From: Gaiellaceae bacterium
GTDB lineage: Bacteria > Actinomycetota > Thermoleophilia > Gaiellales > Gaiellaceae
NCBI GenBank assembly: GCA_035624425.1
Contig: DASPRN010000087.1
Location: forward strand, 184 to 64,183
Length of the DNA stretch: 64,000 nt
Reading direction: 5' to 3'
Shown here: positions 1 to 64,000 of the stretch, one piece after another
How positions within the stretch are numbered: the stretch's first letter is position 1
How the letters are laid out: each line of letters starts with the position of its first letter
Translations under genes and position numbers: made by a program
The notes under the pieces: model-generated
The model's input: only the letters and a program-made list of their open reading frames with translations
Told to the model about the DNA's origin: nothing
The model's database searches: none

Positions 1-1138
<1,138 letters not shown>

Positions 1139-1148
1139 CAGGAAGCTA

Positions 1149-1154
1149 AGGCTA
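1149..1154 (-). promoter_or_regulatory. -10-like TAGCCT, 10 nt upstream of the uvrB GTG
   Basis: TAGCCT-TAGCTTCCTG-GTG; the spacing is rather long. Confidence 0.3.
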
Positions 1155-1161
1155 GCGAGGC

Positions 1162-2436
1162 CTAGCCCGCGTCCGGCTCGGGGAGGTCGCGCAGCTGCAG
1201 GAACGGCGAGGGGATCAGCCAGAGCACGCCGGCGATCGCGCCGAGCGAGCCGACCCAGAGCGCCGACCGCAGTCCGATCCACGTGCCGAGCGCGCCGCCG
1301 ACGAGGGCGCCCACCGGCCGCACGCCGTAGTTGACGACCATGTAGGCGCCCGAGACGCGGGAGCGCAGCCGGTCGGGGATGAGCGCCGCCTGGATCGAGC
1401 CGGCCGTGATGTCGAGGACCATCACGCCGAAGCCCGAGAGGAACTCGGCCGCGAACAGGAACGCGAGGATCTGCCAGTTCGCGCCGCCGGCGAGCGGCAC
1501 GAGCACGAGCGGCAGGGGGAAGAGCACGCACCCGAGGACGAACGCAGGCCCGACGCCGATCCGGTCGCTGATCCGGCCGGTCACGATCGAGCCGGTCAGG
1601 CCGCCGACCGAGGCGGCGCCGAGGACCAGTCCGAGCGCGCCGGGGCTGACGCCGAGCGAGCGGACCGCGTAGAGGAAGAACAGCGCCCAGAAGACGAAGT
1701 TGAAGAAGTTGATCGTCGCGGTCGCGAGCAGCGACGAGCGCAGGATCGCGGAGTGCCAGAGGTAGGACATCCCGGCCTTCAGGTGGCCGCTTTCGGCGGT
1801 TTCGGTCGGCGGCTCCTCTGGATGGATGGACGACATGCTGAATGCCGAGACGAGGAACGAGAGCGAGTCGACGACCAGGGCCGCCGGGGCCGAGAACGCC
1901 TGGACGAGCAGCCCGCCGATGCTCGGCCCGGCGATGAACGAGAACGCGCGGCTGCCGTTCAGGAGCGAGCTCGCCTCGAGGTACCGCTCGCGCGGGACGA
2001 GCATGACGAAGAGCGCCTGGTACGAGACGTAGAAGAGCACGCTCATCGTCCCGACCAGGAAGCCGACCACGTAGAGCTGCGCCAGCGTCAGGACGCCGAG
2101 CCAGTACGCGACCGGAATCGTTGCGAGCAGCGCGGCGCGCCCGAAGGCGGTGAAGATCATCGTCTGGCGCCGACGGCCGCGCCGGTCGACGAGTGCGCCG
2201 GCGTGCAGAGAGAAGAGCAGGTTCGGGACCAGCTCCGCCGCGCCGAGGAGCCCCATCTGCGCCGCGCTCGCGTTCAGAACGAGCACGCCGACGAGCGGGA
2301 CCGCGATCAGCGAGATCTGGTCGCCGAAGAGCGAGATCGTCTCTCCGATCCAGAAGCGCCGGAAGTCACGCAGCTTGAGCGCCGCGGGTAACCGCAGGCG
2401 TCGCCGCGGCGCTTCCGTCGCCTCGAGCGGGTTCAT
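1162..2436 (-). CDS. MFS transporter
   Basis: 424 aa, about 12 hydrophobic segments. N-terminus [20 protein letters not shown] is typical of MFS exporters. ATGA overlap with the downstream gene. Confidence 0.8.
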
Positions 2437-3308
2437 CCCCGGACGACCGTGATGTCGCCGCTCATCGTGTGGGCGCGCAGCTCGATGTGCGGCGCGTCGC
2501 CCTCCGGCGGCGTGTCGGAGACCGGCAGCTCGGAGCTGACGTCGCCGCTGCGCGAGCGGGCGTCGACCCAGAGCGTCGAGCCCTCGCGGATCCCGATCTT
2601 CAGGTCGCCGGAGGCCGACTTGAGCGTGACCTTGCCCGCGCTCGCAGAGCCGATCGTCTGGTCGCCCGAGGCGGTGTTGAGGCTCACGGACGAGCGGGTC
2701 TCCCGGACCTGGACGTCGCCGGAGGCGCTGTTCACCTCGAGCGCGCCGGCGGCCTCACCGAGCTCCACGTCGCCAGAGGCCGAGTTGACCTTCGAGTCGC
2801 CGGCGACCGCACCCACCTGCACGTCGCCGGAGGCGGCGTTCGCGCGCAGGTCGCCTTCGACCCGGCCCAGCTCCACGTCGCCGCTGGCCGCGTTCACCTT
2901 CGCGTCGCCGCTGAGCTCGCCGAACTGCACGTCGCCCGAGCCGGTCTCGACCTCGATCGACCCGAAGCGGCCGGAGCCCTCGACGCCTGCCGAGCCGGTC
3001 TTCGCCCTCACGCCCGCGTCGTCGGGGCAGCGGACCTCGACGAGCACCTCCGCCCGGCGGAAGCGCTTGTCGCGGACGTCGACGACGACCTCGTGGCCCT
3101 CGGCGCGCTTGCGCAGCTCGATGCGCGCGTCGGCGATCGCCTGGGCCGTCGCCTCGTTGTCGCGCAGCGGCTCGAGCGTGACCGTCGTGGTGCCCGACTC
3201 GCCGCTCGCGAGCCTGATCTCCCCCGCTCCGAGCCTGAGGTCGAGCCTGACCGGCCCGGGAGTCTCGAAGTTCTCGGTCCTCATCGCCGCGTCCTCTCGC
3301 AATGTCAT
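2433..3308 (-). CDS. DUF4097-like beta-strand repeat protein (putative adhesin fold)
   Basis: Repeated ASGDV/SGDV units over about 200 aa. GGAGG lies 5 nt upstream of the ATG at 3308. Confidence 0.7.
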   Translation of the reverse strand: MTLREDAAMRTENFETPGPVRLDLRLGAGEIRLASGESGTTTVTLEPLRDNEATAQAIADARIELRKRAEGHEVVVDVRDKRFRRAEVLVEVRCPDDAGVRAKTGSAGVEGSGRFGSIEVETGSGDVQFGELSGDAKVNAASGDVELGRVEGDLRANAASGDVQVGAVAGDSKVNSASGDVELGEAAGALEVNSASGDVQVRETRSSVSLNTASGDQTIGSASAGKVTLKSASGDLKIGIREGSTLWVDARSRSGDVSSELPVSDTPPEGDAPHIELRAHTMSGDITVVRG

Positions 3309-3321
3309 CGTCCCCTCCTTG

Positions 3322-3777
3322 CTAGCTCCGGGCCCAGCCCTGGAGCCGGTTGCCTGATTGCACGGACGTGCCGGACGTCGTCGAGCGCGTGAGCGCCCGC
3401 ACGATCCAGGTGTTCACCGAGACGCCGTCGCGTGCGGCCGCGGACTCGACCGCGGTCTTGAGGGCCTCGGGGAGCCGGAGCGAGATGCGGGCGGTGTGGC
3501 CGTCGTCTGCCGCGGCCGCGGGCGCCGGCTCGGGCTCGTCCCCGACGAAGACGAGCTCGGGGTCCTGCCCGGCCAGCCTGACCTCGACGTGGCCGGAAGG
3601 AAGCCTGTCGGTCAACTCGAGCGCCGCTTCCGAGAGCGCATCGAGCAGGCGCAGGCCGATCGAGGCCTGGAGCGACACGACGAGACGCGAGGCGGCTTCC
3701 GCCGTGGCGTCGTCGCCGAGCTCCGCGACCGCTGTCAGGTCGGCTCTGAGCGCATCGACATACCGTTGTAGCTGCAT
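3322..3777 (-). CDS. Hypothetical protein with C-terminal ribbon-helix-helix (Arc/HicB-like) DNA-binding motif
   Basis: The segment ISLRLPEALKTAVESAAARDGVSVNTWIVRAL looks RHH-like. First gene of the RHH-DUF4097-MFS string, just downstream of a strong promoter-like site. Confidence 0.6.
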   Translation of the reverse strand: MQLQRYVDALRADLTAVAELGDDATAEAASRLVVSLQASIGLRLLDALSEAALELTDRLPSGHVEVRLAGQDPELVFVGDEPEPAPAAAADDGHTARISLRLPEALKTAVESAAARDGVSVNTWIVRALTRSTTSGTSVQSGNRLQGWARS

Positions 3778-3786
3778 GATGACGTC

Positions 3787-3815
3787 ACTATGACATCATT
3801 CACGATGTCTGTCAA
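3787..3815 (-). promoter_or_regulatory. Promoter TTGACA-17nt-CATAGT for the RHH/DUF4097/MFS operon
   Basis: Perfect -35 (3810-3815), 17-nt spacer, -10 at 3787-3792, then 9 nt to the ATG at 3777. No SD. Confidence 0.55.
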
Positions 3816-3818
3816 GCG

Positions 3819-4373
3819 CTACGGTGATGCACCGTACAGCTGCGTGCGGTAGCCGCGCCGGTAGAGCGTCTTCAGGTGCTCGACCCGCGAGACGTAGTGC
3901 CGGGTCTCCGAGAAGGCGATCCCCCGCCCCTCGCTGCGCCAGGTGTCGACGTTCTCCTGGCCGGCGTTGTAGGCCGCGAGCGCCGTCCGCTCGTCGCCGT
4001 ACTTGTCGAGCAGATGGCGCAGGTACCAGGCGCCGTAGCGGACGTTGATCTCCGGGTCATCCAGGTCCGCGACGCGGAAGCGCGAGCCGCCGGTGTGGAC
4101 GGCGATCCCCTTCGCGGTCGACGGCAGGAGCTGCATCAGGCCGATCGCGCCGGAGCTCGAACGCGCGTGGACGTGGAACTTGCTCTCCTGGTAGATGACT
4201 GCCGCGAGCAGAGCCGGGTCGAGCCGGTAGTTGTGTGCGTGGCCGCGGACGATCGCCTGGTAGCGGAGCGGGTAGACGAGCCGCACGTACCAGCCGGGCT
4301 CGGTCGAGTGCACGTACGCGAAGCCTCCGCCGAGGACAACGGCGACAACGAGCAATGCCAGGAGCTTCTTCAC
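3819..4373 (-). CDS. Lytic transglycosylase (SLT domain), membrane-anchored
   Basis: YQESKF, GLMQL and AYNAG motifs. I place the start at GTG 4373 (VKKLLALLVVAVV anchor), overlapping the coaE stop as GTGA. The Arg-rich track extension to 4658 overlaps coaE. Confidence 0.8.
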   Translation of the reverse strand: MKKLLALLVVAVVLGGGFAYVHSTEPGWYVRLVYPLRYQAIVRGHAHNYRLDPALLAAVIYQESKFHVHARSSSGAIGLMQLLPSTAKGIAVHTGGSRFRVADLDDPEINVRYGAWYLRHLLDKYGDERTALAAYNAGQENVDTWRSEGRGIAFSETRHYVSRVEHLKTLYRRGYRTQLYGASP

Positions 4374-4957
4374 CCCAAGAGGTCGTCCATCACCCCGGCG
4401 ACGAACGCGTCGAGCTCCTCCAGCGAGCCGTCGTTCACGTAGACGTAGTTCGCCCGGGCGGCCTTCTCCTCGTCCGGAAGCAGCCGCGGCTCGCGCAGCT
4501 CCGACGGGACCCGCGTGCGTGCGGCCCGGATCTCCGGCGGGGCGGTGACGACTACCACCGCGTCGAAGCGGTCCTGGCCGCCGACCTCGTAGAGCAGCGG
4601 CACCTCGGTCACGCAGACGGCGGGCGGGTTCGGCAGCCGGCCGAGCTGCTCGCGCCACTCGAGGTACTCACGCGACACCAGCGGGTGCAGCAGCCCCTCG
4701 AGCCAGTCGAGCGCCTCGGGATCGGGGAAGACGATGTCGGCGATCGCGCTCCGGTCGATCTGCTCCGCCTCGTCGAGGATCCGGTCACCGAACCGCTCGA
4801 GCAGCGCCTCGCGCACGCCGGCGTCCTCGCGCAGCAGCCGGTGGACGATCTCGTCGCTGGAGACGGTCGCCGCGCCGTGACGTGCGAAGGCGGCGAGGGC
4901 CTCGCTCTTCCCCGCTCCGATGCCGCCGGTGATGGCGACGGCAAGGGGGCGTTCCAT
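4370..4957 (-). CDS. coaE: Dephospho-CoA kinase
   Basis: N-terminal P-loop AITGGIGAGKS; length 195 aa. Confidence 0.85.
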   Translation of the reverse strand: MERPLAVAITGGIGAGKSEALAAFARHGAATVSSDEIVHRLLREDAGVREALLERFGDRILDEAEQIDRSAIADIVFPDPEALDWLEGLLHPLVSREYLEWREQLGRLPNPPAVCVTEVPLLYEVGGQDRFDAVVVVTAPPEIRAARTRVPSELREPRLLPDEEKAARANYVYVNDGSLEELDAFVAGVMDDLLG

Positions 4958-4987
4958 CAGACGGCCGTGCCGGTAAGCCGGCCCGGC

Positions 4988-5006
4988 CTCCCTGATCGGC
5001 GTCGCA
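4988..5006 (-). repeat. Hairpin of the GGCRTCGC-TT-GCGAYGCC family, 3' of rpsA
   Basis: Minus strand reads GGCGCTCGCTTGCGACGCC (one bulge, CUUG-type loop). Confidence 0.5.
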
Positions 5007-5019
5007 AGCGAGCGCCTTG

Positions 5020-6405
5020 CTACTCGGGTGCTGCGGGGGGCTCGCCCTCGGAGTCGCCAGGGCCCGGCTCGTCCGGTGCGACGGCGTCGGCCTCGATGCT
5101 CTCGTCGAGGAGCTCCTCGGCGGCCGGCTCCTCCTCGGCCGGTGCCTCGACCTCGGCGACGGGCTCCACGGCCTCGTCCGGTTCGGCGGCGGGCGCGGCG
5201 CCCTCCGGAAAGACCTCCTCGGAGAGCTCGAGGTTCGGCGTGCCCTCGACGGGCTCCGAATCGTCAGCGCGCTGGGTGACGCCGCCGCCCTCGACGCGCT
5301 TCAGCGAGAGCGAAAGCCGGCGCCGCTCGGCGTCGACTTCGATGATCTTGGCGCTGACGAGATCGCCCTGGGACACGACCTCGCGCGGGTTCTCGACGTG
5401 ATGCTGCGCGAGCTCGGAGATGTGCACCAGCCCCTCGACGCCGGGCAGGATCTCGACGAAGGCGCCGAAGGTGACGACCTTCGTGACCTTGCCCTCGACC
5501 GTGTCGCCCTCGTGGTACGTCTCGAGCACCTGCTGCCACGGGTCGGACTGCGTCTGCTTGAGGCCGAGCGAGATCCGCTGCCGCTCGCGGTCGATGTCCA
5601 GCACCTTGACCTTCACGTCCTGGCCGATCTCGAGCACCTCGGACGGGTGGTTCACGTGCGACCACGAGAGCTCGGAGATGTGGATCAGGCCGTCCATGCC
5701 GTCCAGGTCGACGAAGGCGCCGAAGTCGACGATGTTGGAGATCTGGCCGTCGACGACGTCGCCGGGGTTGAGCCGGTCGAGGATCTGCTGCCGCTGCTCC
5801 TTGCGCTCGTCCTCGAGCACCGCGCGGCGCGAGAGCACGACGTTGTTGCGCGAACGGTTGAGCTCGATCACCTTCGCGCGCAGCTCCTGGCCGAGGAACT
5901 CGTCGAGGTCCTGCACTCGACGGATGTCCACCAGCGAGGCGGGCAGGAAGCCACGCACGCCGAGGTCGAGGATCAGGCCGCCCTTGACGACCTCGATCAC
6001 CCTGCCGTCGACGGGGTCTCCGGACTCGGCCGCCTGCTCGATCGCTTTCCACGCCATCTCGAAGCGGGCGCGCTTCTTGGAGAGGATCAGCCTGCCCTCG
6101 GCGTCCTCCTTGGTCAGCACGAGCGCGTCCACCTCGTCGCCGAGGTTGACCTCGTCGGCCGGGTTCACGGAGCGGCGAATCGAGAGCTCCGCGACGGGGA
6201 TCACGCCCTCCGACTTGTAGCCGATGTCGACGAGCACCTCGTCCTTGTCCACACGGACGACGGTGCCGTGCACAACCTCGCCCTCGTTGATCGTCGGGAA
6301 GGTCGACTCGTAGTCGGGCACGCGCTCGCCGTCCTCGGTCGTCGTCCAGACGCCGGGGTCGTCGAGCTGCTGCTGCTCGCGGTCTACGGTTTCGTTGGCC
6401 ATCAC
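5020..6405 (-). CDS. rpsA: 30S ribosomal protein S1
   Basis: Four S1 repeats (GxVxxVxxxGAFVD-type) and an acidic C-terminal tail. The start is GTG 6405 or ATG 6402. Confidence 0.95.
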   Translation of the reverse strand: MMANETVDREQQQLDDPGVWTTTEDGERVPDYESTFPTINEGEVVHGTVVRVDKDEVLVDIGYKSEGVIPVAELSIRRSVNPADEVNLGDEVDALVLTKEDAEGRLILSKKRARFEMAWKAIEQAAESGDPVDGRVIEVVKGGLILDLGVRGFLPASLVDIRRVQDLDEFLGQELRAKVIELNRSRNNVVLSRRAVLEDERKEQRQQILDRLNPGDVVDGQISNIVDFGAFVDLDGMDGLIHISELSWSHVNHPSEVLEIGQDVKVKVLDIDRERQRISLGLKQTQSDPWQQVLETYHEGDTVEGKVTKVVTFGAFVEILPGVEGLVHISELAQHHVENPREVVSQGDLVSAKIIEVDAERRRLSLSLKRVEGGGVTQRADDSEPVEGTPNLELSEEVFPEGAAPAAEPDEAVEPVAEVEAPAEEEPAAEELLDESIEADAVAPDEPGPGDSEGEPPAAPE

Positions 6406-6416
6406 GGAAGCCGGTC

Positions 6417-6422
6417 AGTATA
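6417..6422 (-). promoter_or_regulatory. -10-like TATACT upstream of rpsA
   Basis: TATACT, then 11 nt to GTG or 14 nt to ATG. Very short leader. Confidence 0.4.
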
Positions 6423-6467
6423 GCCGCGGGCCGCTTGGCGACCCGCTTTGCGCCAGGGCCGGGGCTT

Positions 6468-9035
6468 TCAGTCCTTGGCCGCGTTCCAGTCGTCGCCGGC
6501 GCCGACGTCGACCTCGAGGGGCGGGTCGAGCTCGAAGGCGCCGACCATTTCCTCGCGGACGAGCTTCTTGGCGGCCGCGATCTCCACCTCGGGCGCCTCC
6601 AGCAGCAGCTCGTCGTGCACCTGGAGGACGAGCCGCGCCGAGCGGCCCTCCGCGAGGAGCCGGTCGTGGATCGCGACCATCGCCCGCTTGATCACGTCGG
6701 CGGCCGTGCCCTGCATGACCGAGTTGACGGCCAGCCGCTCCCCGAGCGAGCGCGTCTGCCGGTTCGAGGCACGGATCTCCGGCACCGGCCTGCGGCGACC
6801 GAAGAGCGTCGTCACGTAGCCGTCGCGGGCCGCCTGCTCGATCGTCCGCTCGATGAAGTCCTGCACGTGCGGGAAGCGCGCCAGGTAGGCGTCGATGTAG
6901 GCCTGCGCCTCGTCGCGCGGGATCTCGAGGTTCTCGGAGAGCCCGAACGACGAGATCCCGTAGATGATCCCGAAGTTGACCATCTTGGCGACGTTGCGCT
7001 CGTCCTTGGTCAGCGTCGCCGGGTCCTTGCCCAGCACCTCCGCGGCGGTCGTCGTGTGGATGTCCTCGCCGCGCTCGAACGACTCCTTCAGCTTCGGCTC
7101 GCCGGAGACGTGCGCGAGGATCCGCAGCTCGACCTGCGAGTAGTCGGCCGAGATCAGCTTGTGACCCGGCTCGGCGACGAAGGCCGAACGGATCTCGCGG
7201 CCGAGCTCGGTGCGGATCGGGATCGCCTGCAGGTTCGGGTTGGTCGTCGAGAGACGACCGGTCGCCGCGACGGTCTGGTTGAACGTCGTGTGCAGGCGGC
7301 CGTCCTCGCCGAGCATCGACGGCAGCGGGCCGAGGTAGGTGTTGAGCAGCTTCGAGTACTCCCGCCACTCCTCGATCACGCCGACCAGCTCGTGCTCGCC
7401 GCGGATCGTGCGCAGGACGCGGCTGTCGGTCGAGTAGCCGGTCTTGCCCTTCCGGCCGGGCGTGAGGCCGAGCTTCTCGAACAGGATCCGCGCAACCTGC
7501 TGGGTCGAGCCGAGCATGAACTCCTCGGCGGCGAGCTCGTAGGCCTTTGCCTCGAGCTCCTCGACGCGGTCGGCGAGGCGGGCCGTGATCTCGCCCATGC
7601 GGTAGGTGTCGACCTTCACGCCGGCGTGCTCCATCGCGGTCAGGACGGCGGTGAGCGGCAGCTCGATCTCGCGGTAGAGCGACTCGGCGCCGCGCTCGCG
7701 GACGCGCTCGAGCAGCGGGTCGCGCAGGCGGAGCGTGGCCGCAGCGTGTCGGACGAGCCTCGCGGTCTCCTCCTCGGCGTCCGGGTCGGGGACGAGCTCC
7801 AGCCCGTACTCGGCCGCGAGGTCGTCGAGGTCGTACTCGGCCCGGCCCGGGTCGATCAGGTAGGCGAGGATCATCGTGTCGTCGACCGCGTCCACCACGC
7901 CGAGCGCCTTGGCGTCGTGCGCGACGAGCTCGCCCTCGAGCCGCTCCGGCCGCGGCGAGACGACGACCTCCTCCCCCGCCGCCGCCGCCGCGATCCGCTC
8001 CGCGTCCCCGGCGATCCCGGCCGTTCCCCCACCTAGTAACACTGTGTTACTAAGTTCCTCGCGCCACGGGACCTTGACGCCCGCAGGCTTGACCCTGGCG
8101 GCGGCGGGGACCGCGGCGTCGAGCTCGTCGACGCGACCGAGCAGGTTGCGGAACTCGAAGCGCCGGAACATCTCCTTCAGCTTCGAGCGGTCGGGCGGCA
8201 AGAGCACCAGCTCGGCCGGATCGCTGCCGAGCTCGAGGTCGGTCCGCATCGTCGCCAGCACCTTCGCGCCGCGCGCCTGGTCGGCGTGCTCGCGGACGGC
8301 CTTCGCGCGGGCCGGCGTCAGCTCGTCCACATGTTCGAGCACCTCTTCGAGCGACCCGTACTTCGCGATGAGCTGGCCCGCGGTCTTGTCGCCGATCCCC
8401 GGGATCCCCGGGATGTTGTCGGAGGGGTCGCCCTTGAGCGCGATGAAGTCCGGCACCTGCTCCGGCGTGATCCCCAGCCGTGCCTCCACTCGCTCCGGCG
8501 TGTAGACGTGGACGTCGGAGACGCCGCGCGGGGTCATCATCAGCGCGACGTTGTCGGTGACGAGCTGAAAGGCGTCGCGGTCGGTCGAGACGACGGTGGT
8601 CTTGATCCCTGCCTCGTCGGCCTGGTGCGCCAGCGTCGCGATCACGTCGTCCGCCTCCCAGCCCTCGAACTCCAGGTTGCGGTAGCCGAAGGCCTCGACG
8701 ATCGGCCGGAAGTACGGGAACTGCTCGCGGAGCAGGTCCGGCATCGGGCGGCGCTCGATCTTGTACGTCTCCAGCAGCTCGGTCCGGTGGACGGGCCGCG
8801 TGTCCCAGGCGACGGCGACGCCCTTCGGCCGGTAGTCGGCGAGCAGCTTGAAGAGCATGTTCGTGAAGCCGAGCAGCGCGTTCGTGGAGAAGCCCTCGCT
8901 CGTCGCCAGCTCCTCGGGCAGGGCGAAGAAGGCCCGGTAGGCGAGGTTGTTTCCGTCGACCAGGAACAGCTCGGAATCGCGCGCCGGCGCATCGTCGAGC
9001 TGCAGCTCGGCTCCGGTGAGCGTCTTCGGAGACAT
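6468..9035 (-). CDS. polA: DNA polymerase I
   Basis: 5' nuclease motif LVDGNNLAYRAFFA. Polymerase motifs DYSQVELRILAH, KMVNFGIIYG and QVHDELL. I prefer ATG 9035 (TAGACT box 7 nt upstream); the track start at 9074 remains possible. Confidence 0.93.
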   Translation of the reverse strand: MSPKTLTGAELQLDDAPARDSELFLVDGNNLAYRAFFALPEELATSEGFSTNALLGFTNMLFKLLADYRPKGVAVAWDTRPVHRTELLETYKIERRPMPDLLREQFPYFRPIVEAFGYRNLEFEGWEADDVIATLAHQADEAGIKTTVVSTDRDAFQLVTDNVALMMTPRGVSDVHVYTPERVEARLGITPEQVPDFIALKGDPSDNIPGIPGIGDKTAGQLIAKYGSLEEVLEHVDELTPARAKAVREHADQARGAKVLATMRTDLELGSDPAELVLLPPDRSKLKEMFRRFEFRNLLGRVDELDAAVPAAARVKPAGVKVPWREELSNTVLLGGGTAGIAGDAERIAAAAAGEEVVVSPRPERLEGELVAHDAKALGVVDAVDDTMILAYLIDPGRAEYDLDDLAAEYGLELVPDPDAEEETARLVRHAAATLRLRDPLLERVRERGAESLYREIELPLTAVLTAMEHAGVKVDTYRMGEITARLADRVEELEAKAYELAAEEFMLGSTQQVARILFEKLGLTPGRKGKTGYSTDSRVLRTIRGEHELVGVIEEWREYSKLLNTYLGPLPSMLGEDGRLHTTFNQTVAATGRLSTTNPNLQAIPIRTELGREIRSAFVAEPGHKLISADYSQVELRILAHVSGEPKLKESFERGEDIHTTTAAEVLGKDPATLTKDERNVAKMVNFGIIYGISSFGLSENLEIPRDEAQAYIDAYLARFPHVQDFIERTIEQAARDGYVTTLFGRRRPVPEIRASNRQTRSLGERLAVNSVMQGTAADVIKRAMVAIHDRLLAEGRSARLVLQVHDELLLEAPEVEIAAAKKLVREEMVGAFELDPPLEVDVGAGDDWNAAKD
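8034..8052. repeat. Perfect 19-bp palindrome TAGTAACAC-T-GTGTTACTA inside polA
   Basis: Read directly; 9+1+9 with no mismatch. Confidence 0.9.
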
Positions 9036-9042
9036 CTCTGCG

Positions 9043-9048
9043 AGTCTA
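9043..9048 (-). promoter_or_regulatory. -10-like TAGACT, 7 nt upstream of the polA ATG (leaderless)
   Basis: TAGACT-CGCAGAG-ATG, nearly the same string as the leuS-leader promoter. Confidence 0.5.
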
Positions 9049-9054
9049 CGTCCG

Positions 9055-9981
9055 ATGGCCGGCCCCAAAGTCATTGCCTTCGCCGACGAGCACCTCGACG
9101 ATGCGGCTGCCCTTCTGGCGGCCCGTCACGCCCGCCACCGGGAGGCGGAACCGCTGCTCCCGGAGCTCGGCGACCCGCTCGCCGCGTTGGAACAGGAGTG
9201 GCGCACGGAAGGCGCTTCGGGCGTGTTCGCGCCGGGTCGCGGTTACCTGATCGCTGCGCCCATCACCTTCCGCGGCATCACGTGGATGCGAAGCGGGATC
9301 GCAGGCCAGGCGATCGAGGGCGACCGGGAGGCGATGCGCGACCTCTACGCGGCCGCGGCGCAACGCTGGGTGGACGACGGCTACCGGCAGCACGCGGTCT
9401 TCCTGCCGTCACACGACACCGAGCTCGCGGACGCGTGGTTCCGGCTCTCATTTGGCGCCTCGGCCGCGATGGCGATCCGCGAGACCGGGCCGGCGGATGA
9501 GCCGTTCGGCGGCGGCGCGACGATCCGGCCGGGAACGCCGGACGACTTCGCGGTCGCGGCGCGGCTCGAGCTGGCGATGACCGAGGCGATGGAACCCTCG
9601 CCGAGCTTCTCCAATGTCGCCCCGCAGACCTACGAGGAGGTGCTCGCCGAATGGCACGAGGACGACAGCTGGGACCAGTACGAGCTGTTCGTCGCCGAGC
9701 GTGACGGCCGCGTCGTCGGGCACATCCTCCTCTACCGGCGCCCGCCGGACCTGCGGGTCCCCGAGAACAGCATCGACCTGGCGCAGGGCTCGACCGAGCC
9801 CGAGGCGCGCGGCACCGGCGTGGGCCGGGCGCTGACCGAGCACGTGCTCGCCTGGGCGCACGGGCAGGGCATCCCCGTGATGACGACGGACTGGCGCATG
9901 ACCAACCTCTGGGCCTCGCGCTTCTGGCCGAAGCGCGGCTTCCGGCGGGTGTTCCTCCGGCTCTACCGCCACATTCCGTGA
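9055..9981 (+). CDS. GNAT-family N-acetyltransferase, apparently two tandem GNAT folds
   Basis: C-terminal motif EARGTGVGRALTEHVLAWA..FWPKRGF. About 308 aa from ATG 9055. Its stop overlaps the next start as GTGA. Confidence 0.7.
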   Translation: MAGPKVIAFADEHLDDAAALLAARHARHREAEPLLPELGDPLAALEQEWRTEGASGVFAPGRGYLIAAPITFRGITWMRSGIAGQAIEGDREAMRDLYAAAAQRWVDDGYRQHAVFLPSHDTELADAWFRLSFGASAAMAIRETGPADEPFGGGATIRPGTPDDFAVAARLELAMTEAMEPSPSFSNVAPQTYEEVLAEWHEDDSWDQYELFVAERDGRVVGHILLYRRPPDLRVPENSIDLAQGSTEPEARGTGVGRALTEHVLAWAHGQGIPVMTTDWRMTNLWASRFWPKRGFRRVFLRLYRHIP

Positions 9982-11522
9982 AACTGCCGCTCCTGTCGGG
10001 GAGCAGCGTCGTGGTCGTCGACGCTCCGGAGGACGCGGTCGTCCTGCAGCCGCCGCCTCCCGGCGAGGCGGTTGCCGACGTGCGCGCGGCGCTGCGGGAC
10101 GCGCTCCGCTTCCCGCTCGCCGGCCAGCCGCTCACCGCGCTGGCGCCGAAGGGCGGCCGCGCGACGATCGTGGTCGAGCCGCCCGCGCTGCCGCTGCCGG
10201 CCGCGCAGGTCGATCCCCGCCAGCCGGCGCTCGCTGCGGTCTCGGCCGAGCTGGAGCGTGCGGGGATCCCCGGCGAGCGCCAGACGCTGCTCGTCGCGGG
10301 CGGCCTCCAGCGCAGGCCGGCGCAGCGCGACCTCGAGCGGCTCGGGATCGTCTCGCCCGCCTTCGCGCGCGGCTTCGCGGGCTCGGTCGCGATCCACGAC
10401 GCCGAGGACCCGGAGCTCGCCGAGCTGGGCTCGGCCGGAGGCGTGCCGCTCCGGGTCAACCGGGCGCTCGTCGAGACGGATCTCGTCGTGACGCTCAGCG
10501 CGGCCGAGACCGTGCTGCACGGCGGCCCGGCGACCCTGCTCGGCGCGGCGAACGCCGAGCCCCTGCGCGCGGCCGGCGCCTACTCGCTGCTCGAGACCGG
10601 CGTCTCTCAGGGCTGGAGGATCGCGCTCGAGCTCGAGCGGCTTCTGCTCCGGCGCGTGCCGCTGCTCGGCGCCTCGCTCGTCCTCAACCAGCCCCGGCTG
10701 ACCGGCGCCGCGCGCGGCTACCCGTATGACCCGGAAGCGCTGGAGCGGATCGCCCGCTCACCCTTCCGGCACGGGCTGCGGCTGATGCCCGGCTTTGCGC
10801 GCGACCGCGTCATCCGCTCGTTCCGGCGCGAGCTGAGCGCGGCCGCCGCGTTCGCCGGCCCGCCTTCGGTCGCGCACGCCGAAGCGCTGCTGCGTGCGGT
10901 CGAGGCCCGGTCGGCCACGCTCGAGGGCCAGCTCGACGCGATCTGCATCGGCGTGCCGAGGACGACTCCGCACCTGCCGCGGGAGCGGCCGAACCCGCTG
11001 CTCGCCGCCTACCTCGGCCTCGGGCTGGCTCTGCGCCTCTGGCGCGACCGCTTCCCGGTCGCCGACGGCGGCACCGTGATCCTGCTCAACCGCTTCAACC
11101 GCCACTTCGCGCACCCGACCCAGCAGCCGTACCGCACCGTCTTCCAGGCGCTGGGCACCGGGCCGCGCGAGCCGGAGGAGCTCGCCCAGCTCGAACACGA
11201 GGTCGCGACCGACGCGCGCGAGCTCGCGGGCTACCGCGAAGGACGGACCTGCCACCCGCTGCTGCCGTTCGCCGACTGGGCCGGCTGCGCGCCTGCTCTC
11301 GGCCGGGTCGGCGCGGTCGTCGTCGCCGGCTGCCGGGACGCGGTCGCTGCCCGCCAGCTCGGCTTCGTCCCGGCCGGCGGCCTCGGCGCCGCGCTCGAGA
11401 TGGCCCACGGCCGCGCCGGCGGGCGCGCGCGCGTGGGGTACCTCCTCTCGCCTCCGTATTTTCCGCTCCGCGTTTCGGCCGGACGGCCGAAAGGACGCAC
11501 GAGCGAAGCTCGCGCGTCCTGA
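9978..11522 (+). CDS. LarA-like (DUF2088 / lactate racemase N-terminal domain) protein
   Basis: The N-terminal pattern (..VADVRAALRDALRFPL..ATIVVEP..) and ETVLHGGPATLLG resemble the LarA core. Assignment from memory of the family only. Confidence 0.5.
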   Translation: MKLPLLSGSSVVVVDAPEDAVVLQPPPPGEAVADVRAALRDALRFPLAGQPLTALAPKGGRATIVVEPPALPLPAAQVDPRQPALAAVSAELERAGIPGERQTLLVAGGLQRRPAQRDLERLGIVSPAFARGFAGSVAIHDAEDPELAELGSAGGVPLRVNRALVETDLVVTLSAAETVLHGGPATLLGAANAEPLRAAGAYSLLETGVSQGWRIALELERLLLRRVPLLGASLVLNQPRLTGAARGYPYDPEALERIARSPFRHGLRLMPGFARDRVIRSFRRELSAAAAFAGPPSVAHAEALLRAVEARSATLEGQLDAICIGVPRTTPHLPRERPNPLLAAYLGLGLALRLWRDRFPVADGGTVILLNRFNRHFAHPTQQPYRTVFQALGTGPREPEELAQLEHEVATDARELAGYREGRTCHPLLPFADWAGCAPALGRVGAVVVAGCRDAVAARQLGFVPAGGLGAALEMAHGRAGGRARVGYLLSPPYFPLRVSAGRPKGRTSEARAS

Positions 11523-11547
11523 GACGGCATCGCAAGCGACGCCTCAG
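11519..11547 (-). repeat. Hairpin of the same family between convergent genes
   Basis: Minus strand reads CTGAGGCGTCGCTTGCGATGCCGTCTCAG. The G.T pair works on the minus strand only. Overlaps the LarA-like stop codon. Confidence 0.5.
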
Positions 11548-11567
11548 TTCCCGCTGCGTGTCGTCGT

Positions 11568-12335
11568 CTAGAGGATCGCCGAGAGGAACTGCTTCGTCCG
11601 CTCCTCGCGGGGGGCGGTGAAGAAGTGCTCCGGCGGCCCCTCCTCGATGATCTTCCCGTCGTCCATCATCAGAACGCGGTCGGCGGCCTCGCGGGCAAAT
11701 CCCATCTCGTGGGTGACGACGATCATCGTCGTCTTGAAGTCGAATGCCAGGCTCTTCATCACCTCCAGCACCTCGCCGACGAGCTCCGGATCGAGCGCTG
11801 ACGTGGGCTCGTCGAAGAGCATCAGCTTCGGCCCCATCGCAAGGGCGCGAGCGATCGCGACCCGCTGCTGCTCGCCACCCGAGAGCTGCGACGGGTAGTT
11901 GTCGAGCCGATGCCCGAGCCCGACACGCTCGAGGAGAACCTTCGCCGCCGCGATCGCCTGCTTCTTCGGCACCTTCCTGACGTGTACAGGCGCCTCGATC
12001 ACGTTCTGGAGCGCGGTCATGTGCCCGAACAGGTTGAACTGCTGGAAGACCATCCCGATCTCGGAGCGGTCCCGGCAGACCTCCGCGTCGCGCTGCTCGT
12101 AGATCTTGTCGCCCACCTGGTGGTAGCCCACGAGATCGCCGTCGACCGAGAGGCGGCCCGCGTCGATCTTCTCGAGGTGGTTGATGCAGCGCAGGAAGGT
12201 CGACTTCCCCGACCCGGAAGGACCGATCATGCAGACGACCTCGCCGGCCTCCACCTCGAGCGAGACGCCCTTCAGGACCTCGAGCCGGCCGAAGCGCTTG
12301 CGCACGGCCTCGGCCTTGACCATCGGCGGGCTCAT
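11568..12335 (-). CDS. Polar amino-acid ABC transporter, ATP-binding protein
   Basis: Walker [10 protein letters not shown], signature [15 protein letters not shown], Walker [13 protein letters not shown] (GlnQ/HisP-like). Confidence 0.9.
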
Positions 12336-13291
12336 CGTCGCTCTCCGGATGCTTCGGCAATCTCTTGGGTCGCTGGTCGGCGCGTGAAGAGATTCCGGCG
12401 GAGACGCTGTAGGGGGGTATCGGGAAGCTCGCGCGAGGCTCCGCGTGCGTAGTGCCGCTCAACGTAGTACTGGCCAATCGTCGCGATCGTCGTGAGAACC
12501 AGGTACCAGATGCAGGCCACGAGCAGAAGCTGGATCACGCGGTAGTTCACGAAGTAGATGAGCTGCGCGGCGTAGAGGAGCTCCGGGGGCGACAGCGCGA
12601 TCACGCTGACGAGCGAGGTCGTCTTCAGCATCGAGATCGTCTCGTTCCCGGTCGGGGGGATGATCACGCGCATCGCCTGCGGGAGGACGATCCGGCGCAT
12701 GGTCAGCAGGCGGGTCATGCCGAGGCTCTGCGCCGCCTGCGTCTGGCCCTCCGGAACCGAGACGATCCCGGCACGCACGATCTCCGCCATGTAGGCGCCC
12801 TCGTTCAGCCCCAGCGCCAGCATCCCGGCCACGAACGGCGTGATCACCGATGCGGCGCTGAAATGCGCGAAGGTCGGGCCGAACGGGATCCCCAGCGAGA
12901 AGCGGGGATAGAGCGCGGCGATGTTGTACCAGAGCAGGATCTGGACGAGCACCGGCGTGCCCCGGAAGAGCCAGATGTAGACCCAGCTCACGCTGGCGAC
13001 GATGGGATTCGGGGAGAGGCGCATCACCGCCAGCAGCACGCCGAGCGCGATCCCGATCGCCATCGCGCTGAGGGTCAGCTCGATCGTGACGACGACACCG
13101 CGGAGGATGCGGTCGTCGAAGAGGAAGTGGCGAATGACTCCCCACTGGAAGCGGGAGTTCGACGCCATCGAGTTGCCGAGCGCGATGCCGAGGAACGCCA
13201 GGATCCCGATCGCCACCCACCGCCCGGGGTGGCGGACCGGGATCGGCTTGATTTCCTCGGAGGCGGCAGGCTCCGCGGTGTCGGTCGCCAT
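12332..13291 (-). CDS. Polar amino-acid ABC transporter permease
   Basis: Multi-TM protein with an EAA-like loop ([21 protein letters not shown]). ATGA overlap with the ATPase gene. Confidence 0.85.
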
Positions 13292-13316
13292 CCCGAGCCT
13301 CGGCGCGCGCCTCCGC

Positions 13317-14237
13317 CTAGCTGATCGCGCCGTTGATCGTCGGGTTGGTGATCGCGCCCGCCTGGACCCCGTACTTCTGCAGGATCTTCGTGTATGTGCC
13401 GTTGGCCATCAGCTGCTTCAGGGCGTCGAGAATCGGCTTGGCCATCCCGTTGCCCTTCGGGATCGCGATCCCGTACGGGGCGTTGTTGTACGACTTGCCG
13501 GTGACCTTGAACTGCCCGTTCGACTGCTTCGCGATGTACGCCGCGACGGGCGAATCGGCCATGCCCACCTGCTGCCGTCCGCTCGAGATCGCCAGGTTTG
13601 CGGAACTCTGGTCAGGGTAGGTGGCGACCTTCACGCCGGGCTTCCCGGCGCTCTTGCATTTCGCGCTCTGGGCCTTCGCGTCGTCGGCCTGGGTGGTCCC
13701 GCTCTCGACCCCGGCCGAGTGGCCGCAGAGATCGGCGAGCGAGTTGATCGTAGGTCCACCGGAGGTCTTCACGTAGAAGGACGTGCCCGCCGTAAAGTAC
13801 GTGACGAAGTCGATGACCTTCTGGCGCTCCTTGGTATCAGTGAAGGAGGACAGGCTGAGACCGTACTTGCCGGCCTGAATGCCAGGGATGATCGTTGCGA
13901 AGGTGGCGTTGACGAGCTTGACCTTCAGCCCGAGCACGTTGCCCAGCGCCTGAGCGAGCTCGGGATCCCAGCCGGTGACCGTCTTGCCGTTGGACGCGAC
14001 GAATTCATTCGGCGGATAGGTCGCGTCCGTCGCGACCGTCAGCATCCCCTTGGACTTGATCGCGGCGGGGACCTCTGCGGCGATCTTGCTGTTCGCTCCG
14101 GTGGTCGACGTAGCCGTGGTCGTGGCGGTCGAAGTCCCACCCGGGCTCGCCTTCTTGCTGCCGCAACCAGCCGCGACGAGCACCGTGAGCGCGAGCAGGA
14201 GGAGCCCTGCTGCAAAAAGCTTCTTTGGCGGTCGCAT
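13317..14237 (-). CDS. Amino-acid ABC transporter substrate-binding lipoprotein
   Basis: Signal peptide plus lipobox (LVAAGCGS) from ATG 14237. Family-3 SBP-like body. GGAAGGAAG upstream. Confidence 0.8.
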   Translation of the reverse strand: MRPPKKLFAAGLLLLALTVLVAAGCGSKKASPGGTSTATTTATSTTGANSKIAAEVPAAIKSKGMLTVATDATYPPNEFVASNGKTVTGWDPELAQALGNVLGLKVKLVNATFATIIPGIQAGKYGLSLSSFTDTKERQKVIDFVTYFTAGTSFYVKTSGGPTINSLADLCGHSAGVESGTTQADDAKAQSAKCKSAGKPGVKVATYPDQSSANLAISSGRQQVGMADSPVAAYIAKQSNGQFKVTGKSYNNAPYGIAIPKGNGMAKPILDALKQLMANGTYTKILQKYGVQAGAITNPTINGAIS

Positions 14238-14318
14238 CACACTTCCTTCCCTCTGCTGGAGGCCGGGCCGCCAACTATCCCGGCCGGTCAAGCACAAATC
14301 GTACTCCGCCGCGCTCCG

Positions 14319-15029
14319 CTAGTCCTCGCCGAGATAGGTCTTGCGGACCTGCTCGTTCTCGCGGAGCGACTTGGCGTCGTCGGCGAGCGCGACGCGGCCG
14401 GTCTCGAGCACGTAGCCGCGCTTGGCGACCTCGAGCGCCATCAGCGCGTTCTGCTCGACGAGCAGGATCGGGGTGCCCTCGTTGTTGATCTCGACCAGCG
14501 TCTCGAAGATCCGCTCGACCAGAACGGGGGCGAGCCCCATCGAGGGCTCGTCCAGCAGTAGCAGCTTTGGCCGCGCCATCATCGCGCGCCCGATCGCGCA
14601 CATCTGCTGCTCACCGCCGGACATCGTCCCCGCCTTCTGCGTCTTGCGCTCGGCAAGGCGCGGGAAGAGCGTGAAGACGTGATCCATGTCCTCCTTGATC
14701 CCCTGCCTGTCGGTTCGCTGGAAGGCTCCCATCTCGAGGTTCTCCATCACGCTCATCCGGGGGAAGAGCTTGCGGCCCTCAGGGGCCTGCGCGATCCCGT
14801 TCTTGACGATGTTGTGCGGAGCCTCCTGCGTGATGTTCTCGCCCTGGAAGGTGATCGTCCCCTTGCGAGGGTGGTTGAGCCCGTTGATCGAGCGCAAGGT
14901 CGTCGACTTGCCGGCGCCGTTCGCGCCGATCAGCGTCACGATCTCGCCCTCGTCGACCTCCAGCGAGACGCCCTTGAGGGCGTGGATCGACCCGTAGTAG
15001 GTGTGGACGTCCTCGAGCTTGAGGATCAC
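14319..15029 (-). CDS. livF: Branched-chain amino-acid ABC transporter ATP-binding protein (LivF-type)
   Basis: GANGAGKSTT, MSGGEQQM, LLLLDEPS. Confidence 0.88.
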   Translation of the reverse strand: MILKLEDVHTYYGSIHALKGVSLEVDEGEIVTLIGANGAGKSTTLRSINGLNHPRKGTITFQGENITQEAPHNIVKNGIAQAPEGRKLFPRMSVMENLEMGAFQRTDRQGIKEDMDHVFTLFPRLAERKTQKAGTMSGGEQQMCAIGRAMMARPKLLLLDEPSMGLAPVLVERIFETLVEINNEGTPILLVEQNALMALEVAKRGYVLETGRVALADDAKSLRENEQVRKTYLGED

Positions 15030-15802
15030 TGGGCCACCGCCGCCGATCCCAGGTACGCCTCGATGACGCGCGGGTCGCGCTGGACCTCCTTCGGCCCGCC
15101 CTCGGCGATCTTCTCGCCGTAGTCGAGCACGGTAACCCGATCGGAGATGCCCATCACGACGCGCATGTCGTGCTCGATCATCAGCACCGCGACCTTCTGC
15201 TCGACGCGGAGCTTCGCGACGAAGCTGGTGAAGTCGGCCGACTCCTGCGGGTTCATGCCGGCAGTCGGCTCGTCGAGCAGCAAGAGCTTCGGCTCGGTCG
15301 CGAGCGCGCGGGCCACCTCGAGCCGGCGCTGGTCGCCGTACGGAAGGCTGTTCGCAGTCGCGTCATCCCGCCTCTGGAGCCCGACGAACTTGAGCAGCTC
15401 CCTGGCGCGCTCGGTCGCCTCACGCTCCTCGCGCTTGATGCCGGGGGTGTGCAGAACGCTGCGGACGATGCCGCCCTTCAGCCGCGAGTGCATGCCGACG
15501 AGCACGTTCTCGAGCGAGGTCATGTTCTGGAAGAGGCGGATGTTCTGGAACGTCCGGCCGATCCCGCGCGCGGTGATCGCGTGCGGCGGCTTGCCCGTGA
15601 TGTCCTCGCCGGCGAACACGATCCGGCCGGCCGTCGGCTTGTAGACGCCGGTCAGCATGTTGAAGAACGTTGTCTTGCCGGCGCCGTTGGGCCCGATCAG
15701 GCTGACGATCGCCCCCTCCGGGATCGTGAAGTCGACGTCGTTGACCGCGACGAGGCCGCCGAACTCCTTCCGGACCATCTGGGCTGTCAGCAGGTCGGCC
15801 AT
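15026..15802 (-). CDS. livG: Branched-chain amino-acid ABC transporter ATP-binding protein (LivG-type)
   Basis: GPNGAGKTTFFN, LPYGDQRRLEVARAL, LLLLDEPTAGM. Confidence 0.88.
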   Translation of the reverse strand: MADLLTAQMVRKEFGGLVAVNDVDFTIPEGAIVSLIGPNGAGKTTFFNMLTGVYKPTAGRIVFAGEDITGKPPHAITARGIGRTFQNIRLFQNMTSLENVLVGMHSRLKGGIVRSVLHTPGIKREEREATERARELLKFVGLQRRDDATANSLPYGDQRRLEVARALATEPKLLLLDEPTAGMNPQESADFTSFVAKLRVEQKVAVLMIEHDMRVVMGISDRVTVLDYGEKIAEGGPKEVQRDPRVIEAYLGSAAVAQ

Positions 15803-17160
15803 CAGTTCCCCTCGTGCTGGACGTCGTACAGGTACTCCTCGGCGAACTCTCCCCCCTCGTGGAACTCGGCCGCGCGTCTCGTGCTCGGGATCAGCCCCTC
15901 GGGCCGGAAGAGCATCGTGACCAGCAGGATCACCCCGAAGATCCCGAACTCGTACTTGGGCACGGTGTCACCACTGAGAATGTGGAGATGTGTATGCATC
16001 CAGGCTCCGCTGTCCGCCAGACCCTCCTGGTCCAGGTAGGCGAGGAAGGCCCCGCCGAAGATCACCCCCCAGATGTTGCCCATGCCGCCGAGGATGACCA
16101 TGCAGAGGATGAAGACGGAGATGTTGAAGAAGAAGTCACCGGGGAACGTCGCGCTCTTGAAGCTGGCGTAGTAGGCGCCGGCGATCCCACCGAAGAAGGC
16201 GCCCGACGCATAGGCCCACGTCTTCGTCCGCATCAGCGGAACTCCCATCGCGGCGGCGGCGGTCTCGTCCTCGCGGATTGCGATCCAGGCGCGGCCGAGC
16301 CGCGAGTCGCGCAGGCGCACCGAGCAGAAGATCGTGAACAGGAGCAGGAGCAAGCCGGTCCAGTAGAAGAGGCGCTCGGAGGTCCAGAAGGTCCCCGAGC
16401 CGGTCAGGTAGTTGACGCCGAAGAAGCCTGGCGAGTCGATGGGCGTGATCCCGTTCGGGCCATTCGTCAGGTTGAAGCCGGTGCCGAAGAAGTTGTCGCT
16501 GTTGCGCGCGATCTGCGGCAGGATCTCGCCGAAGCCGAGCGTCACGATCGCGAGGTAGTCGCCGCGCAGGCGCAGCGTCGGCAGGCCGATGATCACGCCG
16601 ACCCCCGCGGTCAAGAAGCCGGCCGCGATCAGCAGCAGCCAGATCGAGATGTGGAAGCCGGGGAGGTTGTGGGCGACGCCGACCGCGCCGAAGTGGACGT
16701 TGGCGTGCGGGAACTGCACCGAGGCGAACCAGGCCGCCACGTAGGCGCCGATCGCGTAGAAGGCGACGTAGCCGAGATCCAGGAGCCCCGCGTAGCCGAC
16801 GACGATGTTGAGGCCGACGGCCATCATGATGAAGACGAGCATCACGACGCCGGTCGACACGCTTGGGAACTCACCGAAGATCGGGACGGTGAACAGCTTG
16901 TCCCAGAAGAAGGGGTACGTGAACGCGATGACGATCGCGATCGTCGCCCGGGCATACCGGCCCACGACGGGCACGTCCTCCCACGGCGGGACGTAGATGA
17001 TCGCCAGGACCGCGAGGAAGTAGAAGGTCGAGATGTCGAGGCTGCCGAAGCCGTGTTCGGCGGCTACCGCGATCAGGAGCAGCACGGCCCCGATCCCCAT
17101 TCGCAGCCCGCGGCTCTGCAGGCCGGCGGCGTCGATGTCGGACCGCGCCACCCTAGCCAC
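15802..17160 (-). CDS. livM: Branched-chain amino-acid ABC permease (LivM-type)
   Basis: 452-aa polytopic membrane protein in liv operon order. Confidence 0.85.
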   Translation of the reverse strand: MARVARSDIDAAGLQSRGLRMGIGAVLLLIAVAAEHGFGSLDISTFYFLAVLAIIYVPPWEDVPVVGRYARATIAIVIAFTYPFFWDKLFTVPIFGEFPSVSTGVVMLVFIMMAVGLNIVVGYAGLLDLGYVAFYAIGAYVAAWFASVQFPHANVHFGAVGVAHNLPGFHISIWLLLIAAGFLTAGVGVIIGLPTLRLRGDYLAIVTLGFGEILPQIARNSDNFFGTGFNLTNGPNGITPIDSPGFFGVNYLTGSGTFWTSERLFYWTGLLLLLFTIFCSVRLRDSRLGRAWIAIREDETAAAAMGVPLMRTKTWAYASGAFFGGIAGAYYASFKSATFPGDFFFNISVFILCMVILGGMGNIWGVIFGGAFLAYLDQEGLADSGAWMHTHLHILSGDTVPKYEFGIFGVILLVTMLFRPEGLIPSTRRAAEFHEGGEFAEEYLYDVQHEGN

Positions 17161-18214
17161 CTTCCGGTGTCCTCTCGCCGAGGAGCCCCTCGGGGCGGAA
17201 GACCAGGATCAGGATCAGGAGCCCGAAGACGATCGACTGGGTCCAGTCACTTCCGGGGGCGTGCCAGGTAAGACCCTCGTTGAACGCCTGGATCAGCCCG
17301 ATCAGGACCGCTCCGAGGACGGCTCCCGGCAGGTTGCCGATCCCGCCGAAGACAGCCGCGGTGAAAGCGATCAGGCCGAGCTGGAAGCCCTGATCGAAGC
17401 GGACCGACCCGGCGTAGAGCGCATAGAGCAGGCCCGCGACGCCGGCGAGCGCACCGGCGATCAGGAACGTGAACGAGATCGTGCGATTGACGTTGATCCC
17501 CATCATCGCGGCGGCGTCCTTGTCCTGGGCAACCGCGCGCATCGCCTTCCCCTGGCGCGTGCGCTGTACGAGCCAGACGAGCAGCAGGAGGACCGGAGTC
17601 GTGACGATCAGGACGATCAGCTTTTCCCAGGTGTACTCGACGCCATGGGTCGAGAAGACGGTCCCGGTCGGCAGCACGGACGCCGTCTGCACGTAGTTGG
17701 GCCCCTTCCAGGCGAGCCCGACGTTCTGGAGGATGAAGGAGGCGCCGATCGCCGTGATCAGCGGCGCCAGGCGAGGCGCGTGGCGCAGCCGCCGGTAGGC
17801 GATCAGCTCGACAGTGACGTTCAGCCCTCCGCAGAAGGCCATGCAGATGAGCAAGGCCACGATCACGAGCGGCCAGAGCACGTACCAGGCCTGGCCCTGG
17901 TGGAGGTTGAAGAGGCTCGTGCCGACGACCGTCACCGCCATCATCGAGCCGAGCATGAAGACGTCGCCGTGCGCGAAGTTGATCAGCTCCAGGATGCCGT
18001 AGACAAGGGTGTAGCCCAGCGCGATCAGCGCGTAGAGGGCGCCGACTGTGAAGCCGATCAGGAAGATCTGGATGAAGTCGGACGGCGTCTTGTAGAAGTT
18101 GACGCCGAGCCAGGCCACGAGGAGCAGGACGAGCGACAGCCCGACGATGCCGGTGACGCTCGGCCGGTAGCCCGTGCGTGCCGCCAACGGTTGTTGACTC
18201 GCCTCTGAGACCAC
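17153..18214 (-). CDS. livH: Branched-chain amino-acid ABC permease (LivH-type)
   Basis: 353-aa polytopic membrane protein with INFAHGD motif. GTG start preceded by AGGAGAGG. Confidence 0.85.
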   Translation of the reverse strand: MVSEASQQPLAARTGYRPSVTGIVGLSLVLLLVAWLGVNFYKTPSDFIQIFLIGFTVGALYALIALGYTLVYGILELINFAHGDVFMLGSMMAVTVVGTSLFNLHQGQAWYVLWPLVIVALLICMAFCGGLNVTVELIAYRRLRHAPRLAPLITAIGASFILQNVGLAWKGPNYVQTASVLPTGTVFSTHGVEYTWEKLIVLIVTTPVLLLLVWLVQRTRQGKAMRAVAQDKDAAAMMGINVNRTISFTFLIAGALAGVAGLLYALYAGSVRFDQGFQLGLIAFTAAVFGGIGNLPGAVLGAVLIGLIQAFNEGLTWHAPGSDWTQSIVFGLLILILVFRPEGLLGERTPEGG

Positions 18215-18232
18215 GCGCCTCTCCTGAAGCGG

Positions 18233-18264
18233 CTTGGGGGAGAGCCCGTGGGCCCTCCCCCAAG
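18233..18264 (-). promoter_or_regulatory. Strong intercistronic hairpin between the liv SBP gene and livH
   Basis: CTTGGGGGAG..GCCC-GT-GGGC..CTCCCCCAAG. No U tract. Confidence 0.5.
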
Positions 18265-18283
18265 CCGTGCTTGCCGATTCCCG

Positions 18284-19612
18284 CTAGGCCGCAGCCACCA
18301 GATTCGCGGGCGGAACCACGACCTTGAAGGTCTTGCCCGTGCCGCTCTTGCCCGAGCCGACCTGCTGGTAGACGGTGACCGGGTTCTTGGTCGTGTCACC
18401 GTTGGAGTTGATCGTGAAGGATCCGAGAATGCCGTCGGTCACCTTCGTGTGGAGGAGGTGGTTGGTGACGCTTGGGCGCGTGCCGTCCGACGCCGCGATC
18501 GCAGCGAGCAGCACGGCGATCGACTGGGCAGCGTACGTCGAGTACGGGTTCACCGCCGTGCCGATCTGGGCTCCGAAGTTCTGGACGAAGTCCTTGCCGG
18601 CGCCGGTAAGATTCTCCGGCGGCTGGCCGGCGACGGTGATGTACATGCCGACGCCCGACGCCCCGTTTGCCGTGAAGTCGCTGAAGCCGTCCGGAGCCAT
18701 CAGCTTCACGCCGGGGAGCCCCGCCTTCAGGTCCGAGATCAGCTTCGCGCCGTTCTCGCAGATGAGGCCGCCGAGGAAGACCCAGTCCGCGCCGGACTGC
18801 TTGATCCTCGTGGCGAGCGCCTCGTAGCTCGACGCCTTGGGATCCCAGGCGGTGAAGCCGACGACCTTCAGCCCGAGCTTGGCTGCCGAGTTCTTCGTGT
18901 CCGTCGCGACGCCGAGGCCGTAGGCCTCCTTGTCGTTGAGGATGAAGACCTTCTTGGCGCCCTGCTTTTGCATGAACAACGCGTCGGCGGCTCCCTGGAA
19001 GTCGTCTGCGGCCACCATCCGGATGTAGTTGCGCTTCCCCGTCGGGTAGTACTTCTCAGGCTCGCCCGGCACGGTTCCCGGACCGCTGTGCGTGAGGCCG
19101 ACGTAGGTGTTCGCGGGGCTGACCATGCCCACCGGGCCGCCCGCCACCCGGTTCAGGATCGGGATGATGATCTCGGCACAGCCGGAGTTGAAGGTCCCGA
19201 TTACGCCGATCACGCTCTTGTTCTGCGCGTAGGCATTGCCGTTCGCCGAGCACTTGCCGGAAACCCACTTGCCGGCCTGCGCGGTCGAGTCGTCACAGGA
19301 CTGGTAGCCGACGGTGTACTTGCCGGCCTTGAAGTCCGCCTTCTTGAGCATGTACTTGATCGCGTCCGTCATCTGGATCGTCTGCGTCCGGCCGGAGCCC
19401 TGCAGCGGGAGATCGGACGGGATGATGTAGGTCGGCTTGCCGGAGCCCTGGTAGTAGATCGGCCCGCAGGACGAGGCGGGCAGTGCCGTCGCGCCGCCGC
19501 CGCCGCTACTTGAGGTGCTGCTGCTGCTGCTCTTCTTGCTCCCGCAGGCAGATGCCATCAGAGCGAATACCAGGGTCAAGACGACCCCTCCAAGAATGAT
19601 GCCTCGCCTCAC
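18284..19612 (-). CDS. Leu/Ile/Val-type ABC substrate-binding lipoprotein
   Basis: Lipobox LMASACGS. I prefer GTG 19612, directly after GGAGGAGG, over the track start at 19660. Confidence 0.82.
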   Translation of the reverse strand: MRRGIILGGVVLTLVFALMASACGSKKSSSSSTSSSGGGGATALPASSCGPIYYQGSGKPTYIIPSDLPLQGSGRTQTIQMTDAIKYMLKKADFKAGKYTVGYQSCDDSTAQAGKWVSGKCSANGNAYAQNKSVIGVIGTFNSGCAEIIIPILNRVAGGPVGMVSPANTYVGLTHSGPGTVPGEPEKYYPTGKRNYIRMVAADDFQGAADALFMQKQGAKKVFILNDKEAYGLGVATDTKNSAAKLGLKVVGFTAWDPKASSYEALATRIKQSGADWVFLGGLICENGAKLISDLKAGLPGVKLMAPDGFSDFTANGASGVGMYITVAGQPPENLTGAGKDFVQNFGAQIGTAVNPYSTYAAQSIAVLLAAIAASDGTRPSVTNHLLHTKVTDGILGSFTINSNGDTTKNPVTVYQQVGSGKSGTGKTFKVVVPPANLVAAA

Positions 19613-19675
19613 GCCTCCTCCTTCGTCAGCCGGATCCGTCACATCGAGCGCAGGCACCACTGCCCGCTGAAGGCG

Positions 19676-19705
19676 AGTATGGAGCGATTGGCGGCCCTAT
19701 TGCAA
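19676..19705 (-). promoter_or_regulatory. Promoter TTGCAA-18nt-CATACT for the liv operon
   Basis: About 60 nt upstream of the GTG at 19612, which has a strong SD. Confidence 0.4.
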
Positions 19706-19833
19706 GCGAGTACCGCGGATAACGGAGCACGGGTGAACCGATGGTTCCCCTGTGAGCCCTCTCCTACTTGCCCGAGGAGCCGTGGCAAGGCTCGGCAAGA
19801 ACGCGGTCCTGCCGAGCCGGCGACCGGCCGCGA

Positions 19834-19839
19834 TACCCT
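19834..19839 (+). promoter_or_regulatory. -10-like TACCCT, 9 nt upstream of the tRNA-Leu 5' end
   Basis: Matches the TANNNT pattern; the position fits a 2-3 nt 5' leader. Confidence 0.3.
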
Positions 19840-19848
19840 AGGCCTCAG

Positions 19849-19937
<89 letters not shown>

Positions 19938-20009
19938 GGCGTGGCTATGCGCCCGTTCAGACGCGGTTCGGTGATGACGGCGATGCCCGTGCTCGCAGCG
20001 CCTGGCCCG

Positions 20010-20015
20010 TAGGAT
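20010..20015 (+). promoter_or_regulatory. -10-like TAGGAT, 6 nt upstream of the pfkA GTG (leaderless)
   Basis: TAGGAT-GCGACC-GTG; no SD. Confidence 0.5.
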
Positions 20016-20021
20016 GCGACC

Positions 20022-21047
20022 GTGAAGGTTGGGATCCTCACCGGCGGCGGCGACTGCCCCGGCCTGAACGCGGTCATCCGGGCGGTCGCGCGACGCTCGC
20101 TCTCCCGCGGCCACGAGGTCGTCGGCATCCGGGCGGGCTGGCGCGGGCTGGTCGACGGCATGTTCGAGGCGCTCGGGCCGCGCGAGATTTCCGGCATCCT
20201 GCCGCGGGGCGGGACGATCCTCGGCACCTCGCGCACGAACCCCTACAAGCTCGACGGGGGAGTCGAGGCGGTGCTCGGCCACCTCGAGCGCGAAGGGCTC
20301 GACGCCCTTGTCGCGATCGGCGGCGAGGACACGCTCGGCGTCGCGGCGCGGCTGCACGCCGAGCACGACTTCCCGGTCGTCGGCGTCCCGAAGACGATCG
20401 ACAACGACCTCTCGGGCACCGACTACACCTTCGGCTTCGACACGGCCGTCTACATCTGCACCGAGGCGATCGACCGGCTGCACACGACCGCCGAGTCGCA
20501 CAACCGCGTGATGGTGCTCGAGGTGATGGGCCGCCACACGGGCTGGATCGCAGTCGTCAGCGGCATCGCCGGCGGCGCGGATGTGATCCTGATCCCCGAG
20601 CACCCGGTTTCGATCGAGGACACGTGCGAGGAGATCCAGAGCCGCCACCGCCGCGGCAAGGACTTCTCCATCGTCGTCGTCTCCGAAGGCTACGAGCTCG
20701 AAGGGGCCGCGGACGAGGGCGACCTCGACCAGTTCGGCCACGTGCGGCTCTCGGAGCGCGGGATCGGGGCGCGCATCGCACACGAGATCGAGCAGACGAC
20801 CGGATTCGAGACCCGGGTCACCGTCCTTGGTCACGTGCAGCGCGGCGGCTCCCCCACCCCTCGCGACCGCGTGCTCGCGACACGCTACGGGCTGAAGGCC
20901 GCCGACCTCGTCCACGAGGGCCGCTTCGGCCGGATGGCCGCGCTGCGAGGCGACGCGATCGTCGACGTCTCGCTCGAGGAGGCGACCGCCGAGCTGAAGA
21001 CGGTGCCGGACGACTGGTATGACGTGGCGCGCGCGTTCTTCGGCTGA
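20022..21047 (+). CDS. pfkA: 6-phosphofructokinase (ATP- or PPi-dependent)
   Basis: MKVGILTGGGDCPGLNAVIR plus GIPKTIDND-type motif (GVPKTIDNDL). GTG start. Confidence 0.9.
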   Translation: MKVGILTGGGDCPGLNAVIRAVARRSLSRGHEVVGIRAGWRGLVDGMFEALGPREISGILPRGGTILGTSRTNPYKLDGGVEAVLGHLEREGLDALVAIGGEDTLGVAARLHAEHDFPVVGVPKTIDNDLSGTDYTFGFDTAVYICTEAIDRLHTTAESHNRVMVLEVMGRHTGWIAVVSGIAGGADVILIPEHPVSIEDTCEEIQSRHRRGKDFSIVVVSEGYELEGAADEGDLDQFGHVRLSERGIGARIAHEIEQTTGFETRVTVLGHVQRGGSPTPRDRVLATRYGLKAADLVHEGRFGRMAALRGDAIVDVSLEEATAELKTVPDDWYDVARAFFG

Positions 21048-21063
21048 GTTCGGCGCCTCAGGG

Positions 21064-22425
21064 CTAGAGCTCGGCCAGAGGAAACGACCTGTGGCTCCGC
21101 GGTGGGACGAGGAAGTTCTGCCGGTGCGTCGTGTGCAGCACGGAGTTGATGCCCTGGGGCCTCGAGCCGGGTGCCAGCCGCAGGCGCGTGCCGTCCGGCA
21201 GGACGCCGTCCATCGCCAGCCGGTTGCGGTGGAAGTCGTCGCTCGTCGGGTTGAAGACGACGAAGTGCACGCCGGCCGACGGATGGTGGTCGACGCCTGC
21301 CGGCCGCCAGAAGAACGGGTTGTCGAGCGTGTTGAAGTCGGCGCGCTGCGGGATCGCGGTGCCCTTGAGGTAGACCGTTCCGTCCGGGCCGACGACATCG
21401 GCGGGCAGGCGTGACGTCGGCTGGATCGAGGCGCTGTGGCCGATCCGCCCGAGGCGGCGGAAGTCGCGCTCGACCTCCGCGGCCCCGGCCGCCGCGGTCG
21501 GCCCCTGCGGGACGGTCTGCTCGTTCTCGCGCACGTGGAGGCCGGGCCGGAACACGGTGTCTACCCGCTCCTGGAAGTCGAAGTTCAGGTACCACGCCTC
21601 CAGGTCCTCGAAGATGTGCGAGAGGTGCATGTGGGTGCCGCCGTGGAAGTAGCCGCCGGCGGCGTCCGTGTAGCCGAGCGTCTCGAGGTTGGCGATCCGC
21701 CCGGGCCCAAGGTTGGCCGCCTGGGTCGAGGTGAAGCCGAGGAAGAGCTCCGAGGTGTCGGGGATCAGGTCGGCGCCGTGCACTCCCGCGGCCATCGCCA
21801 TCTGCTTCGGCAGGCTCCGCTGTCCGCCGAAGCCGCCGCCGGCGAAGCCCTTGCGGATGCTCGTGGGCTCGAGCACGCGCAGGTCCTGGAAGAGCGCCTT
21901 GGCGCCCGCGGCGAGGTGGTCGAGCGAGTCGCTGCGCAGGAGAACGGCGACGTCGTTCTCCTCGAGCGTCGTCGAGCGCGGGTCGCTCGGGAAGCGGATC
22001 GCCGGCAGCAGCGCCGGCTTGCCCGCCCGGCGGTCGTGTGGGCCGTGCTTCGCCCACGCTTCGGGCACGTGGCGCTCGAAGTACGGCAGGCCCCAGGCGA
22101 CCGTGACGCCGAGCCCCGCCGGGGTGGGCGCGAAGCGGCGGTCGAGCCCGGCCAGCGCGTCCTCGAGATCCCGCTGGGCCGCGCGCAGGTCGCTCGTCCG
22201 AACGGTGGCCGTCACGACCTGGTGGTGCAGCGGCGGCACGATCACGGCCACGCCGTTGTCGCGGACGACCTGGAGCCCTTCGAGCAGGTGCTGCTCGGCC
22301 GGCAGCCCGCTCGCCGCCGTACGGGTCGGGGAGGTGGTCAGCTGGTCGACGAGCTCGTAGATCCCGGCCGCCCCGAGCGCCCCCGCGGCCGCGCCGGCGA
22401 GGAATCCCCGGCGGGTGGTTCCCAT
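21064..22425 (-). CDS. Dyp-type peroxidase family protein with twin-arginine signal
   Basis: Start ATG 22425 gives MGTTRRGFLAGAAAGALGAAG (Tat motif). The C-terminal half resembles Dyp/EfeB. The track extension to 23076 is Arg-rich and overlaps the upstream gene. Confidence 0.6.
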   Translation of the reverse strand: MGTTRRGFLAGAAAGALGAAGIYELVDQLTTSPTRTAASGLPAEQHLLEGLQVVRDNGVAVIVPPLHHQVVTATVRTSDLRAAQRDLEDALAGLDRRFAPTPAGLGVTVAWGLPYFERHVPEAWAKHGPHDRRAGKPALLPAIRFPSDPRSTTLEENDVAVLLRSDSLDHLAAGAKALFQDLRVLEPTSIRKGFAGGGFGGQRSLPKQMAMAAGVHGADLIPDTSELFLGFTSTQAANLGPGRIANLETLGYTDAAGGYFHGGTHMHLSHIFEDLEAWYLNFDFQERVDTVFRPGLHVRENEQTVPQGPTAAAGAAEVERDFRRLGRIGHSASIQPTSRLPADVVGPDGTVYLKGTAIPQRADFNTLDNPFFWRPAGVDHHPSAGVHFVVFNPTSDDFHRNRLAMDGVLPDGTRLRLAPGSRPQGINSVLHTTHRQNFLVPPRSHRSFPLAEL

Positions 22426-23021
22426 CAGGCCCCGGGCGCGACCAGGACGAGGTCGCGCAGCATCCTCTTCAGGTCGACGACGACCTGCTCGTAGCTCAGC
22501 GGCGCGGCCACGTGCTGGCTGAGCGTGTACAGGGAGCCCTTCCGGTGCCAGGCGAGGAGCACGTGCCACTGGTCGGCGCCCTGGTTGACCGTGTAGACCG
22601 TCGCGTCGATGCCGTTCGCGCGCAGCTGGCCGCGCGGGTCGGCGAAGCAGGGGAGCGTTCCCTTGCCGACGGGGGCCGGGCACTTCGGGATCCTCGTCCG
22701 GCCCGGATAGCCGCGCAGGTTGACGTGCAGCTCGCCGCTGCCGTGCTCGAACCAGATGAACCCGACGAGGTAGCTCCGGTCCGGGGAGACCGAGTAGATG
22801 TTGTTCCACTGCCCCTTGATCACGCCGTTGAGCGGGTCCGGCATCCAGCGGGGGCAGTAGACGGGCGCGTGGATGCTGTCGGCGAGTTGCTGCCAGCCCC
22901 TGGCCGCCGGGCAGGCCGGCTTCGCCTTGACCGCCGCGCCCGCGCGGCCGCCTCCATCGCTGCAGCCCGCGAGGGCGAGCGCCAGCGCGAGAAGCGAGAG
23001 TGCCCCTGCGACCCGTCTCAC
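22425..23021 (-). CDS. Putative lipoprotein, no domain recognised
   Basis: GTG 23021 gives MRRVAGALSLLALALALAGCS (lipobox). GTGA overlap upstream and ATGA overlap downstream. GC3-rich frame. Confidence 0.55.
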   Translation of the reverse strand: MRRVAGALSLLALALALAGCSDGGGRAGAAVKAKPACPAARGWQQLADSIHAPVYCPRWMPDPLNGVIKGQWNNIYSVSPDRSYLVGFIWFEHGSGELHVNLRGYPGRTRIPKCPAPVGKGTLPCFADPRGQLRANGIDATVYTVNQGADQWHVLLAWHRKGSLYTLSQHVAAPLSYEQVVVDLKRMLRDLVLVAPGA

Positions 23022-24250
23022 GGGGAGAAATGGTAGACGGCAACCCAGGGACCCGCATAGCGGCCCCCGGGCGCAACGTAGAAGATCCGCCTCGTCCGCC
23101 GCAGCGACTCGTAGAAGCGGGTCTCGCCCGGATAGTCCTCGCGGGCGGCGAGGACGCGGTCGGCGATCGCGCCCGTGACGACGGCGTAGCGAACGCCCTC
23201 TCGCCGGAGGCGGCCGACGTTGCGATTCGGGTCGGCGTGGGGCTCCTGGGGCAGCGGGAGCGCGAGCTTCAGCACGCGGAAGCCGGCGAATGGCGGCAGC
23301 GACGAATCGGTGGCCAGCCGGGCGCCGTGCGGCAGGTGGCTCTCGATCCAGCGGTGCGCGACGACCCTCGTGTCGGTCTTCGTCAGCGTCCGTGCGTCGC
23401 GGATCGACCAGGTCAGCGGCACCACCAGCAGGAGCAGGGTGACGGGCGCCAGGCCGCGCATCCTCCCCGCCAGCGCGCCGAGCGCCGGCAACAGCGGCAG
23501 AACGTAGCGGTCGAAGTGCGCCCCGAGCGTGCAGAGGTCGAGGAAGTAGACGACTACGAAGGAGCCGAGGATCAGATCGGCCCGCCGGCGCTGGACGAGC
23601 GCGACCACGAGGCCGATCACGCAGACGATCAGCGCCGGCCCGAGGCCGTGCCACAGCCTCGCCACGAACGCGATCGGGGCGACGTGGTCGTGCTCGAAGC
23701 CGAGCCAGCCCTCGCGCGCGAGCTTTTGCACGCGGTAGGCGTCGCCGACGGCGCTCTCGAAGTGCACGAGGAAGAACGGGCTCGTCGCGCAGAAGCCGGC
23801 GACCGCGAGCCCGAGCCCGATCGCCAGCCGACGCGGCTCCCGCCACCCGGCGACCGCCAGCGGGACGAGCAGGAAGATCCCCGGATACTTGATGCTCGTG
23901 GCGAGGCCCGCGACGAGCCCGGCGAGCTCGATCCGGCCGGCGACGAGCAGCGCGAGCGAGACGGCCACGGCGAGGGTGAGCGGCACGTCGGTGACGGCCA
24001 TCCGCGAGTAGGCGACCTCCGTGGTCTCGACCGCGACGAGCGCAGCGGCCACCGCGCCGGCCGGGCCGCCGTATGCGCGGCTCCCGAGCCACCAGGCGGC
24101 GGCGACGGCCCCGAGCGCGAGCACCAGCACGACGAGCCGGCCCGCGAGGTAGGACGGCGAGCCCTCGAAGCTCTGGAACGGCGCCAGCAGGTAGAGGAGG
24201 AGGCTCGGGTAGTCGAACCAGTGCGGGTCGAGCCCGCCGCCGTGGACCAT
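23018..24250 (-). CDS. GT-C fold membrane glycosyltransferase (ArnT/PMT-like, GT39/GT83-type); true N-terminus probably further upstream
   Basis: Polytopic protein with KYPG and a C-terminal soluble domain. The conserved first TM helix and PDEQN loop are encoded in frame upstream of the first canonical start (see finding). Confidence 0.6.
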   Translation of the reverse strand: MVHGGGLDPHWFDYPSLLLYLLAPFQSFEGSPSYLAGRLVVLVLALGAVAAAWWLGSRAYGGPAGAVAAALVAVETTEVAYSRMAVTDVPLTLAVAVSLALLVAGRIELAGLVAGLATSIKYPGIFLLVPLAVAGWREPRRLAIGLGLAVAGFCATSPFFLVHFESAVGDAYRVQKLAREGWLGFEHDHVAPIAFVARLWHGLGPALIVCVIGLVVALVQRRRADLILGSFVVVYFLDLCTLGAHFDRYVLPLLPALGALAGRMRGLAPVTLLLLVVPLTWSIRDARTLTKTDTRVVAHRWIESHLPHGARLATDSSLPPFAGFRVLKLALPLPQEPHADPNRNVGRLRREGVRYAVVTGAIADRVLAAREDYPGETRFYESLRRTRRIFYVAPGGRYAGPWVAVYHFSP

Positions 24251-24407
24251 GTGCCAGGCGCGCGGGACGATGTTCTGCTCGTCCGGGCTGAAGAGCGGGA
24301 AGGGGCGGCCGTAGCCGATCCCGACGATGCGGAGGGCGGCGGCGGCGCCGAGGATCGCGACGAGCGCGAGGCGGGGGCCGCCCCAGACACTCTCCGGGCG
24401 TTTCGTC

Positions 24408-24995
24408 TCAGACCTCGGGCGGCGGCTCGCCGGCCAGACCGGTGAGGTTTCGAGCGTCGACGATCACGGCGTCGACACCGGCGCGCTCGAGCTCGTCGAC
24501 CTCGTGGCGCCCCGCGGCGTTGAGCTCGGCGACGGCGAGCTTCCCGGCGGGCACGTCCGGCAACAGCTCGAGAGCACCGTCGAGCGGCCCGCCGTCGCCT
24601 TCGCCCTCGCTCGAGAGCAGCAGGATCTCGGGGTCGATCCGCTCAAGCGCCCGCTCCAGCTCCTCTTCGCTGCTGACCTCGACCACGCAATCGAGCCCGA
24701 GCGCGAGCGCCTCCCGGTGAAGCCGCTCGAGGTCGCCGTCCTCCTCGTCGAAGCCCATGGAGACCACGCAGGCATCGGCGCCGGCCTGCTCGGCGGACTC
24801 GGGAGCGCCGGGCGGCCGCCAGAGCACCGGCAGGGCGGTCACCTCCCCGAGCCCTTGGATGGGAAGGCTGACGACCAGCGCCTCGGCGCCCTGCTCCTCG
24901 GCGTCGCGCGCCGACTCGAGGTCGCCGACGAGGGCGACGAGCGAGATCCCGTCCCCTTCCGAGATCGCCTGGCTGAAGCGGCGCGCGCCGGTCAC
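24408..24995 (-). CDS. TrpC (indole-3-glycerol-phosphate synthase)-like TIM-barrel protein, catalytically degenerate
   Basis: GADACVVS..LGLDCVVEVSSEEELERALE..ILLLS..AGVDAVIV matches the IGPS beta/alpha pattern. The EvK and NNR motifs are replaced. Start uncertain: GTG 24995, TTG 25007 or GTG 25031. Confidence 0.4.
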   Translation of the reverse strand: MTGARRFSQAISEGDGISLVALVGDLESARDAEEQGAEALVVSLPIQGLGEVTALPVLWRPPGAPESAEQAGADACVVSMGFDEEDGDLERLHREALALGLDCVVEVSSEEELERALERIDPEILLLSSEGEGDGGPLDGALELLPDVPAGKLAVAELNAAGRHEVDELERAGVDAVIVDARNLTGLAGEPPPEV

Positions 24996-25046
24996 AGGAA
25001 GTTGCAATTCTGGCGCAAAGCCGTCACACACGCGCGCGGCTTTCGC

Positions 25047-25089
25047 CGATACGATCGCCTCGGGGAGGAGGTTGGGTGTGCCGTAAACA
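25047..25089. repeat. 43-nt conserved element, copy 1
   Basis: CGATACGATCGCCTCGGGGAGGAGGTTGGGTGTGCCGTAAACA; 42/43 identical to copy 2. Confidence 0.85.
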
Positions 25090-25114
25090 TGGCGGCCGAG
25101 CCTTCGTGTCGGGG

Positions 25115-25912
25115 TCAGACCCCGATCGGGTGCCAGACGGTCTTCAGCTCCAGGAAGCCTGCGATCTCCCACGGGCTCTGGTCGTCCGGCGCGCCGTGAA
25201 CGACGCGCTTGACGTTCTCGGCGGCGAGCTCCTCGAGCTCGGGCAGCTGCCCGTCCGCGCCGGAGACGTCGAGCGCGTTCACGTCCATGTGCCCGGCCAG
25301 TACCGGCGCCAGCTCGTCCCGGCGGCCGGTGAGGATGTTGACAACGCCACCCGGGACGTCGGCGGTCGCCAGCACCTCGGCCAGCTCTATCGCCGCCAGC
25401 GGGTGCGGCTCCGAGGCGACGACCACGACCGCATTGCCACCGACGATCGCCGGTGCGACACGCGAGACGAGCCCCGCCAGCGCCGGCCCGGGCGGCGCCA
25501 GGATCCCGACGACGCCGGTCGGCTCCGGCACCGTGAAGTTGAAGTACGGGCCCGCGACCGGGTTCGACGAACCGAGCACCTGGGCGAGCTTGTCGGCCCA
25601 GCCCGCGTACCAGACGACGCGGTCGATCGAGCGCTCGACCTCTTGCGGCCCCGAGCAGAGCTCGGCGAACTCGGCGCGCCGGGCCTCCATCATCTCGGCG
25701 ACCCGGTAGAGCACCTGGCCGCGGTTGTACGCCGTCGTCCCGGACCATTTGCCGAAGGCGCGCCGGGCCACGCGCACCGCGTCGCGCAGGTCCTTGCGCG
25801 AGGCGCGAGCCACGTTCTGCCCCTCGGCCTCGTAGGTGCGCCCGGACTCCGAGCGTGGGAACTCTCCGCCGATGAAGAGCTTGTAGGTCTTGCGGACGGG
25901 CAGCCTGCTCAC
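25115..25912 (-). CDS. Aldehyde dehydrogenase-like protein, half length (no catalytic domain)
   Basis: YKLFIGGEFPRS..GVVGILAPPGP..GGNAVVVVASE..PGGVVNILTG aligns to the ALDH NAD-binding half. It ends after NVKRV with an ELKTVW tail; no ELGGK or catalytic Cys motif. GTGA overlap with the upstream gene. Confidence 0.65.
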   Translation of the reverse strand: MSRLPVRKTYKLFIGGEFPRSESGRTYEAEGQNVARASRKDLRDAVRVARRAFGKWSGTTAYNRGQVLYRVAEMMEARRAEFAELCSGPQEVERSIDRVVWYAGWADKLAQVLGSSNPVAGPYFNFTVPEPTGVVGILAPPGPALAGLVSRVAPAIVGGNAVVVVASEPHPLAAIELAEVLATADVPGGVVNILTGRRDELAPVLAGHMDVNALDVSGADGQLPELEELAAENVKRVVHGAPDDQSPWEIAGFLELKTVWHPIGV

Positions 25913-26343
25913 TCGGCCGCCCCTGCGTATACAGGCGCGCCGAGCTGCTGCATCAGCCCAAGGTCGTCGCGGTGGTTCCAGATCTCTACGACCTTCCCGT
26001 CTGCGAACCGGAAGACATTGATCCCCGAGAACCGCATCGACCGGCCGCTCGGTTCGACGCCGGCCCAGGGGCCGAGATGCGTCCCCGTCGCCGTCCAGCG
26101 CCCGGCGACGAAGTCGCCGTCACCGAGGACGAAGTCGATTTCCCAGGTTAGGTCAGGGAATGCCGCGCGAAATGCGGCCGCGATTTGTTTCTGGCCCTCG
26201 GGGCCAGGCACCGGATCTCCTTCGCGCAAGTCGTGGCGCTCGTATTCGTCGGCGAACAACTCGTCGGCGACATCCAGGTTGCCGCGCGCCCATACCTCCT
26301 CGTAGAAGCGGCGGACCAGAGCCTTGTTTGCCTCCTCGCTCAC
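25909..26343 (-). CDS. SnoaL-like / ester cyclase family protein
   Basis: VSEEANKALVRRFYEEVWARGNLDVADELFADEY..VEIW is a typical NTF2-like ester cyclase. GTG 26343 overlaps the ALDH stop as GTGA. Confidence 0.7.
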   Translation of the reverse strand: MSEEANKALVRRFYEEVWARGNLDVADELFADEYERHDLREGDPVPGPEGQKQIAAAFRAAFPDLTWEIDFVLGDGDFVAGRWTATGTHLGPWAGVEPSGRSMRFSGINVFRFADGKVVEIWNHRDDLGLMQQLGAPVYAGAAE

Positions 26344-27809
26344 TCGAACCTCAGGTACGGCTCCAGACCGTGGCGGCCGCCCTCGCGGCCGAAGCCCGAC
26401 TCCTTGTAGCCGCCGAACGGCGAGGCCGGGTCGAAGCGGTTGTAGGTGTTCGCCCAGATCACCCCGGCGCGCAGGCGCTGCGCCATCGAGAGGATCCGCG
26501 AGCCCTTCTCCGTCCAGACGCCGGCCGAAAGCCCGTACGGCGTGTTGTTCGCCTTCTCGACCGCCTCGTCCGGCGTGCGGAAGGTCAGCACCGAGAGCAC
26601 CGGCCCGAAGATCTCCTCCTGCGCGATCCGGTAGCTCTGCGCGACGTTGGTGAAGACGGTCGGCACGAACCAGTAGCCCTTCTCCGGCAACCGGCAGGGC
26701 GGCTGGTAGATCTCGGCTCCCTCCTCCTCCCCGCTCTTGACGAGCTCGGTGATCTTCTCGAGCTGCTGGCGAGAGTTGATCGCGCCGACGTCGGTGTTCT
26801 TGTCCAGCGGATCGCCGACGCGCAGGGTCGTCAGCCGCCGCTTCAGCTTGTCGACCACGTCCTCGTAGACCGACTCCTGCACCAAGAGGCGCGAGCCGGC
26901 GCAGCAAACGTGGCCCTGGTTGAAGTAGATCCCGTTGACGATGCCCTCGACCGCCTGGTCGAGCGCGGCGTCGTCGAAGATCACGTTCGCGGCCTTGCCG
27001 CCGAGCTCGAGCGTCAGCTTCGTCCCGGTGCCCGCAAGACGGCGCTGAATCGCCTTCCCGACCTCGGTCGAGCCGGTGAAGGCCACCTTGTCGACCTCGC
27101 TCTCGACCAGCGCGGCGCCGGTCGAGCCGTCGCCGGTGACGATGTTGACGACGCCCGGCGGCAGCTCGGCCTGGCGGAGGATGTCGCAGAAATGGAGCGC
27201 GGAGAGCGGCGTCGTCTCGGCAGGCTTGAGCACGACCGTGTTCCCCGCGGCCAGGGCCGGTGCGATCTTCCAGGCCAGCATCAGCAGCGGGAAGTTCCAC
27301 GGGATGATCTGCCCGGCGACGCCGAGCGGCCTGGGCGTGCGGTTCGGGAAGGCGTACTCGAGCTTGTCCGCCCAGCCCGCGTAGTAGAAGAAGTGCGCCG
27401 CCGCGAGCGGCAGGTCGACGTCGCGCGACTCGCGGATCGGCTTGCCGCCGTTCAGCGACTCGAGCACCGCGAACTCGCGCGCCCGCTCCTGCAGGAGCCG
27501 CGCGATCCGGAACAGGTACTTCGCCCGCTCGGAGCCGGGCAGCGCCGACCAGCCGTTGTCGAACGACTCGCGCGCGGCGCGCACCGCGAGCTGCACCTCC
27601 GCCTCGGTCGCCTGGCCGACCTCCGCCAGGGCTTCCTCGCTCGACGGGTCGATCGTCGTGTACGTCTCCTTCGGCTCGAGCCATTCGCCGCCCACGAAGA
27701 GGCCGTAGCGCTCGCGAAGCGTGACCAGGTCTCGCGACTCGGGCGCGCTCGCGTACTCCCAGCCGGCCGGGATCGGCGCGCGGTCCCCGGTGCGCTCGAG
27801 CTCAGTCAA
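26340..27809 (-). CDS. NAD(P)-dependent aldehyde dehydrogenase
   Basis: Full-length ALDH with LELGGKA and FNQGHVCCAGSR (catalytic Cys context). TTG start overlaps the deoC stop. Confidence 0.9.
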   Translation of the reverse strand: MTELERTGDRAPIPAGWEYASAPESRDLVTLRERYGLFVGGEWLEPKETYTTIDPSSEEALAEVGQATEAEVQLAVRAARESFDNGWSALPGSERAKYLFRIARLLQERAREFAVLESLNGGKPIRESRDVDLPLAAAHFFYYAGWADKLEYAFPNRTPRPLGVAGQIIPWNFPLLMLAWKIAPALAAGNTVVLKPAETTPLSALHFCDILRQAELPPGVVNIVTGDGSTGAALVESEVDKVAFTGSTEVGKAIQRRLAGTGTKLTLELGGKAANVIFDDAALDQAVEGIVNGIYFNQGHVCCAGSRLLVQESVYEDVVDKLKRRLTTLRVGDPLDKNTDVGAINSRQQLEKITELVKSGEEEGAEIYQPPCRLPEKGYWFVPTVFTNVAQSYRIAQEEIFGPVLSVLTFRTPDEAVEKANNTPYGLSAGVWTEKGSRILSMAQRLRAGVIWANTYNRFDPASPFGGYKESGFGREGGRHGLEPYLRFE

Positions 27810-28740
27810 TCGTGAAGTAGTCCGGGCTCTGGTAGCGGCCCGTCTTCTCCTTCCGGATCTGCATGAGGATGTCGTTCAGGAGCGAGCTCGCCCCGAACCG
27901 GTAGAGGTCGGGCGTCAGCCAGTCGACCCCGAGCGTCTCGTGCGTGAGCACCAGGTGCTGGACGGCCTGCTTCGCGTTGCGGATCCCGCCGGCCGGCTTG
28001 AAGCCGACGCGCTTGCCGGTTTCCTCGTAGACGTCGCGGATCGCCTCGAGCATCACCAGGGCCACCGGCAGCGTCGCGGAGCTCGAAAGCTTCCCGGTGG
28101 AGGTCTTGATGAAGTCCGCTCCGGCCGCGATCGCGAGCAGCGAGGCTCGGCGCACGTTGTCGTAGGTGCCCAGCTCTCCTGTCTCCAGGATCACCTTCAG
28201 GTGCTTGCCGGCGCAGGCCTCTTTCACGCGGACGATCTCGTCGTAGACCTTGGCGTAGCGGCCGGCGAGGAAGGCGCCGCGGTCGATCACCATGTCGACC
28301 TCGTCGGCGCCCTGCTCGACGACCCAGCGGACCTCGTCGAGCTTCGCTTCGAGCGGCGACTGGCCGGAGGGGAAGGCCGTCGCGACGGACGCCACCTTGA
28401 CACCGCTGCCGCGCAGGCGCTCGACCGCGATCGGCACCAGGTTCGGGTAGATGCAGAGCGCGGCGACCGACGGCACGCTCGTGTCGGAGGGATCTGGCCG
28501 CACCGCCTTGGAGGCGAGCGCGGCGACCTTGCCGGGCGTGTCGGAGCCCTCGAGCGTGGTCAGGTCCGTCATCCGCACCGCCAGCTCGAGCGCGAAGACC
28601 TTCGACTCGCGCTTGATCGAGCGCTTGGCCAGCGTGGCGGCCCGCTCCTCGACGGCGACCTGGTCGATCGAGCCGATCCGCGGGAGGCGCGGCTCGAGTG
28701 GGAGCTCGAAGCCGGTGGGCAGCGCAGGCGCCTGGGCCAT
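27802..28740 (-). CDS. deoC: Deoxyribose-phosphate aldolase (long form)
   Basis: FIKTSTGK Schiff-base lysine motif, DMVID, and ALCIYP. Confidence 0.88.
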   Translation of the reverse strand: MAQAPALPTGFELPLEPRLPRIGSIDQVAVEERAATLAKRSIKRESKVFALELAVRMTDLTTLEGSDTPGKVAALASKAVRPDPSDTSVPSVAALCIYPNLVPIAVERLRGSGVKVASVATAFPSGQSPLEAKLDEVRWVVEQGADEVDMVIDRGAFLAGRYAKVYDEIVRVKEACAGKHLKVILETGELGTYDNVRRASLLAIAAGADFIKTSTGKLSSSATLPVALVMLEAIRDVYEETGKRVGFKPAGGIRNAKQAVQHLVLTHETLGVDWLTPDLYRFGASSLLNDILMQIRKEKTGRYQSPDYFTID

Positions 28741-28746
28741 GCGCTG

Positions 28747-28752
28747 AGTGTA
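28747..28752 (-). promoter_or_regulatory. -10-like TACACT, 6 nt upstream of the deoC ATG (leaderless)
   Basis: TACACT-CAGCGC-ATG; no SD. Confidence 0.5.
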
Positions 28753-28767
28753 TCCCCGCCGCTGCGG

Positions 28768-29454
28768 CTACCGGCTCCAGGCGAGGAGGAGCTCGGCCAC
28801 CGCCGCAAGATCGTCACAGACGGCGTCAGCGCTACGGAACTCGCCGTGGACGCGCGGGGAGCGGACGACGACCGACTTCACGCCTGCAGCATGCGCGGTC
28901 CGGACGTCCCGGCAGGTGTCGCCGATCTCGGCCGTTCGCTCGGCCGGCCAGCCACCGGCGCGCTCACGGGCGATCGCGAGCAGCTCGACACGGTCCTCGG
29001 CATCGCAGCCGAAGGCACCCTGGCCCTCAGAGAAGAAGCCACCGAGGCCGAGTCTCTCCATGCGGGCGCGCGCCATCGGTTCCGGGTTCCCGGTCAGGAG
29101 GCCGAGCCGGACGCCTCCTTCCTCGAGGCGCTCCAGCGCTCCGGCTGCGTACGGCGGGGCGGCCCAGCCGCTCGTGTCCGCCTTGGCGAGAAGGGCCACG
29201 TAGCGCTCGGCGAAGCGGCCGCACCACACGCCCAGCTCTTCGTCGATCGCCCCGTCGCCGAGACCCTCGGCGCGGAGGACGAGCCGAGCGATCCTCGGGG
29301 CGGTCTGCCCCGGGTGGTCAACGTGGGCGACGGCGTCGGCGGCGGGGTCGACCGGGTAGACGTCGCGCAGGGCCGCGTTGAACGCCTCGCCTGCGACCGG
29401 GTCGTCGCTGAGCAATAGCGTGCCGTCCACATCGAAGAGGGCGAGGAGCGCCAT
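28768..29454 (-). CDS. HAD-superfamily hydrolase (phosphoglycolate phosphatase-like)
   Basis: LFDVDGTLL motif I. I use ATG 29454, which overlaps the era stop as ATGA. Confidence 0.75.
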   Translation of the reverse strand: MALLALFDVDGTLLLSDDPVAGEAFNAALRDVYPVDPAADAVAHVDHPGQTAPRIARLVLRAEGLGDGAIDEELGVWCGRFAERYVALLAKADTSGWAAPPYAAGALERLEEGGVRLGLLTGNPEPMARARMERLGLGGFFSEGQGAFGCDAEDRVELLAIARERAGGWPAERTAEIGDTCRDVRTAHAAGVKSVVVRSPRVHGEFRSADAVCDDLAAVAELLLAWSR

Positions 29455-30428
29455 CAGATGCCGAGGCGCTCGAGCATGGCCTCGTCCTGTCGCCACTTCG
29501 GTCTCGCCTTCACGGTCAGCTCGAGGAAGATCGTGTGGCCGAGCAGCTGCTCGATCTCCGGCCGCGCCCTCGTCCCGATCTGCTTCACGACCGAGCCGCC
29601 CTTGCCGACCACGATCTGCTTCTGGGAGTCGGTCTCGACGAACACGGTCGCGCGGACGGCGGTGTCGGTCAGCTCCTCGACCTCGACCGAGATCGCGTGC
29701 GGGACCTCCTCGCGGGTGAGCTGGAGCGCCTTCTCGCGGACGAGCTCGGCGATCTGCGTCTCGAGCGGGAGGTCGGTGCGACGGTCGACCGCATAGAGCG
29801 GCGGTCCTTCGGGCAGTAGCTCGACGAGCTCGTCGCGGAGCGGGTCGATCCCGTCGCCGGTGAGCGCGCTGACCGGGTGGAGTGCGTGGAAGTCGCCGAG
29901 CCGCGCCGCCCGGGCCATCTGCTCGGCGACGTGGCCCGGCTTGAGGCGGTCGACCTTGTTCAGGGCGATCACAACCGGCACGCCGAGACCGAAGATCCGT
30001 TCGGCGATGAAGCGGTCGCCTGCGCCGATCCGCTCGCGTGCGGAGAGAACGAAGAGGACCGCCTCGACGTCCTCGAGCGAGCGGTCGACCGTGCGCTGCA
30101 TCCGCTCGGTGAGCGGATCAAGCGGACGCTGGAAGCCCGGCAGGTCGGTGAGCGCGAGCTGGTAGTCGCCGGCGCTCTCGTTCGTGCCGTTGGCGATCCC
30201 GACGACCCGCCGCCGGGTGGTCTGAGGCTTGTCGGACACAATGGCCACCTTGCCCCCGGCGAGCGCGTTGACGAGCGTCGACTTCCCGACGTTGGGCCGC
30301 CCGGCGACCGCGGCCACGCCACTCCTCAACAGGGCCGCCCCCCACCCAGGGTGGGGCTTACCACCCGCCTCCCTCTGGGAGGAGCGTAGCTCCGAAAAGC
30401 GCACATGGGTCTGACCTGTTTGTGACAA
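29454..30428 (-). CDS. era: GTPase Era
   Basis: GRPNVGKSTLVNAL, DLPG, NKVD and a KH domain. The first ~33 codons of the track ORF have poor GC3. The real start may be TTG 30329 (MRSGVAAVAGRPNVGKS). Confidence 0.9.
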   Translation of the reverse strand: MSQTGQTHVRFSELRSSQREAGGKPHPGWGAALLRSGVAAVAGRPNVGKSTLVNALAGGKVAIVSDKPQTTRRRVVGIANGTNESAGDYQLALTDLPGFQRPLDPLTERMQRTVDRSLEDVEAVLFVLSARERIGAGDRFIAERIFGLGVPVVIALNKVDRLKPGHVAEQMARAARLGDFHALHPVSALTGDGIDPLRDELVELLPEGPPLYAVDRRTDLPLETQIAELVREKALQLTREEVPHAISVEVEELTDTAVRATVFVETDSQKQIVVGKGGSVVKQIGTRARPEIEQLLGHTIFLELTVKARPKWRQDEAMLERLGI

Positions 30429-30437
30429 TGCTGTGAC
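30411..30437 (+). promoter_or_regulatory. CTGAC / GTGAC / GTGAC at 11-bp spacing in the cdd-era gap
   Basis: CTGACctgtttGTGACaatgctGTGAC on the plus strand, opposite to the flanking genes. Confidence 0.35.
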
Positions 30438-30483
30438 TCTTCGGGGCCCAGACGCGAGCCATCCGGCGGCTGCGCGTGTGGCC

Positions 30484-30852
30484 TCAGCTCAGGTCCCACG
30501 TCTCGGGCAGCAGCTCGGCGGGCGTGTACGAGACGATCTCTCCCGTGCGGTTGCGGAACGTGACCCGGTCGAGCCGGAACTCGTACAGCCACTGGCGGCA
30601 GCCGCCGCACGGCGAGACGGTGATCGCGATGGCCTCCAGGTCACCGGGCCGGCAACCGCCCTCCACGACCGCCCGTGCCAGCGCCGTTCGCTCGGCGCAG
30701 ATCCCGAGCGGGTACGACGCGTTCTCGACGTTCACGCCCTCGAACACGCGGCCGTCTCGCGCGAGCACGGCCGCTCCGACCAGGTAGTTCGAGTACGGCG
30801 CGTACGCCCGCTCGGCCACCGCCGCCGCCCGCTCGTAGAGCTCGTCCGTCAT
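30484..30852 (-). CDS. cdd: Cytidine deaminase
   Basis: CAERTA and PCGGCRQ zinc motifs; 122 aa. Confidence 0.9.
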   Translation of the reverse strand: MTDELYERAAAVAERAYAPYSNYLVGAAVLARDGRVFEGVNVENASYPLGICAERTALARAVVEGGCRPGDLEAIAITVSPCGGCRQWLYEFRLDRVTFRNRTGEIVSYTPAELLPETWDLS

Positions 30853-31574
30853 GTGAAGAGCTGGAACACGGCCAGCGTGACGAGCGCACCGAGGACACCG
30901 CCATAGGTGACCTCGAGCGCGGAGTGGATCCCGGCTTCGACACGTGTCTGCGCCACGAGCAACGCCATGATGAACGTCAGCGAAGAGATCAGAAAGCGGT
31001 GCGAGCCGCTGACGATGAGCGTCGCGGCCATCCAGCCCGCGAACGCGACCGCGGCGTGACCGGACGGAAGGCCTCCCCGCAGCGGCCGGCCGCGGCCCGT
31101 GTAAGCCTTCGCGGCGATGACGATGATCACGGTGACGACGAGCGCAATCAGCGTCACCTGCGCCGGCGCGTCGCGGAGACGGTCGAGTAGCCGCGAGCTG
31201 CGGTTCGCGATCTCCCCCGAGAAGACGAGGTAGCCGATCGCGATCGCGTTCACGGTCGCGATCAGGACCGCGCCCGCGGCGACGTCCTTCGCGAGCTTCG
31301 CCAAGGGGTCGAACGAGGTTGTGGCGACGTCGATCGCCTGCTCCAGCGCCGAGTTGATCATCTCGGTGATGAAGACGAAGGCGATCGCAAGCAGCAGGGC
31401 GATCAGCTCGAGCTTCGAGACGCCGACCCCGACCGCGGCCACCAGCACGACGACCGCGGCCAGGAGGTGGATCCGCATGTTCCGCTGCGTGCGGACGACG
31501 TGGATGATCCCTTCGACCGCAAAGTTGAAGCTCTCGAGCAGCGTCCGCGCGCGGCGGTGGGTCAGTCGCTCCAT
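30849..31574 (-). CDS. DgkA-family lipid kinase fused to a PAP2 lipid phosphatase domain
   Basis: Start ATG 31574 (MERLTHRR). N-terminal half has the DgkA motif [23 protein letters not shown]-terminal half has [13 protein letters not shown] and [12 protein letters not shown] (PAP2 motifs 1-3). Confidence 0.75.
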
Positions 31575-31939
31575 CGCGCCTCCCGGCTCTCCATCTCGGG
31601 CCCGTGGTCGTAGCCGAGGAGGTGCAGGACGCCGTGCACGAGCGGCCGCCGCCAGGCGTCCCCGACGACCTGGGGACAGAGCACAGCGTCCCCGAGCTGG
31701 CGTGGAGGGCCGGCCTCGAGCTCGTCGCGTGCGTCGATCGGGAACGAGAGCACGTCTGTCACCTCGTCGACCCCGAGGTGGTCGCGCTTCAATTCCCGCA
31801 TCTCCTCCGGGCCGACGAAGTGCAGGCCGAGCTCGCCGTCGTCGACGCCCTCCTCGGCGAGCACCAGGCGGGCGAGCGCGACGGCGGCGTCCGCCTCGAT
31901 CTCGATGCCGCTGCGGTTTGCCACCTCGACCGCGACCAT
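31562..31939 (-). CDS. ybeY: rRNA maturation endoribonuclease YbeY
   Basis: [11 protein letters not shown] zinc motif; 125 aa. Confidence 0.9.
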
Positions 31940-31941
31940 CC

Positions 31942-32901
31942 CTAGCGACGGCGCTGCGTGCCCGTCTCTTCTGCGTGCAGCTTGTAGGCCTCGACGATCC
32001 TCTGCACGAGCCGGTGACGCACGACATCCTCGTGGCCGAAGCGAACGAAGGAAATCCCGTCGATCGAGCCGAGGATGTCCTGTACGTGGATCAGGCCCGA
32101 CGCCTGCTCGCGTGGAAGGTCGACCTGCGTGATGTCGCCGGTAACGACCATCTTCGAGCCGAAGCCGAGGCGCGTCAGGAACATCTGCATCTGCTCGGGG
32201 CTCGTATTCTGCGCCTCGTCGAGGATGATGAACGAGTCGTTGAGCGTGCGCCCGCGCATGAACGCGAGCGGCGCGACCTCGATCGTGCCCTTTTCCATGT
32301 ACGCGGCGAGCCGGTCGGGGTCGAGCATGTCGTAGAGTGCGTCGTAGAGCGGGCGCAGGTACGGATCGACCTTCGCGAGCATGTCACCGGGCAGGAAGCC
32401 GAGCCGCTCGCCGGCCTCGACGGCGGGGCGCGTCAGGATGATCCGGCCGACCTCGCGGTCAGAGAGCGCGGCGACGGCGAGGGCCATCGCCAGGTAGGTC
32501 TTGCCGGTCCCCGCCGGGCCAATCGCAAAGGTGACGGTGTGCCGGCGGATGCCGTCGACGTAGCGTTTCTGGTTGACCGTCTTCGGCGAGATCTTCTTGC
32601 CGCGATGGCGCCAGACAACGTCCTCGAACACCTCGCGCAGATCCTCGGCCTGGGCGAGCGCGGCAAGCACCGCGTCGACGGTGGCCGGGTCGATCTCGTG
32701 CCCGCCCTCGACGAGCTCGCCGAGCTCGTCGATCACCGCCCGCGCCTGGGCGACATCCGGGTCCGAGCCCTCGATCGTCAGGCGGTTGCCGCGGAGCAGG
32801 ATCGTGCAACGGAGCCGGTCGCGGAGCGCATCGAGCACGCCGTCGCCGACGGTCGCGAGCTCGGCCGCCACGTCGTTGGATACGGAGAGAACCTCCTGCA
32901 T
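31942..32901 (-). CDS. phoH: PhoH-family ATPase
   Basis: Walker [14 protein letters not shown] and [10 protein letters not shown] prefer ATG 32901 (TACACT box 9 nt upstream). The track start at 32961 sits inside a conserved non-coding motif. Confidence 0.88.
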
Positions 32902-32910
32902 TCCGGGCTC

Positions 32911-32916
32911 AGTGTA
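32911..32916 (-). promoter_or_regulatory. -10-like TACACT, 9 nt upstream of the phoH ATG 32901
   Basis: TACACT-GAGCCCGGA-ATG, downstream of the phased GTGMC sites. Confidence 0.4.
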
Positions 32917-32952
32917 GGCGCTCCACCGGGCCACACCGCCCCCCCCGGAAAC

Positions 32953-32979
32953 GTCACACATTCGGCACGGTCCCGTGCC
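32953..32979 (-). promoter_or_regulatory. GGCAC / GTGCC / GTGAC sites at 11-bp spacing upstream of phoH
   Basis: Minus strand reads GGCACgggaccGTGCCgaatgtGTGAC. Shares the 14-mer GTGCCGAATGTGTG with the rpsT site. Confidence 0.5.
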
Positions 32980-32998
32980 ACACGCGTGCGGATTTGCT

Positions 32999-33041
32999 CG
33001 ATACGATCGCCTCGGGGAGGAGGTTGGGCGTGCCGTAAACA
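32999..33041. repeat. 43-nt conserved element, copy 2
   Basis: CGATACGATCGCCTCGGGGAGGAGGTTGGGCGTGCCGTAAACA. Confidence 0.85.
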
Positions 33042-33071
33042 GCCCGCCCGACGGCTCGATGGTCGTGGCGG

Positions 33072-33515
33072 CTAGGCGAGCTTCTCTTTGACGAGCTGGC
33101 TGACGACGGAGCCGTCGGCTCGGCCCGAGACCTGGGGCATCACGTCGGCCATCACGCGCCCGAAGTCGCGCATGCTCGTCGCGCCGACCTCGGCGATCGC
33201 GTCGTCGACGATCTCCTCCAGGTCCTCCTCCGAGAGCGGCGCCGGCATGAACTCCTCCAGCACCGCGAGCTCCCGCTCCTCCGCCTCCGCCTGCTCCTCG
33301 CGTCCACCGGCACGGAAGCCTTCGGCCGCCTCGCGCCGGCGCTTCCGCTCCCGCTGCAGGACCTGCAGCTCTTCGTCGTCGTGGAGCGGCCGCTGCAGCT
33401 CCTTCTCGGCGCCGCGGAGGCTGGCGAGGATCAGGCGCAGGGTGTTCCGGCGCTCGGCGTCGCGCGCGACCATCGCATCCTTCAACTCGCCCTCGAGCCG
33501 CTCGATCAGGCTCAC
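33072..33515 (-). CDS. GatB/YqeY domain protein
   Basis: MSLIERLEGELKDAMVARD..LRLILASL is typical of YqeY. GTGA overlap with the HIT gene. Confidence 0.85.
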   Translation of the reverse strand: MSLIERLEGELKDAMVARDAERRNTLRLILASLRGAEKELQRPLHDDEELQVLQRERKRRREAAEGFRAGGREEQAEAEERELAVLEEFMPAPLSEEDLEEIVDDAIAEVGATSMRDFGRVMADVMPQVSGRADGSVVSQLVKEKLA

Positions 33516-33841
33516 CCGGCCAACCCCCAGACCCGGCCGCCGAGGAGGTGCCAGTGCAGATGGAAGACCGTCTGGCCGGCGCCCTCGCCGACGTTGACGA
33601 CGACGCGGTAGTCCTCGAGACCGGCGCTCCTCGCCGCCTCGGCGACGAATTCGAGCATCCGCTTGGCCTCGTCGGCCGGGAATTCGTAGATCTCGCGAAA
33701 GCTGGGAACGTGGCGCTCAGGGATCACGAGCAGGTGCGTCTCAGCCTTCGGGCTGATGTCGCGGATCGCGACGTACCCGTCTGCGGCGTGCACATGATCG
33801 CCCTCGCGAACAAGCCGGCAGAAGAGGCAGTCGTCAGGCAG
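33512..33841 (-). CDS. HIT (histidine triad) family protein
   Basis: HLHWHLLGG triad. The first canonical start (GTG 33793) removes the conserved CLFCRLV N-terminus, so I extend to CTG 33841 (see finding). Confidence 0.7.
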   Translation of the reverse strand: MPDDCLFCRLVREGDHVHAADGYVAIRDISPKAETHLLVIPERHVPSFREIYEFPADEAKRMLEFVAEAARSAGLEDYRVVVNVGEGAGQTVFHLHWHLLGGRVWGLAG

Positions 33842-35021
33842 CGAGGATCCCCTCCTCCGTCACGGCCTCGCCGCGAACGGGCACGAGCTCGCCGACCCGC
33901 CCGCGAACGAGCCACGGCGAGTAGTCGTCGCCGTAGCCGCGACCCGGGCGGTCGACCAGCACGACGTCCTCGCGGCCGAGCTTCGACCGCCAGCGCTCCA
34001 GCGTCGCACGGCGAGAGCGCTCGCGCAGCCTGGCCCCCCGCTCTCGCTTCACCTCGCGAGGAACCGAATCGGCCAGCGCAGTTGCCGTTCCCGGGCGCGG
34101 CGAGTACGGAAAGACGTGGACCGAGGAGATGCCGGCCGCGTCGACCACCTCGAGCGTCCGGCGGAAGGCGGGCTCGTCCTCGCCGGGGAAGCCGACGATC
34201 ACGTCGGTCGTCAGGTTGAAGTCGTCGAGCCCGGCGACCCGCCGCAGGTACGTGGACGCGTCGTAGCGCCGCCCCATCGCACGGAGAACTCCGTCGTCGC
34301 CCGACTGGAGCGGGACGTGCAGGTGGCGTGAGACCGTCGGCGTCTCGCGCAGCGCCCTGACGAGCTCGCCGCTCAGATGGTTCACCTCGAGCGAGGAGAG
34401 CCGCAGCCGCGCGAGTCCGGGAACCGCCCCGACCGCCCGCACCAGCCCGGCAAGCGAGCACCCTGCGACGCGGTCGCGGTAGCAGCCGAGATTGATACCG
34501 GTCAGGACGACCTCGCGGTGGCCCTGGCGCACCCGCCGCCGCACCTCACCGAGAACGGCCTCGGCGCTGCGGCTCCGCGACGCCCCGCGGACGAGCGGGA
34601 TCACGCAGAAGGCGCACGAGAAGCTGCAGCCGTCCTGCACCTTGACGAACGCCCGCACGCGGTCGAGCCCGGTCTCGGCCCGAACGCAGCCGATCGGGCC
34701 GACATCGCGGGCCACGAAGTCGGGCGTGTCCTCGCTGGGCCGCGAGACCACGACGACATTCTCCGGGAGCCCCGCGAACCCGTCCGCGTCGAGGTTGGCG
34801 CCACAGCCGGTCACGTAGACGCGCGTATGGGTCCGCGCGGCTCGGGCCGCGGCGTGGCGTGACTTGCGCACCGCCTCGTGGGTGACGCAACAGGTGTTCA
34901 CGACAGCGATCTCGCCGTGCTCGAGCTCTGAATGCCCATCGGCAAGCAGGCGCTCGCGGATCGCCTGGGCGTCGGCGTACGAGACCTTGCAGCCGAGAAA
35001 GCGCACCGAAAAACCGGCCAC
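33834..35021 (-). CDS. mtaB: tRNA methylthiotransferase MtaB (radical SAM)
   Basis: N-terminal VNTCCVT, radical-SAM motif CSFSCAFC, and a C-terminal TRAM-like segment. Confidence 0.85.
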   Translation of the reverse strand: MAGFSVRFLGCKVSYADAQAIRERLLADGHSELEHGEIAVVNTCCVTHEAVRKSRHAAARAARTHTRVYVTGCGANLDADGFAGLPENVVVVSRPSEDTPDFVARDVGPIGCVRAETGLDRVRAFVKVQDGCSFSCAFCVIPLVRGASRSRSAEAVLGEVRRRVRQGHREVVLTGINLGCYRDRVAGCSLAGLVRAVGAVPGLARLRLSSLEVNHLSGELVRALRETPTVSRHLHVPLQSGDDGVLRAMGRRYDASTYLRRVAGLDDFNLTTDVIVGFPGEDEPAFRRTLEVVDAAGISSVHVFPYSPRPGTATALADSVPREVKRERGARLRERSRRATLERWRSKLGREDVVLVDRPGRGYGDDYSPWLVRGRVGELVPVRGEAVTEEGILAA

Positions 35022-35030
35022 GGGGCTGGG

Positions 35031-35036
35031 ACTCTA
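35031..35036 (-). promoter_or_regulatory. -10-like TAGAGT, 9 nt upstream of the mtaB GTG
   Basis: The TAG is the prmA stop codon. Confidence 0.4.
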
Positions 35037-35780
35037 CTCTGCGCGCCGAAACAGGTCGGCGGCCCATCCCTGTAGGACGCGCCGCTCGACGGCCTGGAAG
35101 CCGGCGAGCGCGGGCCGCTCCGACTCCAGGTAGCCGGAGGCGATGACGGCCCGGGTGGCCGCGTCCGGACGGAGCTGGGTGACCGAGGACTCGGAGATGT
35201 TGGCAACGATCACGTCGACCGGCGGCAGTGCGCCGGCGAGCGCGTCGGCGGAGCTCAGCTCGAGCTCGACGCCGTTTGCGCGCGCGTTCCTGCTCGTCGC
35301 CGCGAGCGCTGCCGGGTCGTGGTCGACGGCGAGGACCGGCGCGAAGCCCAGCCGCGCGGCTGCGATCGCGATCACGCCGGAGCCGCAACCGACGTCCACG
35401 AGGCTCGACGGCTCGAGCTCGAGCAGGAGCTCCAGGCAAAGCCGGGTCGTCGCGTGCCCGCCTGTCCCGAAGGCTCGACCGGGGTCGATGACGACGGCCT
35501 CGAGCTCCGTCGGCGGCGTCTCCCAGGGCGGCCCGACCCAGAGGCGACCGACCTGGATCGGGCGATGGAAATCCCGCCAGCGCTTGTCCCAGCCGTCGTC
35601 GACGCGGGCCGACGACACCGTGCTGAAGGCCGCCCACACGCGCTCCTCGCCACCCGCGTCGGTGTAGGCGGCGAGCTCGATGCCGTCGGCGAGGTCGCGC
35701 TCCTCGAAGCCTTCGGGGAAGAGCTCGATCATCAGAGCACGCGCCGCCTCGGCCCGCTCGGCGGGGACCACGGCTGCCAC
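35034..35780 (-). CDS. prmA: Ribosomal protein L11 methyltransferase
   Basis: DPGRAFGTGGHATT and VGCGSGVIAIAAA SAM-binding motif. Confidence 0.85.
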   Translation of the reverse strand: MAAVVPAERAEAARALMIELFPEGFEERDLADGIELAAYTDAGGEERVWAAFSTVSSARVDDGWDKRWRDFHRPIQVGRLWVGPPWETPPTELEAVVIDPGRAFGTGGHATTRLCLELLLELEPSSLVDVGCGSGVIAIAAARLGFAPVLAVDHDPAALAATSRNARANGVELELSSADALAGALPPVDVIVANISESSVTQLRPDAATRAVIASGYLESERPALAGFQAVERRVLQGWAADLFRRAE

Positions 35781-35794
35781 GCGGCGGAGCGGCC

Positions 35795-36910
35795 TCAGCG
35801 GAACGCGCTCTTCAGTCTCTGGAAGAACCCCTCGTCCCGGTACGTGTCGTCCCCCGCGCTCGCCTCGAACGACTCGAGCAGGGCCCGCTGTTCGTCGGTC
35901 AGGCGACGCGGGACCTGCACGTTCACGAGGATCCGCTGGTCACCGCGCCCGAAGCCCTGCAGGACCGGCATGCCGCGCCCGCGCAGGACGCGGACCTCGC
36001 CAGGCTGTGTGCCGGGCTCGAGCTCGAGCGCGTGGTCGCCGTCCAGCGTCGGGACCGAGAGCCTTGTCCCGAGCGCGGCCTGGGTCATCGTCAGGTCGAC
36101 GGTCGAGACGATGTCGTTCCCCTCGCGCACGAACCTCGGGTCCGGGCTGATCCGCACCTGGACGTAGAGGTCGCCCGAACGCCCGCCGAGTGCGCCGGCA
36201 TGGCCTTCGCCGGAAACGCGGATCTGCTGGCCGTCGTGGATCCCCGGCGGGATCTCGACCTCGAGCTTGCGCTCTTCGACCACGTGGCCCGACCCCCCAC
36301 ACTCGGCGCAGGGATGCTCTACCACGCGGCCGGCTCCACCGCATTGGGGACAGGTCTGCGAGCGGACGAACTCGCCGAACGCGGTCCGCGACACGTGCTG
36401 CAGGCGCCCGGCGCCGCCGCAGGTCGGACAGGGCACGGGCTCGGTTCCGGGCTCGGCGCCGCCACCCCCGCAGGTCGCGCAGGAGACGGTGACCGGGAAG
36501 GGGACGTCCCGCTTCGTTCCCTTCGCAGCCTCGGCGAGCTCGATCTCCACCTGGGCCGCGACATCCGCGCCGCGCGCCCGGCGCGGCCTGGTCGACACGC
36601 CGAAGAGGTCGTCGCCGAAGAAGGCGGCGAACAGGTCGGAGAGGCTGCCGAAGTCGAAGCTCGACGGCGTGAAGCCGCCGCTCCGCAGGCCGGCGTGGCC
36701 GAAGCGGTCGTAGAGCTCGCGCGTCTCGCGCTTGGAGAGCACCTCGTAGGCCTCGACGACCTCGCGGAAGCGCTCCTCGGCGTCCGGCTCGGAAGAGACG
36801 TCGGGATGGAGCTCGCGCGCCTGCCGGCGAAAGGCCTTCTTGATCTCCGCCTCGTCCGCGGAACGCGATACGCCGAGCAGCTCGTAGTAGTCACGCTGGG
36901 TGGAGGCCAT
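35795..36910 (-). CDS. dnaJ: Molecular chaperone DnaJ
   Basis: J domain with HPD, a G/F region, and four CxxCxGxG repeats. Confidence 0.95.
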
Positions 36911-36919
36911 TGGGAACCA

Positions 36920-36925
36920 AGCCTA
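36920..36925 (-). promoter_or_regulatory. -10-like TAGGCT, 9 nt upstream of the dnaJ ATG
   Basis: TAGGCT-TGGTTCCCA-ATG; no SD. Confidence 0.4.
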
Positions 36926-36949
36926 GCTCCGCGCTCAGGCGTCGCCTTC

Positions 36950-36971
36950 CAGGCATCGCTTGCGATGCCTG
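36950..36971 (+). repeat. Perfect 10-bp-stem hairpin CAGGCATCGC-TT-GCGATGCCTG
   Basis: First of two tandem units in the hrcA-dnaJ spacer. Confidence 0.55.
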
Positions 36972-37005
36972 CCCTCTAGGCGCCTAGCTCACTTCCCCAC
37001 GCCCG

Positions 37006-37027
37006 CAGGCATCGCTTGCGATGCTTG
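37006..37027 (+). repeat. Second copy CAGGCATCGC-TT-GCGATGCTTG
   Basis: The one difference gives a G.T pair on the plus strand (C.A on the minus strand). Same flank, GCCCTC. Confidence 0.55.
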
Positions 37028-37034
37028 CCCTCAG

Positions 37035-37057
37035 GATGTGCGGCTTCGCCGCGCATC
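37035..37057 (+). other. Hairpin GATGTGCGGC-TTC-GCCGCGCATC
   Basis: 10-bp stem with one T.G pair on the plus strand. Confidence 0.4.
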
Positions 37058-37104
37058 CGTCTGAAATGACCGGTCGACAGCGTCGCCGCTAGGGGCCGAG
37101 CTCA

Positions 37105-38151
37105 CTAGTTGTCCTCGTAGATCTCCTCGACGAAGCGCGAGAGCTCGTGCGCGGCCGACCGCACCGAGCGGAGCGCCTTCTCGTAGTCCATCCGCACCGG
37201 GCCAAGCAGGGTAACGGCGCCGAGCGTCCGGGTCGTGAGGCCGTAGGAGGCGCCGACGAGGGCGAGGTCGCGCAGCGCCGGATGGTCGAGCTCGGGGCCG
37301 ACGCGCACGAAGGGCCGCCGGGGGTCGAGCGCCTGGCTGACGACCTCGAGCAGCGCGGCGCGCTTCTCCAGCACCTCGACCAGGCGCTGATAGGCGTCGA
37401 GCTCCTCGGCACGGAGATCCTCGAGGAGCCCCGCGGTCCCTCCGACGTAGAGACCTTGCTCCTCGGAGACCAGCGCCTCGGAGAAGAGGGTCGCGACGGT
37501 CTCGAGGAAAGCCTGCTCGCGCACGCCGAGTCCAGGATCTTCGAGCCGGCGGCGGAGCAGGTGGCTACCGAGCTCCAGCCCCTGCACGCGGTCGTTCAGA
37601 TACTGCGCGGCCCAGTTCGCGAGACCCGGATCGACCGGCTCGGGGAAGCGGTAGACCCGCTTCGTAACGCTGCCGGTCGAGGCGATCACGACGACCATCA
37701 CCACCTGGGGCTGCAGGAGCAGGACCTCGACGTGGCGGACCGTCGCCGTGCCCAGCGGCGGGGCCGAGACCAGCGCGAGCAGGCGTGTCACGTCCGAGAG
37801 CATCTCGGTCGTCGCACGCAGGGCTGCGTCCACCTCGCTCCGGGCGGAGCGGAGGTCGAGCGGAAAGCCTTCCGGCTGTGGCTCGAGCTGCTCGAGCAGG
37901 CGGTCCGCGTAGTAGCGGTAGCCACGGTCGGTCGGCACGCGGCCCGCCGACGTGTGCGGGTGCATCAGCAGGCCGAGGGCCTCGAGCTCCGCCAGCTCGC
38001 TGCGCACGGTCGAGGGCGACACGTTCAGGCGCGTCCGCTCGACCAGGGTGCGCGAGCCGACTGGCTGCCCGGTTGCCACGTACTCCTCGACGACGCCGCG
38101 CAGGAGCGCCCGCTGCCGCGGACTGAGATCGATCTCGGCCGGGTCCCACAT
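37105..38151 (-). CDS. hrcA: Heat-inducible transcription repressor HrcA
   Basis: N-terminal winged helix LSPRQRALLRGVVEEYVATGQPVGSRTL; 348 aa. Confidence 0.92.
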   Translation of the reverse strand: MWDPAEIDLSPRQRALLRGVVEEYVATGQPVGSRTLVERTRLNVSPSTVRSELAELEALGLLMHPHTSAGRVPTDRGYRYYADRLLEQLEPQPEGFPLDLRSARSEVDAALRATTEMLSDVTRLLALVSAPPLGTATVRHVEVLLLQPQVVMVVVIASTGSVTKRVYRFPEPVDPGLANWAAQYLNDRVQGLELGSHLLRRRLEDPGLGVREQAFLETVATLFSEALVSEEQGLYVGGTAGLLEDLRAEELDAYQRLVEVLEKRAALLEVVSQALDPRRPFVRVGPELDHPALRDLALVGASYGLTTRTLGAVTLLGPVRMDYEKALRSVRSAAHELSRFVEEIYEDN

Positions 38152-38162
38152 CGTTTGCAGGG

Positions 38163-38168
38163 ATTTTA
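38163..38168 (-). promoter_or_regulatory. -10-like TAAAAT, 11 nt upstream of the hrcA ATG
   Basis: The TAA is the hemW stop codon. Implies a leader of about 4 nt. Confidence 0.45.
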
Positions 38169-39295
38169 GGCCAGGAGCTCCGCCGTGACGCCACCGCCGA
38201 GGAAGCGGCCGCGCTTCGTCAGCGCGAGCGTGTCGCTCGCCGGGTCGCCGCGGCGGACGAGGCCGAGCCGCTCGAGCCGCTCGACGGCCGACCAGTCGAC
38301 TGCCCGGTCGAGCCCGGTACCGAGCGCGAGCGGCTCGTCCAGGCGGAGCCCGAGCAGCACCCGCTCCGACCGCCGGACCGGCGCCGAGAGCTCCTCCACC
38401 TCCCGCGGGGGCGGCGTGCCCGCCGCGAGCGCCGCCAGGTAGGGGCCGAGGCGTGGTTTCGTCCGCCAGCGCCGTCCATGAATTGTCGAGACCGCGCCGA
38501 TGCCGAGGCCCAGGTAGTCGCGGCTCCGCCAGTAGGCGAGGTTGTGGCGCGAGCGCAGGTCGCGCCCGTCCGCGAGCTGCGGCTTCCGGCAGAAGTTCGC
38601 CGTCTCGTACCAGCGGTAGCCGGCTGCCGTCACGCGCGCGACGACGCGCTCGAAGTACGACTCCATCGCCTCGGCCTGGCGCGCGAGCTCGGCGCCGTGC
38701 GCGTGGGTGAAGCGCGTCCCCTGCTTCGCCTCCAGCTCGTAGCAGGAGAGGTGCTCCGGCTCCAGCGCGAGCGCCTCGCTCAGGTCGGCGTCGAGGTCGG
38801 CGGCGCCCTGGCCGGGGATCCCGTAGATGAGATCGAGCGAGATGTTGTCAAAGCCGACATCACGCAGAGCGTAGACGGCGCGCCGGACGTCGGCCGGGCT
38901 CGCGCGGCGCTCGAGCACCGCGAGCAGCCCCGGCTGGAAACTCTGCGCCCCGAGCGACACCCGCGTCACGCCGCTCTCGCGCAGCAGCGCCGCGACCACC
39001 GGCGTGACGGTCTCCGGGTTCGCCTCGACCGTGACCTCCTCGGCCGGCGGCAGGGCGTGCAACAGCCGCCGCAGCTCGCCGGGCGCGGTGAAGGTCGGCG
39101 TCCCGCCGCCGAGGAAGACGCTCTCGAGCCCCGGCGCCAGCACCTCGTGCTCGAGTGAGAGCTCGGCGAGCAGCGCGGTCACGTAGGCCTGGTGCTGACC
39201 GCCCCGCCCGACGACGGTGACGAAGTCGCAGTACCCGCAGCGCGACGCGCAGAACGGCAGGTGCACGTACAGGTGCCGGACCGCCCCGCCGGCGC

Positions 39296-39299
<4 letters not shown>
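38166..39299 (-). CDS. hemW: Radical SAM heme chaperone HemW (HemN-like)
   Basis: [17 protein letters not shown]. Start GTG 39299 overlaps the lepA stop as GTGA. The track extension to 39440 overlaps lepA. Confidence 0.88.
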
Positions 39300-41089
<1,790 letters not shown>

Positions 41090-41091
41090 TG

Positions 41092-41595
41092 CTACTGAGC
41101 GTAGCGGCGTTCCAGCCGCAGCAGCCGGTGCGGGACCCCCTCCTCCTCGATGTCGCCGACGTGCCGGAAGCCCGCCTTTTCGAACGCGCGCCAGGAGCGG
41201 CGATTGGACTCCTCGACAGTGGCGACGCAGGCGCTGGTCTCGGGGCGCGCGAAGACAACCTCCCGCGCGAACGCCCGCAGCACCTCGCGTCCGAGGCCGC
41301 GCCCGACGAGCTCCTCCTCGCCGATCAGCAGGTCGACACCGGCGAGGCCGGGCTCCGCGCCGACGAGCTCCTCCCACTCGGGGCTGTCGGCGACGAGGTA
41401 GGTCTGGATAAGTCCCGCCGGCCTGGCGTCGACGACGATGAGGTACTGGTCGGTGCGGCCCTCCTCGATTCCTTGCCGCCGCTTGTCGATCGCCTCGTCG
41501 ACCGAATCGCGCCACCAGCGGCGGACGTGCTCTCGCCCGAGCCAGCCCCGGACGAGCGGCAGGTCCTCCTCCCGGAGCGGCTGGACCTCGATCAC
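41092..41595 (-). CDS. GNAT-family acetyltransferase (aminoglycoside/siderophore N-acyltransferase-like)
   Basis: 167 aa. [30 protein letters not shown] motif. GTGA overlap with murJ. Confidence 0.7.
41098..41103 (-). promoter_or_regulatory. -10-like TACGCT, 8 nt upstream of the lepA ATG
   Basis: TACGCT-CAGTAGCA-ATG, inside the 3' end of the GNAT gene. Confidence 0.4.
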
Positions 41596-43157
41596 GGCTC
41601 GCGTGAGCGCAGCGACAGGAGCGCGTTGAGCTCACGCACGTGGAGCAGCCTGCAGGCCCCGAGGTAGAGCGCGGTCGCGGCGACGAGCGCCGGGAGCAGC
41701 GAGCCGAGCTGCCCGGCGAGCGAGCGGCCGAGCGCGTCGTCGAGTGGCAGCCAGACGAAGTAGGCGAGGGCGGCGACCGCGGAGGCGAGGACGATCCGCC
41801 CGAGGGCGGGCAGAGTCTGGCCGAGGTCGATCCTCCCGAGCCGGCGGCGCAGGAACCAGAGCAGCAGGCCGGCGCCGGCGACGTTCACGAGGCTGGTGGA
41901 GAGCGGAATCCCCCAGACGCCGAAGCCGTAGAACGCCCAGTCGAGCAATGCGTTGAGCCCGAGGTTCACGAGCGCGACGACGGTGGGTATCCAGTTCTCC
42001 TGCAGGCTGAAGAAGCCGCGGTTGAGCATCAGCATCCAGCCGTTGAAGACGAGCCCGCCGGAGAAGGCAGCGAGGGCGCCCGCGGTCACCGGGGTCTGGT
42101 CTGGGCGCCAATGCCCGTGCTGGTAGACGATCCGGATGATCGGCTCGGCGAGCACGGCCGTGACCACGCCGGCGGGGATGAGCAGGAAACCGATCTGGCG
42201 CAGGCCGAGATTGACGCGGTCGCGGAAACCGGCCAGGTCCCCGCGCGCCGCCAGACGCGAGAGCGATGGGAAAAGCACTGTCGCGATCGCGACTGAGAAC
42301 ATGCCCTGCGGGAGCATGTAGAGGCGGAAGGCCTTGTCGATCGCGGTCGGCGCAAGGAGCGGGTCGATCAGGCGCGAGGCGAAGATCGAGTCGACGACGG
42401 CGTTGAAGTTGATCAGCCCGAGTCCGATGGTCACGGGGATCATCAGCCTGAAGACGTTCCGGACAGCGGGGTCGCGCCAGTCGAGCACGAGCTGGAGGCG
42501 CCCGTCCAGGCCACGGAGCCAGGGCACGGGTAAGAGCACCTGGATCAGCGTCCCGACCAGGACCGAGCCGGCGTAGATGTAGAGCTGGGTGTCGACGTTG
42601 TCGGTCCGGGGGACGCCGAGGACGAGGCCCAGGATGATCGCCAGGTTCCAGAACACCGGCGTGATGGCGGGAATCGCGAACTGCTCGTAGCTGTTGAGGA
42701 TCCCGACGATCACGCCCGAGACGCCGAGCAGCGCGACGATCGGGAAGAGGATCCGCGAGAGCGTGATCGCGAGCTCCTTATCGCCTCCGGGGTTTCCGAA
42801 GGGCGCGATGATGAGCGGGGCGAGGAGGATCAGAAGCGCAGTGAGCGCGCCGAGACCGAGGAGCATCAGCCAGAAGAGGCTCGAGGCGACGCGCCAGGCG
42901 CGCTTGCGGTCGCCCTTCTCCAGCAGCTCGCTGAAGACGGGCACGAACGCGGAGGAAAGCGCCTGGTCGGCGACCAGCGAGCGGAAGAGGTTCGGCACCT
43001 GGAAGGCGACCGTGAAGGCGTTGATCTTGCCCTGGGCGCCGAAGTAGTAGGCAGCTACGACCTCGCGGACGAGGCCGAGGATGCGGGAGATGCCGGTGGC
43101 AAGCGAGAAGATCGCCGTCGACCACGCGAGCCGTCGGCCGCGAGGCGGCTCGTCCAC
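41592..43157 (-). CDS. murJ: Lipid II flippase MurJ
   Basis: [35 protein letters not shown]; 14-TM-type profile; GTG start. Confidence 0.9.
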
Positions 43158-43164
43158 GGGGCCG

Positions 43165-43170
43165 AGTATA
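43165..43170 (-). promoter_or_regulatory. -10-like TATACT, 7 nt upstream of the murJ GTG (leaderless)
   Basis: TATACT-CGGCCCC-GTG; no SD. Confidence 0.5.
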
Positions 43171-43282
43171 GGAAGCGACTCAGCCGGTGCCGCGTCGCAA
43201 GAACCGGGGCGGCTTTGCGGGGCGCTGGTACCCGTTGACCTCCTCCCCGCTATGAGCCTATTGGCGGGATACGCACGGGTGG

Positions 43283-43309
43283 GTGACCTGAATGTGCCGA
43301 ATGTGTGCC
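43283..43309 (+). promoter_or_regulatory. Three direct GTGMC sites at exact 11-bp spacing upstream of rpsT
   Basis: GTGACctgaatGTGCCgaatgtGTGCC, starting at 43283, 43294 and 43305. Confidence 0.5.
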
Positions 43310-43389
43310 ACTTGGGGGGCCCGCCGCCGGTGAGCTCGGGGCGGTGGCTGCTACCATCGGCCGGCCCGCTCCGCGGGCTCTTTCACGCT

Positions 43390-43656
43390 ATGCCGAACAT
43401 CAAGCAGCAGAAGAAGCGCGTCCGCACAGCGGCGCAGGAGCGCCTCGAGAACCTGCGCTACGCCTCGACCGTGAAGACGCTCACGCGCCGGTTGCGAACG
43501 GCCGTCGCCGACGGCGATCGCGACCGCGTCGCCGCGGACCACCGCGAGCTCGTGCGCTGGATCGACAAGGCTGCGGCCAACGGCGCCATGCACCGCAACA
43601 CCGCCGCGCGCAAGAAGGCGCAGGCCGCGAAGCTCGTCTCCGGAAGCTCCTCCTAG
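43390..43656 (+). CDS. rpsT: 30S ribosomal protein S20
   Basis: MPNIKQQKKRVRTAAQERLENLRYASTVKT; 88 aa. The upstream part of the track ORF (from 43081) is non-coding. Confidence 0.93.
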   Translation: MPNIKQQKKRVRTAAQERLENLRYASTVKTLTRRLRTAVADGDRDRVAADHRELVRWIDKAAANGAMHRNTAARKKAQAAKLVSGSSS

Positions 43657-43664
43657 CGCAGCGC

Positions 43665-44648
43665 TCAGGCCGTCGCGGCCCCTCGCGCGACGTCGATCAG
43701 CGCCCGGGTGAACTCGAGCTCGCCCGGGAGCTTGCTGCCGCCCTTCAGCGCGTGGTCGAGCCGCGCCAGCCGGACGATCGCCTCGTCGAGCTCGTCCTCG
43801 CTGAAGTTTCCGGCCTGCTCGTAGAGCTTCTGGACGTAGTAGCGGTTTCGCTTCAGCCGCTCGGCCGCCGCGGCCGGCGGAACCCCTTCGGCGTCGAGGC
43901 GACGGCACTCGCGGACGCGCCCGACGTGCGACGTCATCAGGCCGGCCGTCCGCAGGAGAACGTCCCGGGTTGCGTCGCCGGAGCGCTCGATGATCCGCTC
44001 GCTTGCGGCGAGGACACCGGGGACGTCCCTGGCTCCCCACGCGTCCGTCAGGTCGAAGGGCGGGGCTTCGGCGCGGGCCGGTACCAGCGCGGCCACCTCC
44101 CGCTCGCCGATCCGCTCCCCGGCGGCCCAGGTCGCCAGCTTGTCGATCTCGGTTGCGAGCTCGTCGGCGTTCTCGCCGACGAGCTCGACGATCGCCCGGG
44201 CTGCCTCCGGGTCGACGAGCACTCCGCGCTCGCGGAGCTGGGCCTCGACCCAGCGCGGCAAGTCGGCCTTGCGTCCGCGCTTGGGCAGGTCGTAGACGAG
44301 CACCTCGCCCGCCTTCGCGACGGCTTTCGCGAGCGGCGAGTCGCCCTTGACCTCGTCCCCCACAAGCACGAGGACCGACGTCGGCGCCGGGCGTGGGAGG
44401 TACTCGCCGAGAGCCTTCAGGTCGGCGGCTTTCCAGCGCTGGACGTGCTCGATGATCACCAGGCGGCGCTCGACCGCAAAGAGGCCAAGGGCGTTGCAGG
44501 CCGCGACGGCGTCCTCGCCGCTCGCTTCCTGGGCGGAGAGGATCTCCGTCGCGTCGTCGCCGATTCGGTCGCGGAGCCGACGCAGGGCGCGGCCGACCTT
44601 CGGACGATCGGTGCCGGTGATCAGGTAGACCGGAGCGAGCTCTGCCAC
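43665..44648 (-). CDS. holA: DNA polymerase III delta subunit
   Basis: APVYLITGTDRPKV.. N-terminus and gene position after comEC. Start is GTG 44648 or TTG 44657. Confidence 0.75.
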   Translation of the reverse strand: MAELAPVYLITGTDRPKVGRALRRLRDRIGDDATEILSAQEASGEDAVAACNALGLFAVERRLVIIEHVQRWKAADLKALGEYLPRPAPTSVLVLVGDEVKGDSPLAKAVAKAGEVLVYDLPKRGRKADLPRWVEAQLRERGVLVDPEAARAIVELVGENADELATEIDKLATWAAGERIGEREVAALVPARAEAPPFDLTDAWGARDVPGVLAASERIIERSGDATRDVLLRTAGLMTSHVGRVRECRRLDAEGVPPAAAAERLKRNRYYVQKLYEQAGNFSEDELDEAIVRLARLDHALKGGSKLPGELEFTRALIDVARGAATA

Positions 44649-46072
44649 CGCCGCCAAGCATAGGCGGCGCCGAGCGAGGCGAGCAGGACGACGGCCAGCA
44701 GGCCGCGGCCGGAGCGAAGCTGTGCTCCGGGCAGGCCGCCGAAGAACCGGGCGCAGCCGGCCAGATAGGCGGCGCACCAGCCGTTGAGCCAGGCGATCGT
44801 CGCGGCCGCGGGAGGGAAGACGAGCGCCGCAGCGGCGGCGGCGAACGCCAGATAGAGCAGCGGGGCGACGGCGGGCTCCGCGAGCGCGTTCGCCGGCACC
44901 GTCAGCAGCGGCACCGCGTGAAACTGGAGCCAGAGGATCGGAGCGGTCACGAGGCCGCAGGCGGTGGAGACGGCCAGCGCGGCAGCCAGCTTCGCGGGCA
45001 GCGGGTAGCCCTCGAGGCGGGCCAGGAACCGCGGCACGAGCAGGAAGATCGCCGCAACCGCGGCAAACGAGAGCTGGAAGCCGGCGTCGAGCACGTCGTA
45101 CGGGTTCCACGCAAGGAGGGCAAGCGCCGCGAGCAGGAGGAAGTACCAGCGGTCGGCGGATCGTGCGGCAAGCCACGCGAGCGAGCCAAGGGCTCCGACC
45201 ACCCCGGCCCGGACGACGGACGGCTGGGGCCCGACTGCGAGCACGTACCCGCCGATCGCGGTCAACGCCCCGACCTGCCCCAGCCAGCGCGGCAGCCCGA
45301 TCAACCAGGCGAGGGCGAGCGCGCCCGCGGCGACCAACGCCACGTTCTGGCCGGAAACCGCCAGGAGATGGTAGAGGCCCGAAGCGCGGAAGCGGTTGCG
45401 CAGGTTCGCCGAGAGCGCCTGCTCGTCACCGAGAACGACACCCTCGACGACTCCGCGGCGCTCGCCGCTCAGCCTGCTTGCGGTCGATCGCGCGAGCGCG
45501 GCGCGCAGTCGGTCGGCGACGCCCCAGAGGCCGCCCCGGTGTCCGACCAGCTTCCAGCGGTCGGCGCGGAGAACGACGTGAACGCCTTGGTGCCTGAGCC
45601 AGGTGCGCTCGTCGAAGCCGTGCGACGCCGGCCGAGGCAGGCGGACCGTTGTGATCGCCTCGAGCACGGCTCCCTGCGGAGGCGCGCGACCCAGTGGAAG
45701 CTCGAGCAAGACGGGCTCGTGGAAGCGCAGCCGGCCGAAACGCCTCACTTCCGCCGGAAGCCGCAGTTGGAACGGGCTTACGCGTGAAGGTCCGGTCACC
45801 ACCAGTTGTGAGCGCTCTGCCGTGCCCACGCGCGGGAGAAGAACGCTGCGGTCGAGGGCCTCAAGGCGGGCGCTTCCCCACCACCAGCCGGTCAGGACGA
45901 GAGCCGCCGCCAGCAGTGGCGCGCGACGTGACGCGTCGCGCATCGCGGCCGCGAGGAGACTGGCTCCGGCCGCGAGCCCAATGGCCGCCCGCGGCAGGCG
46001 CGCAAGATTCGCCGCAACGATGCCTATGCAGATCGCGGCCGCGTAGACGTGAGGCGAGCGCCAGTCGTTCAC
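44621..46072 (-). CDS. comEC: ComEC/Rec2-family DNA internalisation channel (no beta-lactamase domain)
   Basis: Polytopic, with SGLYHLLAVSGQNVALV. GTG 46072 overlaps the comEA stop as GTGA. The Arg-rich track extension is rejected. Confidence 0.8.
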   Translation of the reverse strand: MNDWRSPHVYAAAICIGIVAANLARLPRAAIGLAAGASLLAAAMRDASRRAPLLAAALVLTGWWWGSARLEALDRSVLLPRVGTAERSQLVVTGPSRVSPFQLRLPAEVRRFGRLRFHEPVLLELPLGRAPPQGAVLEAITTVRLPRPASHGFDERTWLRHQGVHVVLRADRWKLVGHRGGLWGVADRLRAALARSTASRLSGERRGVVEGVVLGDEQALSANLRNRFRASGLYHLLAVSGQNVALVAAGALALAWLIGLPRWLGQVGALTAIGGYVLAVGPQPSVVRAGVVGALGSLAWLAARSADRWYFLLLAALALLAWNPYDVLDAGFQLSFAAVAAIFLLVPRFLARLEGYPLPAKLAAALAVSTACGLVTAPILWLQFHAVPLLTVPANALAEPAVAPLLYLAFAAAAAALVFPPAAATIAWLNGWCAAYLAGCARFFGGLPGAQLRSGRGLLAVVLLASLGAAYAWRRWQSSLRST

Positions 46073-46668
46073 GGGACGACCAGGTCCCGGAGCTGATCCA
46101 GCCGTTTCGGGCCGATTCCCGAGACCGCGTCGAGCTCGTCGACCGAGCTGAAGGCTCCGTGCTTCGTGCGGTAGTCGAGAATCTTCTGGGCCATCACCGG
46201 TCCGATCCCGGGCAAGGTCTCGAGCTGCTCCAGCGTCGCGGTGCTCAGCTGCACGGGAGCGGCGGGCCCTGCGCCGGCGCCGGATGCGCTCGGCGCAATG
46301 GTCGCCCCGGCTGCACCGCGCTTGGGCACGACGACCTGCTCGCCATCGGCCAATGGCGCTGCGAGGTTCACTTGTGCGAGCTCGGCTTTGCCGGTCGCGC
46401 CCCCCGCCTGCGCGACCGCGTCCGCGATCCGCGAGCCCTGCGGCAGCCGGTAGAGACCCGGTTGCCTGACGGCGCCGACGACGTCCACGACGACGCGGGC
46501 GGCCGAAGCCCCGGTCGCGCTCGCGCCGGGAGCCGGCGGCGGGGGGAGCGGGGCCGCCGGCGTGGTCGTTCCCGCCGGCAGCACGTAACGGACCGCGAGC
46601 AGGAGCAGCGCGAGCGCGACCGCGGCGGCGAGGAGGGCGCGCCGCCGCTGGAGGAGGAACTCCGGCAT
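46069..46668 (-). CDS. comEA: ComEA-type DNA receptor (TM anchor, SLBB-like region, tandem helix-hairpin-helix)
   Basis: LETLPGIGPVMAQKILDYR..LDAVSGIGPKRLDQL. Start ATG 46668 precedes the membrane anchor. The 41-codon upstream extension has low GC3. Confidence 0.82.
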   Translation of the reverse strand: MPEFLLQRRRALLAAAVALALLLLAVRYVLPAGTTTPAAPLPPPPAPGASATGASAARVVVDVVGAVRQPGLYRLPQGSRIADAVAQAGGATGKAELAQVNLAAPLADGEQVVVPKRGAAGATIAPSASGAGAGPAAPVQLSTATLEQLETLPGIGPVMAQKILDYRTKHGAFSSVDELDAVSGIGPKRLDQLRDLVVP

Positions 46669-46691
46669 GGCTCGAGGGTGCCCGAGGAGAT

Positions 46692-46751
46692 GTGACGCGT
46701 GGGTGACCTCTTCGTGGCGGAGGTGCCACGAAATCGGCACACAAACGGCAC
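46692..46751. promoter_or_regulatory. 60-bp dyad of six GTGNC sites (three on each strand, 11-bp phasing) upstream of comEA
   Basis: Plus strand: GTGAC 46692, GTGAC 46703, GTGGC 46714. Minus strand: GTGGC 46729, GTGCC 46740, GTGCC 46751. Mirror symmetry about 46721/46722. Confidence 0.55.
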
Positions 46752-46820
46752 ATTCGGGCCGCGGGGAGCGGGTACCGTCCCTAGCCCCCACCCACCCCGG
46801 GGGCGCGCGCGTGAACTAGT

Positions 46821-46862
46821 ACGGAGGCTCGCACGGAGGCTCGCGCCGACACGGAGGCTCGC
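46821..46862. repeat. Tandem 12-mer ACGGAGGCTCGC, three copies (two adjacent, the third after a 6-nt spacer)
   Basis: Copies at 46821, 46833 and 46851, just 3' of leuS. Confidence 0.8.
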
Positions 46863-46898
46863 GCCCGCGGGCGGGTGCTCACGGGCAGCCGGCGGGCC

Positions 46899-49277
46899 CT
46901 AGACGACCAGGTTCACGAGGCGGCCGGGGACGACGATCGTCTGGCGGATCTCCTTCCCGTCCAGATGGGCCTGGACGCGCGGCGAGGCGAGTGCGCGCTC
47001 GACCAGCTGCTCCTCCGACTCGCTCGCCGAGGCCTCGACCCGGTCGCGCACCCTGCCGTTCACCTGGATCACCAGCTCGAACGTCTCGCGGGTCAGCAGC
47101 GATTCGTCCGCCACGGGCCACGGCTGCTCCCACAGCCGCTCACGCCCGAGTGCCGTCCACAGCTCCTCGGCGATGTGCGGCGCGTAGGGCTGGATCAGGG
47201 AGACCGCAGTCTCCGCAGCGAAGCGCGCACCCGGCGCCGACGGATCCCGTCCGAGCTCGTTCACCAGCTCCATCACGGCCGCGATCGGCGTGTTGAACAC
47301 GAAGCGCCGCCCGATGTCGTCGGTCACCTTGGCGATCGTCTCGTGCGTTTTCCGCACCAGCGCGCCGTCCCCACCACCCTCACCCGCCGAGGCGGCTTCG
47401 TGCACGATTCGCCACAGCCGCCGAAGGAAGCGCGCGATCCCCTCGACGCCCTCCTCGGTCCAGTCCATGTCCTGGTCGGCCGGCCCGACGAAGAGGATGT
47501 ACAGGCGCACGGCATCGGCGCCGTACATGTCGGCCAGCTGGTCGGGCGCGGTCACGTTCCCGCGCGACTTCGACATCTTCGTCCCGCCCTGGCGCACCCA
47601 GCCCTGGTGGAACAGCCGGGCGAACGGCTCGCGGAACCCGACCAGGCCGAGCTCGTTCAGCACTTTGACCCAGAAGCGCGAGTAGAGCAGGTGCCCGGTC
47701 GCGTGGTCGATGCCGCCCACGTACTGGTCGACCGGCATCCAGAAGTCGACCAGCTCGCGCGAGAACGGCGCCTGGTCGTTCCCCGGGTCGCAGTAGCGCA
47801 GGAAGTACCAGGACGAGTCGACGAAGGTGTCCATCGTGTCGGCCTCGCGCTGCCCGGGGCCGCCGCACGACGGGCAGGGGACGTTCAGCCACTCCTCGTT
47901 CGAGGCAAGCGGCGGCTTGCCCTTTGGGCGGTAGTCCTCGACCTCCGGAAGCAGCACCGGCAGCTCGTCGTCCGGCACCGGCACGATCCCGCATTCGCTG
48001 CAGTAGACGATCGGGATCGGGCACCCCCAGTAGCGCTGGCGCGAGAACCCCCAGTCGCGCAGCCGGAAGCTGACTGCGGGCCGGCCGCGCCCCAGCGAGC
48101 CGAGCCACTCGACGATCGCGCGCTTCGCCTCCTCGACCGGCTGCCCGGAAAACTCTCCGGACTCGACGAGCACCCCCAGCTCCTCGTCGACCACCTGCCG
48201 GACCGGCAGGCCGAACTGCTCGGCGAACTCGCGGTCGCGCTCGTCGTGTCCCGGCACGGCCATGATCGCGCCGGTCCCGTACTCCATCAGCACGTAGTCG
48301 GCGACCCAGACCGGGATCTCCTCGCCGGTTACAGGGTTCGTCGCGGTCAGCCCGGTGTCGACTCCGGTCTTCTCCTCGGCGGCGGCCCGCACCTCGCCGC
48401 GCTTTGCCAACGCGTGCTTGACGTACTCCCGGATCTCCTCGCCGTGCGGCGAGCGCCCGACCATCGTGTCGACCAGCGGATGCTCGGGCGCGAGCACGAA
48501 GAAGGTCGCCCCGAAGACCGTGTCCGGCCGAGTCGTGAAGACGGCAACGTCCTCATCGAGCTCCGAGATCCGGAACAGCAGCTCGGCGCCCTCCGAGCGG
48601 CCGATCCAGTTGCGCTGGATCGTGATCGTGCGCTCGGGCCAGTCGAGCAGCGCATGGTCCTCCAGCAGCGCGTCCGCATACGCCGTGATCCGGAAGAACC
48701 ACTGCTCCATCTTGCGAGCCTCGACCACGGTGCCGCAGCGCTCGCAGCGGCCGTCGATCACCTGCTCGTTCGCGAGCACCGTCTGGTCGTGCGGGCACCA
48801 GTTGACCGGCGCCTCCTTGCGGTAGGCAAGGCCCTTCTCGAAGAAGCGCAGGAACAGCCATTGGGTCCAGCGGTAGTAGGCGGGATCGTGGGCGGCGATC
48901 ACCCGGTCCCAGTCGATCGCCCAGCCCAGCCGGTGCATCTGGCGCTCGATGTTGGCGATGTTGCGCTCGGTGATCTCGCGCGGGCTCCCGCCCTCGCGGA
49001 TGGCCGCGTTCTCGGCCGGCAGGCCAAACGAGTCCCAGCCCATCGGGCGCAGCACGCGCAACCCGTGCCGCCGGCGGAAGTGCGTGAGGACGTCGCCCAG
49101 CGTGTAGTTGAGGACATGCCCCATGTGCAGGTCGCCGGACGGGTAGGGCAGCATCTCGAGCTGGTAGAACTTTTGCCGCTCCTCGCCGGGCCCGGGGTCG
49201 TCGGTGTAGAAGGCGCGAGCGTCCTCCCAGACCCGCTGCCACTTCGCCTCGATCGCCTGTGGGTCGTACGTCTCCAT
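46899..49277 (-). CDS. leuS: Leucyl-tRNA synthetase
   Basis: HMGH (HIGH) and KMSKS motifs. Start ATG 49277 has GGAGG 5 nt upstream. Confidence 0.96.
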   Translation of the reverse strand: METYDPQAIEAKWQRVWEDARAFYTDDPGPGEERQKFYQLEMLPYPSGDLHMGHVLNYTLGDVLTHFRRRHGLRVLRPMGWDSFGLPAENAAIREGGSPREITERNIANIERQMHRLGWAIDWDRVIAAHDPAYYRWTQWLFLRFFEKGLAYRKEAPVNWCPHDQTVLANEQVIDGRCERCGTVVEARKMEQWFFRITAYADALLEDHALLDWPERTITIQRNWIGRSEGAELLFRISELDEDVAVFTTRPDTVFGATFFVLAPEHPLVDTMVGRSPHGEEIREYVKHALAKRGEVRAAAEEKTGVDTGLTATNPVTGEEIPVWVADYVLMEYGTGAIMAVPGHDERDREFAEQFGLPVRQVVDEELGVLVESGEFSGQPVEEAKRAIVEWLGSLGRGRPAVSFRLRDWGFSRQRYWGCPIPIVYCSECGIVPVPDDELPVLLPEVEDYRPKGKPPLASNEEWLNVPCPSCGGPGQREADTMDTFVDSSWYFLRYCDPGNDQAPFSRELVDFWMPVDQYVGGIDHATGHLLYSRFWVKVLNELGLVGFREPFARLFHQGWVRQGGTKMSKSRGNVTAPDQLADMYGADAVRLYILFVGPADQDMDWTEEGVEGIARFLRRLWRIVHEAASAGEGGGDGALVRKTHETIAKVTDDIGRRFVFNTPIAAVMELVNELGRDPSAPGARFAAETAVSLIQPYAPHIAEELWTALGRERLWEQPWPVADESLLTRETFELVIQVNGRVRDRVEASASESEEQLVERALASPRVQAHLDGKEIRQTIVVPGRLVNLVV

Positions 49278-49291
49278 GTCTGCCTCCGGAT

Positions 49292-49319
49292 ACAAAAAGA
49301 CCTCTCGTTGCGAGAGGCC
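49292..49319 (-). terminator. Intrinsic-terminator-like hairpin plus U tract inside the leuS 5' leader
   Basis: Minus strand reads GGCCTCTCG-CAA-CGAGAGGTC followed by TTTTTGT, 5 nt before the GGAGG SD. The outer G.U pair works only on the minus-strand RNA. Confidence 0.55.
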
Positions 49320-49360
49320 ATGGGGAAGCTGCCGCGGCGGCGCGACGTTGGCTTCCTGCG

Positions 49361-49381
49361 CTACTCGAGAAGCTGCTCCAT
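49361..49381 (-). other. Candidate leader mini-ORF ATG GAG CAG CTT CTC GAG TAG (MEQLLE)
   Basis: Lies at the predicted 5' end of the leuS leader. Two of its five sense codons after the ATG are Leu. Confidence 0.3.
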
Positions 49382-49389
49382 CTCTGCGG

Positions 49390-49398
49390 ACTCTAGCA
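49390..49398 (-). promoter_or_regulatory. Extended -10 TGC-TAGAGT for the leuS leader
   Basis: TGCTAGAGT-CCGCAGAG-ATG; the ATG opens the mini-ORF MEQLLE. Confidence 0.45.
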
Positions 49399-49426
49399 TC
49401 CCCTAGTCGAGAACAGGAGGTGCGAG

Positions 49427-49822
49427 TTGGCCGGCTACACGAAGGTGAACCTGAAGGACGAAGTCGACGACCAGGGTCCCAACTTCGGGCTCGAAGGAAA
49501 GATCGAGGCGCGCATGGCCCGCGTCCCGCTCGAGCTCGAGCACTCGGGCGTCAGCTACCAGCGGCTGGCGCCGAACTTCCGCCTGCCGTTCGGGCACACG
49601 CACAAGACGCAGGAGGAGGTCTACATCCTGGTCAGCGGCAGTGCGCGCGCCAAGCTCGGTGATGAGGTCATCGACCTGAAGCCGTTCGACGCGCTGCGCG
49701 TGCACAAGGACACGATCCGCGGCTTCGAGGCCGGGCCGGAAGGCGCGGAGCTGATCGCTGTCGGCGCTCCGCACACGGGCCCGGGGGACGCCGAGATGGT
49801 CCAGGGCTGGTGGATGGACTGA
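49427..49822 (+). CDS. Cupin-domain protein
   Basis: GHTHKTQEEVYILVSG..RV cupin motifs. TTG start 6 nt after GGAGG. Confidence 0.7.
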   Translation: MAGYTKVNLKDEVDDQGPNFGLEGKIEARMARVPLELEHSGVSYQRLAPNFRLPFGHTHKTQEEVYILVSGSARAKLGDEVIDLKPFDALRVHKDTIRGFEAGPEGAELIAVGAPHTGPGDAEMVQGWWMD

Positions 49823-51093
49823 GCGCCGCCGCGCTGTCCCTGTTTCCGGACAGCGCCTCGGTCGAGGAAGGCGAGCTCTCGCTTGGAGGCATCCGCGCCT
49901 CCGAGCTGGCCGCCGAGCACGGGACGCCGCTCGTCGTCTACTGCGAGGAGACGCTGCTGGCCGCGGCGCGCGCCTACCGCGCCGCCGCCCCGGATGCACT
50001 CTGCCTGTACAGCGTCAAGGCCTTTCCCAACCTCGCGCTGCTTCGCCTCTTTGGCGGCGAAGGCCTCGGTGCGGACGTCTCGACGTTCGGGGAGCTGGCC
50101 TACGCGCTGCGGGCGGGCGTCCCGGGTGAGCAGCTCGTCGTGCACGGGAACAACAAGAGCGACGAGGAGCTACGGGCGTCCGCCGAGGCGGGGGCACGGT
50201 TCGTGGTGCTCGACGCGCCGGACGAGGTCGAGCGGGCCGCCGCGGCGGGGATCGAGCGGGTGCTCGTGCGCGTGACGCCGGGGATCGAGGCAGACACGCA
50301 TCCGGCGATCAGGACGGCACACCACGGCTCGAAGTTCGGGTTGACCCCGGAGCAGGCGCTCGCCGCGATCGCGCGTGCGCGCGAGGCGGGGCTCGAGCTC
50401 GCCGGGCTGCACCTGCACATCGGCTCGCAGTTGCTGGACAGCGAGGCGGCGCGCACCGGAATCGAATGGCTCGGCGCCTTCGCGGCCGACTCCCGCAGCG
50501 AGCTCGGCTGGGAGCCGCGCGTGGTCGACCTCGGCGGGGGGCTCGGGATCCGCTACGTCGAGGACGAGCGGCCGCCCGCGATCGGGGACTTCGTCCGCAC
50601 CCTGCTCGAGCGGCTCGAGCACGCTTGGAGCCTGCATGCCCTCGAGCTCCCGGAGACGATCCTCGAGCCCGGCCGCTCGCTCGCCGGCCACGCCGCCTGC
50701 ACGCTCTACCGTGTCGGCGTGGTCAAGGCCGCCGGGACGACGACGTACGTCGCGATCGACGGCGGCATGTCCGACAACCCCCGGCCGCAGCTCTACGGCG
50801 CCCGGTACACGGCGCTGCTCGCCAACCGTGCGACCGAGAAGCCCGGTGGGAGCTACACCGTCTGCGGGAGGCACTGCGAGTCGGGCGACGTCTTGATCGA
50901 CTCCATGCCGCTCCCGGAGCCGCGCCGCGGCGATCTGCTCGCGGTGCCCGGCACCGGCGCCTACACGCTCGGGATGGGCTCGAACTACAACGCCGTCCCC
51001 CGCCCCGCCGCGGTCCTCGTCGCCGACGGCAAGGCTCGGGTGATCCGCCGGCGCGAAACCGTCGACGACCTGCTTGCGGCCGAGGTCAGCTGA
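49810..51093 (+). CDS. lysA: Diaminopimelate decarboxylase
   Basis: PLP lysine context YSVKAFPN, plus CESGD and EPGRSL motifs. Confidence 0.9.
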
Positions 51094-52480
51094 AGCGTGG
51101 GTGCAGCGGTAGGATCAGCCGTCGCAGCGGCTTCTGGGTGAAGTCGAAGTCGAGCGCGAGGTCGCCGAGGATCGCCTCGTTCTCGCGCACGTCCGGCCGC
51201 GGGTCGGGCCGCCCGTCGGTCGCCGGGTCGAGCCGCTGACCGCCGAGGAAGTCGTCCTCGATGAACTTGGCGTAGGCGTCGAAGCTCAAGACCTGGTGGT
51301 CGATGAACCCCCGGCGCGCCCAGGGTGAGATCACGAGCGCCGGCACCCGGATCCCGTAGCCGTTGTGGTCGACGACCGGCGGGACAACGTGGTCGTAGAA
51401 CCCACTCCAGTCGTCCCAGGCGAGGAGGATCGCGCTCGACTTCCAGTCCGGGCTGCGCATGACCGCGTTGATCACGCTCGTGACGTAGGCCTGTCCGCTC
51501 GTGATCTTCGACGGCGGGTGGTCGCTAACAGGGTCGCTCGGGATCAACCAGGAGACGGCCGGCAGCGTGCCCCGGTGCGCGTCGCGGAAGAAGTTGCGCA
51601 TCGTGGTGACGTCTGCGAGCTGGTGATCCTGGTGAACGGTGTCGAACCACGGGAGCGGGTTCCAGATCCCCGGCGTGCGGGCGCTCTGCGGAACCGAGCC
51701 GCAGATCATCTCGTCTTCGCTGCAGTCGGGCTGTGTGCCTTTGAACACGTAGTAGCGCCACGAGACGTGCCGCTTGTGCATCAGGTAGGTGAGGTCGGTC
51801 CAGGCGTAGTCGGGCTTGCGGCCGGTCGGGTTCTGCGGCGTGTGCGGCGGCGCGAGCGGGTTCTCGACCGCGTTGACGCAGCTCATCGGGTCACCCTTCT
51901 TGTGGCAGCGGGCAGACCACTCGGAGACCATGAACAGGTGGGTCGCCAGGCTGGCCGAGTTGTTCGGCTCGAACATGTGGTCCTGGAGCACGAAGTGGTG
52001 CGCGTAGGCCCAGTAATTCGGGATCTCCCGCGCGTCGTGGTAGCCCATCACATCCGGCGGGCGGCGCTTGGAGCAGAGCTGAGATTTTGGGAACGCCTTG
52101 CAGCCCTTCCTGAGCCCGCGGCGCGCCTCACGGATGAAGCCGTCCATCTTCCCGCCGTCGACATCGCGGACCGTGTCGAGGTACTCGTGCGGTCCGCCCT
52201 GGTTTCGGTTGGCGCGGTCGTGGAAGGGCCGCGCGCAGACGTGACGGAACGCGTCCGGCACGCAGACGGTGAAGTGGCCGTTCTTGCGCGGGATCCCGTC
52301 CGCGCCGGGGTACGTGCCGAAGTAGGAGTCGAACGATCGGTTCTCCTGCATGACCATGATCACGTGGCGGATCTTCTGGATCCCCGCATGCGCCGCTCCC
52401 GGCCCGGCGACGGCCGAGGGCCGCTGGGACACCACCAGTGCCAAGGTCGCCAGCCCGAGCAGGATCAGCCAACGACCCAA
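51086..52480 (-). CDS. Secreted phosphoesterase-family protein (phospholipase C / acid phosphatase type)
   Basis: Signal peptide, then [16 protein letters not shown], the hallmark of the phosphoesterase family. TTG start. Confidence 0.8.
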
Positions 52481-52488
52481 GACCGTCG

Positions 52489-52494
52489 AGCATA
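52489..52494 (-). promoter_or_regulatory. -10-like TATGCT, 8 nt upstream of the phosphoesterase TTG
   Basis: TATGCT-CGACGGTC-TTG. Confidence 0.45.
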
Positions 52495-52518
52495 CCGGTG
52501 AGCCGGTTCGGCTCGGTT

Positions 52519-52524
52519 AGTCTC
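52519..52524 (+). promoter_or_regulatory. -10-like TAGTCT, 7 nt upstream of the EamA ATG (leaderless)
   Basis: TAGTCT-CAGCGCG-ATG. Confidence 0.5.
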
Positions 52525-52531
52525 AGCGCGA

Positions 52532-53454
52532 TGGCGGAGCATCTCGGCAAGGCCCCCGGAGTCGTCCTCGTCAGCATCGCCGCCGCGATGTGGGGCCTCG
52601 ACGGGTTGATCCGGAAGCCGCTCGCGGACTCGACCTCCGCCTACACGATCGTCTTCGGTGAGCACGTCGCGCTCGTCCTGGTGACGCTGCCGTTGCTCGT
52701 GCCTGCAATGGTCGCGCTGTGGCGAGCCGGCCCGGCCTATGTCGGGGCGGGGATCGCCGTCGGTGCTGGCGCGTCGGCGATCGCCACGATCCTCTTCACG
52801 AAGGCCATCTTCCACGGGGACTTCATCACCGTCGTCGTGCTACAGCAGGTGCAGCCGCTGATCGTCGTCGTCGGCGCCTGGCTCGTGCTCGGCGAACAGC
52901 CGCGCCGCGGCTTCATCTGGTTCCTGCTCGCCGGCCTGGTCGGCGTCTGGTTGATCTCGCTCCCGCACCCGCTCGAGCCTCACGTGCACGGCCTGATCCC
53001 GGTAGCGGAGACGCTCGCGGCCGCCACGCTCTGGGCGATGGGCACCGTCTTCGGCCGTTTCCTGAGTCGGCGCCTGCGCTTCGAGCATGTGATGACCGTT
53101 CGCTTTGCCTTCGGACTGGTCGCCGCCGCCTGCGCCCTGCCGATCGTCGGCGCTCCAGCCTTCGCTGGCCTCCACGACAGCATCTGGATCGCGGTGCTCG
53201 CGCTGGTGACCGGCTTGCTCGCGCTCGGGCTCTACTACTACGGCCTTCAGCGCACCCCCGCGCTGCTCGCCTCACTCGGCGAGCTGGCGTTCCCGGTCAC
53301 GACGACGCTGGTCGGGATCTACGTCTTCGACTCGTCGCTGCGCTGGACGCAGTGGGTGGGCGTCGCGCTGACGGTGACGGTGATCAGCCTGCTGCCGGCG
53401 AGGCGAAGGGAGCTGGTGAGGCTCCCGGCCGGCGAGCCCGCGCTCGCTACCTGA
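52532..53454 (+). CDS. EamA/DMT-family transporter
   Basis: Ten hydrophobic segments in two EamA-like halves. Start ATG 52532 (TAGTCT box 7 nt upstream). Confidence 0.8.
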
Positions 53455-53471
53455 GCCTGCAGGGAGGCGAT

Positions 53472-53486
53472 GCCGGCTCGGCCGGC
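53472..53486. terminator. Small GC hairpin GCCGGC-TCG-GCCGGC between convergent genes
   Basis: Palindrome between the EamA and SBP stop codons. No U tract. Confidence 0.25.
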
Positions 53487-53523
53487 CAACGCACGACCTG
53501 GGTCGCGAAGGGATGGAAGGTTC

Positions 53524-54738
53524 TCAGCGAACCCGAAAGAGGCCGCCGAAGGCGACCCAGCGGCCGTTGTGGAAGCGCTCGAGGCGCGCCTGGTCAAGCG
53601 GGAAGTGGTCGCTCGGCGAGGTGCGCACTGCGATCCCCGGCAGCAGGAACGGGTCGTTGTGCACGTTCAGGTGCGTGACCGCCTTCATGATGCTCGCCCG
53701 CGTCGGGTTCTTCCCCGCCTTCTTGAGCGCCTCGACGAAGCTGTGCGCGACCGACATCCCGTAGACGTTGTAGACGTCGTTCGGGTGCACGCCCTTGTAC
53801 TTCTTCATGATCGAGCGGTAGAGCTTGATCCCCGGGTCCTTCTTCCAGCGTGGATCGGTCGGGTCCTTGAGGAAGACGATCGAGATCGACCCCTCGGTCT
53901 GCTTCTTGCTGGTCGCGTTGCTGGCGATGCCCATGATGTTCGAGGCGCTCGCGACCGCGTTGACGTAGACCTTAGGCCGCCAGCCGAGCTTGCGCGCGTA
54001 GACGTAGGCCTGAATCGCGAACTGCGGCGTCGCGAACAGCATCATCGTGTTCGTCTTGGCCGCCTTCAACTTCGCGATCTGCGACTGGACGTCGGAGTCG
54101 GTTGCGTCGTAGCTCTGCTTGGAGACGATCAGCTTCCCCTTCTTGCCGAGGCCGCGCTTGAGCCCGGTGAGCAGCTCGTTGCCGTAGTCGTCGTTCTGGT
54201 AGAGGACGCCGATCCTCGACTTCGGCGCCGTCTTGGCGATGTAGCGCCCGTAGATCGTCCCCTCGGCGATGTAGTTGGGCTGGTAGCCGATCGTCCACGG
54301 CCACTGCGTGTGGTCCTTGCCCCACGTCAGGGCGCCGCTCGCGACGAAGAGCTGCGGGACGCCCATGGCGTTCAGGTACGGGCGCGTGGCCAGGTTCTGC
54401 TCGGTGCCGAGACTGTTGAAGATCGCGAAGACGTGGTCCTGCTCGACCAGCTCGCGCGTCTCGTTGATCGTCTGGCTCGGGTCGTACTGGTCGTCCTTGA
54501 TCAGGTAGACGATCTTGCGGTGGTAGACGCCGCCCTTGGCGTTGACGTAGCGGAAGTACGCCGCCGCGCCCTTGCCGACGGTCTGGTAGGCGGAGGCAAC
54601 TCCGGAGAGCGGGATTGTCCCGCCGATCACGATCTGGGTCGAGGTCACCCCGGGGGTGCTCGAACCGGCGCCGGACGCGCCCGTGGTGAGCGCAAGCGCG
54701 GCAAGAAGCCCTGCAAACAGGTAGACGGCCCTCCCCAT
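53524..54738 (-). CDS. Leu/Ile/Val-type ABC substrate-binding protein
   Basis: Signal peptide and a type-I periplasmic binding fold pattern. Last gene of the second liv-like operon. Confidence 0.8.
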   Translation of the reverse strand: MGRAVYLFAGLLAALALTTGASGAGSSTPGVTSTQIVIGGTIPLSGVASAYQTVGKGAAAYFRYVNAKGGVYHRKIVYLIKDDQYDPSQTINETRELVEQDHVFAIFNSLGTEQNLATRPYLNAMGVPQLFVASGALTWGKDHTQWPWTIGYQPNYIAEGTIYGRYIAKTAPKSRIGVLYQNDDYGNELLTGLKRGLGKKGKLIVSKQSYDATDSDVQSQIAKLKAAKTNTMMLFATPQFAIQAYVYARKLGWRPKVYVNAVASASNIMGIASNATSKKQTEGSISIVFLKDPTDPRWKKDPGIKLYRSIMKKYKGVHPNDVYNVYGMSVAHSFVEALKKAGKNPTRASIMKAVTHLNVHNDPFLLPGIAVRTSPSDHFPLDQARLERFHNGRWVAFGGLFRVR

Positions 54739-54744
54739 TCCGAT

Positions 54745-55755
54745 CTATGGACGAGTGTACAACCAGCTTGTTAGCGGCCTGACCAGCCGCTGGATCAGCC
54801 CTCCGGCGCCCGTCGGGAGCAGGATCATCACCACGATGATCGCCGCGCCGTAGACGAAATCGGGGACTCCCGGGCGGGTCGAGACGTGCGTCGAGATCGT
54901 CGGCAGGTACTCCACGAAGAGCGCGCCGAGCACGAGCCCCCACAGCGAGCCGAGCCCGCCGACGACGGTGCCGACGAGGATCAGGATCGAGACGGAGACC
55001 GTGAAGCTGAGCGGGTCGACGATCTCGTTCTGGATCACGTAGAGCGCGCCGCCCACCCCCGCGTAGACCCCGCTCAGCGCGAATGCGACCGTCTTCGTCG
55101 CGGCCAGGTTGACCCCGCTCGAGGCCGCGGCCACCTCGCTGTCGCGGACCGAGCGGAACGTTCTTCCGCCGCGGCCGCGCACCAGCAGCCAGGCGAGGAA
55201 GAAGCCGACGATCCCGATCGACCAGGTCAGGTAGTAGAGGAAGTGGTTCTGCGTCATCGAGTGGCCGAAGATCGTGATCCCGCCGAGCCCGGTCACCTGC
55301 TTCGGCGCCGAGGCGAGGAAGTTCTCGCCGTCCGTGCCGCCCGTGAAGTGGGAGAACTTCTTGATCAGGTCGGGCAGCGCGACCGCGAGCGCGAAGGTGG
55401 CGAGGGCCAGGTAGAGGCCGGAGAGGCGCAGCGCGGGAAGGCCGACGACGAAGCCGACGATCCCGGCGGCGACGCCCGCCAGCGGGATCGTCCACACGTC
55501 GCGCCAGTGCTCGTGGACGACGAGGAGCGCGGTCGTGTAGCCGCCGATCGCCATCAGCGCGCCGTGGCCGAGCGAGATCTGGCCGGTGTAGCCCGTGACC
55601 AGGTTGAGCCCGATGATCGCGATGAAGAACGCGCCGGCCTGCGCGAGGTCGCGCGAGTGGAAGTCGCTCACGAAGTGCGGCAGGAGGAGGAACACGGCCA
55701 GTCCTCCCGCGACCATCGCCACCCAGAGGCCGATCCCGAGCGCGCGGCGCATCAA
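54745..55755 (-). CDS. Branched-chain amino-acid ABC permease (LivM-type)
   Basis: 336-aa polytopic protein in the operon context. Confidence 0.82.
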   Translation of the reverse strand: MMRRALGIGLWVAMVAGGLAVFLLLPHFVSDFHSRDLAQAGAFFIAIIGLNLVTGYTGQISLGHGALMAIGGYTTALLVVHEHWRDVWTIPLAGVAAGIVGFVVGLPALRLSGLYLALATFALAVALPDLIKKFSHFTGGTDGENFLASAPKQVTGLGGITIFGHSMTQNHFLYYLTWSIGIVGFFLAWLLVRGRGGRTFRSVRDSEVAAASSGVNLAATKTVAFALSGVYAGVGGALYVIQNEIVDPLSFTVSVSILILVGTVVGGLGSLWGLVLGALFVEYLPTISTHVSTRPGVPDFVYGAAIIVVMILLPTGAGGLIQRLVRPLTSWLYTRP

Positions 55756-56654
55756 ACGCGTCTCGCCTCCGACCGGCCGAACAGCCCGGTGGGCCGGATG
55801 AGCAGGACGCCGAGGATCACGGCCAGCGCCACCGGCAGGCGAAGCGTGGTCCCGACCCAGCCGACGTAGGTGCCGATCAAGGTGACGAAGACGCCGAGCA
55901 GGAGGCTGCCGACGACCGCGCCGAGCGGGCTCTCGATCCCGCCGAGGACCGCCCCGGCGATCGCGTAGAGGAGCACCGGCTGCATCAGGTTCTGGTCGAA
56001 GCTGCCGAGCGCCGGCGCGGTCAGCATCCCGGAGACGGCGCCGAGCGCGGCGGCGAGGCCCCAGCCGAGCGCGAGCATCCAGCTGACGCGGATCCCGAGC
56101 AGGCGGCTCTCGTCGGGGTTGGCCGCTGCGGCGCGCAGGGCGAGCCCGAGCTTCGTGTAGCGAAACAGGCCCCAGAGCAGGACGACCAACCCGAGCGAGA
56201 CCGCGATGTTGCCGAGGTCCTGGATCGAGAAGGCGACGCCCGCCACGTCGATCGGCCTGGTCGAGAACGCGTTCGGGATCGTGCGCCTCTCGGGGCTCCA
56301 GAAGATCTTCGACGCGCCGTCGACGACGAAGAGCAGGCCGAGCGTGACGATCACGACGGTCAGCACAGGTGCGGCCTCGACCGGGCGGATCACGACGCGC
56401 TCGACGGCGATGCCACCCGCGAACGAGATGGCGACCGTGAGGAAGAACGCGGCCCAGAACGCGAGGCCGTGATTCACGAGCGACCAGGCGATGAAGACCG
56501 AGAACATCGCCATCTCGCCCTGCGCGAAGTTGATCACGCCGGTCGAGCGGTAGATGAGGACGATCGCGAGCGCCAGCAGCGCCCAGGTGCCGCCCGACGA
56601 GAGGCCGATCACGGTTTGCTGCGCGAGCTGCGTCCAGTCGAGGGCGAGAAACAT
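55752..56654 (-). CDS. Branched-chain amino-acid ABC permease (LivH-type)
   Basis: Start ATG 56654 (MFLALDWTQLAQQTVIGL) with INFAQGE motif. The Arg-rich track extension is rejected. Confidence 0.82.
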   Translation of the reverse strand: MFLALDWTQLAQQTVIGLSSGGTWALLALAIVLIYRSTGVINFAQGEMAMFSVFIAWSLVNHGLAFWAAFFLTVAISFAGGIAVERVVIRPVEAAPVLTVVIVTLGLLFVVDGASKIFWSPERRTIPNAFSTRPIDVAGVAFSIQDLGNIAVSLGLVVLLWGLFRYTKLGLALRAAAANPDESRLLGIRVSWMLALGWGLAAALGAVSGMLTAPALGSFDQNLMQPVLLYAIAGAVLGGIESPLGAVVGSLLLGVFVTLIGTYVGWVGTTLRLPVALAVILGVLLIRPTGLFGRSEARRV

Positions 56655-56656
56655 GG

Positions 56657-57373
56657 CTAGTACCCGAGGTACGAGCGTCGGACCGATTCGTTGCGGCGCA
56701 GCTCGGCGCTCGTTCCCGCGAGCGCGACCCGGCCGGACTCGAGCACGTAGGCGCGAGAGGAGGCGCTGAGCGCCAGGCTCGCGTTCTGCTCCACGACGAG
56801 GACGGTCAGGCCCTCGCGCTCGTTGAGCTCGCCGACGATCCGGAAGATCTCGGCGACGACCTTCGGGGCCAGCCCGAGCGAAGGCTCGTCCAGCAGCACC
56901 AGGCGCGGCCGCAGCATCAGCGCTCGCGCGAGCGCGAGCATCTGCTGCTCGCCGCCGCTGAGGGTGCCCGCCCGCTGGTCGCGCCGCTCCTCGAGCCACG
57001 GGAAGTGACCCAGCACGCGCCGCTCGTCCTCCCGCACGGCGGCCCGGTCGCGGCGGGTGTAGGCGCCGAGGCGCAGGTTCTCGGCGACGGTCAGCTCGGA
57101 GAGCGTTCCGCGCCCTTCCGGCACGTGCGCGATTCCGAGCCGCGCGACCGACTCGGGCGAACGCCTGGCGATGCTCTTGCCGGCGAACGCGATCGCACCG
57201 CTGCGCCTGACCGTCCCGGAGACGGCCCGCAGCGTGGTTGTCTTGCCGGCGCCGTTCGCGCCGAGGACGGCGACCACCTCGCCCTCGGCGACCGCAAGCG
57301 AGACGCCGTGCAGGGCCCGCACCTGGCCGTAGCGGGCCTCGACGTCCTCGAGCTCGAGGAGGGCCTCAAGCAT
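56657..57373 (-). CDS. ABC ATP-binding protein (LivF-type)
   Basis: GANGAGKTTT, LSGGEQQM, LVLLDEPS. Confidence 0.88.
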   Translation of the reverse strand: MLEALLELEDVEARYGQVRALHGVSLAVAEGEVVAVLGANGAGKTTTLRAVSGTVRRSGAIAFAGKSIARRSPESVARLGIAHVPEGRGTLSELTVAENLRLGAYTRRDRAAVREDERRVLGHFPWLEERRDQRAGTLSGGEQQMLALARALMLRPRLVLLDEPSLGLAPKVVAEIFRIVGELNEREGLTVLVVEQNASLALSASSRAYVLESGRVALAGTSAELRRNESVRRSYLGY

Positions 57374-58070
57374 CGACTGTTCCGAGGTAGGCCTCGATCA
57401 CCGCGGGGTCGTTCTGCACCTCGGCCGGGGTCCCGCTCGCGATCCGGCGGCCGAAGTCGAGCACGTGCACGCGGTCGGCGATTCCCATCACCAGGCGCAT
57501 GTGGTGCTCGACCAGGAGGAGCGTCAGCTCGAAGTCCTCGCGCAGGCGGCGGATCAGCATGCCCAGCCGCTCGACCTCCTCGTGGTTCAGCCCACCGGCC
57601 GGCTCGTCCAGCAGCAGGAGGCGCGGGCCCGAGGCCAGCGCGCGGGCGAGCTCGACGCGCTTCTGCACGCCGTACGGAAGCTCACGCGCCTGCCGGTGGG
57701 CGAGGGCGGCAAGGCCGACATAGCCGAGGATCTCGCGCGCGCGGCGGCCCCGGCGGGCATGCCTGCCGATCAGCACGTGCTCGAGCACCGTCATCGAGCC
57801 GAACAGCTCGACGTTCTGGAAGGTGCGTGCGATTCCGCGGCGGACGATCCCGTGGGCCGGCGTGCGCAGGAGGCTGTGCCCGTCGAAGGCGATCTCGCCG
57901 CTGTCGGGCCGGTAGAGGCGGGTGATCAGGTTGAAGACGGTCGTCTTGCCGGCGCCGTTCGGGCCGATCAGGCCGACGATCTCGCCCTCGTTCACGTCGA
58001 GCGAGACACCGTCGACCGCGACGATCCCCTCAAACCGCCGCGTCAGCTCCTCGACCGCAAGCAGGGCCAC
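57366..58070 (-). CDS. ABC ATP-binding protein (LivG-type)
   Basis: GPNGAGKTTVFN, LPYGVQKRVELARAL. I prefer GTG 58070 (VALLAVEEL); the track start at 58109 is possible. Confidence 0.85.
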   Translation of the reverse strand: MALLAVEELTRRFEGIVAVDGVSLDVNEGEIVGLIGPNGAGKTTVFNLITRLYRPDSGEIAFDGHSLLRTPAHGIVRRGIARTFQNVELFGSMTVLEHVLIGRHARRGRRAREILGYVGLAALAHRQARELPYGVQKRVELARALASGPRLLLLDEPAGGLNHEEVERLGMLIRRLREDFELTLLLVEHHMRLVMGIADRVHVLDFGRRIASGTPAEVQNDPAVIEAYLGTVDA

Positions 58071-58098
58071 GGCGGGGGACCTTAAGCTTCGGGATGGC

Positions 58099-58509
58099 GT
58101 GAAGCGCACCGGTCGACGCGGATAGGTCGCCTTCGGGCTCGCTGCCTCCGCCGTCGGCTGGGCCCTGACGCTCGTCGCGGCGGCCTTCCTGGCGCCGGCG
58201 TATCAGGGCGAGGACTGCGGCCCCAGCCGCGTCTGAACGTCGTCGAGCTCGACCCTGTTCGCCGTCAACGGCTGGTGGGTTGTCGAGTTACTTGCCGGCG
58301 TCGTGCTCGTGGCGATGCTGGCCTTCTGGGGGCTGCACAGGCGCTGCGCGTCGGGAAGCCGGCGGGCGGCACAGCTTGCGACCTCCTGCACCGCAGTGCT
58401 AGCAGCGTTCACGGTCGTCACCGGCTTCTCGATCGGACTGCTCGTCCTCCCGGTGGCGGTGCTCCTGGTGGCTTCCGCGGCGCTGGTCCAGACCGCCGGA
58501 CCGACCTAG
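58099..58509 (+). pseudogene. Small 3-TM membrane protein frame interrupted by in-frame TAG (58123) and TGA (58234); the last segment may be an intact CDS
   Basis: One frame with GC-rich third positions reads MKRTGRRG*VAFGLAASAVGWALTLVAAAFLAP..PSRV*TSSSSTLFAVNGWWVVELLAGVVLVAMLAFWGL..LLVASAALV. The only canonical start for the tail is GTG 58303, in the middle of a helix. Confidence 0.35.
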
Positions 58510-58519
58510 TAACACAGTG

Positions 58520-58524
<5 letters not shown>
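58506..58524. repeat. Second copy TAGTAACAC-A-GTGTTACTT (8-bp perfect arms)
   Basis: Read directly. Contains the stop codons of both convergent genes. Confidence 0.9.
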
Positions 58525-60421
<1,897 letters not shown>

Positions 60422-60426
60422 AGCAC

Positions 60427-60432
60427 TAGGCT
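60427..60432 (+). promoter_or_regulatory. -10-like TAGGCT, 6 nt upstream of the GNAT GTG (leaderless)
   Basis: TAGGCT-AGCTTC-GTG. Confidence 0.5.
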
Positions 60433-60433
60433 A
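60428..60433 (-). promoter_or_regulatory. -10-like TAGCCT, 6 nt upstream of the thioredoxin-domain gene GTG (leaderless)
   Basis: TAGCCT-AGTGCT-GTG. Shares 5 bp with the opposite-strand box. Confidence 0.5.
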
Positions 60434-60438
60434 GCTTC

Positions 60439-60975
60439 GTGATCGAGCTCGAGACCGAGCGCCTGTGGCTGCGCCCTCCTCTCCCCGAGGACGCCGAGGC
60501 GCTCGCGCCGATGTACGCCGATCCTGAGGTGATGCGATACCTCGGCGACGGGCGCACACTGACGCCGAGGCAGACGGCGGGCTCGGTCCAACGCATGATC
60601 GGAGCCTGGGAAGCCGACGGCTTCGGGCTCTTCACCACCGTGCGCAAGGACGACGAGGCGGTGATCGGGCGCGTGGGCCTGATCGTCTGGAACACGAAGA
60701 CCTGGCGGACGACTCGCGCCAACGCCGACGGCCCGAAGGAGCTCGAGGTCGGCTACACGATCGGCAGGCCGTTCTGGGGTCTCGGCTACGCGACCGAGGC
60801 GGCGGGCGCTGCACGTGACTATGCCCTCGGCAAGCTCGAGGCGAAGCGGCTGATCGCGCTCATCATCCACGGCAACGACGCGTCGGCCAACGTGGCGCGC
60901 AAGCTCGGCTTCGAGCACGAGCGGGACATCATGTTCGGCCGTCGCGACGCGGGCCTGTTCGCGCTCGAGGCGTGA
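60439..60975 (+). CDS. GNAT-family acetyltransferase (RimJ/RimL-like)
   Basis: ETERLWLRP..WGLGYATEAAGAARDYAL..NDASANVARKLGF. GTG start. Confidence 0.8.
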   Translation: MIELETERLWLRPPLPEDAEALAPMYADPEVMRYLGDGRTLTPRQTAGSVQRMIGAWEADGFGLFTTVRKDDEAVIGRVGLIVWNTKTWRTTRANADGPKELEVGYTIGRPFWGLGYATEAAGAARDYALGKLEAKRLIALIIHGNDASANVARKLGFEHERDIMFGRRDAGLFALEA

Positions 60976-60985
60976 GCGCCTTCGC

Positions 60986-61843
60986 TCAGCCCGCCGGCCA
61001 GGTGCCGGCGCGGTAGAGCTGGCCCTCGAGCCTTCGCCCGAGCACGCCTTCCAGCCACGTCGAGGCCGCGATCAGCGCGTCGAGGTCGACGCCCGTCTCG
61101 ATCCCCTCGCCCTCGAGCAGGTAGGCGAGGTCCTCGGTCGCGATGTTGCCGGTCGCCCGCGGCGCGTACGGGCAGCCGCCGAGCCCGCCGAGCGAGGCGT
61201 CGAGCACCGACGCTCCGGCCTCGAGCGCCGCGAGCGCGTTCGCGTAGCCGGTGTTGCGCGTGTTGTGCCCGTGGAAGCCGGCCGCGCCCGTGCGGGCGAC
61301 CAGTGCGCGCACCGCGTGCGGCACCGCGACGCCGATCGTGTCGGCGAGGACGACTTCGACCCCGTCGAAGCGCGCGGCCAGCTCCGCGACGCGGCCCGGG
61401 TCGACGCGGCCCTCGAAGGGGCAGCCGAACGCGACGCTGATCGTCACCGTCGCCGGCGCCGAGGCCGCGGCCAAGATCCGCTCGACGCGCTCGACCGCCT
61501 CGCCCAGCGACGCGTTCCCGTTGCGCTGGTTGAACTCCTCGGTCGCGCCGAGCGTCGCGTTGACCCGGTCGAGCCCGGCGGCGGCGAACCGCTCGTACCC
61601 CTGCTCGTTGAGGACAAGGCCCGAGTACTGCGTGCCGTCGCGCCTGACGATCCCCGCGATGACCTCCTCGGCCCGAGCCATCTGCGGCACGAGGTCGTCG
61701 CGCACGAAGCTGACCGCCTCGACCCGGGGCAGGCCGGCGGCCGCGAGCCGGTTGACGAGATCGGCCCGCACGGCCGGCTCCAGCACCTCGCTCTCGTTCT
61801 GCAGCCCGTCGCGCGGGCCCACGTCGCAGAGGGTCAGGGCCAT
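60986..61843 (-). CDS. Hydroxymethylglutaryl-CoA lyase-like (DRE-TIM) enzyme
   Basis: VGPRDGLQNE, FHGHNTRNTGYANALAA, GGLGGCPYA. Confidence 0.88.
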   Translation of the reverse strand: MALTLCDVGPRDGLQNESEVLEPAVRADLVNRLAAAGLPRVEAVSFVRDDLVPQMARAEEVIAGIVRRDGTQYSGLVLNEQGYERFAAAGLDRVNATLGATEEFNQRNGNASLGEAVERVERILAAASAPATVTISVAFGCPFEGRVDPGRVAELAARFDGVEVVLADTIGVAVPHAVRALVARTGAAGFHGHNTRNTGYANALAALEAGASVLDASLGGLGGCPYAPRATGNIATEDLAYLLEGEGIETGVDLDALIAASTWLEGVLGRRLEGQLYRAGTWPAG

Positions 61844-62247
61844 CAGCGGCCCAGGCCGTGCGAATCGATGCGCTCGGCGTGGATGCGCGCGCTGATGCGC
61901 TGCTCGCCCTGCGCGTGCGAGAAGGTGCCCTCGCCGAGGTACTTCCGGTGCAGCCGGTCGATCTCCTCCTTCGCGCCCTCGGTCGTGAGCTTCACCGTGC
62001 CGCTCACGGCCAGCCAGCGATGCACGTCTCCCGGGTCGAGCACGAGCATCGACACGCGCGGGTCCCGGCGCAGGTAGCGCTCCTTCGCACGGCCGACGGC
62101 GGTGTTGAACAGGACGCCCTCGTCGTCCACGTCGACCCAGACCACGGTCGAGTGTGGGGAACCGTCGGGGCGGAGCGTCGTGACCGTGCCCACGTTCGGC
62201 TCGGCCAGGAACTCGCGCTCGGCAGGGGTCAGCGTCGCGTCTCCCAT
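61843..62247 (-). CDS. PPOX-class (pyridoxamine 5'-phosphate oxidase-like, probably F420-dependent) protein
   Basis: Start ATG 62247. REFLAEPNVGTVTTLRPDGSPHSTVVWV is typical of the split-barrel family. ATGA overlap with the HMG-CoA lyase gene. Confidence 0.7.
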   Translation of the reverse strand: MGDATLTPAEREFLAEPNVGTVTTLRPDGSPHSTVVWVDVDDEGVLFNTAVGRAKERYLRRDPRVSMLVLDPGDVHRWLAVSGTVKLTTEGAKEEIDRLHRKYLGEGTFSHAQGEQRISARIHAERIDSHGLGR

Positions 62248-62377
62248 TGGCCTCGATAGGCTAGTGGCTCGCTGGGAGCTCGCGTCCTCGTCGGTGACGA
62301 GATCCGCCTGGTAGCCACGGGGTGCATGGGAAGAGCTCAGGACCTGGACACCCCCGTCAGGACGAAGACGAGGACCT

Positions 62378-63400
62378 TTAGCCGCCGAGCCAAGCGAGTT
62401 GCCCTGCGGGCACCTTCCAGCGCACGGTTGCAACGCCACCGACGACGCGGTGAAAGACGACTGCGTTGGCCTCTACGACCGCGACCCACTTGCCGTCCGG
62501 CGACCAGTCCGCGTAGACGCCTTCGAACGTTCGAGGGGCCTGACCGTGGAAGCAACCGAGGTCGACCAGCCGGACCACGGAGGCGCCTACGGTGAGCGCC
62601 GCGCAGTTGTCGGGCGCGAGGTCGGCTGTGATCGTCTCGGGGTGTGCGGGCGTGCTCGGCGCCACCGGCGCCGAACCGACGAGGCGCCTGCCCTTGTAGC
62701 GATCGACCCGCCGCCCGCCCACGTCCACCACCAGCGAGCCGTCGACGCCCCAGGCGAAGCTCCGGACAGCTCCGCGGGCCGTCAGCAGACGGCGCCCACC
62801 GACCAGAATCTGGCGACGGCCATTCACCGACGCCGTCACGCCGCGGAGGTCGTACGCCAGCGGGCAGTAGTGAAGACGCTTCGGCCCTTGACCGAGCCGG
62901 AGTTCGAACCCGGACTCGAAGGTGTCGCACCAGGCGAGCTTCGAGCCGTCCGAGCTCCACGCGAATGGAGAAACCGCGTCGTACTCGCCGAAGCGGGCCC
63001 GCGGGCGCGCGAGGTCGCGGACGCTGAAGCGCCTCTTCACACCACCCGAGCCGCCGACGCCGTACGCGACGTACGTCCCCACGCGGGGGGCCGAGACCTC
63101 ACAAGTCGTCGCCAGCCGCGGGAGCGCGACCGCTCGACCGGAGCGGAGGTCGAACGCGCGAAGCCGGCAAGCGCCGGGGGCGGTGAAGGCGATGAGACCC
63201 GGCGCGGCCAAACCCGGCAAGCTCGGCGCCCGCTGATCAGTCGTCGCCGCCGTAGGTGCCCGACCATGTCGCGCACCGTCGGCCGTCAGCCGGTGCCGGA
63301 CCGCGTCCCCGAGCGCGGCCACAGCGACCGCGATCACGGCGATCACGAGGGCGAGGTCGCGCGCCCTGCGGGAACGAACGAGCTTGACGATGGCCAGCAA
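62378..63400 (-). CDS. Hypothetical membrane-anchored protein, beta-propeller-like repeats
   Basis: N-terminal anchor LALVIAVIAVAVAAL, then repeats such as WSSDGSKLAW and WSPDGKWVAV (TolB/WD40-like). TTG start. Confidence 0.5.
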   Translation of the reverse strand: MLAIVKLVRSRRARDLALVIAVIAVAVAALGDAVRHRLTADGARHGRAPTAATTDQRAPSLPGLAAPGLIAFTAPGACRLRAFDLRSGRAVALPRLATTCEVSAPRVGTYVAYGVGGSGGVKRRFSVRDLARPRARFGEYDAVSPFAWSSDGSKLAWCDTFESGFELRLGQGPKRLHYCPLAYDLRGVTASVNGRRQILVGGRRLLTARGAVRSFAWGVDGSLVVDVGGRRVDRYKGRRLVGSAPVAPSTPAHPETITADLAPDNCAALTVGASVVRLVDLGCFHGQAPRTFEGVYADWSPDGKWVAVVEANAVVFHRVVGGVATVRWKVPAGQLAWLGG

Positions 63401-63443
63401 TCATTGCGCACCCACGCGACGAAGAGACAACCGCCGCCGGCGG

Positions 63444-64000
63444 CTAGCCGATCGCGACCATCCGCTCGATGGCGCCGCGCGCGCGCTCGGCGATCTCCGG
63501 CTCGACCACGACCTCGTGCTTCCGGTCGCGGAGCGAGTCGCGCAGCTTCTCGAGCGTGATCATCTTCATGTACTTGCAGATCGCCCGTTCGGAGACGGCC
63601 TCGAAGCGCTTGCCCGGCGCCTCCTTGTTCAGCCGGTGGAGAATGCCCGTTTCGGTCGCGACGAGGAATCGGCTCTTCGACGAGCCCTTCGCGAAGTTGA
63701 CCATTCCCTCCGTCGAGAGGATGTGCGTCCGCCCGTTCGCGAACGCCATGCACTGGCTCGCGCAGCCGCACTCGGGATGGACGAGCAGCTCCGCGTCGGG
63801 TGCGTCGCGCTGCCAGCGCTCGATGTCCTCGGGGCGGATGCCGGCGTGGACGTGGCACTCGCCGAGCCAGATCGTGAGCTTGCGCCCGGTGACCCGCTCG
63901 AGCCAGATCCCGAGGAACATGTCGGGAAGGAACAGGATCTCGCGGTCGGCCGGGATCGCCTCGACGACGGCCTTCGCGTTGCCGGACGTGCAGCAGTAGT
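63444..64000 (-). CDS. nadA: Quinolinate synthase, C-terminal part; N-terminus outside the window
   Basis: LVHPECGC, FLVATETGILHRL, AICKYMKMITLEKL. The frame stays open to the window edge (..YCCTSGNAKAVVEAIPADREILFLPD). Confidence 0.9.
   Translation of the reverse strand, partial: YCCTSGNAKAVVEAIPADREILFLPDMFLGIWLERVTGRKLTIWLGECHVHAGIRPEDIERWQRDAPDAELLVHPECGCASQCMAFANGRTHILSTEGMVNFAKGSSKSRFLVATETGILHRLNKEAPGKRFEAVSERAICKYMKMITLEKLRDSLRDRKHEVVVEPEIAERARGAIERMVAIG

Follow-up and report, generated by a model that had tools for sequence, protein, structure and literature searches.

A palindrome within polA belongs to a Gaiellales-wide family of conserved sites linked to a small candidate helix-turn-helix protein

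Why should the gene for DNA polymerase I carry a perfect palindrome spelled in codons that the surrounding DNA hardly ever uses? In the 64,000-nucleotide stretch of Gaiellaceae DNA analysed here (the window), positions 8034-8052 form a perfect 9+1+9 palindrome, TAGTAACACTGTGTTACTA, inside polA (open reading frame 6468..9074, minus strand; the database protein P0001 begins 13 codons inside this frame), where a linker joins the 5′ nuclease domain to the remaining protein. On the coding strand it is read CTT AGT AAC ACA GTG TTA CTA GGT, or LSNTVLLG, as the original prediction had described, and codon counts bear out its remark that these A/T-ending codons are rare. GC3 is 0.90 in the window, where AGT makes up 1.1% of serine codons, TTA 0.15% and CTA 1.0% of leucine codons, ACA 2.6% and CTT 4.2%; the codons of the site are among the rarest of the window, and for this peptide such a choice of codons has a joint probability of about 5e-12. 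The 15-bp core of this site 1, GTAACACTGTGTTAC, lies at 8036..8050 with no strand assigned (minus-strand reading (A)GT AAC ACA GTG TTA C(TA)), and flank statistics from 122 Gaiellales copies extend it to a 23-bp site, CCTAGTAACACTGTGTTACTAAG, at 8032..8054.

A near-identical copy had been placed 50 kb away, at 58506-58524. The copy is there, with one mismatch in 19 positions (TAGTAACACAGTGTTACTT), but a sequence search of the window puts it one base further on, at 58507-58525. Its 15-bp core, GTAACACAGTGTTAC (58509..58523), has the same CNG centre as that of site 1, and the extended site 2, CCTAGTAACACAGTGTTACTTGG (58505..58527), likewise without assigned strand, lies where two genes converge at their ends. 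A TAA within it, at 58520-58522 on the minus strand, is the stop codon of a 633-aa gene (58520..60421, minus strand, translation ending in ALSPSK and the stop), read as putatively thioredoxin-domain/DUF255-like, and a TAG at 58507-58509 closes a 68-aa open reading frame on the plus strand (58303..58509), a gene-end placement that is typical of the family to which the site belongs. The dinucleotide-shuffled window yields 0 matches even at 3 mismatches, giving a chance expectation of 0; the window itself holds no copy at 1-2 mismatches to the 15-bp core, and allowing 3 mismatches adds nothing but one unrelated sequence, at 24991. The related copy proposed in lepA (40534-40560) did not survive closer inspection. 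This stretch contains a single half-site-like heptamer and departs from the 15-bp core at 4 or more positions; its CCCCCCACC run codes for IPPPSGD, a conserved motif of LepA (our own translation), the polA flank GGTGGGGGA falls beyond the conserved part of the palindromic motif according to the flank statistics, and we regard the resemblance as coincidence. An Rfam scan of the window returned only a tRNA.

The palindrome in polA is not alone: near-identical, high-information palindromic sites recur across genomes of Gaiellales, an actinobacterial order of soils. The family consensus is SCW-A-GTAACA-CNG-TGTTAC-T-WGS, about 23 bp in total around the core GTAACA-NNN-TGTTAC; the left arm of site 1 fits it, and its right arm carries 'TAAG', a common variant. 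The existence of further copies in this genome and in its relatives is supported, in that more than 116 stretches from species-representative genomes contain the 17-mer, with several copies per metagenome-assembled genome (MAG), and nearly all carriers are Gaiellales, Gaiellaceae or MAGs labelled just as uncultured Actinomycetes or Actinomycetota. Dozens of Gaiellales MAGs carry sites, at an estimated 15-30 site regions per genome, or roughly one per 100-200 kb; on one 813-kb contig they lie at about 104, 408, 416, 448 and 600 kb (contigs were read in 8-kb blocks only), and approximately 400 kb of flanks held no additional sites. Isolated half-sites are essentially absent, the heptamer occurring only once outside the palindromes in the window, which holds 2 sites in 64 kb. 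Among the 122 copies, flanks are palindromic only to position 4 and half-site variants combine nearly independently. The position beside the centre co-varies symmetrically (C..G, A..T, G..C), although no hairpin can close on a 1-nt loop, and there are three symmetric centre classes, CNG, AST and GWC; the two stray GWC sites are both from a single MAG. The 122 sites fall into 94 clusters, which indicates many lineage-specific positions. A literature search turned up no paper that contains the 15-mer or the 17-mer, nor any on palindromes in Gaiella. A phage origin was considered and set aside: the 17-mer appears in IMG/VR almost only in unrelated low-GC contigs, and the small protein discussed below is absent from that resource.

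These sites are kept by selection, even within essential genes. Among 120 polA orthologues compared, the linker at the site is highly variable, as the original prediction had supposed, and the site with its rare codons is kept in most of them. In 5 orthologues the outer 12 core bases are identical (0 differences) and the flanks differ by 19-55%, which agrees both with the claim that the DNA word is held against codon preference and with its corollary that the word should persist as the linker peptide drifts. In polA, then, the site stays in place while its peptide changes, and its class changes symmetrically. One orthologue (L199) carries a GWC site, in which SNSLLQ is written AGT AAC AGT CTG TTA CAA. 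What might be taken for simple decay of the motif among orthologues is not, at the DNA level: the letters behind SNSLLQ form a perfect site of class GWC, and those behind SNKLLQ a hybrid. Some lineages have lost the polA site altogether, and the alleles with it (a 36-nt stretch) and without it (a 27-nt stretch) show no clean insertion or target duplication. Biotin carboxylase repeats the pattern, in that one loop carries CNG, AST or GWC sites across orthologues while the peptide around the site drifts; in two of these orthologues (L204 and L205) the flanks are nearly the same and the sites differ by the symmetric change beside the centre, one orthologue reads the site in a different frame, and another has two sites 54 bp apart, having gained a second site and a spacer of about 54 nt. 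ArgRS and CoaBC, both essential like polA and the carboxylase, apparently carry conserved internal sites too.

In-frame copies make up about 15-35% of sites, read as SNTVLL in loops or linkers of housekeeping proteins, and most copies are intergenic. Judged by crude GC3-based gene calls made for this work, 23 intergenic sites lie between convergent genes and 2 between divergent ones, sites overlap stop codons or follow them by a few to about 40 nt, and 14 gene ends take their stop codon from the TAA or TAG of the motif itself. About a quarter of sites are paired at 55 bp, and longer spacings step by approximately 10.5 bp: 27 pairs are spaced at 53-56 bp and others at 64/65, 76/77, 92, 99 and 102 bp. 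Such doublets fill convergent intergenic regions, and the partner never comes from another class. Their spacers are unstructured (no folding excess, mean z 0.05) and mutually unrelated, which means that no single element was copied to give the doublets. A long hairpin or REPIN structure was rejected on these grounds, together with the end of flank complementarity at position 4.

The sites are also linked to a gene. It encodes an orphan protein, conserved and about 97 aa long, and has a site on either side in about 90% of the loci compared (86, of which 6 genomic and 80 metagenomic, selected solely for encoding this protein), the upstream site lying at -72..-88 from the start codon and the downstream site at +14..+51 from the stop, about 380 bp apart. 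Both lie just 3′ of stop codons, the upstream one also preceding a promoter-like region, and the two share their class. The window itself has no gene for this protein. The AlphaFold2 model of the protein (pLDDT 83) has five helices and no beta core. Searches of Pfam, NCBIfam, PHROGs, PADLOC and a PDB sequence profile gave nothing significant, Pfam offering sub-threshold winged-helix hints, and Foldseek searches against PDB and BFVD returned only non-significant matches to HTH domains; the 412 representative clusters listed all comprise small proteins that stand alone, 57-185 aa in length among the best 150. As is generic for a dimeric HTH protein and its operator, the classes CNG, AST and GWC track a residue in helix 3, position 45, with Q45 accompanying CNG in 49 of 52 cases, and E45 accompanying AST in 12 of 13 and GWC in 7 of 7; phylogeny confounds this correlation, since no more than 2-3 switches are independent, the AST and GWC E45 proteins forming two separate clades nested among Q clades. 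Indirectly, the unmixed pairs and the origin of both stray GWC sites in a single MAG suggest that the polA site of a genome would share the class of the sites around its small gene. We also considered a mobile cassette and rejected it, as the flanks of the small gene are homologous between loci (L120 has an SDR gene on the upstream side and, downstream, genes for acyl-CoA dehydrogenase and oxidoreductase). The neighbourhood thus appears conserved and the gene looks resident rather than mobile, in a synteny check that is crude (single-linkage tblastx) and inflatable by paralogous families.

Taken together, we consider it probable, at roughly 60%, that the sites are selected binding sites for a dimer of this candidate HTH protein, with a probable architectural or insulating role. 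Of the options raised by the original prediction, a site for a dimeric DNA-binding protein is the best reading of the sequences, given a candidate protein, a gene bracketed by class-matched sites and the tracking of Q/E45. We infer from the same patterns that the small protein binds the sites, as well as how and to what effect. A dimer would recognize the double-stranded site, each monomer contacting one GTAACA arm, and residue 45 (the Q or E in the invariant PSY-x-R motif of helix 3) would contact the base pair beside the centre. Two dimers could cooperate where sites share a face of the helix (pairs at 55, 65 and 76-77 bp, and possibly the small-gene pair at about 380 bp). Selection would keep sites at fixed chromosomal positions where tight binding of a protein is harmless, that is, directly after stops, between convergent genes, or in frame in variable loops and linkers, that of polA among them. 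The role would be chromosome organization, bridging or insulation at gene boundaries rather than regulation of polA; chromosome organization, an option of the original prediction as well, is the function that we favour, and the strong bias of the sites to gene 3′ ends would fit a termination function too. The many lineage-specific positions, the loss of the polA site in some lineages and the improbability of AT-rich 15-mers being created by point mutation in 70% GC DNA suggest in addition an active copying process, which a pure binding-site model does not supply.

That last point is where the main rival, a self-spreading element, comes in. The sites might be copies of a tiny repeat that is spread by a dedicated process and persists where tolerated, with the small protein as its domesticated reader, and the architecture resembles that of the REP/REPIN and RAYT systems of Proteobacteria: a single resident gene sits between its genome's own dispersed palindromes, the palindrome class co-varies with the protein lineage, and singles and doublets concentrate at gene ends and between convergent genes. 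Numerous non-orthologous positions, the carboxylase site in another frame and the second site gained by another carboxylase orthologue are in line with spreading, and de novo origin by point mutation would presumably be very improbable in 70% GC DNA. Yet RAYT is an HUH/Y1 transposase (Pfam Y1_Tnp), whereas the Gaiellales protein is all-helical and HTH-like, with no HUH/Y1 or other catalytic domain. REP sequences are imperfect, extragenic, present in hundreds of copies and form single-stranded DNA hairpins; the Gaiellales palindromes are perfect to the centre in the style of a double-stranded dimer site, number in the tens per genome and lie partly in coding sequence. The polA alleles lack the marks of insertion, the doublet spacers are unrelated, and helical phasing at about 10.5 bp with a symmetric change beside the centre indicates constraints from protein binding, just as long-fixed positions that switch class suggest selection at the level of the host. 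We therefore think a self-spreading origin rather doubtful. A gene-end signal acting on transcription, whether an RNA-hairpin terminator or a bound protein that serves as roadblock or insulator against read-through, with coding copies as tolerated by-products, is less plausible still and in our judgement improbable. It would accommodate the placement at or just after stops, the excess of convergent over divergent sites, the doublets in convergent intergenic regions and the position of both small-gene sites just past stop codons, and RNA of the site folds into a 10-11 bp stem (dG -15.6 to -17.9, z -2.3 to -2.8). An intrinsic (Rho-independent) terminator, however, consists of a G+C-rich stem-loop with a U tract behind it; here the stem is AT-rich, there is no run of T, and a terminator scan found no terminator-like site. 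A terminator needs structure rather than an invariant sequence, and the co-varying pair beside the centre would sit in the loop. Stopping RNA polymerase within essential genes would, moreover, be harmful.

Regulation from promoters fares worse. An operator of a conventional transcription-factor regulon that includes polA, of BldD-box-like or stress/SOS type, would share with the sites a palindrome centred on A/T and of odd length (15 bp); the window core fits the degenerate Streptomyces BldD box, nTnACnC(A/T)GnGTnAn; the upstream site of the small gene also lies ahead of a promoter-like region. BldD sites are degenerate and located in promoters, whereas the Gaiellales sites are near-exact, with no slightly degraded copies of the core in the window, and occupy 3′ ends or gene interiors; the linked protein has no HTH_3/BldD match and is not of the Xre/BldD type. 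Because the sites avoid divergent promoter regions, a classical operator, one of the forms originally entertained, is very unlikely. The other suggestion, a DNA uptake-type signal, we consider barely credible, together with the related idea that the word is merely a rare-codon translational pause at domain boundaries. Like the USS/DUS signals and cyanobacterial HIP1, the site is a lineage-specific exact word found in preferred frames, in variable protein regions and near gene ends, and the coding copies do place a TTA/AGT rare-codon cluster in linkers. Uptake signals occur about once per kb, however, and are oriented short words of which single copies are frequent; the Gaiellales sites are 100-1000 times sparser and fully palindromic, their isolated halves are essentially absent, and their candidate reader is cytoplasmic, with no match to secretion or competence families and no signal-like N-terminal segment on inspection of its sequence. 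Translation is not the selected level, because most copies are intergenic, and one site is found in two reading frames.

Binding by a dimer of the small protein would place these sites beside known architectural systems. The matS/MatP, SBS/SlmA, NBS/Noc, ram/RacA and parS/ParB systems likewise comprise tens of high-affinity palindromes per chromosome with one dedicated reader (in Gaiellales, a candidate), tolerate in-gene sites that are conserved among relatives and show signs of higher-order cooperation through bridging, and matS shares the odd length and free centre. In the ParB/Noc, SlmA and MatP systems the sites keep to, or stay out of, a macrodomain of the chromosome (ori or ter). The differences lie in the sequence of the Gaiellales site, its strong bias to gene 3′ ends, the bracketing of its own gene by two sites, and a protein that matches none of ParB/Noc, SlmA (a TetR protein) or MatP in Pfam or NCBIfam, or significantly in the Foldseek searches of PDB and BFVD. 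More tentatively, and with rather less than even odds, we suggest a previously undescribed co-evolving network in Gaiellales, in which a few dozen exact, dispersed palindromes and one orphan HTH reader mark gene boundaries and chromosomal positions as insulators or domain anchors, such that when the specificity of the reader shifts, sites across the chromosome follow, those in polA and the carboxylase included. Such a network may also possess its own means of copying, and new sites, frame changes and doublets set by a 54-55 bp ruler would then be accounted for.

If this holds, the small protein would found a new family of DNA-binding proteins with a precise site of about 23 bp, in a soil lineage that is very abundant yet little studied, and its sites would offer a clear natural case of selection on a DNA word overriding both codon usage and amino-acid choice in essential genes. 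SNTVLL, SNSLLL and SNNLLL peptides in Gaiellales proteins should accordingly be annotated as footprints of a DNA signal and not as protein motifs. The three symmetric classes and the Q/E45 switch would amount to a specificity code that is testable with a few oligonucleotides. The gene-end positions of the sites and their phased doublets, in turn, provide a route to how transcription units are delimited in high-GC actinobacteria with few canonical terminators, and to how their chromosomes are organized.

The palindrome TAGTAACACTGTGTTACTA, a perfect 19-bp word at positions 8034-8052 of the window, lies within the polA reading frame (6468..9074, minus strand), where it is read as CTT AGT AAC ACA GTG TTA CTA GGT, as originally predicted, and a distant, near-identical copy, TAGTAACACAGTGTTACTT, is found at 58507-58525, one base from the coordinates originally predicted. 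These are the sole matches in the window at up to three mismatches, and the same search returned none in shuffled sequence. At a window GC3 of 0.90, AGT makes up 1.1% of serine codons, TTA 0.15% and CTA 1.0% of leucine codons, and ACA 2.6% of its own family; for the given peptide, this combination of codons has a joint probability of about 5e-12, and such usage is extreme for the source genome. A tRNA-Leu(CAA) at 19849-19935 is the sole Rfam or ARAGORN match in the window, which encodes no tRNA reading UUA, a codon used by the in-frame sites. The second copy supplies the stop codon of a 633-aa gene (58520..60421, minus strand), and its left edge makes the TAG at which a putative 68-aa gene (58303-58509), with a C-terminal half that reads as hydrophobic, ends. 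Both sites are single, with no close partner. A third copy, claimed in lepA at 40534-40560, is a coincidence: the lone GTGTTAC is one half-site-like heptamer with at least four mismatches to the 15-bp core, and adjoins CCCCCCACC, whose C-run encodes the conserved LepA peptide IPPPSGD (our own translation), whereas the polA flank that resembles it falls outside the conserved part of the motif. We therefore rejected this stretch as a site.

Further copies abound in relatives. A scan for AGTAACACNGTGTTACT with one genome per species identified at least 116 stretches, nearly all from Gaiellales, Gaiellaceae or metagenome-assembled genomes (MAGs) labelled merely as uncultured Actinomycetes or Actinomycetota, and several of the matches listed fall in the same MAG. 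The window itself belongs to a Gaiellaceae MAG, going by its polA homologues. The exceptions among these are three low-GC chance matches and one high-GC contig (L046) in a Gemmatimonadota (Longimicrobiaceae) MAG, which carries an in-frame SNTVLL site and is probably a mis-binned Gaiellales contig. The 122 copies among the matches listed, which fall into 94 position clusters, give the consensus S-C-W-A-GTAACA-CNG-TGTTAC-T-W-G-S, with A or T as the central base in 113. The flanks are complementary no further than position 4, and variants in one arm's flank occur almost independently of those in the other; we therefore read the palindrome as a symmetric duplex site about 23 bp long and rejected it as the tip of a long hairpin. 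By hand calculation, the 15-mer is expected by chance about 0.01 times per genome at 70% GC; genome blocks not selected for sites, about 900 kb in all, contain about 7 extra sites, and about 400 kb of flanks around the orphan gene described below contain none. From this rarity we put the number of site regions in a 3-Mb genome at an estimated 15-30. A selected, lineage-specific family of symmetric DNA sites is firmly established. The 17-mer also appears in low-GC IMG/VR phages, in the conserved context ATAGTGGTCTGT-AGTAACACCGTGTTACT-ATGTGCAAGTTC in one unrelated group (GC about 0.36; L206, L207, L209, L211, L213, L217 and L220) and twice, 42 bp apart, inside a GGGGAGTAAC repeat in L216; these are separate elements sharing the word by chance.

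Within coding sequence, it is the DNA word that is kept. Across 120 polA orthologues of 86-100% identity, the peptide SNTVLL is present in just 9, the others reading SNTVLQ, SNSLLQ, SNKLLQ and further variants. We rejected decay of the motif as the explanation, since the DNA of three variants still carries sites, of class CNG (named for the three central bases) in L197 (SNTVLQ, TTAGTAACACTGTGTTACAAG), perfect GWC in L199 (SNSLLQ, CTAAGTAACAGTCTGTTACAAGG) and hybrid in L200 (SNKLLQ, GTAACAAGCTGTTAC), with AGT, TTA and CAA common to all three. In the outer 12 bases of the core, five orthologues are identical in all 10 pairwise comparisons, whereas 118 flanking bases differ by 19-55%, bearing out the expectation that polA would retain the word while the linker peptide drifts; the polA site is thus firmly conserved as DNA and switches class. 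It is absent from three shorter polA groups (848-858 aa); in the DNA of two of these, a 27-nt GC-rich stretch stands in place of the 36 nt of site-bearing alleles, with no clean insertion boundary between the two forms.

The alpha subunit of acetyl/propionyl-CoA carboxylase is a second, independent case in which coding DNA firmly keeps the site and switches its class symmetrically: the loop before GHAxE reads SNTVLL (CNG), SNSLLL (GWC) or SNNLLL/SNKLLL (AST), with SNNLLL in at least 21 orthologues, and is also found in decayed and site-free forms such as LDVEPRFE. The DNA of two orthologues (GTAACAACTTGTTAC in L204 and GTAACAGTCTGTTAC in L205) has almost identical flanks, so that the site difference comes down to a symmetric change beside the centre plus the free central base. 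A CNG site in the same loop of L203 (1299) is read in another frame (QVTQCYLD), through either compensating indels that kept the DNA word or independent acquisition. In L202, the ORF contains two CNG sites at a distance of 54 bp (2211 and 2265; SNTVLQ-12 aa-SNTVLL), which lengthens the protein by about 14-18 aa relative to its orthologues and hints that a second site can be gained together with its spacer.

Such close pairs recur. Among the matches listed, and at no more than one mismatch, 27 pairs have their centres 53-56 bp apart, most often 55 (for example, in L003, L004, L008, L034, L050, L059, L073, L101 and L103), and rarer spacings of 64/65 and 76/77 bp, with others of 92, 99 and 102 bp, look like steps of about 10.5 bp. 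The spacers of these doublets (39-41 bp) are GC-rich, unrelated to each other and without excess folding energy. This phasing is firmly supported. Doublet partners belong to class CNG or are hybrid in one arm, and none is AST or GWC; the only two GWC sites in the CNG-selected genome sample (L052 7290 and L115 200) both come from MAG SMAG_U13596, which also has CNG sites and may encode two paralogous readers or one of relaxed specificity. Together, the doublet partners and these stray sites lend indirect support to one class per genome.

Placement was scored for 118 site regions among the matches listed, with coding frames called locally, and crudely, by GC3 periodicity. Clearly intragenic regions number 18, with up to 24 more that are ambiguous; 23 lie between convergent genes, 2 between divergent genes and 18 in tandem right after the upstream stop codon, the others having coding signal on one side or neither. 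Doublets mostly occupy convergent gaps, many of them filling the gap from stop to stop, and the motif's own TAA or TAG ends 14 genes. As counted, this placement is firm, and it avoids promoters. A separate, still cruder ORF call gave 43 coding copies, of which 34 are in the frame AGT AAC ACN GTG TTA CTN (SNTVLL), 9 read VTxCY and none uses the TAA-containing frame, which cannot be used. The coding copies occupy loops or linkers of housekeeping proteins: Pfam domains back the polA linker and the biotin carboxylase loop, and flanking peptides point to ArgRS, the CoaC-CoaB linker, SelA and a regulator segment before LGEHRLKDL.

At three genome loci, a conserved ORF (about 95 aa) sits between a pair of sites separated by 368-416 bp; tblastn detected it in 6 of the 116 loci, every time beside a site, and gave no match in the window. 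Its copies of about 97 aa in L037 (6359-6640), L112 (3121-3411) and L120 (4992-5285) are each bracketed by two palindromes. Of 80 metagenome loci taken solely for encoding a relative, about 90% of those long enough to judge carry one site 72-88 bp before the start codon and a second 14-51 bp past the stop, firmly tying the sites to this one orphan gene; about 400 kb of its flanks contain no extra sites. Flanking genes are homologous across loci in a crude check, so the gene appears resident rather than a mobile cassette; in L120, an SDR gene lies upstream, and SnoaL-like, NADP oxidoreductase and acyl-CoA dehydrogenase genes downstream. Ahead of the gene (for example, L120 4900-5000), a conserved G.CAC resembling a GTCAC/GTTAC half-site follows the upstream palindrome and precedes the conserved GTG start, with an A..A.T hexamer 7 nt ahead of that start; together they suggest a leaderless transcript with an auxiliary half-site near the -35 region.

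The protein family has 1813 close matches and 412 clusters at 50% identity, the best 150 of the 412 representatives all being small stand-alone proteins (57-185 aa). The 1813 are annotated as hypothetical, save a few from JGI that bear the name 'proteasome lid subunit RPN8/RPN11', apparently by mis-annotation. NCBIfam, PHROGs, PADLOC and PDB sequences gave no match, and Pfam sub-threshold winged-helix hints alone. AlphaFold gives a confident five-helix model (pLDDT 83), for which Foldseek returned nothing significant, its best non-significant matches being helix-turn-helix domains of transposases and Orc1.

Sites around the gene have CNG (the window's class), A-S-T or G-W-C centres, with a few hybrids, and the upstream and downstream copies at one locus nearly always share a class. 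Residue 45, within the invariant PSY-x-R stretch of helix 3, follows this class: Q45 accompanies CNG in 49 of 52 cases, and E45 accompanies AST in 12 of 13 and GWC in 7 of 7. Ordered by neighbour joining, the proteins of the AST and GWC groups fall into separate clades nested among Q/CNG clades, and a third E45 group has mixed centres. The pattern fits direct read-out of the base pair beside the centre by residue 45, though it reflects just two or three independent switches. The co-varying pair straddles a single central base and so could not form in a hairpin, an argument in favour of a protein that recognises duplex DNA with two-fold symmetry.

The original prediction offered a dimeric protein site as one reading; the symmetric site family and the linked gene sustain it, and we infer the binding itself, in which the small protein would occupy sites as a dimer, with dimers cooperating with dimers. 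The main rival is a self-spreading element akin to REP/RAYT, the proteobacterial repeat and its transposase gene, which has the same layout of a gene flanked by its own palindromes and would account for the turnover (94 clusters for 122 sites), the reading-frame change and the gained doublet; against this, the protein has no domain of a catalytic kind and the doublets did not arise by copying of a single element. A terminator or roadblock at gene ends would fit the 3' bias, but the U tract of a terminator is missing, and the invariant sequence and coding copies do not fit. Placement, density or the predominance of intergenic copies contradicts each of three further readings: a conventional regulon, the uptake signal also envisaged originally and a pause due purely to rare codons. 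The core also fits the degenerate Streptomyces BldD box, a link that nothing else supports.

We favour instead a putative architectural or insulating role that would not be gene-specific, given that promoters are avoided, that sites persist within essential genes, in which blocking transcription would do harm, and that the Gaiellales sites resemble matS, SBS, NBS and ram in copy number and information content.

What the first reader, a model, noticed from the sequence alone, without database searches (positions are those of the whole stretch)
46692..46751. 60-bp dyad-symmetric array of six GTGNC pentamers at 11-bp phasing upstream of comEA-comEC-holA
The plus strand carries GTGAC (46692), GTGAC (46703) and GTGGC (46714). 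The minus strand carries GTGGC (46729), GTGCC (46740) and GTGCC (46751). Each set has exact 11-bp spacing, and the two sets are mirror images about 46721/46722. The inner pair also forms an 8-bp hairpin TTCGTGGC-GGAGGT-GCCACGAA. The array lies 24-83 bp upstream of the comEA ATG and is the most AT-rich stretch of that gap. One-helical-turn phasing of direct repeats is the classic architecture of winged-helix (OmpR/PhoB-type) response-regulator sites. From memory, actinobacterial GlnR/AfsQ1-type sites are described as GTnAC-n6-GTnAC; that needs checking. A regulator of the DNA-uptake genes is an attractive reading.
Basis: partly seen in the sequence, partly recalled or inferred. Interest (0 to 1): 0.65.

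Follow-up and report, generated by a model that had tools for sequence, protein, structure and literature searches.

The report
Phased promoter array upstream of comEA
The 60-bp array is real: it is the shared control region of two back-to-back promoters, built from a previously undescribed, lineage-specific module of GNCAC pentamers spaced one DNA turn apart that also precedes other DNA-uptake genes in soil Actinomycetota of the order Gaiellales.

Summary
Runs of three or more such pentamers occur only at period 11 (3 in the window, about 0.04 expected).

The array is not a comEA-only operator. It is one copy of a recurrent promoter module: [GNCAC-N6] x2-3, GTSAC, N6 (aGACAC/cCACGC), GTG(A/C)(C/G), N11, then a -10 box (T/C)AnnnT.
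- In about 20 Gaiellales comEA orthologues the -10 box lies 6-7 nt before the start codon, so comEA is probably leaderless.
- Five copies in the window score 30-63 against a shuffled maximum of 9.
- Among 92 non-identical metagenome hits, 72% have TAnnnT at exactly the same offset.
- The same module precedes comFC-like, comM-dprA and ssb genes, and also era, lepA, hemD and short RNA-like transcripts.

The dyad arises because a second module faces the other way. It ends at TACCGT (46773-78) and drives a conserved C-rich transcript. Relatives have 4+4 units and this genome has 7, so the hairpin is window-specific.

The best reading is an activator-binding array with pho-box geometry and an MtrA/GlnR/PhoP-like half-site, GTCAC(A). 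The binding protein is not identified. WhiA/WhiB-type or RNA-polymerase-intrinsic recognition remain open.

The parts
46692..46729 (-). comEA-side module, four phased units read on the minus strand. P4 is GTGGC (46729..25), P3 GCCAC (46718..14), P2 GTCAC (46707..03) and P1 GTCAC (46696..92). P2-N6-P1 reads GTCACC-cacgc-GTCACA.
   Evidence: The layout is aligned at fixed spacing in about 20 comEA orthologues. A PWM built without this site scores it 29-30, against a shuffled maximum of 9-20.
46675..46680 (-). -10-like hexamer CACCCT, 11 nt downstream of P1 and 6 nt upstream of the comEA ATG.
   Evidence: CAnnnT lies 6-7 nt before the start codon in 18 of 18 aligned orthologues, several of them with an extended TGn. 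There is no Shine-Dalgarno sequence. The regex used to align them required [CT]AnnnT, but C49 and G47 were invariant without being required.
46069..46668 (-). comEA coding sequence (199 aa). The ATG at 46668 is the predicted transcription start of a leaderless mRNA. comEC and holA follow downstream.
   Evidence: Pfam finds HHH_3 and SLBB. Orthologues start at MPEFLLQRRR.
46725..46762 (+). Divergent plus-strand module: GCCAC (46725, shared with the comEA module), GGCAC (46736), GGCAC (46747) and degenerate GCCGC (46758).
   Evidence: The region 46725-46752 scores 23.5 with the P3-P1 PWM. It is homologous to class C modules in L001, L044, L061, L104, L123, L136 and L156, where the two modules lie back to back as 4+4 units.
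46773..46778 (+). -10 hexamer TACCGT of the plus-strand promoter. The spacer here is N10; relatives have N11.
   Evidence: The same hexamer and downstream sequence occur in 9 or more metagenome or genome loci.
46779..46815 (+). Conserved start of the plus-strand transcript, CCCTAGCCCCCACCCACCCCGGGGGCGCGCGCGTGAAC. The minus strand carries its G-rich complement. The transcript runs antisense towards the leuS 3' end.
   Evidence: It is conserved in 14 loci. In L061 and L098 the same element is the leader of lepA. In other loci the G-rich strand is the one transcribed from a module.
43255..43309 (-). Second copy of the module: GGCAC-acattc-GGCAC-attcag-GTCAC-ccaccc-GTGCG-N11-TAGGCT. It lies in the murJ/rpsT divergent gap and is followed by GGGGAGGAGG.
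   Evidence: PWM score 43. Conserved in L001, L003, L007, L011, L013, L044 and L061.
32953..33007 (+). Third copy: GTCAC-acattc-GGCAC-ggtccc-GTGCC-acacgc-GTGCG-N11-TACGAT. It lies between yqeY and phoH and drives a short GGGGAGGAGG... transcript.
   Evidence: PWM score 63. The sequence was read.
25001..25055 (+). Fourth copy, ending in TACGAT and followed by the same GGGGAGGAGGTTGGGyGTGCCGTAAACA transcript start.
   Evidence: PWM score 40. The sequence was read.
30383..30437 (-). Fifth copy: GTCAC-agcatt-GTCAC-aaacag-GTCAG-acccat-GTGCG-N11-TACGCT. It lies upstream of the era GTPase gene.
   Evidence: PWM score 30. Conserved in L045, L048 and L135. The sequence was read.

Best explanation
The array is the shared upstream region of two divergent promoters. 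On the minus strand, four pentamers at 11-bp phase end 11 nt before a weak -10 box (CACCCT). That box lies 6 nt before the comEA ATG, so comEA-comEC-holA is probably transcribed as a leaderless mRNA. On the plus strand, four more units (one shared with the comEA side) end at TACCGT and start a conserved C-rich transcript.

Each half is a copy of a lineage-specific promoter module of Gaiellales-like Actinomycetota. In promoter coordinates the pentamers sit at -28..-24, -39..-35, -50..-46 and -61..-57. All lie on one face of the helix, and the two proximal units straddle a poor -35 region.

The most likely mechanism is as follows. A head-to-tail oligomerising winged-helix activator of the OmpR/PhoB family, with an MtrA/GlnR/PhoP-like half-site GTCAC(A), binds the units. 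It recruits the sigma-A RNA polymerase holoenzyme as PhoB does at pho boxes. In this way it co-regulates DNA-uptake and DNA-processing genes (comEA-comEC, comFC, comM-dprA, ssb) with other housekeeping genes and small transcripts.

Shown: the motif, its phasing, its conservation and its fixed coupling to a -10 box.
Inferred: the transcription starts, activation rather than repression, and the protein family.

The confidence of 0.45 is for the whole statement, including the protein family. That the array is a promoter-coupled cis-regulatory module made of two divergent copies I hold at about 0.9.
For: - Period-11 specificity, and excess over chance.
- Fixed-register conservation upstream of comEA in about 20 species-level genomes, with CAnnnT 6-7 nt before the start codon.
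- Five full-length PWM hits in the window score 30-63, against a shuffled maximum of 8.9.
- A metagenome scan used only the distal 16-mer plus a loose third pentamer and returned at least 120 loci. In 92 non-identical ones the unconstrained part is conserved, and TAnnnT starts at offset 49 in 66 and offset 48 in 4. The mean at any other offset is 0.046.
- Nothing is conserved upstream of the module.
- Downstream genes include comFC-like, comM followed by dprA, ssb and comEA, mostly leaderless.
- Half-site and phasing match published OmpR-family sites: MtrA (PMC13189361), Mtb PhoP TCACAGC-n4-TCACAGC (PMC4832192), and GlnR a-b-a-b with four 5-mers and n6 spacers (PMC10704036). PhoB/PhoP bind direct-repeat units head to tail (PMC4415409).
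- From my own knowledge of the E. coli pstS promoter, the TGTCA cores of its two pho boxes lie at the same four positions relative to the -10 box.
Against: - No protein was tested, and no response-regulator gene lies in the window. The one MtrA-like regulator found in the fetched loci (L120) has no module at its promoter.
- P3 and P4 are mostly GGCAC, which does not fit GTnAC.
- P1 is often GTGAC or GTGCG, the opposite orientation to P2-P4. P2-N6-P1 therefore also reads as an inverted repeat.
- In 39% of instances the N6 segment provides GACA with a canonical 17-nt spacer, that is, a -35-like element. Part of the conservation may therefore be core promoter.
- The segment aGACACG also resembles the WhiA motif GACAC/GACACGCC (PMC10243135 and PMC13473873).
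- About one module per 10 kb is a very large regulon for a two-component regulator.
- No transcription start has been mapped. The only RNA run found was uninformative.
- Metagenome hits include many orthologous loci, so they are not independent. The enrichment for com genes was not quantified.
Confidence: 0.45

Rival explanations
1. WhiA/WhiB-type activation. A sigma-region-4-like helix-turn-helix protein (WhiA C-terminal domain) reads the GNCAC/GACAC(G) units. A WhiB-like protein bridges it to sigma-A at promoters with a poor -35.
For: - The WhiA motif is GACAC in Streptomyces and GACACGCC in M. tuberculosis. The module's -35-proximal consensus is aGACACGTG, and cACACGCG in front of comEA, matching 6 of 8 positions.
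- The WhiA target sepX is leaderless.
- The Mtb WhiA/WhiB2 regulon covers DNA replication, recA, cell division and ribosomal proteins. This resembles the gene set here (holA operon, ssb, dprA, era, lepA, murJ).
- WhiA is conserved throughout Gram-positive bacteria.
Against: - WhiA binds one asymmetric site, with variable spacing and orientation relative to the -35. Here there are four units in strict 11-bp register at a fixed distance from the -10.
- GACAC proper occupies the -35 position itself, where sigma region 4 would sit.
- The dominant pentamers are GGCAC and GTCAC, not GACAC.
- The window's comEA site has no GACAC.
Confidence: 0.2
2. The module is read by the RNA polymerase holoenzyme itself. 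N6 is the -35 element (nnGACA, 17-nt spacer). The upstream 11-bp-phased units act as an UP-element-like pair of alpha-CTD sites. This would be a lineage-specific strong-promoter architecture with no dedicated regulator.
For: - GACA lies at the canonical 17-nt spacing in 39% of instances.
- P3 and P4 (-46 to -61), with their A/T-richer tails (acATTc, gAAgcc), lie where UP subsites lie.
- The coupling to the -10 box is strict.
- The module is used for abundant-looking short transcripts and housekeeping genes.
- An alpha-CTD was seen bound to non-A/T-rich DNA in Streptomyces.
Against: - Information content is high at G/C positions of GGCAC and GTCAC, which is unlike minor-groove A-tract recognition.
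- The conserved GTG at -28..-26 lies inside the spacer.
- Many promoters in the same window lack the module altogether, for example rpsT TACCAT, lepA TACGCT and murJ TATACT.
- The comEA copies have neither a GACA nor a good -10 box, as expected for activator-dependent promoters.
Confidence: 0.15
3. The dyad acts at the RNA level. It would be a long imperfect hairpin in read-through transcripts from leuS, serving as a terminator, insulator or processing site between leuS and comEA.
For: - The minus-strand RNA folds at -31.5 kcal/mol with z = -4.7.
- The minus strand gains G-U pairs relative to the plus strand (z = -2.4).
- L001 also folds well (z = -3.1).
Against: - There is no U-tract and no terminator-like site, and no Rfam match.
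- The pairing register differs between the window and L001. The hairpin is absent where the intergenic region is short (L006, z = -1.5; L003, L007), although the pentamers are kept.
- Conservation follows DNA phasing and distance to the -10 box, not base pairing.
- The other four copies in the window are not dyads.
Confidence: 0.07
4. The array is an operator for a dimeric repressor that binds the inverted repeat GTCAC-N6-GTGAC over the -35 region. The upstream units would be auxiliary sites.
For: - In most comEA orthologues P2-N6-P1 is a near-palindrome (GTCACacacgtGTGAC) centred at about -31.5.
- This position would occlude sigma region 4.
Against: - In the window and L011 the pair is a direct repeat (GTCAC...GTCAC). 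In most non-comEA copies P1 is GTGCG.
- A repressor does not need a strictly fixed distance to the -10 box, nor three further phased units in a single orientation.
Confidence: 0.1

Closest known systems
PHO boxes bound by PhoB (E. coli) or PhoP (Streptomyces)
   Same: - 11-bp direct-repeat units bound head to tail (PMC4415409).
- Up to four units in phase.
- The proximal unit ends about 10-11 nt upstream of the -10 box and takes the place of a good -35 (own knowledge of the pstS promoter).
- Each unit has a conserved 5-7-bp core followed by an A/T-richer tail.
   Different: - The core is GNCAC, not CTGTCAT or GTTCACC.
- The associated genes are not phosphate genes, apart from a copy next to phoH.
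- P1 is frequently inverted.
- The regulator is unknown.
MtrA sites of Actinobacteria
   Same: - The half-site is GTCAC(A), repeated at 11 bp. The window's GTCACC-cacgc-GTCACA fits GTnAcC-n5-GTnAcn and GTCACAgcg.
- An MtrA site lies at -34 of the mtrA promoter.
- MtrA has a large regulon covering the cell cycle and cell envelope.
   Different: - MtrA sites are described as one or two half-sites with no fixed distance to the -10 box.
- GGCAC units and the ACATTC tail are not part of the MtrA consensus.
- Whether this organism has MtrA, or whether it binds here, is unknown.
GlnR boxes (a-b-a-b) and AfsQ1 sites
   Same: Four 5-mers separated by n6, with an a-site GTnAC. The S. venezuelae form is GTnAC-n6-GTnAC.
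   Different: - No GaAAC b-site is present.
- No nitrogen-assimilation genes lie downstream.
- AfsQ1 is a Streptomyces regulator.
WhiA/WhiB co-activation
   Same: - A GACAC(G)-like element lies next to a weak -35.
- Targets are leaderless.
- Target genes concern DNA replication and cell division.
   Different: WhiA binds a single asymmetric site with variable spacing and orientation. It does not bind a phased four-unit array.
Competence regulons with a shared promoter element (CRP-S/Sxy in Gammaproteobacteria, ComK boxes in Bacillus)
   Same: One cis-element precedes comEA(-comEC), comF, comM, dprA and ssb. ComK boxes are also helically phased (own knowledge).
   Different: - The sequence is unrelated, and the CRP spacing TGTGA-N6-TCACA is not met.
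- The module here also serves many non-competence genes.
- Transformation has not been shown for this lineage.

Membership tests
OmpR/PhoB-type response-regulator site (generic) | Two or more direct repeats with a 10-11-bp period | tested here: met
   Runs of 3 or more units occur only at period 11. P4-P2 share one orientation in nearly all copies.
OmpR/PhoB-type response-regulator site (generic) | All units in tandem (head-to-tail) orientation | tested here: inconclusive
   P1 is GTGAC or GTGCG (inverted) in most copies and GTCAC in the window. The pentamer GTSAC is nearly self-complementary, so its orientation is ambiguous.
OmpR/PhoB-type response-regulator site (generic) | Class II position: the proximal unit overlaps the -35 region at a fixed distance from the -10 box | tested here: met
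   P1 is followed by N11 and then the hexamer in 66 of 92 independent-sequence instances and in all 5 window copies. The -10 box and the transcription start are themselves inferred.
OmpR/PhoB-type response-regulator site (generic) | Bound by a phosphorylated winged-helix regulator | not testable with these tools
   No binding data exist, and no regulator gene lies in the window.
MtrA site | GTnAcC-n5-GTnAcn, or a direct repeat of GTCACAgcg | tested here: met
   The window has GTCACC-cacgc-GTCACA. P3 and P4 (GGCAC) do not fit.
MtrA site | An MtrA orthologue is present and binds | not testable with these tools
   Only 64 kb of the genome is available. The MtrA-like regulator in L120 (45% identity to a remembered Mtb MtrA sequence) has no module at its promoter.
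GlnR box | a-site GTnAC plus b-site GaAAC, upstream of nitrogen genes | tested here: not met
   No GAAAC units are present. The downstream genes are comEA, era, murJ and others.
WhiA motif | GACAC (GACACGCC in Mtb) near a sigma-A promoter | tested here: inconclusive
   GACA lies at offsets 28-31 in 36 of 92 instances. The comEA copies have cACACGCG or cCCACGCG. The strict phasing and fixed spacing are unlike WhiA.
CRP/GlxR site | TGTGA-N6-TCACA (GTG-N8-CAC) | tested here: not met
   The window's central pair is GTG-N10-CAC and is not conserved. The conserved pair is everted, TCAC-N6-GTGA.
PafBC RecA-NDp promoter | tTGTCRgtg-N8-TAnnnT | tested here: not met
   The GTG of P1 lies 13 nt, not 8 nt, before the hexamer, and there is no TGTC. 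The consensus is from my own knowledge.
Intrinsic terminator or known RNA family | GC-rich hairpin plus U-tract, or an Rfam model match | tested here: not met
   No terminator-like sites were found. Rfam gave no match at E <= 1 or at gathering thresholds.

The most novel reading that the evidence does not exclude
The module is the signature of a previously unknown master regulon of Gaiellales-type soil Actinomycetota. One array-binding activator would switch on the whole DNA-uptake and processing set (comEA-comEC, comFC, comM-dprA, ssb) as leaderless mRNAs, together with families of small G-rich and C-rich RNAs. That would amount to a competence-like programme in an abundant, almost uncultured soil lineage, with a promoter code not described before.
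Probability: 0.2. Interest if true: 0.8.

Novelty: new variant of a known kind. Interest (0 to 1): 0.6.

Why it matters
Gaiellales are abundant in soils and peat but have almost no genetics. A 55-nt, high-information promoter module would give a direct computational handle on gene regulation in this lineage. The module can be recognised by sequence alone. It recurs about once per 10 kb in this window and in at least 120 metagenome loci.

Its presence before comEA-comEC, comFC, comM-dprA and ssb suggests that these competence homologues are co-regulated. Their regulation and function in Actinomycetota are largely unknown. Co-regulation would make natural transformation in soil Actinomycetota a testable proposition.

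The module also marks several unannotated short transcripts (GGGGAGGAGG-type and C-rich or G-rich), which may be new small RNAs.

Tried and rejected
- Rfam on 44000-50000 at E <= 1, on the whole window, and on 16 related loci found only tRNAs.
- Consensus sigma-70 promoter and terminator scans of 46400-47100 found nothing. This is expected for -35-less, C-starting -10 boxes.
- CRP-like, sigma-54, PafBC RecA-NDp, BldD, DnaA-box and parS readings were rejected on spacing or sequence.
- An RNA run from soil (X11) laid on 42900-47100 gave fragmentary contigs, most only 90-99% alike, with no usable ends.
- A search for a response regulator in the window found none.
- A tblastn search used an MtrA sequence written from memory against all fetched DNA. 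It found one OmpR-family gene (L120) with no module at its promoter.
- A literature search for the exact motif string returned only unrelated primer sequences. A search for Gaiella/Thermoleophilia promoter motifs returned nothing relevant. MtrA combined with comEA returned nothing relevant.
- Upstream regions of the Streptomyces and Mycobacterium comEA loci (L020-L034) could not be aligned, because those proteins have long, uncertain N-termini. These loci show no period-11 runs.
- The idea that the module is a mobile repeat was rejected. Conservation stops sharply at both ends, and the downstream sequence differs by class.

Full report
**What is there**

The window is 70% G+C and comes from a Gaiellaceae-like Actinomycetota genome recovered from peat. 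The genes around the finding lie on the minus strand:
- leuS (49295..46899)
- a 230-bp gap
- comEA (ATG at 46668; HHH_3 and SLBB domains)
- comEC and holA
- a convergent rpsT, then murJ

The array is the least G+C-rich part of the gap, 63% against 78%.

**Is it chance?**

No.
- Triples of GTGNC at 11 bp are expected 0.013 times per window and occur three times.
- With the strand-neutral class (GNCAC or GTGNC), runs of three or more occur only at period 11: 46692 (x6), 43283 (x3) and 32953 (x3). All are intergenic.
- There are none at periods 7-10 or 12-15. A Markov-2 model expects 0.04.
- In 26 related Gaiellales loci there are eight such runs at period 11, against 0-2 at any other period. There are none in the Streptomyces, Mycobacterium and other outgroup loci.

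**Comparative anatomy upstream of comEA**

A search with the ComEA protein returned 37 loci, about 26 of them Gaiellales. The following architecture is kept in fixed register when read in the comEA direction:

(P4 GTCAC)-N6-(P3 GGCAC)-N6-(P2 GTCAC)-N6 [a/cCACGc]-(P1 GTGAC)-N11-CAnnnT-N6/7-ATG/GTG

- The hexamer has the A and T of a -10 box, and several genomes add an extended TGn.
- It ends 6-7 nt before the start codon, and there is no Shine-Dalgarno sequence. comEA is therefore most simply a leaderless mRNA whose first base is the A of the ATG. This is inferred, not mapped.
- In promoter coordinates the pentamers lie at -28..-24, -39..-35, -50..-46 and -61..-57.
- Where leuS ends close by (L003, L006, L007), the stop codon abuts P4. 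The conserved element is therefore the proximal four units.
- The window's hairpin is not conserved. Relatives have GTCAC-gctttc-GGCAC where the window has GTGGC-acctcc-GCCAC.

**The module is not specific to comEA**

- A PWM built from the orthologues without the window's own site finds the same layout four more times in the window. Each copy is followed after N11 by a canonical TAnnnT.
- A full 55-nt PWM trained on metagenome instances scores the five copies 30-63, against a shuffled maximum of 8.9.
- The five copies are:
  - 46729..46675 (-), comEA
  - 43309..43255 (-), in the murJ/rpsT gap
  - 30437..30383 (-), upstream of era
  - 32953-33007 (+), between yqeY and phoH
  - 25001-25055 (+)
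- The murJ-side and era copies are conserved in relatives.

**Metagenome scan**

- I searched metagenome contigs with only the distal part of the module, GKCACACATTCGGCAC-N6-GNSMC.
- In 92-96 non-identical instances the unconstrained part is conserved:
  - C21
  - P2, G-T-[C/G]-A-C
  - N6, A-g-A-C-a-C
  - P1, G-T-G
  - a T-pair at offsets 41-42
- TAnnnT starts at offset 49 in 66 of 92 and at offset 48 in 4 more. The mean at any other offset is 0.046.
- Nothing is conserved upstream of the module.
- This strict coupling to a -10 box is the strongest single result. It shows the array is part of promoters, not a free-standing operator or an RNA element.
- In 39% of instances N6 supplies GACA with a 17-nt spacer, a -35-like core.

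**Why the window looks like a dyad**

- One class of metagenome hits continues with TACCGT-CCCTAACCCCCACCCACCCAGGGGCGCGCGTGAAC. That is the plus strand of the window at 46773-46815.
An N10 spacer and TACCGT (46773-78) follow.
- It should start a C-rich transcript at about 46785, running antisense to the leuS 3' end.
- In L001, L044, L061, L104, L123, L136 and L156 the two modules lie back to back as 4+4 units in one continuous 11-bp register.
- The window has exactly one unit (11 bp) fewer, so unit 46725-29 is shared by both modules.
- This shift creates the window-specific hairpin centred at 46721/22. The midpoint between the two -10 boxes is 46727.
- The fold energy is a consequence of the DNA dyad. 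Minus-strand RNA folds at -31.5 kcal/mol with z = -4.7. L001 folds in a different register and L006 does not fold significantly.

**What the module drives**

- Downstream of module copies in the metagenome and genome loci are:
  - comEA
  - a ComFC-like protein (double zinc ribbon plus phosphoribosyltransferase), in many loci
  - a ComM-like Mg-chelatase ATPase followed by DprA
  - SSB
  - a UDG-NUDIX protein
  - era, lepA, hemD, dapA, gatA and moaC
- The com genes and ssb are mostly leaderless, starting directly after the -10 box.
- The DNA-uptake and processing set is conspicuous, but it is not the whole set. Many hits are orthologous loci from related genomes, so I did not compute an enrichment statistic.
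- Several copies drive short transcripts with no ORF and no Rfam match.

**Mechanism**

- Four units lie on one helical face. Each has a 5-bp core and an A/T-richer tail. The proximal two straddle a weak -35, and the distance to the -10 box is fixed.
- This is the geometry of PhoB at pho boxes. PhoB and PhoP bind direct-repeat units head to tail (PMC4415409). The coincidence of positions with the E. coli pstS promoter is from my own knowledge.
- The core GTCAC(A) matches published actinobacterial OmpR-family half-sites:
  - MtrA, GTnAcC-n5-GTnAcn or GTCACAgcg, with a site at -34 of the mtrA promoter (PMC13189361)
  - Mtb PhoP, TCACAGC-n4-TCACAGC (PMC4832192)
  - GlnR, with four 5-mers and n6 spacers (PMC10704036)
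- I therefore favour an OmpR/PhoB-type activator, with MtrA-like as the leading guess because of its half-site and its broad housekeeping regulon.
- This is inference. There is no regulator gene in the window, and the one MtrA-like gene in the fetched DNA has no module at its promoter.
- Rivals that the data do not exclude:
  - WhiA/WhiB-type activation. The -35-proximal aGACACG resembles GACAC/GACACGCC, and the regulon themes overlap. However, WhiA sites are single and variably placed.
  - Recognition by the holoenzyme itself, with a GACA -35 plus UP-like phased units.
  - A palindrome-binding repressor.
  - An RNA hairpin.

**Comparison with the literature and novelty**

- The exact motif string and Gaiellales promoter motifs are absent from the searchable literature.
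- I file the array as a new variant of a known kind, a phased direct-repeat activator array. I do not file it as a member of the MtrA, GlnR, PhoP or WhiA regulons.
- The GlnR b-site, the CRP spacing and the RecA-NDp spacing were tested and not met. MtrA and WhiA membership cannot be tested without binding data.

**Verdict**

It needs reframing as two divergent copies of a widespread, lineage-specific promoter module. Interest is moderate to high (0.6).

Noticed in passing
window 25056-25095 (+), 33008-33045 (+), 43254..43215 (-); about 30 related loci (e.g. L040, L058, L080, L093, L106): A family of short transcripts starts right after module promoters with GGGGAGGAGG followed by YYGGGCG(A/T)RCCGWAC... 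They have no consistent ORF; the window copies contain only GTG-CCG-TAA. They have no Rfam match. They often face the 3' end of a convergent gene (yqeY) or lie upstream of genes with their own leaderless promoters (murJ TATACT, purD and hutH TAGACT). They may be a multi-copy small RNA.
   Followed up: partly
window 46779-46815 (C-rich on +, G-rich on -); 14 loci: The conserved element is CCCTAACCCCCACCCACCC(A/G)GGGG...GCGCGTGAAC. Its complement, GGGGTGGGTGGGGGCTAGGG, is a canonical G-quadruplex-type run on the leuS/comEA coding strand. In different loci a module promoter transcribes either the C-rich strand (leader of lepA, or antisense to leuS) or the G-rich strand (leader of hemD).
   Followed up: partly
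window 46821-46862 (+): Three copies of ACGGAGGCTCGC, two adjacent and one after a 6-nt gap, each containing GGAGG. They lie inside the predicted plus-strand transcript, between the C-rich element and the leuS stop codon.
   Followed up: no
L038, L042, L047, L060, L063, L116 and others (comFC-like genes): The conserved reading frame of the ComFC-like gene (W-L-V-D-L-V-F-P-P-R-C, supported by synonymous changes) has no canonical in-frame start codon upstream (GCG TGG). The GTG at the predicted leaderless transcription start is out of frame. The true start is unresolved.
   Followed up: partly
window 43353-43392 (+): rpsT has its own -10 box, TACCAT (43353-58), and a conserved leader hairpin GGCCCGC-n3/4-GCGGGC just before the ATG (43390), with no Shine-Dalgarno sequence. 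It is conserved in L001, L003, L007, L015, L017 and L018. The inverted module lies about 45 nt upstream of this -10 box.
   Followed up: partly
window 30382..30317 (-): The era leader contains GGGAGGCGGGTGGTAAGCCCCACCCTGGGTGGGGGG, a hairpin plus G-runs. Many module-driven mRNAs in the metagenome loci begin with a 5' GGGG...CCCC hairpin followed by GGGGG or GGAGG.
   Followed up: no
L039:9470-9730 (-), L043, L121: An 85-95-aa protein family (MAKAATPWGPAELVEE...GDKRFASVVQLLE...) with no Pfam match is expressed directly, or after a short leader, from a module promoter in three different contigs.
   Followed up: no
window 24420-24995 (-): A roughly 190-aa ORF (GTG at 24995), with high third-position G+C, begins 17 nt from the 25k module on the opposite strand. 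By eye it resembles a truncated TrpC/IGPS-like protein. No Pfam result was obtained for it, because both calls that included it failed.
   Followed up: no
window 44621-46069 (-): The comEC reading frame after comEA is only about 480 codons, which is short for ComEC. It may lack the C-terminal metallo-beta-lactamase domain. Domains were not checked.
   Followed up: no
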